From: an uncultured Opitutales bacterium
GTDB lineage: Bacteria; Verrucomicrobiota; Verrucomicrobiia; Opitutales; Intestinicryptomonadaceae
Reading direction: 5' to 3'
NCBI GenBank assembly: GCA_934613415.1
Contig: CAKTSY010000004.1
Span: 252,681 to 284,680 of the forward strand
Length of the DNA: 32,000 nucleotides
Shown here: piece after piece, positions 1 to 32,000 of the stretch
Layout of the letters: the number at the start of each line of letters is the position of its first letter
Position numbering within the stretch: position 1 is the first letter of the stretch
The notes under the pieces: generated by a model
What the model saw: only the letters and a program-made list of their open reading frames with translations
Databases searched by the model: none
Told to the model about the DNA's origin: nothing
Program-made: the position numbers and the translations under genes

Positions 1-276
1 TATATAAAAAACTCTTATCATATATCCAATAATCTTTCTGTTTAAGGTTAGGTTTAACGATATATGAAAAAGAAAAAAAATACTCAAGCCCTTATTAAAA
101 ATTTGGCAAAAAACGCAATTATTCAAAAAATAATTTCCGATAGAAATAAAGACCGCCAAAGGATAAAGATAAAACTTATATTGCATTTTGGCGGCCAGAA
201 AAAAGTTTTCTGGCAATATATTTACACCGCAAAAAATTTGCGCAGTGCACATTTAACCCGTGTTATTTACCATAAA

Positions 277-798
277 ATGAGAATCTTTACCGCTATTTTG
301 CTTATAATTTTATGCATATTCCTGTTCGATTGCACAACGCAGCCCCATGCGCCGCAACAAACCGTGCAGAACATAGATATAAAAAAATATATGGGGCTTT
401 GGCACGAAGTTGCGCGCACAAAAAACCCGTTCGAAAGCGGCGTTGTAAATGCCCAAGCCAAATATTCGCTAAATACCGACAACACTGTAAGCGTGCTAAA
501 CACGGGCATACGCCAAAACGGCACAACAAAAAGCGCAAAAGGCAAAGCCTATGCGCCAAACCCGAAAGACTTTTCAAAGTTAAAAGTTACATTTTTTTGG
601 CCCTTTTACGGCGACTATAATATTTTGGCGGTAGGTAAAAACTATAGCTGGGCACTCGTAGCCAGCGATAAATATTTGTGGATACTTTCGAGAACCATTC
701 CCATACCCCAAGGCGAACTAGCCAAAATTCTTCAAAAAGCCGCCTCGTTCGGCTACGCAACCGACAACCTAATCTACAACCTAAACACGGTAGAATAA
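277..798 (+). CDS. blc: Bacterial lipocalin (Blc-type) lipoprotein
   Basis: ORF 64-798. From the in-frame ATG at 277 the protein starts with a hydrophobic signal ending in Cys (MRIFTAILLIILCIFLFDC). It matches remembered E. coli Blc blocks (YMGLWHEVAR, LKVTFFWPFYGDYNILA, DKYLWILSRT). The 71 upstream codons are K/I/Q-rich low complexity, so the start is trimmed to 277. Confidence 0.85.
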   Translation: MRIFTAILLIILCIFLFDCTTQPHAPQQTVQNIDIKKYMGLWHEVARTKNPFESGVVNAQAKYSLNTDNTVSVLNTGIRQNGTTKSAKGKAYAPNPKDFSKLKVTFFWPFYGDYNILAVGKNYSWALVASDKYLWILSRTIPIPQGELAKILQKAASFGYATDNLIYNLNTVE

Positions 799-799
799 A

Positions 800-846
800 C
801 TTTGTATTTTTTGATGTAAATTATAACAAAAACAAAAAATACAAAG
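800..846. terminator. Hairpin between convergent blc and activase genes (possible bidirectional terminator)
   Basis: Perfect 13-bp inverted repeat: ctttgtatttttt (800-812) and aaaaaatacaaag (834-846), with a 21-nt loop. T/A runs are built into the arms. It sits between two stop codons (798 and 855). Confidence 0.45.
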
Positions 847-854
847 CGGCAAAC

Positions 855-1637
855 TCACGGCAAACTTACGGTTTTTTTTGTCAATCCAGAGAGTTTTTCT
901 GCAATTATTTTTCCGTAATCTAAATCGGGCATATCCGCCTTAAAGTACGGCTTTTTCAAAGCGATAGCCTTTTCTATACCGAAGGGAACATATGGTTCTA
1001 TATGAATCTCCGACACCGACGAAAGCGAATTTGCCAAGTCTGCAATTTTTTGCAAACAAAACCCGCTGTCGTTTAAAGAAGGAATCATAGGGCACCGCAA
1101 GAAAATGCGAGTACCTGCATATTCGGCATTTTCCGCAATAGCCTTGTCTATAAAATTAAGATTATCAACAACTACATTTAACGGCTTGCCCGTATATTCA
1201 AAATGCTTTTTTTCGTCTAAAATTTTTATGTCAAAAAGCCATAAATCTACCAACGGCAAAAAGCGCGCAAGCACCGACTTTGCAGCATAACCGCTAGTTT
1301 CCACCGCCGTATGCACCCCGTGCGATTTTGCGCCTTCCAACAACTCAACAGCAAAATCGGGTGCAGCCAAAACCTCTCCACCCGAAAGCGTAAGCCCGCC
1401 AGCCGACTCATCGTAAAAATCTTTGTCTTTTAAGACTTCGTTTAAAACCGCCTTAGTAGACATTACTTTGCCTATAGGCGTTCCGTCGGGATACTGCCCT
1501 ATTCCGAAATCCTGACTTTCTGGAGAATGGCACCAAATGCAGCGCAATGGGCACCCCCTAAGGAACACAACAGTGCGTATTCCGGGGCCGTCGTGGGTTG
1601 AAAATTTGTCTATTTTTAAGACAACCGCTTTTTGCAT
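855..1637 (-). CDS. Glycyl-radical enzyme activating protein (radical SAM, PflA-like short form)
   Basis: ORF 855-1817, trimmed to the ATG at 1637 (MQKAVVLKIDKFSTHDGPGIRTVVFLRGCPLRCIWCHSPES). It has the CX3CX2C radical-SAM cluster motif and a GGLTLSGGE SAM-binding motif. About 260 aa, with no ferredoxin-like insert and no signal peptide. It starts 5 nt after the GRE stop codon. Confidence 0.9.
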   Translation of the reverse strand: MQKAVVLKIDKFSTHDGPGIRTVVFLRGCPLRCIWCHSPESQDFGIGQYPDGTPIGKVMSTKAVLNEVLKDKDFYDESAGGLTLSGGEVLAAPDFAVELLEGAKSHGVHTAVETSGYAAKSVLARFLPLVDLWLFDIKILDEKKHFEYTGKPLNVVVDNLNFIDKAIAENAEYAGTRIFLRCPMIPSLNDSGFCLQKIADLANSLSSVSEIHIEPYVPFGIEKAIALKKPYFKADMPDLDYGKIIAEKLSGLTKKTVSLP

Positions 1638-1642
1638 GGACT

Positions 1643-4006
1643 CTACACAAGCCTGTGTCGTTCTATAACCTCGTTTTGCCAACGTTCCGACAAAGCGACA
1701 AAACGCGCAGAAAAACCGCATACTTTCACCATTAAATCCATGTGGCGTTCGGGGTGCTTTTGCGCGTCTATAAGGTCTTCTACAGAATTGCAGTTGGGCT
1801 GCAAAAGGTGCCCGCATTTCTTTGCAAAAACCCTAAATATGGCGGCAAAAGTCTCGGCACTCATAGCGTGCTTGTCGAAAGTAAGATTGGCGTTCGATGC
1901 AATCAGACATTCGTGAGGAAGCGTTGCGATAGAGTTCAAAACCGTTGTAATGCCCTCTTTGCAGCGGTATTCGCTGGGCGAAAATCCCTGCGCAAAGCGG
2001 TCGCCGTTGTACCTGCCGTCGGGAGTCGCCTTTGCACCGTTTCCCCAATACATAAACTCTCTATATATCAAAATCGCCAAGTGGTACGAATCGTTTTGGT
2101 CGGTCGTAAAACCCTCTATGTCGTCGTGAATTTTCCGCATCCACCACGCCATTTGCTCGCACGACTTTTTCGAACCGTCGCCCCAATACGGAGCCTTTAA
2201 CACCTCTGCGCGCAAACGTTGTCCGTAGTCGCCCTCCCAGTTGTTGCGAACGGCATTCAGCAGCTCTTTTATAGTGCAAATTTTTTTGTCGAAACAAACG
2301 TATTCTATTGCCAACAGCGAATCCACAACATTGCCCAAAAACGCCAAAGTGATTACGCGCGGGCGAGATGCTACACCGCCGTCGGTAGTATCGCGTCGGC
2401 TTTCTATTGCACCTTTTAGACACATAGAATATACGGGATAAGGCGAAATCTTCGCAATTTGCCTTCCGTACCTAGTATATTGCCCCATCACACTCCTGAA
2501 AAACTTTATAAAATTCCTGTATGCAATGCGCTGCGCATCGCCCGCGCTCTTTGCGTTTTGCAGGGGCTCAATTTCTATTTGCGCCTCTTTTTCTAAATTT
2601 TTATCCTGGTATATTGAAAGCTCCAAAGTTCTTACAACGGAAACATAGTTTGCGTCGTCTACGTCCATTACCGAATCTATGTAGCCATTCCAACAACCGC
2701 ACGCAACATATTCCCTCGCGTCCTCGTCAGAAAAACCGCAATTTTTGTAATATGGAATATGGCGGTCGTCGTTAAACAGAGCAAACACGCAATGCCCCTT
2801 CATAAGCATATCTCCGATTTGCAGGAAATATTCTTGCGGCGAATTAGACGATATCCTGCAATGCAATTTTGGGAATACGCAATCTGCGGCATAGTGCATT
2901 TCTATAAACATTTTTGTTAGGTCGTTATACACTACGTTCCCGTATTTGTCGCACCCGCCCAATGTTATGGGAATTTCCATTTCGTGGTCGTCGTATCCGT
3001 CTACCTTGCGCATACCGTCGTGATGGCAATCGGCGGTAATCATAAATTTTGCAATCAATTCCTTTGCCTGGGCTGCAGTTAAACGCCCTTCGGCTATGTC
3101 GGCCTTGTACAGGCCATACAGCCAAGCATCGCAACGCCCCATTGCATACACAGAAACCCCGTCTATATAGCCGAGTATTTCGCGCATAAACCAAAGAGTG
3201 TTTAGCCCTTCGTAAAATGTTTTCGGCGGTTCCCACGGGCAACGCTTTGCGGATTGCGCAATCATCTTAAAGTTATTGCGCTGCCTTTCGGTTAAAGACA
3301 GGTCTTTTAAACGCCTTTCTGCTTCGTCTGCAAACGAAAGCTGTATCTTATGCAGAGTTTTCAATCCTTCAAGAGCCGTCTGCAACTCCTTTTTGCCCAA
3401 TATATCGTCGCTTGGGCAGCTCTTTAACGCTGCTTGAACATCGGCATAAACACCGCCAAAACCCTTGCTTAAAATTGTTCTCGCAGGTGGAATGTGGTGA
3501 ATTGAATCGACAAAAGGCCCGCAACAAAGCGTGAGGCGTTCTTTATTGCGCCTATTGAACACCTTAAAGGCCTCGTCGGGAATCAAGTTTTTTTCGCGGT
3601 AAAAACGCGAACAAAGATGCCAAGCCATTCTGGCTGGGCGCGCTCCCGCCCAGCCACCGTTTACGCCGGCTTCAAAATAAAACGGCGATTCGGTAAAAAT
3701 AAACGGGACAAAGTGCGTACGCATAGACTCGTACAATTTTTTGCGTATATCCAATGCATCATAATTGGGGTTGAGTTTTGTATACGCGATTATTTCGCTC
3801 TGAATTTTCTTTACGCTGTCTATTTGCCTAATGTCTTTTGCTTTACCGTGGCATTCGTCAGGATAAAAAGCGCGAAGCTGCTTGCGTAAAGCCGCATAGT
3901 CTTCGGAGCAATTTAAAGTTGAAGCCCCAAGCACGCCATTGCCGGCAAAAACCGTTGCAGTTGCTGCCATAGCCGTATTTTTTATAAAATTTCTCCTCGA
4001 TATCAT
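1643..4006 (-). CDS. Glycyl radical enzyme (PFL2-like family, unknown substrate) with N-terminal twin-arginine signal
   Basis: 787 aa. C-terminal glycyl radical loop DLMVKVCGFSARFVALSERWQNEVIERH (Gly764). ATPDGR block at residues 660-665. Cys loop EYVACGCWNG (Cys438), 326 residues before the Gly, a spacing typical of GREs. N-terminus MISRRNFIKNTAMAATATVFAGNGVLGAS fits the S-R-R-x-F-[LI]-K Tat consensus. ATG start confirmed at 4004-4006. Confidence 0.9.
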   Translation of the reverse strand: MISRRNFIKNTAMAATATVFAGNGVLGASTLNCSEDYAALRKQLRAFYPDECHGKAKDIRQIDSVKKIQSEIIAYTKLNPNYDALDIRKKLYESMRTHFVPFIFTESPFYFEAGVNGGWAGARPARMAWHLCSRFYREKNLIPDEAFKVFNRRNKERLTLCCGPFVDSIHHIPPARTILSKGFGGVYADVQAALKSCPSDDILGKKELQTALEGLKTLHKIQLSFADEAERRLKDLSLTERQRNNFKMIAQSAKRCPWEPPKTFYEGLNTLWFMREILGYIDGVSVYAMGRCDAWLYGLYKADIAEGRLTAAQAKELIAKFMITADCHHDGMRKVDGYDDHEMEIPITLGGCDKYGNVVYNDLTKMFIEMHYAADCVFPKLHCRISSNSPQEYFLQIGDMLMKGHCVFALFNDDRHIPYYKNCGFSDEDAREYVACGCWNGYIDSVMDVDDANYVSVVRTLELSIYQDKNLEKEAQIEIEPLQNAKSAGDAQRIAYRNFIKFFRSVMGQYTRYGRQIAKISPYPVYSMCLKGAIESRRDTTDGGVASRPRVITLAFLGNVVDSLLAIEYVCFDKKICTIKELLNAVRNNWEGDYGQRLRAEVLKAPYWGDGSKKSCEQMAWWMRKIHDDIEGFTTDQNDSYHLAILIYREFMYWGNGAKATPDGRYNGDRFAQGFSPSEYRCKEGITTVLNSIATLPHECLIASNANLTFDKHAMSAETFAAIFRVFAKKCGHLLQPNCNSVEDLIDAQKHPERHMDLMVKVCGFSARFVALSERWQNEVIERHRLV

Positions 4007-4070
4007 ATAGTATAACCTTTAATTTAATTCATCGAGCAGAAATGTATTGTCGATTGGGTGAAATTGCAAC

Positions 4071-4103
4071 AAAAAAAGGGCTCGTTTACACGAGTCCTTT
4101 TTT
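4071..4103 (-). terminator. Rho-independent terminator downstream of tRNA-Thr
   Basis: Stem gggctcg (4078-4084) and cgagtcc (4091-4097), 6-nt loop. An A-run precedes it and a T-run follows on the plus strand, so a U-tract follows the hairpin on either strand. Confidence 0.6.
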
Positions 4104-4108
4104 GACCG

Positions 4109-4181
<73 letters not shown>

Positions 4182-4208
4182 CAAGTATTAAAGCTTTTCA
4201 TGAAAGCA

Positions 4209-7200
4209 TTACTGATTTTGTTTTGCAAGCTTTTTTTGACTTAAAATTACATCTTTGCCGAAAATTCTGCGAATTATGTAATAAAACACGGGAGTCATTA
4301 GGCAGCCGCATATTGTTACACCCAACATGCCGAACAAAACCGATGTTCCCAACGCCTGTCTTAGCTCAAAACCCGAGCCCGTGCCGTATGCCAAGGGAAC
4401 AACGCCCAAGATAAAGGCGAAAGATGTCATCAAAATGGGGCGCAAACGGTTTTTGGAAGCATTGCTTACGGCGCTTACAATCTCCTCGCCCCTTGCCTCT
4501 CTTTGCTTTGCAAATTCGACAATCAAAATCGCGTTTTTGCAGGCAAGGCCTATAAGCACAACAAAGCCTATTTGCGACATTATATTGTTGTCCATCTTGC
4601 GATAGTCTATACCGAGCACCGCAAACAACAGCACCAGCGGCACAATAAGTATAACCGAAAGCGGAATTGTCCAGCTCTCGTACAGTGCCGAAAGCAAAAG
4701 GAAAATAAACACAACGCACACGCCGAAAATATACAGCGCGGTATTGCCCGCCTTGCGTTCCTGATAAACAAGGTCTGTCCATTCTATGCCCATGCCCACG
4801 GGTAAAATTTGGCGGGCAAGCTCCTCTATTTGGTTGGCAACATAACCCGTGCTATAACCCTTTTTAAGGTTGCCCTGAATGGGCGCGCTTGAATACAAGT
4901 TAAACCTTTCCACACGATCGGGCCCAATGCCGCGCCTTATTTTTACAAGCGAGCCAAACGGAACGCTTTTGCCGTTTTTGCTGGGCACTTTCAAGTTGTA
5001 TATGTCGTTTATACTGCCCCTGTTTTCGGGCTGGCCTTGGGCTACAACCCTGTAAACGCGCCCTAAAATATTAAAGTCGTTAACGTATGCCGAGCCAAAA
5101 TTATACTGCATTGCGGCGAAAATTTCTGATATGGGAACGTTTAGCTTTTGCGCCCTTTCGCGGTCTACCTCCATAAACAGCTGCGGATCGCTTACCCTAT
5201 ACGAAGTAAACACGCTGTCTACGGAATCGAGCTTTTCTATTTCCCCTACCAAAAGGGTTGCGTAGTGGTTTAGCTGCATAACGCCAAGGCCTGCCCTGTC
5301 TTGCAACATAAATTTAAAGTCGCTGCCCGACCCTATGCCGGGAACGGGCGAAGGCGTTAAAATATTGCTCTTTGCCTCCGAAATATTTTCGTCGAGAACC
5401 TTTCTTGCCTCCTGCATAATGTGCGCCATTGTGTAGCCGTGGGCGTCTCTATACGAGCGTTCCCTGAAATTTACAACCAATCTGCCGCACGAAGACGAAA
5501 CCATACCCGTTGCCGCATTTTGCCCGGCGTTAGACTGTGCATACCTTATGCCCGCAATACGCATAACAAGGTCTCCCGCGCGTTTGGTAACCTCTTCGGT
5601 TGTGCTAAACGCCGTTCCGTTGGGCATATCAAGTCCTATGTTTATAAAGCCTCTGTCCTGCTTGGGTATAAAGCCCTTGGGTGTTGTTTCGAAAACGTGA
5701 ACTGTTAGATACAACAAACCTATGTACAAAAGGAAAATTATAATCGAAATTCTTATTAAACCTGCAACCAAGCGGCCGTAGAACTTTGCGCAAAGTTCGA
5801 ATACCTTGTTGAAAAGCCAGAATATTTTGCCGAATGTATTGTTGTATAACTTAAACAAAAATCCCTTTTTTGCATTGGGCTTTTCTTTAAGGAAAAGCGC
5901 GCAAAGCGCGGGAGTAAGCGTAAGCGAAACTATGCCCGAAAATATTGTAGAAGCTGCAATTGTTATTGCAAACTGCCTGTAAAACTGCCCGGAAATGCCG
6001 CCCAAAAACGCGGTGGGTAAAAACACGCAGCTTAGCACCAAAACAATTGCTATAAGCGCGCCCTGCACTTGCGTCATTGCCTTTTCGGTTGCGGCTTTTG
6101 CGTCCAGGCCGTCGGCCATATTGCGCTCTACGTTTTCTACAACAACAATCGCGTCGTCTACAACAATGCCTATGGCAAGCACCAAACCGAATAGCGTAAG
6201 GTTGTTTATTGAATAGCCCAAAGCATACATAACCGCAAATGTGCCAACCAGCGAAACGGGAATTGCAAAAAGCGGAATAACGGCCGCCCTGAATTTTTGC
6301 AGGAACAACAGCACCACAAAAACAACCAAAATTACGGCGTCGAAAATTGTGCTGTAAACGGCGTTGATTGATTCTGAAATATATTCGGTTGTATCGAAGC
6401 CTATTATATAGTCGACATCGTTTGGGAAATCTTTTTTAAGCTCTTCCAGCTCTTTGCGAATGTTTTTAACGGTTTGCACCGCGTTAGACCCTGGCAACTG
6501 GTACGCCCCCATACCCACCGTACTTTTGTTGTTGATATACGAGTCGGTATTGTAGTTGTAGGAAGCCAGCTCTATTTTAGCTACGTCTTTTAGGCGAATA
6601 ACCCTGCCGTCGGGCAGGTCTTTTACTATAATCGAGCCAAATTCCGATTCGGTAGAAAGCCTGCCCTTCATATTTATCAGCAGCTCAAGCGTTGCGTCCT
6701 CCTTGTGGGGCGACTGGTTTATTTTGCCCGCGGCAACCTGTTTGTTTTGCTCTTCTATTGCCGAAATAATTTCCTTTGCGCCCATATTCAGGCTGGCAAG
6801 CCTGTCGGGGTCTATCCAAATACGCATACAATATTCCTTTGCGCCCCAAACGTCGAACTCGCTAACGCCGTATACGCGCGAAAGCCTGTCTTGCATATTT
6901 GTAATTGCATAGTTTGTTAAATACAGTTTGTCGCGCGTGCCCTTAGGCGAAATAAGGTTCACAGTCATCAACATATCGGGCGAGCGCTTTGCCACGGTTA
7001 CGCCCTTGTCGCGCACCTCTTTCGGCAATCTGGAAAGCGACTGCGAAACTTTGTTTTGCACCAAAACCTGCGCCATGTCTATGTTGGTGCCCGTTTCGAA
7101 AGTAACGGTAATTCTAACCGAGCCGTTCGAAGCGCACTGGCTTTGCATGTAAATCATATTTTCTACGCCGTTTATTTCCTGCTCGAGAGGGGCGGCAACG

Positions 7201-7385
7201 GTGTTCATCAAAACTTCGGGCGACGCCCCAGCATAGTTTGCCGAAACCGAAATTGTGGGCGGCACAATGTTCGGATACTGCGTAATTGGCAAGTTTTGGA
7301 ACGCAACGGCACCTACAAGCATTATGAAGATTGAAATAACGCTTGCAAAAATTGGCCTGTTTATAAAGAAGTGCGAAAAATTCAT
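4209..7385 (-). CDS. RND efflux transporter permease (HAE1 / AcrB-like)
   Basis: 1058 aa. N-terminus MNFSHFFINRPIFASVISIFIMLVG and the TM4 block AIGIVVDDAIVVVENVERNM are typical of AcrB-family pumps. Two large periplasmic loops and 12 hydrophobic segments are apparent. The start overlaps the adaptor stop by 1 nt (TAATG). Confidence 0.95.
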   Translation of the reverse strand: MNFSHFFINRPIFASVISIFIMLVGAVAFQNLPITQYPNIVPPTISVSANYAGASPEVLMNTVAAPLEQEINGVENMIYMQSQCASNGSVRITVTFETGTNIDMAQVLVQNKVSQSLSRLPKEVRDKGVTVAKRSPDMLMTVNLISPKGTRDKLYLTNYAITNMQDRLSRVYGVSEFDVWGAKEYCMRIWIDPDRLASLNMGAKEIISAIEEQNKQVAAGKINQSPHKEDATLELLINMKGRLSTESEFGSIIVKDLPDGRVIRLKDVAKIELASYNYNTDSYINNKSTVGMGAYQLPGSNAVQTVKNIRKELEELKKDFPNDVDYIIGFDTTEYISESINAVYSTIFDAVILVVFVVLLFLQKFRAAVIPLFAIPVSLVGTFAVMYALGYSINNLTLFGLVLAIGIVVDDAIVVVENVERNMADGLDAKAATEKAMTQVQGALIAIVLVLSCVFLPTAFLGGISGQFYRQFAITIAASTIFSGIVSLTLTPALCALFLKEKPNAKKGFLFKLYNNTFGKIFWLFNKVFELCAKFYGRLVAGLIRISIIIFLLYIGLLYLTVHVFETTPKGFIPKQDRGFINIGLDMPNGTAFSTTEEVTKRAGDLVMRIAGIRYAQSNAGQNAATGMVSSSCGRLVVNFRERSYRDAHGYTMAHIMQEARKVLDENISEAKSNILTPSPVPGIGSGSDFKFMLQDRAGLGVMQLNHYATLLVGEIEKLDSVDSVFTSYRVSDPQLFMEVDRERAQKLNVPISEIFAAMQYNFGSAYVNDFNILGRVYRVVAQGQPENRGSINDIYNLKVPSKNGKSVPFGSLVKIRRGIGPDRVERFNLYSSAPIQGNLKKGYSTGYVANQIEELARQILPVGMGIEWTDLVYQERKAGNTALYIFGVCVVFIFLLLSALYESWTIPLSVILIVPLVLLFAVLGIDYRKMDNNIMSQIGFVVLIGLACKNAILIVEFAKQREARGEEIVSAVSNASKNRLRPILMTSFAFILGVVPLAYGTGSGFELRQALGTSVLFGMLGVTICGCLMTPVFYYIIRRIFGKDVILSQKKLAKQNQ

Positions 7386-8515
7386 TATTTAAGCTCCACC
7401 TTTACGGGTTTTACAACCGAATTTAACTTTGCGCGGTGAAGTGCTTTTACAACAACCCAATCGCTGTCTTTTAAGCCGTCTAAAATTATTATGTTTTTGC
7501 CTATGTTTTCGCCAACAGTTACCGCTCGGTATTCAACAACGTTCTTGTCGTTCACAACCAAAACATAGCGACCAACTAAGTCGGTGCCTACAATTTGTTC
7601 GGGTAGCATAAGGCGGTCTACACCCTCGCTGCGGCGCAAACTTGCCTTTGCATACATACCGGGGAAAAGCTTGCCCTTAGAATTGTCCACATCGGCCCTA
7701 AGCTCCATACTTGCCGAATTTAGCTTGTTGTCGATATACGTTAACACACCGGTGTGCGACGCGGTTTTTTCGTCCATAAGCTTTATCTTTACGGGCGGGC
7801 CGCTGCGGGTGTCGCCGTTGATTTTATCTATAAGGTTTTCGTTTGAATAGTTTATTATATCGCGTTCGCTAACTTCGAAATACGCATATATTGTAGCTCT
7901 CGAAACCACGTTTGCCATAAGGGTACTCGAAGCTTCAATAAGGTTGCCTGCGTCTACCATACGGCGGCTTACATAGCCCGAAATTGGAGAGGTGATTTTA
8001 GTAAATTCAAGATTAAGGTTTGCCTCTTTTAACTGGGCTTTTGCGCTCATTAACAATGCGTTTGTAGTAAGGTATTCGCTGCGGCGGGTTTCCAAAGTTT
8101 CTTTCGAAATTGCCTTGGCGGCAAACAGTTCTTCGGCGCGGCTTAGGTTGCTTTTTGCCAAGCTTACCTTCGATTCTGCCTCTATAACCGATGCCTTGCA
8201 GTTTTCTACTACAACCTCGAAAGGCCTTGGATCTATAAGGAAAAGCGGCTGGCCCTCCTTTACATATTGGCCGTCGAAAAACAAAATCTTTTCGAGATAG
8301 CCGCTAACGCGCGAGCGTATTTCAACCGACTTTTCGCCCTCTAGTCTTGCAACGTAGTCGTCCCAAATTTCTACCTTGCGCTTTATGGGGTTTGCAACCT
8401 CTACCGAATTGTTCTGTGCAGTCGTTTTGGCTGCGGGTTGTTCGTCTTTGCAGGATACCGCAAAAAATGCGCACAATGCAAATAATGCAAATGTATATAA
8501 ATTTGTTTTAGCCAT
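7385..8515 (-). CDS. RND efflux periplasmic adaptor (membrane fusion protein, AcrA/HlyD_D23 family) lipoprotein
   Basis: ORF 7385-8575, trimmed to the ATG at 8515 (MAKTNLYTFALFALCAFFAVSC, lipobox AVSC). It shows the coiled-coil and beta-barrel pattern of adaptors (RVSGYLEKILFFDGQYVKEGQPLFLIDPRPF). Translationally coupled to the permease. Confidence 0.9.
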   Translation of the reverse strand: MAKTNLYTFALFALCAFFAVSCKDEQPAAKTTAQNNSVEVANPIKRKVEIWDDYVARLEGEKSVEIRSRVSGYLEKILFFDGQYVKEGQPLFLIDPRPFEVVVENCKASVIEAESKVSLAKSNLSRAEELFAAKAISKETLETRRSEYLTTNALLMSAKAQLKEANLNLEFTKITSPISGYVSRRMVDAGNLIEASSTLMANVVSRATIYAYFEVSERDIINYSNENLIDKINGDTRSGPPVKIKLMDEKTASHTGVLTYIDNKLNSASMELRADVDNSKGKLFPGMYAKASLRRSEGVDRLMLPEQIVGTDLVGRYVLVVNDKNVVEYRAVTVGENIGKNIIILDGLKDSDWVVVKALHRAKLNSVVKPVKVELK

Positions 8516-8700
8516 ATATAGAAGATAAAGTTTTTTAAGGCTTAAAAAAGAGAACTGCACCGCAATTTGCCGCAAAACCCGACAACACAGCGTTTAACAA
8601 AGCCCTCCCCCGCAAGCCGTTAAAGTTTTAAAGATTTACAATTATATAAAAGGGGCTGCTTTTCAAGAATTTTTACATAAAAATTTGCATATTTTTGGGC

Positions 8701-8735
8701 AAAAAAAACGCCCCGCCGAATGTCGGCGAAGCGCG
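8701..8735 (-). terminator. Rho-independent terminator after the secreted TIM-barrel gene
   Basis: On the minus strand: GCTTCGCCG-ACATT-CGGCGGGGC (9-bp stem with two G-U pairs) followed by T8. Confidence 0.55.
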
Positions 8736-8757
8736 GTAAACCTTGTGTAAGTTTAAA

Positions 8758-9591
8758 TTAGTTTTCCCTTAAAAACTTTACGCACTTTTCCAAATCTTTT
8801 AGGTTGTCTTTGTAGTTGGCTTCGTACTCGATAACAAAAAAGCCGTTGTAGCCTTGTTTGTCGAGCTCGGCAAGCATTGCCTTGTCGTTAAGCGCGCCCT
8901 CGCCCAGTGGAACGGGCTGGTTTTTTGCGTTGCCAAATTCGGCCTGGTCTTTAAAGTGAATAGAGCCTATGTTGCCTTTTAAAAGCCTAAGGGCATCTAC
9001 GGGATTTATGCCGCAGCGCGACCAGTGCCCGACATCTGGGTTTGCCATAACGTTGTCGAAAGGCCTTGTGTATTTATTCATAACTTCGGGGTCGAAATAC
9101 TGGTTTAGGCTGTCTTTTGCATGGTGGTGCAAGCACATTTTTATGCCGTATTTTTTGCCGAATTTATCCCATACGGGGAATCTCGAAACGGGGTCTTCGG
9201 TAATTATGCGTTCCATACCGAATTCGTTTGCAAAGCGACAATATTTTTCAACATCGGCGTCTTTCGACGTTCTTTTTACACCAAAGCTTACCATCTTTAA
9301 CTTTGCGTCGGCAAAAAGCTTCTTCACAAATGCCTTTTGTTCGTCCGTCATATTAACGTCGAATTTTGCATTGCCGAATTTGTCGGAAATTCTCTGGTTC
9401 GGATAGCATTCAACGCCGTCTATATCAAGACCTTTTATTCTATTTACGGTTTCTTCTAGCGTATAGCAATTCATAGAAAACGCCTGAATTGCAATTTTGC
9501 GGTGTTTTTTTGCGGGCGATTGGGTCTGCGCAAACGCCGACGAAAGCGAAACGGCAAACAACAGTATTAACGATATAATTTTCTTTGTCAT
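8758..9591 (-). CDS. Secreted sugar-phosphate isomerase/epimerase-like TIM-barrel protein (xylose-isomerase-like fold)
   Basis: 277 aa. Cleavable signal MTKKIISLILLFAVSLSSAFA-QT. The overall pattern (GIKMCLHHH, GSIHFKD, FFVIEYE) resembles the AP_endonuc_2 / xylose-isomerase-like TIM family. Family call is by eye only. Confidence 0.65.
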   Translation of the reverse strand: MTKKIISLILLFAVSLSSAFAQTQSPAKKHRKIAIQAFSMNCYTLEETVNRIKGLDIDGVECYPNQRISDKFGNAKFDVNMTDEQKAFVKKLFADAKLKMVSFGVKRTSKDADVEKYCRFANEFGMERIITEDPVSRFPVWDKFGKKYGIKMCLHHHAKDSLNQYFDPEVMNKYTRPFDNVMANPDVGHWSRCGINPVDALRLLKGNIGSIHFKDQAEFGNAKNQPVPLGEGALNDKAMLAELDKQGYNGFFVIEYEANYKDNLKDLEKCVKFLREN

Positions 9592-9692
9592 AATGCCGAT
9601 TATCTAACTTCGGTAAAATTTTTATTCAAGAGTTTTTTTAATTTTCTTGATAAAGCGCAAAACTATACATATTCGTAAATCAATTTATAGAT

Positions 9693-11369
9693 ATGTATAT
9701 GAAAAACAAAGCAAGATTCATTTTTTCTTTAGCCTGCATTATGGGCTGCCTAAACGCGTTTGCAGCGGCAAATATTTCGATAGACTCGGTTAAATTAAAC
9801 TACGCTCAGGCAAAAAAATTGTATGCAAAAACAATTAAGGTTTCGGATTTTGGCGCAATTGCAAACGACGGCAAAGACGATACCAAAGCCATTAACGCCG
9901 CGCTTGAAAAAGCAAAAGAAATTGCCCAAAGCGAACCCGTTTGCCTGCTTTTCGAAAACGGTAGCTACGACATTACTCCCGAAAACAACGAGTTTTACGC
10001 GCTAAAAATAAAGGGGGCAAAAAATATTTTAATAGACGGCAACAACGCTACATTAATAAGGCACAAAGGGGCAGTGTTTTTTATAAAAAACAGCACCAAC
10101 ATTGCGGTTGCAAATTTTAAAATAAAAAATTCGGAATTGGCTATAACGGGAGGCGTGGTTGTAAACGCAGGCGAAGGATTTTTCGACTGCAAAATTGCAG
10201 AGCAATTTCCCGTCTACGAAAAGCCCGTTTTGGCAATTATTGGCTACAACCAAGAGCACGATTGCTACAACGTAAAAGTTACCGACATTTACCAGCTAGA
10301 TAGCACTGTTAACGCAAAAAAAATTGCCGACAAAACTTTGCGCGTGTTTTTAAACAAAGACAAAAAAACCCCGCCTTTAAATTCTACCGTATTGCTGCGC
10401 TACACGGTTTACGGCCCGCAGGCGGTAATGTCGGAAAACTGCAAAAACGCAAGGTTCTACAACCTAACGGTGCTTGAACACTCGGGAATGGGCATTTTGG
10501 CGTTGAACACCGAAAATATTTATGTGGATAATTTCAACGTAAAAACAAGCGACAAAAAGTATTGGATGGCAGCCACCGCCGACGGTCTTCACTTTAAAAA
10601 TTGCAGAGGAAAAGTGTTCATATATAATTCATACTTTGAAAAGCTTGGCGACGATGCATTGAACATACACCAAATGTACCTTACCGTTAACAAAAGAATT
10701 TCGCCGAAAAAAATAGAGGTTTTCCATGCAAGGAATTTAAACGAAAGCCAAAAGCACCCCTCTAAAGAAAGGCCATTCCCCTACTACCTTGTTCCCGCCA
10801 AGGGCGACACAATTGTTTTCGGCGAAAAGGAAAACTACCTAAGGCTGGCATCTCCCAACAAAATTGTTAACGCGCAAATTTTGCACGACAAAGGCTCTGC
10901 AATTTTCGAGTTCGAAAACGACCTGCCAGAACACGTCGACTACGGGCTTACCGTTGCCAACATTTCGCAAGACCCATACACCGAAATTAAAAACTGCACG
11001 GTAAGAGGCAACAGAGCAAGAGGCTTTCTTATAAAAGTTTCAGACGCTGTAATAGAAAACTGCACTTTCATACGCCCTACAATTTCCGCCATACTTTTAG
11101 AAAACGACGCCAGCTACTGGTACGAAGGCATAAGGGTTAAAAATCTTTTGATAAAAAACTGCAAGTTCGACAACTGCGGAACAATGTGGAACAGAAACAA
11201 ACTGCCCCCCGCAATTTGGGACGATGCCTCTTTTTGCAAAGGAGTTCCCAAAAACGGCTATGTTAACGAAAACGTTACAATAGAAAATTGTGAATTTTTA
11301 AACTGCAATGTTTTGCTGCAGCAAACAAAGAATCTTGTAGAAAAAAACAACAACTACGAAGAAGACTAA
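9693..11369 (+). CDS. Secreted right-handed parallel beta-helix protein (pectate-lyase-fold glycoside hydrolase/lyase-like)
   Basis: 558 aa. Signal or lipoprotein leader (MKNKARFIFSLACIMGCLNAFAAA; alternative ATG at 9699). N-terminal VSDFGAIANDGKDDTKAINAALEKA block, typical of the pectate_lyase_3 superfamily. Repeated N-x-x-[IV]-x-N-C-x-F turns (IKNCTVRGN, IENCTFIRP, IKNCKFDNC, IENCEFLNC). Confidence 0.7.
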   Translation: MYMKNKARFIFSLACIMGCLNAFAAANISIDSVKLNYAQAKKLYAKTIKVSDFGAIANDGKDDTKAINAALEKAKEIAQSEPVCLLFENGSYDITPENNEFYALKIKGAKNILIDGNNATLIRHKGAVFFIKNSTNIAVANFKIKNSELAITGGVVVNAGEGFFDCKIAEQFPVYEKPVLAIIGYNQEHDCYNVKVTDIYQLDSTVNAKKIADKTLRVFLNKDKKTPPLNSTVLLRYTVYGPQAVMSENCKNARFYNLTVLEHSGMGILALNTENIYVDNFNVKTSDKKYWMAATADGLHFKNCRGKVFIYNSYFEKLGDDALNIHQMYLTVNKRISPKKIEVFHARNLNESQKHPSKERPFPYYLVPAKGDTIVFGEKENYLRLASPNKIVNAQILHDKGSAIFEFENDLPEHVDYGLTVANISQDPYTEIKNCTVRGNRARGFLIKVSDAVIENCTFIRPTISAILLENDASYWYEGIRVKNLLIKNCKFDNCGTMWNRNKLPPAIWDDASFCKGVPKNGYVNENVTIENCEFLNCNVLLQQTKNLVEKNNNYEED

Positions 11370-11394
11370 TCTTTGTTTTACGCCTTTTTTAGAT

Positions 11395-11436
11395 AAAAGA
11401 AAATCCCGCTCCTGTTTGGGGCGGGATTGTTTTTGT
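11395..11436. terminator. Bidirectional terminator between convergent beta-helix gene and glnN
   Basis: Stem aatcccgc (11402-11409) and gcgggatt (11421-11428). An A-rich tract precedes it and gttttt follows. Confidence 0.6.
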
Positions 11437-11459
11437 GTCTCTTTATAATAGCAGTTTTT

Positions 11460-13592
11460 TTAGTAGACAAAAAGCATTTCGCAATACTTGGGCAAGGGCC
11501 ACAATTCGTTGTCGACTTCGCCTTCAAGCGTATCGGCAATTTTGCGGACTTCGGCCATTGCATCGAGCAGCTTTACGGGAGCTTCGCCCTTCTTTATAAG
11601 GGCTTCAAGCTTGTCGGCAGCCAAAACCAAAGCGTTAAGCCTTGTATCGATTTTTGCAGCCAGTGCCTTTACAGCCGAATTCTTTGTGCCCAAAATCTTT
11701 TCGGCTTCAAGCGACTTGCCAAGCTTTTCTATGTAGGCAACCACTGCGGGGATTATGTGCGTGCGCGAAATCTTCAAGGTCAACCCGGCTTCTATTCCTA
11801 CTTTGCGGGTATATTCTTCCAAGAATACTTCGTAGCGCGACTTTAATTCTACCGCATTGAAAACTCCGTACTTTTCGAAAAGCGCAACGTTCTTGGGGTC
11901 TACCAAGGGCTTGATTGCCTCGGGGGTTGTGCGCAAATTTGGCAACTTGCGCTTTGCGGCCTCCTTCTTCCAAGCGTCGCCGTAACCGTCGCCGTTGAAG
12001 ATAATCTTCTTGTGCTTTTTGATTATGGCCGAAAGAATCTTTTGCAATTCATCGTGGAAGTTTGCGCTTTTTGGCAGATTCTCGAGCATTGTTGCAATTT
12101 CGTCGAAAGCTTCGGCAACCGCGGTATTCAAAACAATGTTCGGGCTTGCGCAGCTTTGCGAAGAGCCAGCGGCTCTAAACTCGAACTTGTTGCCCGTAAA
12201 TGCAAATGGGCTTGTTCTGTTTCTGTCGGTTGCATCGCATGGCAATACGGGCAAAATGTCGGCACCGATTTTCAAAATCTTACCGTGCTTGCTCGACTTT
12301 GCGCCGCCATTTTCTATCTGCTCTACAATGTCGGCGAGCTGTTCGCCCAAGTACATCGAAATGATTGCCGGCGGAGCTTCGTTTGCGCCCAAACGGTGGT
12401 CGTTGCCCGCCCCCGCAATTGCCGAGCGCAACAAGTCGGCGTGTCTGTCTACAGCTTCTATTACCGCGCAAAGGCTTGTAAGGAATATTGCGTTTTGGTG
12501 GGGGTCGTCGCCGGGGTTAAGCAAATTGATGTCGCCAACCGAAATAGACCAGTTGTTGTGCTTGCCCGAACCGTTTACGCCATCGAAGGGCTTTTCGTGA
12601 AGCAGGCATGCAAAACCGTGTTTGTCGCCTATTCTCTTTAGCGCGTCCATAATAAGCATATTGTGGTCTACCGCCAAGTTAAGCTCTTCAAACATCGGGG
12701 CAATTTCGAACTGCGCGGGGGCAACTTCGTTGTGCCTTGTTTTTGCGGGTATGCCAAGCCTCCACAATTCGTGGTCAAGCTCGCTCATAAACGACAAAAT
12801 TCTGGGTTTAATTGCGCCGAAGTAGTGGTCTTCCAATTGTTGGTGCCTTTGCGGAGGCGCGCCAAACAATGTTCTGCCGGTTTGCATTAGGTCGGGGCGT
12901 TGAACATAAAAACGCTTGTCGATTAAAAAGTATTCTTGCTCCGCACCCAAGGTTACCTTTGCGTTGGCTTCAAAATTCTTGCCAAAGCACTTTAGCAGGC
13001 GCTTTGCCTGTGCGCCCAAAACCTGCATAGAGCGCAACAAAGGAGTTTTCTTGTCGAGAACTTCGCCCGTGTACGAGCAGAAAGCCGTGGGAATGTACAA
13101 GGTTGCAACACCGTATTCGCGCTTAATAAAGGCGGGGCTTGTCGGGTCCCAAGCGGTGTAGCCGCGGGCTTCCGCCGTAGAGCGCAAACCGCCCGAGGGG
13201 AAACTGGAAGCGTCGGGTTCGCCCATTATAAGGTTTTTGCCCGAAAATCTTGCAATGACTTCGCCGCCGCCGACAGGTTCAAGGAAAGAGTCGTGCTTTT
13301 CGGCACTGGAGCCAGTAAGGGGCATAAACCAGTGAGTGTAATGGGTAGCCCCCCTCTTAATCGCCCAGCTTTTCATTGCGTGGGCAACATCGTCGGCAAT
13401 CGAAGAATCTATTGCCTTGCCAGTGTTCATAGTTTCCAACAGCTTCTTGAAAACGGGCTTGGGGAGATATTCCGACATTGCCTTAATGTTGAATACGTCG
13501 CAGCCGTAGTCTTCTATGAAGTTGTCTGCCGCCGCCGTTTCGGGAACGGCGGTGTCGGCAATATTTGCCAGTGCTATTTTTCTGCTATTCAT
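11460..13592 (-). CDS. glnN: Glutamine synthetase type III
   Basis: 710 aa, the size class of GSIII. Contains the NGSGKHNNWS block and an N-terminal region (THYTHWFMPLTGSSAEKHDSF) characteristic of type III enzymes. ATG confirmed at 13590-13592, preceded by a GAAAGGA Shine-Dalgarno-like element. Confidence 0.95.
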   Translation of the reverse strand: MNSRKIALANIADTAVPETAAADNFIEDYGCDVFNIKAMSEYLPKPVFKKLLETMNTGKAIDSSIADDVAHAMKSWAIKRGATHYTHWFMPLTGSSAEKHDSFLEPVGGGEVIARFSGKNLIMGEPDASSFPSGGLRSTAEARGYTAWDPTSPAFIKREYGVATLYIPTAFCSYTGEVLDKKTPLLRSMQVLGAQAKRLLKCFGKNFEANAKVTLGAEQEYFLIDKRFYVQRPDLMQTGRTLFGAPPQRHQQLEDHYFGAIKPRILSFMSELDHELWRLGIPAKTRHNEVAPAQFEIAPMFEELNLAVDHNMLIMDALKRIGDKHGFACLLHEKPFDGVNGSGKHNNWSISVGDINLLNPGDDPHQNAIFLTSLCAVIEAVDRHADLLRSAIAGAGNDHRLGANEAPPAIISMYLGEQLADIVEQIENGGAKSSKHGKILKIGADILPVLPCDATDRNRTSPFAFTGNKFEFRAAGSSQSCASPNIVLNTAVAEAFDEIATMLENLPKSANFHDELQKILSAIIKKHKKIIFNGDGYGDAWKKEAAKRKLPNLRTTPEAIKPLVDPKNVALFEKYGVFNAVELKSRYEVFLEEYTRKVGIEAGLTLKISRTHIIPAVVAYIEKLGKSLEAEKILGTKNSAVKALAAKIDTRLNALVLAADKLEALIKKGEAPVKLLDAMAEVRKIADTLEGEVDNELWPLPKYCEMLFVY

Positions 13593-13625
13593 ATTTTTGT
13601 CCTTTCAAAATTCGTCTTTTAAAAA

Positions 13626-14957
13626 CTATTCGTTAGAGAAGATTTGGAATCCGTTATAGGCCTCCATCGCGTGTTCCGAAATATCCAAGCCCTTCAATTC
13701 GTCGCTCCTGCTTACCCTTATGCCCATTGTCTTCTTTATTGTGTAGAAGATTGCAAAGCTTATCGAAATGCTTGCCGCAGCCACTGCAACTATGCCTATT
13801 ATTTGCGGGAGAAGTTCGTGGTCGGGCGAGAATAGTCCAACCGCCAAGGTTCCCCAGATGCCGCATACCAAGTGTACCGAAAGCGCGCCAACAGGGTCGT
13901 CGATTTGCAGCTTGTCGAAGGCGTATACCGCAATTACAACTATCACACCCGAGATTGCACCTATTAGGCACGAAGCTTGAATCGATACGCAGTCTGCAGC
14001 AGCCGTTATACCCACCAAGCCTGCCAAGCAACCGTTAAGAACCATAGACAAGTCGGGCTTGCCTTGCGCTACCCACGAAGTGAACATTGCAGCCATTAAA
14101 CCAGCCGCGGCCGATAAAGCCGTTGTTGTGAATACGTAAGCTACCATTACGGGGTCGGCACTGAATACCGAAGCACCATTAAAGCCGAACCAACCGAACC
14201 ACAGTAGGAATACACCCAATGTTGCAAAGCCCAAGTTGCTGCCGGGAATTGCGTGGGCAGTCTTGCCAACGTACTTGCCGATTCTTGGCCCTACCAATAT
14301 TGCGCCTACTAAGGCTGCCCAACCGCCAACGCTGTGTACGAATGTAGAACCCGCCAAGTCGTAGAAGCCGAGCTTTGCCAACCAGCCGCCGCCCCAGCCC
14401 CACGAGCCGATAAGCGTGTAACCGAACGCCGCATAGAGTATTGCAAATATTATATATGCGCTAAACTTTATTCTTTCGGCAACCGCACCCGAAACAATAG
14501 TTACGGAAGTCGCCGCAAACATACCTTGGAATATAAAGTCCGTCCAGTAGCCATAGTTGCCGCCATTATAGGCAATCCCGCCCAGCGCGCCTTCGGGCGA
14601 AGAAACGCCAAAGCCCATAAAGCCCAACACACCGTTTATAAGCCAAGAATCTTTCGGATACATAATGCTAAAACCGATTACCACATAGGTAAGCAAACCG
14701 ATTGCCACCGTGATAACGTTTTTAGAAAGAATGTTCACGCTGTTCTTTGCGCGGCACAAACCAGTTTCTACCAGTGCAAACCCGGGGTGCATTGCAAAAA
14801 CCAAAATTGCACCCAAAAGTATCCACAAGTTGTTAATTGTAAACATTTCGTTCGAAACTGCGGGCGTTGCAGCCTCGGCGTTTGCCGCCACCTCTTGCCC
14901 AAATGCCGAACACGCGCCCATCAGCGCGCCTATATATAACAATGTCTTTAGTCTCAT
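13626..14957 (-). CDS. amtB: Ammonium transporter (Amt family)
   Basis: 443 aa with a signal peptide and about 11 TM segments. Conserved DLAGSTFVHSVGGWAALVGAILVGPRIGKY block. Lies 22 nt downstream of glnK, the classic glnK-amtB pairing. Confidence 0.95.
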   Translation of the reverse strand: MRLKTLLYIGALMGACSAFGQEVAANAEAATPAVSNEMFTINNLWILLGAILVFAMHPGFALVETGLCRAKNSVNILSKNVITVAIGLLTYVVIGFSIMYPKDSWLINGVLGFMGFGVSSPEGALGGIAYNGGNYGYWTDFIFQGMFAATSVTIVSGAVAERIKFSAYIIFAILYAAFGYTLIGSWGWGGGWLAKLGFYDLAGSTFVHSVGGWAALVGAILVGPRIGKYVGKTAHAIPGSNLGFATLGVFLLWFGWFGFNGASVFSADPVMVAYVFTTTALSAAAGLMAAMFTSWVAQGKPDLSMVLNGCLAGLVGITAAADCVSIQASCLIGAISGVIVVIAVYAFDKLQIDDPVGALSVHLVCGIWGTLAVGLFSPDHELLPQIIGIVAVAAASISISFAIFYTIKKTMGIRVSRSDELKGLDISEHAMEAYNGFQIFSNE

Positions 14958-14979
14958 AACTGTAAATGCGTTAAAGTTT

Positions 14980-15321
14980 TTAGCCTATTGCCTCGCGACC
15001 TGTTTCGCGCGTTCTCACGCGAATACATTCCTCGACGTTCAATACAAAAATTTTGCCGTCGCCGATGTGGTCGGTTTGGGCACCTTTTATAATAGACTCT
15101 ATTGTCTGGTCGAGATACTCGTCGTTAACAGCGATTTCCAAGCGTACTTTTTTAAGGAGGTTTACCTCTCTAACATTTCCGCGATAGTTTTCGCTATAAC
15201 CCTTCTGCCTTCCGCAGCCGAGTGCGTTAGTAACCGATAGCCTGTATATTTCGTTCTTGAAGAGTTCCTTTTTTACCTCTCCAAGTTGTTCGGGCTTAAT
15301 GTATGCTATTATTAGTTTCAT
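14980..15321 (-). CDS. glnK: P-II nitrogen regulatory protein
   Basis: ORF 14980-15414, trimmed to the ATG at 15321 (MKLIIAYIKPEQLGEVKKEL...). 113 aa. T-loop GRQKGYSENYRGN retains the Tyr. The untrimmed extension would run through the sigma-54 promoter. Confidence 0.9.
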   Translation of the reverse strand: MKLIIAYIKPEQLGEVKKELFKNEIYRLSVTNALGCGRQKGYSENYRGNVREVNLLKKVRLEIAVNDEYLDQTIESIIKGAQTDHIGDGKIFVLNVEECIRVRTRETGREAIG

Positions 15322-15352
15322 TTTTTTGGAATGATGAGATACTTTTTTGACA

Positions 15353-15369
15353 AGCATAAAGCGTGCCAG
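15353..15369 (-). promoter_or_regulatory. Sigma-54 (-24/-12) promoter of glnK-amtB-glnN
   Basis: Minus strand reads CTGGCACGCTTTATGCTT. GG and GC have the canonical TGGCAC-N5-TTGC spacing (ATGC in place of TTGC). About 33 nt upstream of the glnK ATG. Confidence 0.75.
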
Positions 15370-15431
15370 TTTTTTTACACATTTTTGCAAAAATGCGGCA
15401 AAAACCACAAACACCGCATAAACACTAAGTT

Positions 15432-15557
15432 CTACAAGAATGTAGGCACCTGCAAAATTGGCGCATACAAAAAAGTAGCCCTTTATACCCCATTTTTTAG
15501 CCCTTCTGCGCTACAAATTTGTTGCAACTACATTTTTGTGCTACTACAAATTTGTAG
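15432..15557. promoter_or_regulatory. Array of CTACA-N4-TGTAG palindromic sites (candidate enhancer/UAS for the sigma-54 activator)
   Basis: Five sites. 15432-15445 CTACA-AGAA-TGTAG. 15465-15478 ATACA-AAAA-AGTAG. 15511-15524 CTACA-AATT-TGTTG. 15528-15541 CTACA-TTTT-TGTGC. 15544-15557 CTACA-AATT-TGTAG, which is the core of the perfect 16-bp palindrome ACTACAAATTTGTAGT at 15543-15558. The array lies 70-190 bp upstream of the -24 element. Confidence 0.55.
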
Positions 15558-15573
15558 TTCAGCAAAATATACA

Positions 15574-15603
15574 ACAAAAAAGGCGGTGCATTTAAGCACC
15601 GCC
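15574..15603 (-). terminator. Rho-independent terminator after dapF-like gene
   Basis: Stem ggcggtgc (15582-15589) and gcaccgcc (15596-15603), 6-nt loop. On the minus strand it is followed by TTTTTTGTTG. Confidence 0.7.
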
Positions 15604-15627
15604 CGACAACAATCCAATTTACACAAA

Positions 15628-16488
15628 TTACATATTAGGAATGTCTTGCGTTAAAACGCTATCGAACATTTCGTATACTCCCACTTTTGTAGCGGGCCCG
15701 CTCATAGTTATAGAATAGTCGGGTTTTATTGAAATTTTCAAAATTCCGCCGGGCATATGAACAGTTATGTCGCCTTCGCATAAGCCAAGTTTGTAGGCAA
15801 CGCTTGCCGCCGCGCTAGAACTTGAGCCCGAAGCCAACGTATAGCCTGCGCCCCTCTCCCAAATTTGGATGTTAATGTTGTTTTTGTCTACAACCTCTAA
15901 AAACTGCACATTTGTTCTATTGGGAAATTTCTCCGTCATATTCTCCAAAACGGGGCCAATTTTGTGCGCAATTTCCGACGAAACCTTTTTCATAGGCACA
16001 ACGCAGTGGGGGTTGCCAACGGTTGCGCAGCAATATTTATAGGCTACGCCGTCTATTACAACCTCTTGGTTTATAACTTCGTCCTTTACGCCGTTTACGG
16101 GAATTTTGTCGGCGTCGAAGCTTACGCGCCCCATTTCAACAGTAATATAATTTCCGTTTTGTGAAACCGTGCACGAAACTACGCCACCTAAAGTATCTAC
16201 CGTAAAGGGCTTGTTTTCTTCAACGCGCCCAGTGTCGAACAAATAGCGCGAAAATATCCTAAGGCCGTTGCCGCTTTTTTCGGCTTCGCTGGCATCGGGG
16301 TTTAATATGCGCAGTTTAAAGTCGGCTTTGTCGCTCTTTTCGGGGCCGAACAAAATTCCGTCGCTTCCCAAGCCGAAATTTCTGTGGCAAATTTTAACAA
16401 CGTCCAAGCCCTGCGGGCAAACGGGGCAATCTTTGGGGTCTAAAACCAGATAGTCGTTGCCCAATGCGTGGTATTTATAAAACTTCAT
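15628..16488 (-). CDS. Diaminopimelate epimerase homolog (DapF fold) lacking both catalytic cysteines
   Basis: ORF 15628-16566, trimmed to the ATG at 16488 (MKFYKYHALGNDYLVLD). It aligns by eye along the whole length with E. coli DapF (GNDF, NADGSE, GNPHCV, ERGAGET). The C73 position reads KSGNG and the C217 position reads LASGSS. Confidence 0.75.
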   Translation of the reverse strand: MKFYKYHALGNDYLVLDPKDCPVCPQGLDVVKICHRNFGLGSDGILFGPEKSDKADFKLRILNPDASEAEKSGNGLRIFSRYLFDTGRVEENKPFTVDTLGGVVSCTVSQNGNYITVEMGRVSFDADKIPVNGVKDEVINQEVVIDGVAYKYCCATVGNPHCVVPMKKVSSEIAHKIGPVLENMTEKFPNRTNVQFLEVVDKNNINIQIWERGAGYTLASGSSSSAAASVAYKLGLCEGDITVHMPGGILKISIKPDYSITMSGPATKVGVYEMFDSVLTQDIPNM

Positions 16489-16501
16489 TTTTGTATCCTT
16501 A

Positions 16502-17740
16502 TTAAAATTCGAATTTCGACTGCGACATTCTCTTTTTGATTTCGGCAACAACCGCCTTTTCGGCATCTATGCCGTGCGCTTCAAAAGTTACCGAAAACCT
16601 TACATACGGGCCTTCGTCGTCCCACGGAACCGTGCTTATTAGATGTTGCGAAATCATCCACTGCGAAAAATCTTCGCCCGACTTAAACTCGGTTTTGCTT
16701 CCGTCTTCGTTCAAAGCGGCTTTTGGAGCTTTCATATAAAGGAAGAACCCTGCTTTCGGCTTTTTGGGGCTAAAGCCCAAGTCTTTTAACACGCCCACAA
16801 GCAAATCCATACGTCTGGAATATTTTGCGGCAATTTGCCTTGTAATAAGCGGGTTTTCTAGCCCCTTTGCCCCAGCAAGCTGTATGCCCAAAAATTGTCC
16901 GGAATCGCAGTTGTCTTTAACGTCGCCGTAGGCTTTTACAAGCAGGGGATTTCCGCAAACCCAGCCAATTCGCCAGCCGGTCATATTGTGGCTTTTCGAC
17001 ATCGAGTGCAGTTCAAGAGCCACGTCTTTGGCACCTTGAACCTGAAATATAGAAAGCGAAGGTCCTTCAAATGTCAAAGACGCGTACGCTGCATCGGAGA
17101 TTATTATTATGGAGTTTTCCTTTGCAAACTTTACAAGCTTTTCGAAAAACTCAAGCGTTGCACTTGCACCCGTTGGGTTGTTAGGATAGTTTACAACCAT
17201 AACTTTTGCCCTTTTCCTTATGTCTTGGGGAATGGAATCTAAATCGGGCAAAAAGTTGTTTTCTTCGGAAAGCTTTACGTTGTATACTTCGCCGCCCAAA
17301 TATTTTGCGTGCGTACCAAAAACGGGGTAGCCTGGTATTGTCATTATAACAACGTCTTTGGGGTTTATAAAGCAATAGGGCAAAATGCTCAGGGCCGCTT
17401 TAGAGCCTATAGAGTGTATAATTTCGGTGTCGGGATCTAGCTGTACGCCGAAAACCGCCTTCATATATGAAGCGGCCGCCACTTTAAAATCTCTGCCGCC
17501 GTTGTCGGCATAGCCGCGGTTTGCGGGGTTTTTTGCCGCAGCATACAAAGCCTCTACAACTTCGGGGAAAGCCATTTCGTCGGGCTCGCCAACGCCCATA
17601 TCTATAAGCTCAACATCGGGCTTGGCGGCTTTTGCCGCGCGCTTTGCCCTCTTGATTTTTTCGAACTTGTAAATTTCGTTCGTTTTGCCGTAGTTTACTC
17701 CGCCAATTCTTTCGGCGAACATATTCTGAAGGAATGTCAT
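16502..17740 (-). CDS. Class I/II PLP-dependent aminotransferase (candidate LL-diaminopimelate aminotransferase by context)
   Basis: 412 aa. PLP-lysine block HSMSKSHNMTGWRIGW. VVNYPNNPTG block typical of fold-type I aminotransferases. Ends 13 nt upstream of the DapF homolog start. Substrate assignment rests on context only. Confidence 0.6.
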   Translation of the reverse strand: MTFLQNMFAERIGGVNYGKTNEIYKFEKIKRAKRAAKAAKPDVELIDMGVGEPDEMAFPEVVEALYAAAKNPANRGYADNGGRDFKVAAASYMKAVFGVQLDPDTEIIHSIGSKAALSILPYCFINPKDVVIMTIPGYPVFGTHAKYLGGEVYNVKLSEENNFLPDLDSIPQDIRKRAKVMVVNYPNNPTGASATLEFFEKLVKFAKENSIIIISDAAYASLTFEGPSLSIFQVQGAKDVALELHSMSKSHNMTGWRIGWVCGNPLLVKAYGDVKDNCDSGQFLGIQLAGAKGLENPLITRQIAAKYSRRMDLLVGVLKDLGFSPKKPKAGFFLYMKAPKAALNEDGSKTEFKSGEDFSQWMISQHLISTVPWDDEGPYVRFSVTFEAHGIDAEKAVVAEIKKRMSQSKFEF

Positions 17741-17762
17741 TTTTGTACGAGTGTTAGGTTGT

Positions 17763-19310
17763 TTATTTGTATAAAAGCGGGTCTATATTAAGCTTTTTAA
17801 TTTTATATAGTATAATGCGCGGCGTAGTTTTTAGATATTTTGCCGCAGCGCTTGCATTGCCGTTATTTTTCTTTAGCGCGTTTATTATTATCTCGCGCTC
17901 GAAATTGCCTACAAGCGTTTCGTAGTCGGTATTTTCGGGCTCTGCTCCGTCGCCTGCAAAGGCGGGAACCGACGCCGTCGACAAATCGGTTTGCAAAGTC
18001 GGCGGCAGGTTGTAGCCACTTATAACGTTGTCGGAAGTATTTAAAACCGCATATTCCATACAGTTTTCAAGCTCTCTTACGTTGCCCGGCCAATAATACG
18101 AAGTCAGCATATTTATTGCCGTTGTTGAAATTCGCGAAACGCTTTTGTTGTGTATTAAATTGTATTTTTCCAAAAAGTGCTCCGCCAAAGATGTAATGTC
18201 GCACTTGCGGTTTCTTAGCGCAGGCAAATATATGGGAAATACGTTTAGGCGGTAGTACAAGTCTTCCCTGAAAGTTCCAGCCTTAATCATTTCCTCTAAA
18301 TTGCGGCTTGTTGCCGCCAATATGCGAACGTCTACCCTACGCTCTTGGCTAGAACCTACCCTAAAGAAAGTGTGCTCTTGAATGAAGCGCAAAAGTTTTA
18401 ACTGCATAAACAAGGTCAAATCGCCCACTTCGTCCAAAAACAAAGTTCCCGTATCTGCAACTTCAACCAAGCCCGCCTTGCGGTTTACAGCCCCCGTAAA
18501 CGAGCCCTTTTCGTGCCCGAACAATTCGCTTTCTATAAGGCCCTCGGGCAAAGCCGCACAGTTTATAGAAACAAAGGGTTTGTCTTTCCTAAGCGAATTT
18601 TTTTGGATTGCTCGGGCTACAAGCTCTTTGCCCGTTCCCGATTCGCCCCTAATTAAAACCGTTGCATTCGAAGACGCCACTTTGAAAATCATCGAATACA
18701 CCTTTTTCATATTCGCGCAATTTCCCACAATTTCGGTTGGGCGCAATTTGTTTTCCAACTCCAAATGCAAACGCTTGTTTTCGCTTATCAACTTTTCGCG
18801 CTCTTCAACCTCGGCGTAGGCTGCATATACGGCGTCGGCCATAATATTGGCTATAATTTCAAGCAAGCGCAAATCGGCGTCTAAATCGGTATTTTCGTCG
18901 GTTTTGCGGTCTATGCTTATGGTGCCAATTACGTCGTCCATATAAATAATGGGAACGCAAATAAAGGCTACGTTCGTTTCGCCCGAGCGCGCGCCCGTGC
19001 GGTTTAAAAAGCCCTTTTCTTTAGAAACATCGGCAATAACGCGGGATTTGCCCTCTAGAGCAACCATACCCGTAATGCCCTCGCCTATGCGGTAGGTACC
19101 GCGCTCGGCCTCGCGCTTGCTAAGCCCTTGCGAAGCTTCTATTACAAGCATATCGCCCTCGCGAAGGGCCACGGTGCCCCTAAGCAAACCCATTTCGGTA
19201 TGCAATGTATCCAAAATCTGCGAAATCATCTCCTGCACCGACGACCTCTTTGCCACAAGGTGGCTGATTTTCTTTAATACTTCAATGCTAACGTGTTGGT
19301 GGTTGTCCAT
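17763..19310 (-). CDS. Sigma-54-dependent transcriptional activator, GAF-AAA+-HTH (NifA-like one-component bEBP)
   Basis: The ORF runs to 19334 with a GTG start; the first ATG is at 19310 (MDNHQHVSIEVL...). N-terminal GAF-like domain. Walker A GESGTGKELVARAIQ. GSFTGA sigma-54 contact loop. Walker B TLFLDEVGDL. C-terminal Fis-type HTH (NASAAAKYLKTTPRIILYKIKKLNI). No receiver domain. Confidence 0.9.
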   Translation of the reverse strand: MDNHQHVSIEVLKKISHLVAKRSSVQEMISQILDTLHTEMGLLRGTVALREGDMLVIEASQGLSKREAERGTYRIGEGITGMVALEGKSRVIADVSKEKGFLNRTGARSGETNVAFICVPIIYMDDVIGTISIDRKTDENTDLDADLRLLEIIANIMADAVYAAYAEVEEREKLISENKRLHLELENKLRPTEIVGNCANMKKVYSMIFKVASSNATVLIRGESGTGKELVARAIQKNSLRKDKPFVSINCAALPEGLIESELFGHEKGSFTGAVNRKAGLVEVADTGTLFLDEVGDLTLFMQLKLLRFIQEHTFFRVGSSQERRVDVRILAATSRNLEEMIKAGTFREDLYYRLNVFPIYLPALRNRKCDITSLAEHFLEKYNLIHNKSVSRISTTAINMLTSYYWPGNVRELENCMEYAVLNTSDNVISGYNLPPTLQTDLSTASVPAFAGDGAEPENTDYETLVGNFEREIIINALKKNNGNASAAAKYLKTTPRIILYKIKKLNIDPLLYK

Positions 19311-19409
19311 AAGCTTATGTTTGTTTTGCGGCACAATGCAGGCCGAACCCGAAAACTTTATTATGTGTTTTTTAGCTCTTTTTACATTGTGCCCGTTTGA
19401 TTTTTCGCT

Positions 19410-22400
19410 CTAAGAATTTGCGTGCTTTGCCAAGGCCGCCCTGTAGTCTATCGGGAACACCTTTACAAACTTCGGCAAAAATTCGCTCCAGTTGTTTAAA
19501 ATGTTTTCGGCAACATAGCTGTTTGTGGCTTTGCAATAGTCTTGAATAATGCCCCTTAGCTCGGCGTCCGATTCCGAATTTTCAGCAATGCTTTCTAAGT
19601 CTACGCTTTCAAGGTTGCACCTTCTGTCGAACTGGCCGTCGGCGTCGAGCACATAGGCAAAGCCGCCCGTCATACCAGCCGCAAAGTTAAAGCCTGTAGA
19701 GCCTAAAACAACAACGCGCCCACCCGTCATATATTCGCAACAGTGGTCGCCCGCGCCTTCGGTTACAATAACGGCTCCGCTGTTTCTAATTGCAAGCCTT
19801 TCGCCCGCAAGGCCGTTTATGTAAATCTTGCCGTTTGTAGCACCATAGCCTATTACGTTGCCGGCAATAACGTTTTTCGAAGCGTTTTCCCTTTCGGCAT
19901 CATACGCCTTAATAAAGATATTGCCGCCCGAAAGGCTCTTGCCTATATAGTCGTTGGCTTCGCCGGTAAGGCTAAAGTTTATGCCGTGGCAGAGGAACGC
20001 GCCAAAGCTTTGCCCTGCGCAACCGGTAAAGTTTGCGTTTATGGCGTTTTCGGGCAAGTTGGCGTCGCCCCACTTTTTAGCTACAACGCCTGCAAGCATT
20101 GCGCCAACACTTCTGTCGAAGTTGTGTATTTCAAAGCTTTCGGTATGCGAAATACCCTTTTCTACGCTTTCGGCAAAGGCCTTAAGCAGCTTTTTGTCGT
20201 AGGCGTCTTTTAGCTCTCTTTCGGCAAGCCCCAAAGACCTTCTTGGCGAATTTTCGTCGGCAATTTGCGCAAACATCTTCGAAAAGTCCAAATTCTTCGA
20301 CTTCCAAAAATCCAATGCGCCATCTTTGTCGAGCAGGTCGCTGCGGCCTACGGCCTCGTCTATGGACCTTAGCCCCAACGACGCCAAAATTTCCCTTGTT
20401 TCTTCGGCTACAAAGCGTAGATAATTTTCGATATGCTCGGGCTTGCCGGCAAACTTTTTGCGCAATTGCTCGTCTTGCGTTGCAACGCCAACCGGGCAGC
20501 AGTTTTTGTGGCAAACACGCCTCATTACGCAGCCTATGGCAACCAAAATTGAGGTTGCAAAACCGAATTCTTCGGCGCCTAACAACGCGCCTATTACAAC
20601 GTCGCGACCAGTCTTTATCTGACCGTCTACCTGAACGCGAATCTTGTCGCGCAGACCGTTTAGGCGCAAAGTTTGCTGAGTTTCGGCCAAGCCTATTTCC
20701 CACGGGGCTCCAGCATACTTAATGCTTGTTAACGGCGACGCCCCCGTGCCGCCGTCGTGGCCGCTAATTAGAACCATATCGGCCTTTGCCTTTGCAACGC
20801 CCGCTGCAACCGTGCCTACGCCCGCCTCGGAAACCAGCTTTACCGAAACTCTCGCATTTTCGTTCGAATTGCGCAGGTCGTATATAAGCTGGGCAAGGTC
20901 TTCTATAGAATAAATGTCGTGATGCGGCGGCGGCGATATCAAGGTTACCCCCGGAATTGAGTGCCTGATTTTTGCTATTATGGAATTTACCTTATAGCCC
21001 GGCAACTGGCCGCCTTCGCCCGGCTTTGCGCCCTGGGCAACCTTAATTTGCAGCTCTTTTGCGTTTGCCAAATAGGCTGCCGTTACGCCAAACCTGCCGC
21101 TTGCAATCTGCTTTATTGCGCTAGAGCTTTCGGTGTTAAAACGGCTTTCGTCTTCGCCGCCTTCGCCACAGTTGCTCATTGCGCCAAGCCTGTTCATTGC
21201 AACGGCTATTGTCTGGTGCGCTTCGGGCGAAAGTGCGCCAAAGCTCATTGCGCCGCTTACAAAACGCTTTACAATGCCTTCGGTGCTTTCAACTTCGCTT
21301 AGCGGCAATGGATTTGCCACGGCCTTAAACTTGAACAAGCCCCTTAAAGTGCAAAGCCTGCGCGCTTGATTATTTACAAAATCGGCAAACTGGCGGTAAA
21401 GCTTTTCGTCGTTATTCCTTACCGACCTTTGCAAAAGCGATATGCTTGCTGGTGTCCACAAATGGTTTTCGCCGTCTTTTGCGTACTTATATTTGCCTGC
21501 GTTTTCCAGCACGTTTTCTTCGCCGAACTTCGGGTAGTGCGTGTTGCGGTATCTTTCCAAAATTTCGGCAGCAACTTCATTTATGCCAATGCCGCCTATT
21601 CTAGACGATGTGCCCGAAAAATACGCGTCCACAAATTCCTGCGAAAGGCCTATTGCTTCAAAAATCTGGGCTTGGCGGTAGCTTCGCAATGTGGAAATGC
21701 CCATTTTCGACATTATCTTTAAAAGCCCCTTCTTTATGGCGGTTATATAGTTTTCGGCAGCTCTTGCAGCGTCGATATTGTCTATCTGTCCGTCCTTTAC
21801 CATTTCGGCAACAGTTTCTATTGCCAAGTATGGGTTTATTGCCGTAGCACCATAGCCAAGCAAAAGCGCAAAGTGCATAATTTCGCGCGATTCGCCAGTT
21901 TCGGCCACAATGCCCGCGGCATAGCGCAAGCTGCACTTTACAAGCCTTGTGTTTACGGCCGCCACAGCCAAAAGCATTGGTATGGGCGCATATCCGTAAT
22001 CCAAATTCTTGTCGCTTAAAATTATAACCGTTTTAGAATCTCTTACGGCATTTTCGGCATCGTCGCAAATTTTTTCCATCGCGCGCTTTAGGGCTTCTAC
22101 GCCGCCTTGGGCCGAGAACTGCGCCTTAATTGTTGCCGACTGGAACGTTGGCAACTTGGAAGAGCGCATGCAGGAAATGTCGTGGTTGGTTAAAATCGGG
22201 CACGGCAGCTTTAACAAGTGCGCCAATGAAGGCGACTCTATAAGCGAGTTTCCACAGTTGCCTATGTAGGTTGTCAAACTCATTACCAGCGATTCCCTAA
22301 TCGGGTCTATCGGTGGGTTTGTTACCTGGGCAAACAGCTGCTTAAAATAGTCGTACAAAAGCTGCGGCTTTTCGGAAAGCACAGGCAAAGCGGCATCGTT

Positions 22401-23876
22401 GCCCATCGAGCCTATAGGCTCTTTTGCGTCTACGGCCATGGGCTTTAAAATCAATTCCAAATCTTCTTTTGTGTAGCCAAAAAGCTTTTGCCTTTGAATA
22501 AGGTTTTCGCCTATAGACGGAGCTTCGGAATTTTCGAATATGCCGGGCAGCTCTATTCTATTTTCCTGAACCCAGCGGCGATAGGGCTTTGCTCGGGCAA
22601 GCACCGTTTTAATTTCGGTATCGTGCATTACCCTGCCTTTTTCGGCGTCTATATAAACCATTTCGCCGGGGCGCAAACGTCCCTTTAAGGCAATGTCGGT
22701 TTCGGATAAATCCAAAACGCCAGTTTCGCTTGCCAAAACAAACAAGCCGCTCTTGGTTATCGTATAGCGAGCAGGTCTTAAGCCGTTTCGGTCTAACAGC
22801 GCACCCGACTGCGTACCGTTTGTAAATACCAAGGCAGCCGGGCCGTCCCACGGTTCGCTTACGCCCGAGTGATATTCAAAAAAGCCCTGAATATCTTTGC
22901 TGATATGGAAAGACTTGCCCCACGCCTGTGGAACTAGCATAAGCATTGTATGCGGCAGCTTGCGCCCCGCCTGACAATAAAATTCAACCGCGTTGTCCAA
23001 GCAGGCCGAGTCGCTCTGGTTGGGGCTAATTACGGGCAAAAGCTTCTTTATATTGTCGCCAAAAAGCGGTGTAGAAAAATGCTCTTGGCGCATATTCATT
23101 TGGTTGATATTGCCGCGTAAAGTGTTTATTTCGCCGTTGTGCGCCAAATATCTAAAAGGCTGTGCCAAAGGCCACGTCGGGAAAGTGTTTGTAGAATACC
23201 TTTGGTGTATTAGCGAAATTGCGCTTACATAAGTTTCGTCGCTTAAGTCGGGGTAAAACTGCTTTAGCTGGGGAGCGTTTAAAAGCCCCTTGTAAACAAC
23301 AGTTTTTGCCGAAAGCGAGCAAATGTAAAAACCGTCTATATTTTCGGCGGCAATCTTGTTTTCGATTACCCTGCGCAAAATATATAGGCTGCGTTCCATA
23401 TCTTCGGCGTTTAAGCCGCTCTTTGCTATAAACAACTGCTCAATATTCGGACAGCTGTTAAGGGCTATGCCGCTTATTGCGGATTTGTCTACCGGAACCG
23501 TTCTTTCGGCTACAAACGAAAATCCCTCGCCAGCCAGACAACTTTTAAAAATTTCCACACACTTTTTTGCCAAAGATTCGTCTTGCGGCAAAAATAGCAT
23601 TGCAACCGCATATTCGCCAAGCTTTGGCAACTTTTCGCCAAGCTCTTTTCTAAAAAACGCATCGGGAATTTGGGTAAGAATGCCCGCGCCGTCGCCCGTG
23701 TGCGAGTCGCCGCCAACTGCACCCCTGTGGAGCAGTCTTTCCAAAACTTTAATGCCGTCCAAAACAATTTGGTGACTTGCGCGTCCCTTAATATCGCTAA
23801 TAAGGCCAACACCACAAGCGTCGTGTTCGTTTTGCGGGCTATACATTCCCTGTTCTTTTGGATAATACATCTGCAT
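19410..23876 (-). CDS. gltB: Glutamate synthase large subunit
   Basis: ORF 19410-23948. Ntn-amidotransferase N-terminus ...NEHDACGVGLISD, an FMN/Fe-S central domain, and a C-terminal GXGXG beta-helix domain (GNVIGYGATNGKIYINGLAGERLAIRNSGA). Start trimmed to the ATG at 23876 because the longer ORF would include the sigma-54 promoter. Alternative ATGs at 23870 and 23846. Confidence 0.93.
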   Translation of the reverse strand: MQMYYPKEQGMYSPQNEHDACGVGLISDIKGRASHQIVLDGIKVLERLLHRGAVGGDSHTGDGAGILTQIPDAFFRKELGEKLPKLGEYAVAMLFLPQDESLAKKCVEIFKSCLAGEGFSFVAERTVPVDKSAISGIALNSCPNIEQLFIAKSGLNAEDMERSLYILRRVIENKIAAENIDGFYICSLSAKTVVYKGLLNAPQLKQFYPDLSDETYVSAISLIHQRYSTNTFPTWPLAQPFRYLAHNGEINTLRGNINQMNMRQEHFSTPLFGDNIKKLLPVISPNQSDSACLDNAVEFYCQAGRKLPHTMLMLVPQAWGKSFHISKDIQGFFEYHSGVSEPWDGPAALVFTNGTQSGALLDRNGLRPARYTITKSGLFVLASETGVLDLSETDIALKGRLRPGEMVYIDAEKGRVMHDTEIKTVLARAKPYRRWVQENRIELPGIFENSEAPSIGENLIQRQKLFGYTKEDLELILKPMAVDAKEPIGSMGNDAALPVLSEKPQLLYDYFKQLFAQVTNPPIDPIRESLVMSLTTYIGNCGNSLIESPSLAHLLKLPCPILTNHDISCMRSSKLPTFQSATIKAQFSAQGGVEALKRAMEKICDDAENAVRDSKTVIILSDKNLDYGYAPIPMLLAVAAVNTRLVKCSLRYAAGIVAETGESREIMHFALLLGYGATAINPYLAIETVAEMVKDGQIDNIDAARAAENYITAIKKGLLKIMSKMGISTLRSYRQAQIFEAIGLSQEFVDAYFSGTSSRIGGIGINEVAAEILERYRNTHYPKFGEENVLENAGKYKYAKDGENHLWTPASISLLQRSVRNNDEKLYRQFADFVNNQARRLCTLRGLFKFKAVANPLPLSEVESTEGIVKRFVSGAMSFGALSPEAHQTIAVAMNRLGAMSNCGEGGEDESRFNTESSSAIKQIASGRFGVTAAYLANAKELQIKVAQGAKPGEGGQLPGYKVNSIIAKIRHSIPGVTLISPPPHHDIYSIEDLAQLIYDLRNSNENARVSVKLVSEAGVGTVAAGVAKAKADMVLISGHDGGTGASPLTSIKYAGAPWEIGLAETQQTLRLNGLRDKIRVQVDGQIKTGRDVVIGALLGAEEFGFATSILVAIGCVMRRVCHKNCCPVGVATQDEQLRKKFAGKPEHIENYLRFVAEETREILASLGLRSIDEAVGRSDLLDKDGALDFWKSKNLDFSKMFAQIADENSPRRSLGLAERELKDAYDKKLLKAFAESVEKGISHTESFEIHNFDRSVGAMLAGVVAKKWGDANLPENAINANFTGCAGQSFGAFLCHGINFSLTGEANDYIGKSLSGGNIFIKAYDAERENASKNVIAGNVIGYGATNGKIYINGLAGERLAIRNSGAVIVTEGAGDHCCEYMTGGRVVVLGSTGFNFAAGMTGGFAYVLDADGQFDRRCNLESVDLESIAENSESDAELRGIIQDYCKATNSYVAENILNNWSEFLPKFVKVFPIDYRAALAKHANS

Positions 23877-23904
23877 AATTGTAATTGTTGTTTGCTTTTT
23901 ATGT

Positions 23905-23921
23905 AGCAAATTGCGTGCCAG
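23905..23921 (-). promoter_or_regulatory. Sigma-54 (-24/-12) promoter of gltB operon
   Basis: Minus strand reads CTGGCACGCAATTTGCTA, a perfect TGGCAC-N5-TTGC. About 30 nt upstream of the ATG at 23876. Confidence 0.8.
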
Positions 23922-23993
23922 TTTCAAAAAACATTTCTGCAATTTCACATAACTAGCTAATTATCATACTAATATCTTAGAACATATATGGAA

Positions 23994-24170
23994 CAACTTT
24001 TTTGTAGGCATTCCCGACAAATTTGCAAACTACAAATTTGTCGCAAACAAATTTGTTTAAACTACATTTTTGTTGCAAGAAAATTCTTAATTTTGCTACA
24101 AAAAAGTTTTTGAGGGCTGTTTTTTTCGATTTTTATGCAACTTGCCCAGGCTTTGCACACAAAAAAGTAG
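23994..24170. promoter_or_regulatory. Array of CTACA-N4-TGTAG-type sites upstream of gltB (candidate UAS)
   Basis: Seven sites. 23994-24007 CAACT-TTTT-TGTAG (half site). 24015-24028 CGACA-AATT-TGCAA. 24030-24043 CTACA-AATT-TGTCG. 24045-24058 AAACA-AATT-TGTTT. 24062-24075 CTACA-TTTT-TGTTG. 24096-24109 CTACA-AAAA-AGTTT. 24157-24170 ACACA-AAAA-AGTAG. The central four are phased at 15-17 bp. Confidence 0.55.
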
Positions 24171-24172
24171 TT

Positions 24173-25813
24173 TTATTCGTCAAAAAAGCCGCGTGCACTT
24201 ACGGGTATTTTGCGGTCGGTTAAAAACGCCGTGCTTGTTAGCTTCGGCCCAAGGGGATATTGGCTACGCTTGCCCTGTGTTTTTGCAAGCTTGTTTAAAA
24301 CGTCTAAAACAACTTCTTTTTTATAGCCCTTTTCCATTATTTCGTTTGCCGACATAAAGTTTTCTATTCTAAGGCGCAAAATTGCGTCTAAAACTTCATA
24401 TTCTGGCAGGCTATCGCTGTCTTTTTGGTCGGGTCTAAGCTCGGCAGATGGCGGCTTTGTTATTGTATTTTGCGGAATTATCTCTTTGCCGTGCAGTATA
24501 TTTATATATCTTGCAAGGGCGTATACATCGCATTTATATACATCGCAAATGGGAGCATACGCGCCGCAGGTATCGCCATATAATGTGCAATAGCCTACAG
24601 CGCATTCACTTTTATTACCCGTTGTAAGCAAAAGACTTGAAAATTTATTAGATAATGCCATAAGCAGCAAAGCCCTTGTTCTAGACTGCAGGTTTTCTTC
24701 GGTTGTATCGCGCGGCAAACCCTTAAATAAATTAGCCAATGCGTTTTCGGCAGAACTTACAACTTCTTTTATTGCAACAATATCAAACTTTATCCCCAAA
24801 TTTTTGGCCAAAGCCTGCGCATCTTCAACGCTGCCCGTGCTAGAAAATTTAGATGGCAAAGCCACCCCCCTTACATTTTCGCTACCCAAGGCGTCTGCCG
24901 CCAATGCTGCAACTACGGCCGAATCTATGCCGCCGCTAAGCCCCAACAACACGCTTTTTGCCCCGCACTTTTTTACAAAATCGCCTATTGCCATAACTAT
25001 TGCAGAATATATATCCGCTACGCCAGAAAAGTCGCTATTATTTGAATTAAAACCTGTTATGGCGTTTGTGTCTACAACAAGCTCGTCTTCGCCAAATTTT
25101 TTAAGGCATACCGAGGCATTTTTATTAGCATCTATGTAGGTAGAAGCCCCCGCAAAAATAATTTCGTCGGTAGCCCCAACTAAATTGCACCACAAAACGG
25201 GCGCGTTTATCTTTTTTGAAATATTATAAAGCATTCCGTTGCAATGCCTTACATTGTCGTTTGTCTGCGAAAACACGCTTGCCGAAATATTTATAAGCAA
25301 GTCGCAATCTTCTATTTCGTCTAAGGGGTGCTTGCTGTATCTATAGGCGGTTTTTACTTCGTCTAAAGTCCAAATATCTTCGCAAATTGTTATTGCAATT
25401 TTTTTACCGTTAAAATCAATATAGGCGCATTCGTTGCCAGACTCAAAAACGCGAGGGTCGTTCAGCGCGCCGTAATTCGGCAAAAGTCGCTTATCGTAAA
25501 CAAGTTCCACCTTATTATTGCGTATAAAAAATGCCGAGTTGTAAACGTGTCCGTCTTTGCCAAGGCGCGGGCACCCAACCAAAACTGGCAATTCAAAATC
25601 TTTAACGGCGGCCATTAACGCATTTTCCGCCGCCAAAACAAAGCTTTTATATTTTGCAAAGTCTCTTATTGGGTAGCCCGACACCGCGCATTCTGCAAAC
25701 ACGGCAATGTCGGCCCCCCGTTTTTTTAAATTGCGCGCTGCCTGCACAATTTTGGCAATGTTCAAATCGAACGCGCCAACCTGCGCGTTTATCTGGCCTA
25801 CTCCAATTTTCAT
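24173..25813 (-). CDS. nadE: Glutamine-dependent NAD+ synthetase (CN-hydrolase domain fused to NAD synthetase domain)
   Basis: ORF 24173-25855, trimmed to the ATG at 25813 (MKIGVGQINAQVG, a typical nitrilase-domain start). E-K-C triad context (FAECAVSGYP, DKRLLPNYG, ITICEDIW). ATP pyrophosphatase motif GLSGGIDSAV. Confidence 0.9.
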   Translation of the reverse strand: MKIGVGQINAQVGAFDLNIAKIVQAARNLKKRGADIAVFAECAVSGYPIRDFAKYKSFVLAAENALMAAVKDFELPVLVGCPRLGKDGHVYNSAFFIRNNKVELVYDKRLLPNYGALNDPRVFESGNECAYIDFNGKKIAITICEDIWTLDEVKTAYRYSKHPLDEIEDCDLLINISASVFSQTNDNVRHCNGMLYNISKKINAPVLWCNLVGATDEIIFAGASTYIDANKNASVCLKKFGEDELVVDTNAITGFNSNNSDFSGVADIYSAIVMAIGDFVKKCGAKSVLLGLSGGIDSAVVAALAADALGSENVRGVALPSKFSSTGSVEDAQALAKNLGIKFDIVAIKEVVSSAENALANLFKGLPRDTTEENLQSRTRALLLMALSNKFSSLLLTTGNKSECAVGYCTLYGDTCGAYAPICDVYKCDVYALARYINILHGKEIIPQNTITKPPSAELRPDQKDSDSLPEYEVLDAILRLRIENFMSANEIMEKGYKKEVVLDVLNKLAKTQGKRSQYPLGPKLTSTAFLTDRKIPVSARGFFDE

Positions 25814-25828
25814 AATCAACATATTTGT

Positions 25829-25845
25829 AGCAAAAGGCGTGCCAC
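25829..25845 (-). promoter_or_regulatory. Sigma-54 (-24/-12) promoter of nadE
   Basis: Minus strand reads GTGGCACGCCTTTTGCTA, a perfect TGGCAC-N5-TTGC. The -12 GC lies only about 17 nt upstream of the ATG at 25813. Confidence 0.65.
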
Positions 25846-25942
25846 TTTTGTGCAAATATTTTAATATTTTGCCTTATTTATTTGCAAATAATTAAGTTAT
25901 AAAAAATACAAATTTTGCAAACCCAAAAGCCAACTTGCACAT

Positions 25943-25986
25943 AACAAAAACAAAAAATGGGTAAACTACAAAATTGTCGTTTACCC
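25943..25986 (-). terminator. Rho-independent terminator after GT4 gene
   Basis: Stem gggtaaac (25959-25966) and gtttaccc (25979-25986), 12-nt loop. On the minus strand it is followed by ATTTTTTGTTTTTGTT. Confidence 0.65.
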
Positions 25987-26009
25987 GTTTCTCATAGAAG
26001 CTGCTTTGG

Positions 26010-27242
26010 CTATTTCTCTATGCAGTTCTTAATAATTTCAAAATATTTTTTTGTCTGCAAAACTTTGTCTACGTTAATTTCGCTAAACTTTCGGGCATTT
26101 TGCCCCATTTGCTTTAAAGTGTCGCGCTCGGCATAGGCTTTTAAGAAAACTTCGGCAAGCTCTTTTGCACTGCCATGGGCAACAGTGTAGCCCAAATTGT
26201 TCTTCTTTATAATTTCGGCAATTTCGCTATTTTGGTCTACAATGGAAAGCACGGGCGACCCCGCCGACATTATCACCCAAGTTTTAGACGGCAGCGACAT
26301 TCTTGAAACGCCCGATTCTATCGAAACCATTTCGATATCGCCAATGCCGTAGATTTCAGACACGCGCGAAATTGGCTGCAATGGAAAAACCGAAACGTTT
26401 TTCATTTTATTTTTTGCGACATATTCAAGCAACTGCTTTTTGTACGAGCCGTCGCCTATAAGCACAAAATGTATGGGTATATTTTCTACCATCTTTATTG
26501 CCTGCAATATAAGCGGCCAACCCTGAAAATAGCCAATGTCGCCCGCATACGAAATTATAAATGGGCTTTTGTCTATGTTAAGCTCGTCCATTAGGCGGTT
26601 TTGGCTGCGCGGCACGGGGCAAACCGTTTTGGTATCTGTCCAATTATATACCGAAAAGACTTTGTCGGGGCTGCCGCCGTTTTCCACTATGGTTTTTTTC
26701 ATATCGGCCGAAATTGTTATTACGGCACTTGCCGCTTTGTATACGCGCTTTTCCATATATCTAAAAAAGCGTATAGCCGGGTTTTTCTCGCCCAATTTTT
26801 TTATGCGAATTAATGTATCGGGGAAAAGGTCTTGCGCATTGTATATTACGGGCGCGATTTTAGAAAGCAAAATGCCAACCCACCCCAAAAATGGCGGCGA
26901 AGAATATATTAAATAGGCATCGGTTTTTATCTTTTTTGCCTGCCTATATAAGATGTAGCTTAATTGTAGATATTTTAGCATGCGCACAAAAAGCCCGCCG
27001 CCTTCGCCGCTTTTCGAGCCGAAACGCTTTACAGTAAGGTTTTCGGAAATCTTTTCTATACTATGCGAAATGTAGTATTCGCGCTTTTCCGGCGAAATTT
27101 TCCTTGATGGAAACCCTGTTACAACTGTAACTTTTGCGCCGTTTTCGGCAAGCTGCGTTATAAGCTCGTTCTGCAAGGGGTGGTTTTCCTTGCACAAATA
27201 ACCTGTTATATAAACTATATTCATACCTACGCTGTTTAGCAT
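26010..27242 (-). CDS. Glycosyltransferase family 4 (WcaI/WbuB-like)
   Basis: 410 aa. GT-B pattern with N-terminal MNIVYITGY (alternative ATG at 27224). C-terminal half has the typical E-x7-E-like region (VSIESGVSRMSLPSKTWVIMSAGSPVL). Family call is by eye. Confidence 0.75.
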   Translation of the reverse strand: MLNSVGMNIVYITGYLCKENHPLQNELITQLAENGAKVTVVTGFPSRKISPEKREYYISHSIEKISENLTVKRFGSKSGEGGGLFVRMLKYLQLSYILYRQAKKIKTDAYLIYSSPPFLGWVGILLSKIAPVIYNAQDLFPDTLIRIKKLGEKNPAIRFFRYMEKRVYKAASAVITISADMKKTIVENGGSPDKVFSVYNWTDTKTVCPVPRSQNRLMDELNIDKSPFIISYAGDIGYFQGWPLILQAIKMVENIPIHFVLIGDGSYKKQLLEYVAKNKMKNVSVFPLQPISRVSEIYGIGDIEMVSIESGVSRMSLPSKTWVIMSAGSPVLSIVDQNSEIAEIIKKNNLGYTVAHGSAKELAEVFLKAYAERDTLKQMGQNARKFSEINVDKVLQTKKYFEIIKNCIEK

Positions 27243-27397
27243 AAAAAATTCGTAGAAATTCTTTCAAACAAGCCGTGGCGTGTCGAGTTTTTTCACTTAG
27301 GGCAATATGGCGCAAAAAATGGTTGAATTTTTTTGCATTAGCCTAAATTTTGCAGAATAGGGCAAAAACACGCTATGTATTTCGGCAAATTGTTGAC

Positions 27398-27434
27398 ACA
27401 AAAAAAGCCCGCAAACCTTGTCGGAATGCGGGCT
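27398..27434 (-). terminator. Rho-independent terminator after tRNA-Leu
   Basis: Stem agcccgca (27406-27413) and tgcgggct (27427-27434), 13-nt loop. T7 follows on the minus strand. Confidence 0.6.
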
Positions 27435-27440
27435 AATTTT

Positions 27441-27526
27441 TGGTGCTCGAGGGGGGACTTGAACCCCCACGCACGAGGTGCATATGAACCTGAATCATAC
27501 GTGTCTGCCAATTTCACCACTCGAGC
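27441..27526 (-). tRNA. tRNA-Leu (anticodon CAG), class II with long variable arm, CCA encoded
   Basis: The reverse complement is GCTCGAG-TG-GTGAAATTGGCAGACAC-G-TATGA-TTCAGGT-TCATA-(TGCACCTCGTGCGT)-GGGGG-TTCAAGT-CCCCC-CTCGAGC-A-CCA. Acceptor and T stems are perfect. 86 nt. Confidence 0.9.
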
Positions 27527-27600
27527 AAAATTTGCGTACTACGCAATTTTTAAAAGTAAAGATTTTTTATATGGGCGGTTTTTAGTCAAGGCTTAAAACT

Positions 27601-27631
27601 TAAAAAATAAGCGCACAAGTTTTTTGTGCGC
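27601..27631 (-). terminator. Rho-independent terminator after small lipoprotein gene
   Basis: Stem gcgcacaa (27611-27618) and ttgtgcgc (27624-27631). On the minus strand it is followed by TTATTTTTTA. Confidence 0.65.
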
Positions 27632-27643
27632 CGTTAAAAACTT

Positions 27644-28027
27644 TTACTTTGCAGCAAGTTGCTTGCCAATTGCCGCTTTTACATTGTTTATGTACCTTAT
27701 CGGCACAATTGCCTTGCCGGATATATTCGAGCCTTTCGAATTTACGTTTATCTGGTTTTCGGCAAACGTTATGTAAAGCCTTGCCGACATTCCCCTGTGG
27801 TCTAGGCTTGCGCTAACGACGTCGCCCAAATCTTTAACCTGCCACTTTTTCATTACAAGGGCGTTAATAGTTGCCTTGCGCAATTCGGCTTTGCTGCCTA
27901 CATAGTAAAAACTTGTGTCGTATTGTTGCGCCTTTGCCATTTCGTAGCCCTTATCTGTTGTAGGCGTTGTGCACGAAACGCAAGTTAGCGAAATAATTGC
28001 AAATAAAACTAATAATAACTTTTTCAT
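27644..28027 (-). CDS. Small lipoprotein of unknown function
   Basis: 127 aa. Leader MKKLLLVLFAIISLTCVSC has a lipobox-like Cys. I recognise no other motif. Confidence 0.6.
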   Translation of the reverse strand: MKKLLLVLFAIISLTCVSCTTPTTDKGYEMAKAQQYDTSFYYVGSKAELRKATINALVMKKWQVKDLGDVVSASLDHRGMSARLYITFAENQINVNSKGSNISGKAIVPIRYINNVKAAIGKQLAAK

Positions 28028-28267
28028 ATATTTTTGTTAAATTTCAAAAAACGCTACAAATTTCTTGCCGAAAATTCAACGTTAAAAATCGGCACCAATC
28101 AAAATAGAATATAAAGAATTCACCCTAAGAGCTTTTTATTAAAAAATTGGCAATTTTTAAAACTTTATGCACTTTGCCTACAACCTTTCAAATGCCATAA
28201 AATATGGCAGCTTGCCCATAAAACTAAAATTTGCTTTAACCCCTTTCCCCTACCTATAAATAGCAAA

Positions 28268-28297
28268 AATAAAAGCCCTTCGTTACTACGAAAGGCT
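28268..28297 (-). terminator. Rho-independent terminator after pentapeptide-repeat gene
   Basis: Stem agcccttcg (28274-28282) and cgaaaggct (28289-28297), one mismatch. On the minus strand it is followed by TTTTATTTTTG. Confidence 0.55.
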
Positions 28298-28324
28298 CTT
28301 GTTGTGTTTAATTGTTATGAGATT

Positions 28325-30058
28325 CTATCTTCTTTTGCGGTATACTGCCAACCCCAACGCCAATGCGCCAAAGATTGCCGCAACGGTTGCAGGTTCGGGA
28401 ACCTGCGTTGCCAAAATTGTGAACTTGTTTTCGTTTATCTCGCAACTCCAATAACCGTTAAAGGTTTTGCCCTTAATTGTTAGATATAGGCTTTCGTCGG
28501 GCTTTAGGTCTTTTAGACTTGCTATGTTCGAATCGCTTTCAAACGAAATTAAATCGAACCTATATTCAACATTATCTAAAAGGTCTTCGGTTATGTTCAC
28601 GGTAAGTTTGCCGTCTATAACCAAGCCTGCCAAAGACTCTATGTAAATTTGTGTAGGGTCGCTTAAGGAAGTATCTATTACAAGAACACCATTTTCGGCT
28701 ATAGTAAGCGTCTTTTTGTTTACTACGTCTAACCTTGCCCCTGTGTCTAACTTAAGGGTTGCCCCACCAGAAACAGTTGCGTCGCTTTCCGAAACTTTAG
28801 CACTAATCATTTCCCCACCGCTTGTAGCAGGTATATATTTGCGAATGGTAAAATTGTCACTAGCAGATTCCATCGAAAAGTTTTTTATAATGCCGTCGGT
28901 CCAGATCACATTTTGCATTTTGGAAACTAGCGGAATATCACTGACATGCCCTGAAGTACCAGAAGACTTGATTGTTGCACCACGCAACTCAATACTAATC
29001 AATGTTGAGTTAGACCAGCATGCATCAGTAAGATTAGAATTAGAAAAATTAACCCTTGTCAAAACCGATGAGGCAATGTAGAAATTCGCCCCCGTAAGAT
29101 CCAGACCAGATAAGTCGAAATCTGCCAAATCACCGAACCTAATATTGGTAATATCTGATGCGGAACGTAATTGTATGTCAGTTAAATTTTTTATACGATA
29201 GAGATCCGCACCAGATAAATTAGCATTGGCAAAGTTTGTATTTTTCACATTTGCAGCAAGAAATTTTGAATTCGAAAGATTCGCGCTTGTAAAATTGGCT
29301 CCCTGCAGATTTGCATTTGTAAAATAAATCTGTGAAACATCTGCATTTGTAAAATTGGCATTCAAAAGGCTTGTGTTATAAAACAAGGATGACCTAAGAT
29401 TAGCATTGCTAAAATCAGTTTTTATTAGTCTGCCACTACTAAATATAGACATACAAAGGTTTAATCCAGATAAATCAAAACCATTAAGATTCAAATTTCC
29501 AAAATCCATCTTAGAAATATTAGAAGCCGAACGTAATTGCCTGTCAGTTAAATTCACAATTCCATTAAGGTTTATGCCCGAAAGATTGGTATTTGTAAAA
29601 TCGACATTTTGAACATTGGTAAAGCTTAAATCAGAATCCGAAAGGTTTAATCCAGATAGATTGAAATTACTTATATTTACGGCATTTAGATTAATTTTAG
29701 TTATATCAACAGCGGAACGTAGTTGTGTGTCAGTTAAATTTTTTACATATTTAAAATTTACACCCGAAAGATTCGCATTGGTAAAATTTGCATTTTCTAG
29801 GTTTGCTCCAGAAAAACTTGCATCGGAAAGATCCGCATTTGAAAAGTTGGAATCAGTGTAAATCGATGACGCTCCAGATACCCAACCATTTGAAAATATA
29901 GTCCCAATAGCCGAAACACCTACCCAACTTGAATTTTTATAGGAACTCCCAGAAAAATCTTCGCCGCTTACATCTTGTCCGTCAAAAACTTCGTTATCGG
30001 CAAAAGCGATAGTTGCTCCAAAAAGGAATATCGTAAATAGTTTTATATTGTTTTTCAT
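28325..30058 (-). CDS. Secreted pentapeptide-repeat protein with C-terminal PEP-CTERM sorting signal
   Basis: ORF 28325-30244, trimmed to the ATG at 30058 (MKNNIKLFTIFLFGATIAFA-DN signal). Long runs of A(D/N)LxX pentapeptides (NFSNADLSDASFSGANLENANFTNANLSGVNF...). The C-terminus VPEPATVAAIFGALALGLAVYRKRR combines a PEP motif, a TM helix and a basic tail. Confidence 0.85.
   Translation of the reverse strand: MKNNIKLFTIFLFGATIAFADNEVFDGQDVSGEDFSGSSYKNSSWVGVSAIGTIFSNGWVSGASSIYTDSNFSNADLSDASFSGANLENANFTNANLSGVNFKYVKNLTDTQLRSAVDITKINLNAVNISNFNLSGLNLSDSDLSFTNVQNVDFTNTNLSGINLNGIVNLTDRQLRSASNISKMDFGNLNLNGFDLSGLNLCMSIFSSGRLIKTDFSNANLRSSLFYNTSLLNANFTNADVSQIYFTNANLQGANFTSANLSNSKFLAANVKNTNFANANLSGADLYRIKNLTDIQLRSASDITNIRFGDLADFDLSGLDLTGANFYIASSVLTRVNFSNSNLTDACWSNSTLISIELRGATIKSSGTSGHVSDIPLVSKMQNVIWTDGIIKNFSMESASDNFTIRKYIPATSGGEMISAKVSESDATVSGGATLKLDTGARLDVVNKKTLTIAENGVLVIDTSLSDPTQIYIESLAGLVIDGKLTVNITEDLLDNVEYRFDLISFESDSNIASLKDLKPDESLYLTIKGKTFNGYWSCEINENKFTILATQVPEPATVAAIFGALALGLAVYRKRR
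29100..29760. repeat. Three diverged intragenic repeat modules inside the pentapeptide gene
   Basis: DNA blocks around 29101-29200, 29459-29560 and 29643-29745 share cores such as ccagataaRtcRaaa and cggaacgtaRttgt-tgtcagttaaatt. They encode the repeated peptide NLTD(T/R/I)QLRSA(V/S)(D/N)I(T/S). Confidence 0.6.
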
Positions 30059-30063
30059 AGCTG

Positions 30064-30522
30064 TTATTTTGTTAAAAATGATACAATCAAGTCGCAGATA
30101 TTTGACTCCATTACGGTTCTTTCGTCGTTGTTTTTGCAGGGGAAAGTACTTAAATTGAATTTTACCTTGAACCCATGTTGCGGTAGTGAATTGAAAATAT
30201 ATTCTCTTACAGAGCCTGCTGTGTCTACTGAGCGCGAAACGCACACCAGAACGTCTATCCTGTCTTTTATTATTCCAAATACGCGTTCAAACTCCTCTTT
30301 GAAATCTCCGTTGCTGGCTAATCCGACACGCTTGCCACCGATGGACAAAAAGACAGCAAAAAAGTCATGCCCATACGATAAATCGGGGATTTGGCAACTT
30401 GATACCTCATTCCCGTTAAATGTATGTTCTGATTGAAGCGAACATAACTGCATATAAATCATTCGCAAAGTCGAAGATTTTCCCGAATTTGCGCATCCAG
30501 AAACTAAAATAACATCTTTCAT
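30064..30522 (-). CDS. Small P-loop NTPase-like protein, unknown function
   Basis: 152 aa. N-terminal Walker A MKDVILVSGCANSGKSSTL. Possible Walker B RIDVLVCV. Its stop lies 5 nt before the start of the pentapeptide-repeat gene. No signal peptide. Confidence 0.6.
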   Translation of the reverse strand: MKDVILVSGCANSGKSSTLRMIYMQLCSLQSEHTFNGNEVSSCQIPDLSYGHDFFAVFLSIGGKRVGLASNGDFKEEFERVFGIIKDRIDVLVCVSRSVDTAGSVREYIFNSLPQHGFKVKFNLSTFPCKNNDERTVMESNICDLIVSFLTK

Positions 30523-30540
30523 AAAAATACAAAGATGATT

Positions 30541-30558
30541 ATCGTATTATAAATACGA
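30541..30558. promoter_or_regulatory. Palindromic operator-like element, copy 1 (TCGTATT-N3-AATACGA)
   Basis: ATCGTATTATAAATACGA. Exact reverse complement of 30717-30734. Lies 19 nt upstream of the P-loop gene ATG. On the gene strand it contains TATAAT. Confidence 0.5.
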
Positions 30559-30716
30559 CAAGCATTTGCTTTGTTGCAAGCTTTTGAAAAACATAAAATT
30601 ATATGTTTTGCGTTGTAAAAAAATGTCTTTTAAATCTGTTCCAACCGCTCAGCCGATTTTGCATAAGTTATTTTATGCAAATAATTCAAACTATCTTTTG
30701 AATTTATATTTGACAT

Positions 30717-30734
30717 TCGTATTTATAATACGAT
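30717..30734. promoter_or_regulatory. Palindromic operator-like element, copy 2 (TCGTATT-N3-AATACGA)
   Basis: TCGTATTTATAATACGAT. Contains TATAAT (30724-30729) and abuts or overlaps the integrase ATG at 30733. Confidence 0.5.
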
Positions 30735-31878
30735 GAACACTATATTAAATTCGGCTAAGAAAGTTTTAGGAGAAACGAAAGTTTCGGTTTTAGACGCGGC
30801 AAGGTTTACCAGAAATGTCCTAGACGCAAAACCAAACAACAGCAAATTTACCGATGCGCAATTTGTTTTAAAAGTTATTGAAGTTGGTTTGCGAAATATT
30901 CGCACTAAAGAAATGAACTTTGCCGACGGATTTGCTATGTATTTAAAAAGCAAGCAACATTTGCGCCCAGATTCGCTAAGAGACATTCGCTGTATTGGAA
31001 ATCGTCTATTGAAAACAAAACCCGAACTTGGCAGGCGCAATTTTTCGGAACTTAGTGTGTCGGAATGTGAAGAGTGGATAAATGCGGCGTTTCACACTCC
31101 AGCTCAATTCAAACGCACTGCGAATGAGATTTTGCCGAAGGCAAAAGACCCGAAGGGCGAATACAAGCCAAAGGCGCGTATAGACGCGTTTACAAAACGC
31201 ACCGAAAGGCACGCAGCGGCGTGTCAAACGGCTTACGGAGTAAGCGCGAGTCAATTCAACAAGGCTAGAACTATGTTGCACGGGTTGTTTGAATTTGCAA
31301 TTCGTCGCGAGTGGTGCGACAAAAACCCTGTTAAGCGAATTTTAAGAAAAAAGGTAATAGAAAAAGAAATTTTACCCCTTAAGCTATCTGAAATTAAAAG
31401 AATTATAGCCAATGCTAAAAAAGAGCATAACGGCATATATTTGCCTGCCGTTGCCCTTTTGATTTTTGCTGGCATTCGCCCGCGCGAAGTTAGGCGGCTA
31501 ACTTGGCAAGATATTGATTTGCAAGAAAACACAATAACAATACGCTCGCAATGTTCAAAAACAGGAGGGGTACGCCAAGTAGAAATTATGCCGCAATTAA
31601 AGCGCATTTTGCTAAGCTATAAACCGCAACCCCAACAAAAAATTTGTCCTAGCAACTGGCAGTGGCGATGGCGTAAGATTCGGGATAATTCTGGCTTTCG
31701 CGGCCGCTGGGTGCAAGACGTTTTGCGGCACACCTACGCTAGTTTTTTTGCGAAGTGTTTTAAAGATTTGGCGAGGTTGCAGGTAAACATGGGGCACAGC
31801 AACCAAATGCTTTTGCAGCACCGCTACATAAACATGCGCAACATTTCCCGCGGCGAAGCAAAATGCTTTTTTAATTGA
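30733..31878 (+). CDS. Tyrosine recombinase / phage-type integrase
   Basis: 381 aa. Catalytic pattern visible: Arg in FAGIRPREVRRLTWQDIDL, LRHTYASF (R-H), and GHSNQMLLQHRYIN (His and nucleophile Tyr). Confidence 0.85.
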   Translation: MNTILNSAKKVLGETKVSVLDAARFTRNVLDAKPNNSKFTDAQFVLKVIEVGLRNIRTKEMNFADGFAMYLKSKQHLRPDSLRDIRCIGNRLLKTKPELGRRNFSELSVSECEEWINAAFHTPAQFKRTANEILPKAKDPKGEYKPKARIDAFTKRTERHAAACQTAYGVSASQFNKARTMLHGLFEFAIRREWCDKNPVKRILRKKVIEKEILPLKLSEIKRIIANAKKEHNGIYLPAVALLIFAGIRPREVRRLTWQDIDLQENTITIRSQCSKTGGVRQVEIMPQLKRILLSYKPQPQQKICPSNWQWRWRKIRDNSGFRGRWVQDVLRHTYASFFAKCFKDLARLQVNMGHSNQMLLQHRYINMRNISRGEAKCFFN

Positions 31879-32000
31879 CGAGCGCCATAGTCAAGCAAAT
31901 TCAAAAAGAGGGGCAAAAGCCCTAAGCAAATTCAGCTCAGTGGCATCAACATCAGCTCTAGCCCCTCCATAACGCAGAGAGGCGCAAACCCCATTCGGGA

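Follow-up and report, generated by a model that had tools for sequence, protein, structure and literature searches.

A candidate Tat-exported glycyl radical enzyme encoded beside its activase in an uncultured Opitutales bacterium

An uncultured Opitutales bacterium encodes a glycyl radical enzyme (GRE) that, on balance, is probably made as a precursor with a working Tat signal peptide, activated in the cytoplasm and then exported. The usual view confines GREs and their radical SAM activases strictly to the cytoplasm; they depend on SAM and a low-potential reductant, and oxygen destroys them. The first-pass annotation of this DNA had called export an undescribed localisation for such an enzyme, and full-text literature searches indeed returned no exported GRE. 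The evidence base for our reading is computational throughout: it was drawn from a stretch of 32,000 nucleotides (hereafter the window), from a predicted structure and from a wider GRE family; that all family sequences come from metagenome-assembled genomes (MAGs) or metagenomes of uncultured organisms was counted against it.

The window protein is a genuine GRE with its own activase. Pfam models cover most of the chain, PFL-like (PF02901) at residues 169-648 (2.4e-75) and Gly_radical (PF01228) at residues 671-770 (3.3e-18), and the AlphaFold2 model (pLDDT 89.3 overall) superimposes on glycerol and propanediol dehydratases, CutC and PflD with TM scores of 0.78-0.84 (about 0.82) in Foldseek. 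Pfam, NCBIfam, a PDB sequence search and Foldseek alike place it in the PFL2/dehydratase-like group. The glycyl loop, the ATPDGR block and a cysteine loop 326 residues ahead of the radical glycine, on which the first-pass annotation had based its identification, were all recovered (Table 1). In a 35-sequence family alignment (A1), C763-F769 are invariant, as are G437, C438 and W439; C438 aligns with the catalytic cysteine of CutC and PFL2. The glycyl loop matches the fingerprint RVxG[FYW] as KVCGF, the first position being R or K across the family and the glycine invariant. The cysteine loop reads GCWNG here and GCW[N/D]G family-wide, with Asn or Asp where the GCVE of CutC and PFL2 has Glu, so that the general-base glutamate is absent from this family. 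A radical SAM activase gene adjoins the GRE gene, as expected of a member of the superfamily. Two assignments were rejected: pyruvate formate-lyase proper, because the loop is C-G-C-W and not CC (TIGR01255, 48.2 bits against a cut-off of 994.2), and the known eliminase/dehydratase families, because the GCxE loop is missing (TIGR01774, 231.7 bits against 678.2). Scores against the HypD, CutC, HpsG and HpfG models fall far under their cut-offs, and the curated cut-off was reached in none of the NCBIfam GRE models.

Table 1. Features of the GRE-activase region, in window coordinates
Feature	Position	Strand	Basis
GRE precursor, 787 aa	1643..4006	-	ORF, Pfam PFL-like and Gly_radical, AlphaFold2 model
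Predicted Tat-type signal peptide, residues 1 to about 31	3914..4006	-	Sequence, pLDDT, conservation
Twin-arginine motif S3-R4-R5-N6-F7-I8-K9	3980..4000	-	Matches S/T-R-R-x-F-L-K consensus
Catalytic Cys loop G437-C438-W439-N440	2687..2698	-	Alignment
A-T-P-D-G-R block, residues 660-665	2012..2029	-	Invariant columns, alignment A1
Glycyl radical loop MVKVCGFSARFV, residues 758-769	1700..1735	-	Pfam Gly_radical and alignment
Radical glycine G764	1715-1717	-	
Radical SAM GRE activase, 260 aa, leaderless, 'type A'	855..1637	-	Pfam Radical_SAM and Fer4_12
CX3CX2C radical SAM motif CPLRCIWC, C29/C33/C36	1530..1553	-	Sequence; invariant in alignment A2
tRNA-Thr (TGT), upstream of GRE, bounding the transcription unit	4108..4181	-	ARAGORN
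Terminator-like hairpin and T-run between tRNA-Thr and GRE	4081..4094	-	Terminator scan, sequence
Inverted repeat ctttgtatttttt ... aaaaaatacaaag where the activase and lipocalin genes converge	803..848	.	Read from sequence

The precursor begins MISRRNFIKNTAMAATATVFAGNGVLGASTLNCS, which divides into an n-region, MISRR, and an h-region, NTAMAATATVFAGNGVLGA; the motif SRRNFIK is followed by one further lysine and then by 26 uncharged residues. Both features by which we recognised Tat leaders, a motif inside the first 35 residues and an uncharged stretch of at least 13 residues behind it, are present, so that the Tat pattern described by the first-pass annotation (S-R-R-x-F-I-K, then a hydrophobic region) could be confirmed in the sequence. 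Candidate cleavage sites, L-G-A/S or G-A-S/T, were read by eye. The annotation had also placed the start of the enzyme body behind the leader, and this held: in the family alignment the conserved mature region, DYAALRKQLRAFYP, starts at about residue 35, and pLDDT changes at the same point, from values below 50 (residues 1-34) to about 90 (residue 35 onward), which puts residues 1-34 outside the predicted fold. When all six frames of the window were scanned near start codons for RR-x-hydrophobic-hydrophobic with 13 or more uncharged residues behind it, the start of the GRE was the only site found.

The seven nearest homolog clusters (P0001-P0007, 63-99% identity) all keep [ST]RRxF[ILV][KG], so that conservation of the leader across the clade, which the first-pass annotation had proposed as a check, is borne out. 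Pairwise identity within this clade is 0.67 in the RR motif and 0.69 in the mature enzyme, but 0.26 in the h/c region; a motif as conserved as the enzyme body beside a drifting h-region is the way in which signal peptides evolve, and the leader is no chance match. A start-site artefact, with the true start downstream (for example at the GTG codon at residue 25) and the RR segment as untranslated 5' sequence, gains a little from that codon and from the weak Shine-Dalgarno signals of the lineage, but the RR motif is kept at the protein level in homologs only 63-70% identical, the ATG at 4006 has an AAGG 11 nt ahead of it, and independent gene callers arrived at about 787 aa in more than 100 clusters; we regard it as highly improbable.

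The wider family comprises more than 100 clusters at 90% identity, with several paralogs per MAG; it is abundant in gut and rumen and is found solely in Kiritimatiellae-type MAGs from these habitats. About 110 of 121 members bear a leader, of which about 55 are Tat-like and 57 Sec-like by heuristics of our own, a reliance that counts against the reading of Tat export; a stricter rule ([ST]R[RK]xF[IL][GK] and at least 12 uncharged residues) retains 39 of 118. Tat-like leaders are longer than Sec-like ones (median 40 against 32 aa) and less hydrophobic (median Kyte-Doolittle 1.9 against 2.56), which is the textbook contrast between the two pathways. Six members lack a leader, four of them because their starts were called inside one. 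In about 50 sister clusters at 50% identity the protein opens with the conserved LRxELRxFY itself, at the very point where the leader stops, which makes the leader an addition. The first-pass annotation had named homologs starting without a leader at residue 30-40 as evidence against export; such homologs do occur below about 50% identity, but not among closer relatives. The distribution shows the leader to be a clade-specific addition to an ancestrally cytoplasmic enzyme, and not an artefact of annotation. The neighbour-joining tree counts against the preferred reading of Tat export in two respects: the sister group of the window clade (L026/30/31/34/40) has no leader, and members with Tat-like leaders are scattered among those with Sec-like ones. 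Together these indicate that the localisation of these GREs is evolutionarily labile.

Genes around other family members bear on the same question. At family loci, neighbours with signal peptides include GH71/GH99+LamG, GH78, GH43, GH109, DUF4838, glucuronyl esterase and FGE-domain proteins, and 2-95 nt downstream of the GRE lie genes for secreted proteins that combine two CxxCH motifs with an HZS_alpha domain. Fusion of a Sec signal, a GH16 domain and a GRE recurs on five contigs. With the activases that carry Tat leaders of their own (described below), the fusion and the secreted glycan-degrading and di-haem neighbours point, by gene content, to a location outside the cytoplasm. The window differs in this respect, and it counts against export that its GRE-activase pair lies amid nitrogen-assimilation housekeeping genes, with no glycan locus. 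The hairpin and T-run between tRNA-Thr and the GRE suggest that the pair is a separate two-gene unit; the inverted repeat beyond the activase is probably a bidirectional terminator, missed by the terminator scan on account of its long loop.

A leader with no part in export, on an enzyme that stays in the cytoplasm or at the inner membrane face and whose RR segment is vestigial or has some other function (chaperone or activase docking, regulated degradation), seems to us distinctly unlikely. The housekeeping neighbours fit such a location, as do the cytoplasmic location of all characterised GREs, the need for cytoplasmic SAM and reductant in radical upkeep, and the close leaderless relatives, both L026/30/31/34/40 and P0362, which lies in an operon of cytoplasmic type. 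A vestigial segment, however, would not hold [ST]RRxF[IL][KG] at 0.67 while the h-region drifts (0.26) and yet stays uncharged; the positive-inside rule would put the catalytic domain outside; and classical Sec leaders have arisen repeatedly and independently in a family which also includes the GH16 fusion and whose neighbouring genes encode secreted proteins.

The first-pass annotation had proposed a search for tatA and tatC, and its outcome was divided. The translocase is present in the lineage: in a related MAG, UMGS1035, a GRE-activase pair is followed immediately by tatA and tatC, and neighbouring phosphatases carry textbook Tat leaders. A search of the 32-kb window and of about 7 kb past it turned up neither gene, which counts against Tat export. 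A leader aimed at an internal compartment, either a bacterial microcompartment (BMC) or a membrane-bound organelle of the Planctomycetes-Verrucomicrobia-Chlamydiae (PVC) group, instead of the periplasm, would accord with the encapsulation of many GREs (CutC, propanediol dehydratase) through N-terminal peptides and with the unusual cell plans of some PVC bacteria. This we consider extremely improbable, because a search of 704 kb (the window and the loci together) gave no PduA-like match, no BMC shell domain occurs among the Pfam-annotated neighbours of family GREs, the leader is of Tat/Sec type with no amphipathic encapsulation helix, and c-type haem motifs and GH16 domains, present in neighbours and fusions, belong to the periplasm or the outside of the cell.

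Whether activation precedes export turns on the activases. The window activase, whose ATG at 1637 lies 5 nt past the GRE stop codon, passes TIGR02494 (221.8 bits, cut-off 174.35), although it lacks the segment of that model holding the ferredoxin-like insert, as its alignment with relatives also shows, and CX3CX2C is its single cluster motif. The description of a leaderless minimal activase given in the first-pass annotation thus stands for the window gene, 5 nt downstream and with one cluster, but not as a picture of the whole family. Type A adjoins only Tat-type GREs: it lies beside an intact RR/RK GRE N-terminus at seven loci (L001, L002, L004, L005, L019, L020, L027), at L028 a 465-aa gene separates the two, and at L032 and L044 the contig stops short of the GRE N-terminus. 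Among the loci compared, an adjacent activase was never seen beside a Sec-like GRE. This pairing fits a folded, pre-activated protein that must leave by Tat.

A second type, B, bears its own Tat-type leader (..TR[RK]xF[IL]..AAFAVSPMLSA.GR.) ahead of a normal activase N-terminus, and forms, at 90% identity, 120 clusters whose members share 71-99% of their residues with the L011 activase. The size of this family gives some weight to another order of events, in which the GRE is exported and its radical installed outside the cytoplasm, by the window activase travelling with it as a Tat 'hitchhiker' or by a type-B activase encoded elsewhere in the genome. Type-B genes lie beside Tat-like GREs in L010, L011 and L015 and, wherever the Sec-signal GH16-GRE fusion occurs, follow it at a distance of 32 nt. 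Since Sec substrates cross the membrane unfolded, the 57 Sec-like members cannot be pre-activated, and the pairing of Sec-type and GH16-fused members with Tat-leader activases means that cytoplasmic activation is only half of the family story; the secreted proteins encoded in the same operons, each with two CxxCH haem motifs, could carry electrons. Tat hitchhiking of signal-less partners is an established mechanism, and is mentioned in 10.1101/2023.11.02.564894. For the window enzyme we nevertheless think this order unlikely. It needs an activase pre-loaded with SAM and an electron, or a putative periplasmic source of SAM and a reductant; no SAM exporter and no leader-bearing flavodoxin or ferredoxin lies near the family GRE and activase genes examined, and periplasmic SAM is not known. 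The window activase is leaderless and its type stands only beside Tat-type GREs, as cytoplasmic activation predicts; a type-B activase was not found for the window MAG. At L051 (14379-16688) a clearly leaderless GRE of a second family lies in an operon with a type-B activase, so that an activase leader alone is no proof of the site of activation. In the wider GRE family, activation may take place in the periplasm.

Taken together, these results support, at the level of sequence and predicted structure, the earlier interpretation of an exported GRE. In the mechanism we favour, GRE and activase would be transcribed as one unit downstream of tRNA-Thr and the GRE would fold in the cytoplasm, where the leaderless PFL-AE-like activase, with cytoplasmic SAM and a reduced [4Fe-4S] cluster, would abstract a hydrogen from G764. 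The folded, radical-bearing enzyme would then pass through TatABC and lose its leader near residue 29-31; in an anoxic periplasm C438 would pass the radical on to a small substrate of glycan origin, probably a sugar or a derivative of one. Export, its order relative to activation, the cleavage site and the substrate class are what we infer. Two considerations count against this scheme: we know of no demonstration that a glycyl radical survives membrane translocation, and an exported GRE could not be re-activated by a cytoplasmic activase.

Export signals conserved family-wide on enzyme and activase challenge the strictly cytoplasmic view of GREs, whose chemistry may also run outside the cytoplasm. 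A more far-reaching proposal, which we rate as rather unlikely, is that gut Kiritimatiellae conduct GRE chemistry, including radical SAM activation, outside the cytoplasm, with Tat-exported activases acting on Sec- or Tat-exported GREs, some of them fused to glycoside hydrolases; this would need periplasmic SAM and a low-potential donor (possibly the di-haem proteins), or pre-loaded 'single-shot' activases. At issue is the means by which strict anaerobes, with no recourse to oxygen-dependent enzymes, break down recalcitrant glycans from host and diet: extracytoplasmic GREs, if real, would be their radical tool for the task, corresponding to the lytic polysaccharide monooxygenases (LPMOs), which depend on oxygen. 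Current labels for the family, 'hypothetical' or 'pyruvate formate-lyase', are misleading.

Among known systems, the PFL2/dehydratase ('eliminase') GREs stand closest in fold: B12-independent glycerol dehydratase (1r8w), propanediol dehydratase (5i2g/9rco), CutC (5fau/9f3w), HypD (6vxc) and the PflD/YbiW anhydro-sugar-phosphate enzymes (8id0/8id7). They share with the window GRE the ten-stranded barrel (TM about 0.8, over essentially the whole chain), a sequence-profile match over residues about 170-787, the C-terminal Gly radical domain with the catalytic cysteine on an opposing finger loop, and a dedicated radical SAM activase encoded next door. Identity is only about 20%, and the window family alone has the GCW[N/D]G and [KR]VCGF loops, a specific N-terminal region (residues 35-170) and a predicted signal peptide. 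The leaderless sister clusters P0362-P0430 (Lentisphaeria, Verrucomicrobia and others) resemble the window GRE from residue about 35 to the C-terminus, including the LRxELRxFY start and the [RK][VI]CGF glycyl loop, and differ in having no leader. P0362, the closest of them, lies in an operon of AraC, two GREs, an SDR and an amidohydrolase or lactonase, which is a cytoplasmic catabolic pathway; its activase is classical (297 aa, with a ferredoxin insert), unlike type A.

Tat substrates with cofactors installed in the cytoplasm include TorA and the NADP-containing glucose-fructose oxidoreductase of Zymomonas, and hitchhiker pairs include HybO/HybC and DmsA/DmsB. By analogy, the window GRE has the S/T-R-R-x-F-L-K motif, the weakly hydrophobic h-region and the long leader of TorA-type substrates, and its proposed route would follow the same logic of cytoplasmic folding and maturation, export in the folded state and a signal-less partner encoded adjacently. 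The difference is that the 'cofactor' would be an oxygen-labile protein radical, whose renewal requires SAM and a low-potential electron; we know of no description of a protein-radical Tat cargo, and a radical-carrying protein would be a new kind. The anaerobic sulfatase-maturating enzyme anSME offers a second parallel, as a radical SAM enzyme that modifies an export-bound enzyme in anaerobic glycan degraders. Its product is a stable covalent formylglycine made on an unfolded substrate in the cytoplasm, whereas the window system would place a radical on a folded protein; and while anSME itself has, to our knowledge, no signal peptide, one of the two activase types in the present family carries its own Tat leader.

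The glycyl radical enzyme (GRE) and its activase form a two-gene unit, the activase ATG lying 5 nt past the GRE stop codon (see table). Pfam assigns PFL-like (residues 169–648) and Gly_radical (residues 671–770) domains to the GRE, and the motifs by which the first-pass annotation recognised it are all in place: a Gly loop at 758–769 including G764, ATPDGR at 660–665, and C438 in a Cys loop 326 residues before the Gly, each invariant in an alignment of 35 family sequences. The activase, with Radical_SAM and Fer4_12 domains, clears, at 221.8 bits, the 174.35 cut-off of the curated model for GRE activases, TIGR02494, and both this match and alignment with relatives bear out its earlier description as a minimal enzyme having one CX3CX2C motif only and no ferredoxin-like insert. 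The pair sits among nitrogen-assimilation housekeeping genes and not within a glycan-utilisation locus. An RND efflux pump (AcrB family, 1058 aa) and a membrane-fusion protein, directly upstream of tRNA-Thr, are probably unrelated to the GRE. Elsewhere in the window, a pentapeptide-repeat protein has a C-terminal PEP-CTERM-like sorting signal, VPEPATVAAIFGALALGLAVYRKRR, which fits a host from the Planctomycetes-Verrucomicrobia-Chlamydiae (PVC) group, and a phage-integrase-family tyrosine recombinase near the right end, adjoining a small P-loop-like ORF, may mark a mobile-element boundary.

Coordinates of features in the window and at related loci
Feature	Locus	Coordinates	Strand	Remarks
GRE	window	1643-4006	-	787-aa ORF, first gene of two-gene unit
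Activase	window	855-1637	-	260-aa ORF
Activase C-terminal tail	window	855-923		alignment A2 columns 301-323
Inverted repeat	window	803-848		between GRE-activase pair and convergent lipocalin gene
Terminator-like hairpin	window	4081-4094		upstream of GRE
tRNA-Thr	window	4108-4181		upstream of GRE
RND efflux pump, membrane-fusion protein	window	4209-8575	-	
Nitrogen-assimilation block	window	11460-25855	-	type III glutamine synthetase, ammonium transporter, DAP epimerase, aminotransferase, sigma-54-type regulator, glutamate synthase large subunit, NAD synthase
Pentapeptide-repeat protein	window	28325-30244	-	
P-loop-like ORF	window	30064-30522		
Tyrosine recombinase	window	30733-31878	+	
Operon of closest leaderless relative	L061	1612-10261		also L062, L063
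ompA-like, tatA, tatC after GRE-activase pair	L011; L064; L065	11369-13360; 11374-13365; 3507-5498		one human-gut species (UMGS1035)
Type-B activases	L011; L010; L038; L054	10365-11240; 10402-11238; 9586-10431; 10001-10831		P0121-P0240
GRE2	L054; L051; L066	7719-10004; 14379-16688; 5761-8004		P0241-P0360
TolB-like / HZS_alpha / two-CxxCH secreted proteins	L008; L022; L036; L050; L013	10282-13578; 3516-6809; 10328-15418; 644-4000; 3750-6728		~1100 aa or longer ORFs
Sec-GH16-GRE fusion (P0050)	L038/L058	6438-9554		also L057, L059, L060

The GRE opens with MISRRNFIK followed by 26 uncharged residues, and scanning the window in all six frames showed this to be the single site at which a twin-arginine pattern and at least 13 uncharged residues occur near a start codon. 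AlphaFold2, given the family alignment, produced a model with mean pLDDT 89.3 in which confidence falls below 50 at residues 1–34 and is about 90 or higher once the body begins at residue 35. Among 5.8 billion proteins searched, 280 matched, and the best 120 of these are 55–99% identical and approximately 765–800 aa long; [ST]RRxF[ILV][KG] opens all seven closest clusters (63–99% identity), so that the Tat-type leader claimed by the first-pass annotation is upheld on both conservation and predicted structure. Pairwise comparison within the closest clade gives the motif an identity of 0.67, on a par with the 0.69 of the mature protein, but 0.26 for the h/c region, whose sequence has drifted while retaining an uncharged hydrophobic stretch. 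A functional signal peptide leaves just such a pattern. A chance RR motif is ruled out, since the window has no other such site and orthologs have kept it, as is a mis-called start, the leader being conserved at the protein level and many independent gene calls agreeing on the length of the protein. A lipoprotein signal is likewise rejected, as the window leader lacks a lipobox (found in just 4/57 Sec-like family members), and so is microcompartment targeting, shell genes not having been found in the window or the loci.

In a GTDB scan taking one genome per species, 50 loci were found, all of them in gut or rumen metagenome-assembled genomes (MAGs) labelled Kiritimatiellae, Opitutales, Verrucomicrobia or Lentisphaerae, several MAGs holding two or three GRE paralogs; the window's own organism is a Hadza gut MAG (L001). 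By our own heuristic, which is not a trained signal-peptide predictor, 121 members were classed as Tat-RR (26), Tat-like RK/KR (29), Sec-like (57), leaderless (6) and others (3), the last being one N-terminal fusion and two in which the mature-start motif was missed (one truncated, one Sec-like). Four of the six classed leaderless have a start codon called inside the leader, but truly leaderless GREs do occur (L026, L030, L031, L034, L040, P0021 and P0044). The median length is 40 aa for Tat-like leaders and 32 aa for the Sec-like, shorter ones; the Tat-like are also the less hydrophobic (1.9, as opposed to 2.56). A stricter pattern, [ST]-R-[RK]-x-F-[IL]-[GK] with at least 12 uncharged residues, is present in 39/118. 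Leader types are intermixed in a neighbour-joining tree, in which the window clade is RR throughout and has the leaderless L026 group as its sister.

When 1.84 billion cluster representatives were searched exhaustively by HMM, one full-length leader-bearing cluster emerged at 50% identity, together with about 50 sister clusters of 745–760 aa, some from Lentisphaeria and Verrucomicrobia. Since these sister clusters align from query residue ~35 and start straight at LRxELRxFY, the leader is, by this comparison, a lineage-specific addition to an enzyme whose ancestral form was cytoplasmic. Homologs that begin without a leader, which the first-pass annotation had set against its own reading, are absent from the seven closest clusters, all RR, and present among the sister clusters. 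The closest leaderless relative belongs to a typical cytoplasmic catabolic operon: beside AraC and two GREs it holds an SDR, with its start overlapping the stop of the GRE, an amidohydrolase (amidohydrolase_2) or lactonase, and a classical activase of 297 aa; this operon provides a handle for guessing the family substrate.

The activases are of two types. Type A, the leaderless kind found in the window, adjoins Tat-type GREs only, at seven loci with an intact RR/RK GRE N-terminus; further type-A loci are L028, with one intervening gene, and L032 and L044, where the GRE N-terminus is cut off at the contig end. No activase adjoins a Sec-like GRE at the family loci. Type-A activases have in common a conserved stretch of some 23 residues at the C-terminus (..Y[GA]..I...L...T.K.V.L.), which is missing from type B. 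Type-B activases carry a Tat-like leader of their own (..TR[RK]xF[IL]..AAFAVSPMLSA.GR..) ahead of a normal activase N-terminus, and also a 21-residue Cys/His insert; they form a large family, nearly all of the best 120 clusters bearing the leader. To our knowledge, a Tat signal has not been described on any radical SAM enzyme. Type-B activases adjoin Tat-like GREs at L010, L011 and L015, and also accompany a second Kiritimatiellae GRE family (GRE2; Gly loop RV[AC]GWN[IV]RWND, mature start LSTGVEIPDEGVP), whose N-termini are short and hydrophobic, Sec-like or leaderless. At L054 and L066 the GRE2 stop codon overlaps the type-B start, and at L051 the type-B activase lies ~3.5 kb upstream of a clearly leaderless GRE2 in a shared operon.

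Across the family loci the neighbours of the GRE are overwhelmingly secreted glycan-related proteins, including DUF4838, FGE-sulfatase-domain, GH71/GH99+LamG, PATR repeat, glucuronyl esterase, BNR/sortilin, GH78, GH43 and GH109 proteins. At least eight loci have, 2–95 nt downstream of the GRE, a Sec-signal protein of ~1100 aa with a TolB-like propeller, an HZS_alpha (hydrazine-synthase-alpha) middle domain and two CxxCH haem motifs, which may be a periplasmic electron partner. One 1038-aa protein (P0050), found on 5 contigs, joins a Sec signal peptide and a GH16 domain to a full GRE, always with a type-B activase 32 nt behind it. Textbook RR leaders occur on other proteins of these loci, and in UMGS1035 the GRE, type-B activase, OmpA-like protein, TatA and TatC follow one another in the same direction with gaps of 128, 25 and -4 nt. 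In the window, L001 and all fetched loci, tat genes were found in this species only, and the linkage may be coincidence, given that ~0.5% of the genome was sampled per locus over ~50 loci. The secreted neighbours, the GH16 fusion, the leader-bearing activases and the lineage's Tat genes and leaders each point, independently, beyond the cytoplasm; Tat export of the window GRE is supported, and this interpretation extends to the whole family.

Cytoplasmic activation and then export is the most parsimonious model for the pair in the window: the GRE would fold in the cytoplasm, be activated there by the leaderless activase, pass folded through Tat, lose its leader and function in a periplasm that is anoxic. 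This order is supported by the type-A activases, which are strictly associated with Tat-type GREs and never with Sec-type ones. In the family at large, the occurrence of GREs that are Sec-type or fused to GH16, along with activases bearing a Tat leader, argues that activation can take place after export, which, if true, would need periplasmic SAM and reductant, or pre-loaded activases; beside the type-B activases, no leader-bearing redox partners or SAM transporters were recognised. The operon at L051 disfavours a simple reading of the type-B leader: a strictly periplasmic activase fits a leaderless GRE partner less well than does hitchhiking, or activation that precedes export of the activase itself.

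No report of an exported GRE, or of a GRE activase with a Tat leader, was found in the full-text literature, where coverage is incomplete (most subscription journals are missing) and absence is not proof. The genomes, all of uncultured organisms, support a known enzyme class in what would be an undescribed location and, possibly, an undescribed site of activation. Judging by the context of the leaderless relatives and by the glycan loci, the substrate may be a small compound derived from a sugar; candidates to which the loci point are rhamnose, fucose, uronic acids, methylated sugars, anhydro-sugars and lactones. Compared by sequence profile with solved structures, the GRE comes closest to CutC, Archaeoglobus PFL2, glycerol dehydratase, HypD and propanediol dehydratase (E ~1e-70 to 1e-78, residues ~170–787), and fold matches reach a TM of ~0.8 at ~20% identity. 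Against each of the curated NCBIfam models for GREs, the window GRE falls short of the cut-off; its family is uncharacterised, and has GCW[N/D]G in the Cys loop where GREs of the CutC/PFL2 type have GCxE.

Follow-up and report, generated by a model that had tools for sequence, protein, structure and literature searches.

At the enteric glnAp2 promoter, ammonium assimilation is controlled through an NtrC enhancer in which paired dyads, approximately three helical turns apart, lie 100-140 bp upstream of a sigma-54 promoter. A nitrogen regulon and its motif also have been predicted, computationally, for the one-component activator DVU1949 of the Desulfovibrionales (Kazakov et al. 2015, BMC Genomics 16:919, PMC4641369). 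The predicted targets of DVU1949 are amtB-PII-glnD (DVU1231-1233), a type III glutamine synthetase (DVU1258), glnA (DVU3392) and glutamate synthase (DVU1823-1821) (PMC4641369), and its sites are paired either 32 bp apart (Dde_2311, Dde_3492, DvMF_0866, DvMF_2528, DvMF_3023) or 41-42 bp apart (PMC4641369, Additional file 4). From the 92 sites of that file we derived the consensus TTtACAwwwwTGTaAA. Aquifex aeolicus, a non-diazotroph, possesses two GAF-type sigma-54 activators, Nlh1 and Nlh2, the first of which is thought to govern nitrogen assimilation through a GAF dimer that represses the ATPase until ligand binds (PMC9866876).

Here, we analyzed a 32,000-nucleotide stretch of DNA (the window) from an uncultured gut bacterium of the Opitutales (Verrucomicrobiota) and confirmed that an array of palindromes upstream of glnK is real. 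Judged from comparative sequence evidence, we consider it quite likely that positions 15432-15558 act as an enhancer of the sigma-54 glnK-amtB-glnN promoter, and that this enhancer is bound and driven by a NifA-like activator encoded nearby, at 17763-19334.

Palindromes and sigma-54 promoters in the window

All of the relevant genes, from glnN to nadE, lie on the minus strand. The regulated operon begins with glnK (14980-15321), which encodes a PII protein (Pfam P-II, E value of 2e-24), and continues with the ammonium transporter gene amtB (13626-14957; Pfam Ammonium_transp, E value of 1e-112) and, 33 bp downstream of amtB, with glnN (11460-13592), whose product is a type III glutamine synthetase (Pfam GSIII_N and Gln-synt_C). 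Its -24/-12 promoter, TGGCACGCTTTATGCT (15353-15368), is of the GG...GC type, lies on the same strand as the operon 32 bp before the glnK ATG, and has equivalents at orthologous loci. Read in minus-strand order, the intergenic region runs from the intrinsic terminator (15581-15604) of the upstream gene dapF (15628-16566), which forms the distal boundary of the putative enhancer, through the palindromes and the sigma-54 promoter to the glnK start codon. On the same strand follow the gene for LL-diaminopimelate aminotransferase (dapL; 16502-17740), that for the GAF/sigma-54 AAA+/HTH_8 activator which we propose as the binder (17763-19334) and, with the activator gene 75 bp downstream of it, gltB (19410-23876, with its start at 23876), assigned by Pfam to the glutamate synthase large subunit.

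The glnK-upstream region contains three strong 16-bp palindromes (sites A, B and C) and two weaker ones (sites D and E), and the consensus element of the window is aCtACAAwTTTGTaGt. Site A, ACTACAAATTTGTAGT (15543-15558), is a perfect 16-bp palindrome centered 184 bp upstream of the glnK -24 GG; site B, ACTACATTTTTGTGCT (15527-15542), is centered at 168 bp and abuts both of its neighbors; and site C, GCTACAAATTTGTTGC (15510-15525), is centered at 151 bp and lies 33 bp from site A. The weak candidate site D, ATACAAAAAAGTAG (15465-15478), has 2 mismatches and is centered at 105 bp, while the proximal site E, CTACAAGAATGTAG (15432-15445), has perfect arms around a spacer that contains a G and is centered at 72 bp. 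A preliminary description of this DNA, made from the letters alone, had listed five 14-bp sites roughly 70-190 bp upstream of the -24 element, two of them with perfect arms and one of these inside a perfect 16-bp palindrome. All five are present at the distances given above, with perfect CTACA-N4-TGTAG arms at 15432-15445 and at 15544-15557 (the latter within the palindrome of site A), and with one mismatch at 15511-15524 and two each at 15528-15541 and 15465-15478. The 16-17 bp phasing noted in the same description is correct insofar as the starts of the three distal sites step by 17 and 16 bp; however, the spacing that is conserved is that of approximately 32 bp between strong sites, represented here by the 33 bp from 15510 to 15543.

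When scored with a matrix to which only other species had contributed, sites A, C and B reached 25.6, 21.9 and 16.2, respectively. Site E scored only 8.2, owing to a spacer that is not A/T, and site D fell below the listed matches. The matrix was seeded with ACA-N4-TGT, and it penalizes core mismatches too heavily and gives too low a value to sites D and E, which depart from the conserved A/T center or the TGT arm; for this reason, both were judged on their arm matches and on their distance from the promoter. Taken alone, site D is not above chance, while site E is, by virtue of its ten perfect arm bases, and their positions (105 and 72 bp) coincide with conserved site distances in other lineages, with the relatives keeping their proximal site at 105-107 bp. 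On these grounds, site E is probably a genuine candidate enhancer site and site D is possibly one. The dyads as a whole, at 72-184 bp from the -24 GG, fall where the sites of a sigma-54 enhancer are expected (approximately 70-200 bp, usually with at least two sites). Together with the conserved geometry described below, this supports the view, already taken in the preliminary description, that the element is an upstream activator sequence of the sigma-54 promoter.

Similar arrangements are found at two further promoters in the window. The gltB promoter, TGGCACGCAATTTGCT (23905-23920), is preceded by the sites ACTACAAATTTGTCGC (24029-24044; score of 25.1), 118 bp upstream of the -24 GG, and ACTACATTTTTGTTGC (24061-24076; score of 20.8), 150 bp upstream of it and 32 bp from the first. 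Likewise, nadE (24173 to about 25813), which encodes a glutamine-dependent NAD+ synthase, has the promoter TGGCACGCCTTTTGCT (25829-25844) and, 130 bp upstream of its -24 GG, the site ACTACAAAATTGTCGT (25965-25980), whose score of 25.8 makes it the top match in the window. Both sigma-54 promoters are perfect, and each has a palindrome upstream. That the motif family recurs upstream of gltB had been noted before, and copies are indeed found there at 24030, 24062 and 23994, in addition to the nadE copy at 25966.

Matches to CTACA-N4-TGTAG with two or fewer mismatches number 27 in the window, against 7.2 expected, and cluster at three places; a total of 27 was reached in 0 of 100 shuffles. Similarly, ACA-N4-TGT occurs 4 times in the 259-bp glnK-upstream region (0.07 expected), and the top 7 window matches to the matrix from other species all precede the sigma-54 promoter of glnK, gltB or nadE. 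Equal frequency in unrelated AT-rich DNA had been named beforehand as the outcome that would speak against the motif. It was not observed: the three target regions (glnK, gltB and nadE) hold 6 sites with no more than one mismatch, while the other intergenic DNA of the window (2865 bp, 58-78% AT) holds none.

Conservation in gut Opitutales and beyond

By footprinting, we found the palindrome upstream of the gltB, glnN and glnK sigma-54 promoters in approximately 15 species of gut Opitutales, whose activators are 69-80% identical to that of the window. Conservation upstream of orthologous glnK and gltB genes, the other test proposed in advance, was thus borne out, and at fixed distances: in ten species the gltB sites lie 106 and 138 bp from the -24 GG, and the center-to-center spacing of sites in gut Opitutales is 30-32 bp, or 42-43 bp at two glnK promoters. 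Gene order in these other gut Opitutales differs from that of the window, in that glnN and gltB are transcribed divergently, with the activator gene downstream of, and co-oriented with, gltB. The divergent glnN and gltB promoters of these relatives are both of the sigma-54 type and flank two or, in some cases, three ACTACAAAATTGTAGT-like palindromes.

An unbiased count of 8-mers placed ACTACAAA first, with 16 occurrences in 5.1 kb of regulatory regions and 0 in the other 223 kb. The next-ranked words were other parts of the palindrome and sigma-54 promoter words, and besides the latter no further conserved candidate motif stood out in this count of the relatives' regulatory regions. Matrix matches scoring at least 14 were almost confined to regulatory regions across the relatives' loci, and the same pattern was seen in a locus (L011) that had been left out of matrix building. 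Across 53 canonical promoters, sites cluster 60-200 bp upstream. There also is a weak hint that, within gut Opitutales, the half-site co-varies with position 3 of the regulator's helix: where this residue is Ser, the half-site is CGACA in 8 of 12 cases, and where it is Gln, the half-site is CTACA in 27 of 52 and CGACA in 4 of 52. A single evolutionary event, or two, may be all that lies behind this pattern. A homologue from the Lentisphaeria (L021; 44% identity) had no matrix match of 14 or more in its locus, where the motif may be different.

Beyond this clade, public metagenome contigs were scanned with a DNA-only two-site pattern, CTACAAWWTTGTAG-N(2-32)-ACAAWWTTGT, that used no protein information. 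The pattern was found at 120 or more loci from sediments, soils, wetlands and guts, many of them short. Among the 120 loci listed, 70 encode at least one of amtB, glnK, glnN, gltB, nadE and a homologue of the activator, with amtB at 52, glnK at 47, an activator homologue at 23, gltB and glnN at 9 each, and nadE at 3. These 23 listed homologues are 41-54% identical and mostly full-length, although some are cut at contig ends or comprise the AAA+/HTH part only. The recognition-helix signature T-x-R-x-x-[GL]-Y-[KR]-[IV]-[KR] is common to these activators, and in several loci (L043, L046, L136 and L140) a few dozen bases separate the end of the activator gene from the sites.

The environmental loci also show a strict geometry. 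In one lineage, which has a variant -12 element (TGGCAYG-N4-T[AG]G[AT]T), sites are placed rigidly at 71, 171-173 and 188-190 bp upstream of amtB, and the 71-bp site recurs in at least 13 amtB promoters. The conserved pairs at 171/188 bp, 17-18 bp apart, abut one another; for comparison, the glnK sites of the window lie at 72, 168 and 184 bp, with further sites at 151 and 105 bp. One environmental lineage also encodes an HTH_8 protein that stands alone and carries the recognition helix of the activators.

The neighboring activator and alternative explanations

The protein encoded at 17763-19334 has Pfam GAF, Sigma54_activat (E value of 1e-70) and HTH_8 domains, that is, both the AAA+ sigma-54 domain and the DNA-binding domain expected of a cognate activator. 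Against the NCBIfam NifA model (TIGR01817) it scores 460 bits, below the 529-bit equivalog cut-off; its best solved structure is nevertheless that of NifA (9qq6; E value of 4e-103), and the best solved match of its GAF domain is Aquifex Nlh1 (4g3k; E value of 1e-16). A gene 99% identical to that of the activator is present in MAG CAKUIA010000001, and Intestinicryptomonas porci, 'Coraliomargarita sp. CAG:312', Candidatus Merdousia and other Opitutales MAGs have orthologues of 69-80% identity. At every gut Opitutales locus, and at 23 of the listed metagenomic loci, the sites and the activator gene are linked. Because this linkage is conserved both in gut Opitutales and in environmental lineages that were found by the DNA pattern alone (42-54% protein identity), the activator is by far the best candidate for the protein that binds the palindromes, and the preliminary proposal that the element is its recognition site appears well supported by the comparative evidence.

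It could be argued that the palindromes are a real nitrogen-control element that is bound by some other protein encoded elsewhere (either a second sigma-54 activator or a small protein consisting of a DNA-binding domain only), while the adjacent activator acts at other sites. Some environmental lineages have HTH_8 proteins that stand alone and share the recognition helix of the activators, and proteins besides the full-length activator therefore can plausibly occupy such sites. Moreover, the comparison of DNA-binding domains (see below) does not single out DVU1949, and the search of this genome covered 32 kb. However, we consider such a binder unlikely given the consistent linkage just described, the lack of a second HTH_8 coding region in the relatives' 20-kb loci, and an 8-mer count of the relatives' regulatory regions in which, sigma-54 promoter words apart, no other conserved candidate motif stood out.

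Alternatively, the sites may be mainly repression operators, or a dual activator/repressor element, rather than an enhancer. A motif copy at 25816-25831 (score of 18.8) does overlap the -12/+1 region of the nadE promoter, with a similar copy in locus L005, and six relatives have half-sites immediately next to the -24 element of their gltB promoters. Nevertheless, the strong glnK and gltB sites lie 105-190 bp upstream, in the classical enhancer range and without promoter overlap. To our knowledge, no sigma-54 promoter fires without such an activator, and since these promoters are silent in its absence, a dedicated repressor is not needed for control; we therefore regard a primarily repressive role as quite improbable. 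Barely credible is the remaining explanation, by which the array reflects chance or the composition of AT-rich DNA, or forms a structured RNA or DNA hairpin to which no transcription factor binds: the region is indeed AT-rich and its tandem palindromes can pair with one another (fold z = -3.7), but essentially no sites appear in shuffles or in other AT-rich intergenic regions, ACA and TGT are maintained as sequence rather than as complementarity and at fixed distances from the -24 element across phyla, and the structured-RNA reading was rejected on the grounds that the region is preceded by a terminator and followed by the promoter, matches no Rfam family, and owes its favorable fold to the repetition of the palindromes.

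If the palindromes do serve as an enhancer for the neighboring activator, as we favor, a working scheme can be proposed from the observed sites, promoters and domain architecture, the conservation of site sequence, number, spacing and distance, and the linkage of the activator across lineages. Each 16-bp palindrome would take one dimer of the GAF-AAA+-HTH_8 protein via its C-terminal Fis-type helix-turn-helix, and the three abutting sites could supply a hexamer from neighboring dimers. The N-terminal GAF domain would then let go of the ATPase, allowing the bound dimers to form an active ring; through looping, this ring would reach the closed sigma-54 holoenzyme complex at -24/-12 and open it at the expense of ATP. 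By analogy with NifA, the signal presumably is nitrogen limitation, conveyed through 2-oxoglutarate or through GlnK, the PII protein of the regulated operon itself. gltB and nadE would be driven from the same kind of sites. The activator gene, in turn, probably belongs to the gltB operon: gltB, the activator gene, dapL and dapF probably share one transcript, and no evident hairpin or T-run was seen on reading through the 75-bp gap between gltB and the activator. Given this gap, and the position of the gene downstream of and co-oriented with gltB in relatives, positive autoregulation of the activator seems likely, and the circuit would thus include positive feedback.

Relation to known nitrogen-control systems

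The preliminary description had suggested that this is an undescribed cis-element. This is not the case, since the same core, pairing and regulon (amtB-glnK, glnN, glnA and gltB) were predicted for DVU1949 in 2015 (PMC4641369). The motif family is thus already described, albeit only computationally and, in the literature we searched, in a single paper; a search of the literature on Verrucomicrobia or on NifA-like activators with nitrogen assimilation returned no description of the element in Opitutales. Both motifs are 16-bp palindromes with an invariant C5 and G12, an ACA...TGT core and an A/T center (tACA-W4-TGTa), and their mean column correlation is 0.61 in register but at most 0.22 out of register. 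The paired arrangement of the DVU1949 sites is like that of the sites in gut Opitutales. Both regulators are one-component activators and not response regulators, and in both cases the targets behind sigma-54 promoters are those of ammonium assimilation (amtB-PII, type III glutamine synthetase and glutamate synthase; in the window, glnK-amtB-glnN and gltB). The two systems differ in the outer two positions of the motif (TT/AA for DVU1949, AC/GT for the window), in phylum (Desulfobacterota and Verrucomicrobiota, respectively) and in gene context, with DVU1949 residing in an operon with iorAB-type genes (PMC4641369), not beside gltB like the window activator. We place the window element and, more tentatively, its putative regulator in one family with the predicted regulon of DVU1949.

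By hand alignment, the DNA-binding domains of the window activator and DVU1949 are approximately 31% identical, and when the former was compared with 36 D. vulgaris domains (by BLOSUM, with DVU1949 represented by its 42-aa domain only), it was DVU0569 that scored best, above DVU1949. DVU0569 is the alanine dehydrogenase regulator, and its motif is TGG-N12-CCA (PMC4641369). Since the best match has a different motif, specificity as read from domain similarity is ambiguous, and we dropped domain similarity as a predictor; it has been noted before that DNA-binding-domain similarity and motif do not always agree (PMC4641369). Indirect support for a possible orthology of the two regulators comes from a metagenomic GAF-AAA+-HTH_8 activator encoded at a palindrome locus (L075:684-2300), whose domain, GWIQTKAARVLGLTPRQIGYKISKY, is approximately 56% identical to that of DVU1949 by hand alignment and which is 44% identical to the window activator over its full length, including the GAF domain. 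This protein would bridge the window activator and DVU1949.

In this way, a regulon known only from the 2015 Desulfovibrio prediction is extended to a second phylum as well as to many environmental lineages, and a concrete regulatory code (motif, spacing, promoter and regulator) becomes available for nitrogen assimilation in the largely uncultured gut Opitutales. With the position matrix, the nitrogen regulon of these genomes becomes open to annotation, and the strict geometry of the sites, like the domain-only paralogues, provides a way of studying how GAF-type activators assemble on DNA. One broader, albeit speculative and on balance doubtful, possibility is that, in several phyla rich in anaerobes (Verrucomicrobiota/Opitutales, Desulfobacterota and sediment lineages), master control of ammonium assimilation falls not to NtrBC but to NifA-like GAF activators that recognize tACA-W4-TGTa. 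Such regulators would act from enhancers with a fixed arrangement of sites, at 106/138 bp in the gut Opitutales and, in another lineage and approximately in this window, at 71/171/188 bp; in some lineages, they would be opposed by a 58-69-residue paralogue consisting of the DNA-binding domain only, itself under the same sites, as a competing anti-activator.

As the preliminary description had recognized, the element fits neither of the two classical nitrogen activators. The window regulator is NifA-like over its whole length, and both systems combine a GAF-AAA+-HTH architecture with a 16-bp dyad site. However, the half-sites are in opposite order and closer together in the window (ACA-N4-TGT, as opposed to TGT-N10-ACA for NifA); TGT-N10-ACA does not occur in 15369-15627, the column correlation with the NifA motif is 0.01, and no nif genes are present in the window. 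The element, accordingly, is not a NifA upstream activator sequence. Nlh1 and Nlh2 of Aquifex come from a distant phylum, although, as noted above, the Nlh1 GAF domain is the best solved counterpart of that of the window activator. Nor is the element an NtrC site: the 17-bp NtrC consensus TGCACC-N5-GGTGCA is unrelated to the window motif (5 of 12 mismatches in the best match and a column correlation of at most 0.35), and where NtrC has a phosphorylated receiver domain, the window activator has a GAF domain and no receiver domain. In its manner of working, with paired dyad sites upstream of a sigma-54 promoter that serves ammonium assimilation, the NtrC enhancer at glnAp2 is nonetheless alike, and none of these findings upsets the accepted picture of sigma-54 control.

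Half-sites and motif copies at sigma-54 promoters

In six gut Opitutales relatives, the sigma-54 promoter of gltB carries a half-site (one arm of the palindrome) fused directly 5′ of the -24 element, with the pattern [CG][TG]ACAAAATTGGCAC (L007, 3980-4000; L010, 3950-3970; L014, 3962-3981; L015, 2710-2730; L017, 3979-3998; and L018, 3948-3968). No fused half-site is present at the glnN promoters in the regions of these same relatives, nor at the -24 element of any of the window's own sigma-54 promoters. In the window, a good copy of the motif (GCTACAAATATGTTGA, 25816-25831; score of 18.8 against a matrix built from other species' sites only) overlaps the sigma-54 promoter of nadE at its -12/+1 region; from this promoter the leader comprises only a few bases, the likely nadE start being at 25813. 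A similar copy (GCTACAAAAAAGTAG, 4068-4085) was found at the gltB promoter of the relative L005. These promoter-overlapping copies may reflect autorepression, or they may be a coincidence with the -12 element's TTGCT.

One environmental lineage, represented by L040 (3242-3262 and 6364-6384), has promoters that retain a canonical -24 element (TGGCAYG) but carry T[AG]G[AT]TATA in place of TTGCW in the -12 region; 26 such promoters were present among the matches listed. Enhancer sites in this lineage occupy rigid positions, at 71, 171, and 188 bp. Because the neighboring genes in L075 encode TusA/DsrE and an Fe-S oxidoreductase, we suggest that the lineage is a sulfur-metabolizing anaerobe.

Genes within and beside the nitrogen cluster

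The lysine pathway genes dapF and that for LL-diaminopimelate aminotransferase (15628-17740) separate the glnK enhancer from the activator gene and are encoded on the same strand. The only terminator is located beyond these two genes, and the nitrogen-controlled promoter of gltB may drive their transcription. Among the loci compared by tblastn, dapL/dapF adjoin the activator gene only in the near-identical L001 and L028.

Elsewhere in the window, a moderate motif match (ACGCTACAAATTTCTTGCCG, 28051-28070; score, 12.9) sits just 5′ of a small signal-peptide ORF (27644-28027) with no Pfam match, and no sigma-54 promoter was found between the two. After a tRNA gene (27444-27526) come a gene for a pentapeptide-repeat protein (28325-30244) and one for a phage-type integrase (30733-31878), a stretch that may mark the edge of an integrated element beside the nitrogen cluster.

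DNA-binding domains and half-site sequence

Stand-alone HTH_8 (Fis-type) proteins of 58 to 69 residues, with a recognition helix identical to that of the activators (LGITERMIGYKVKKY), are encoded in the metagenomic loci L064 (8222-8431) and L075 (4142-4318) and, among the matches listed, in about 25 further metagenomic loci. Just upstream of the gene lie two abutting palindromes, whose distances from a promoter are 53 and 71 bp; downstream are a porin-like gene, amtB, and glnK. Such a protein, consisting of the DNA-binding domain alone, could compete for the enhancer. Among the activators themselves, those with a TTSR recognition helix (L011 and L019) are accompanied mostly by CGACA half-sites, whereas those with [AT]TQR (relatives within L007-L020) are accompanied mostly by CTACA. 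It is possible that this difference, observed in very few independent lineages, marks a specificity-determining residue.
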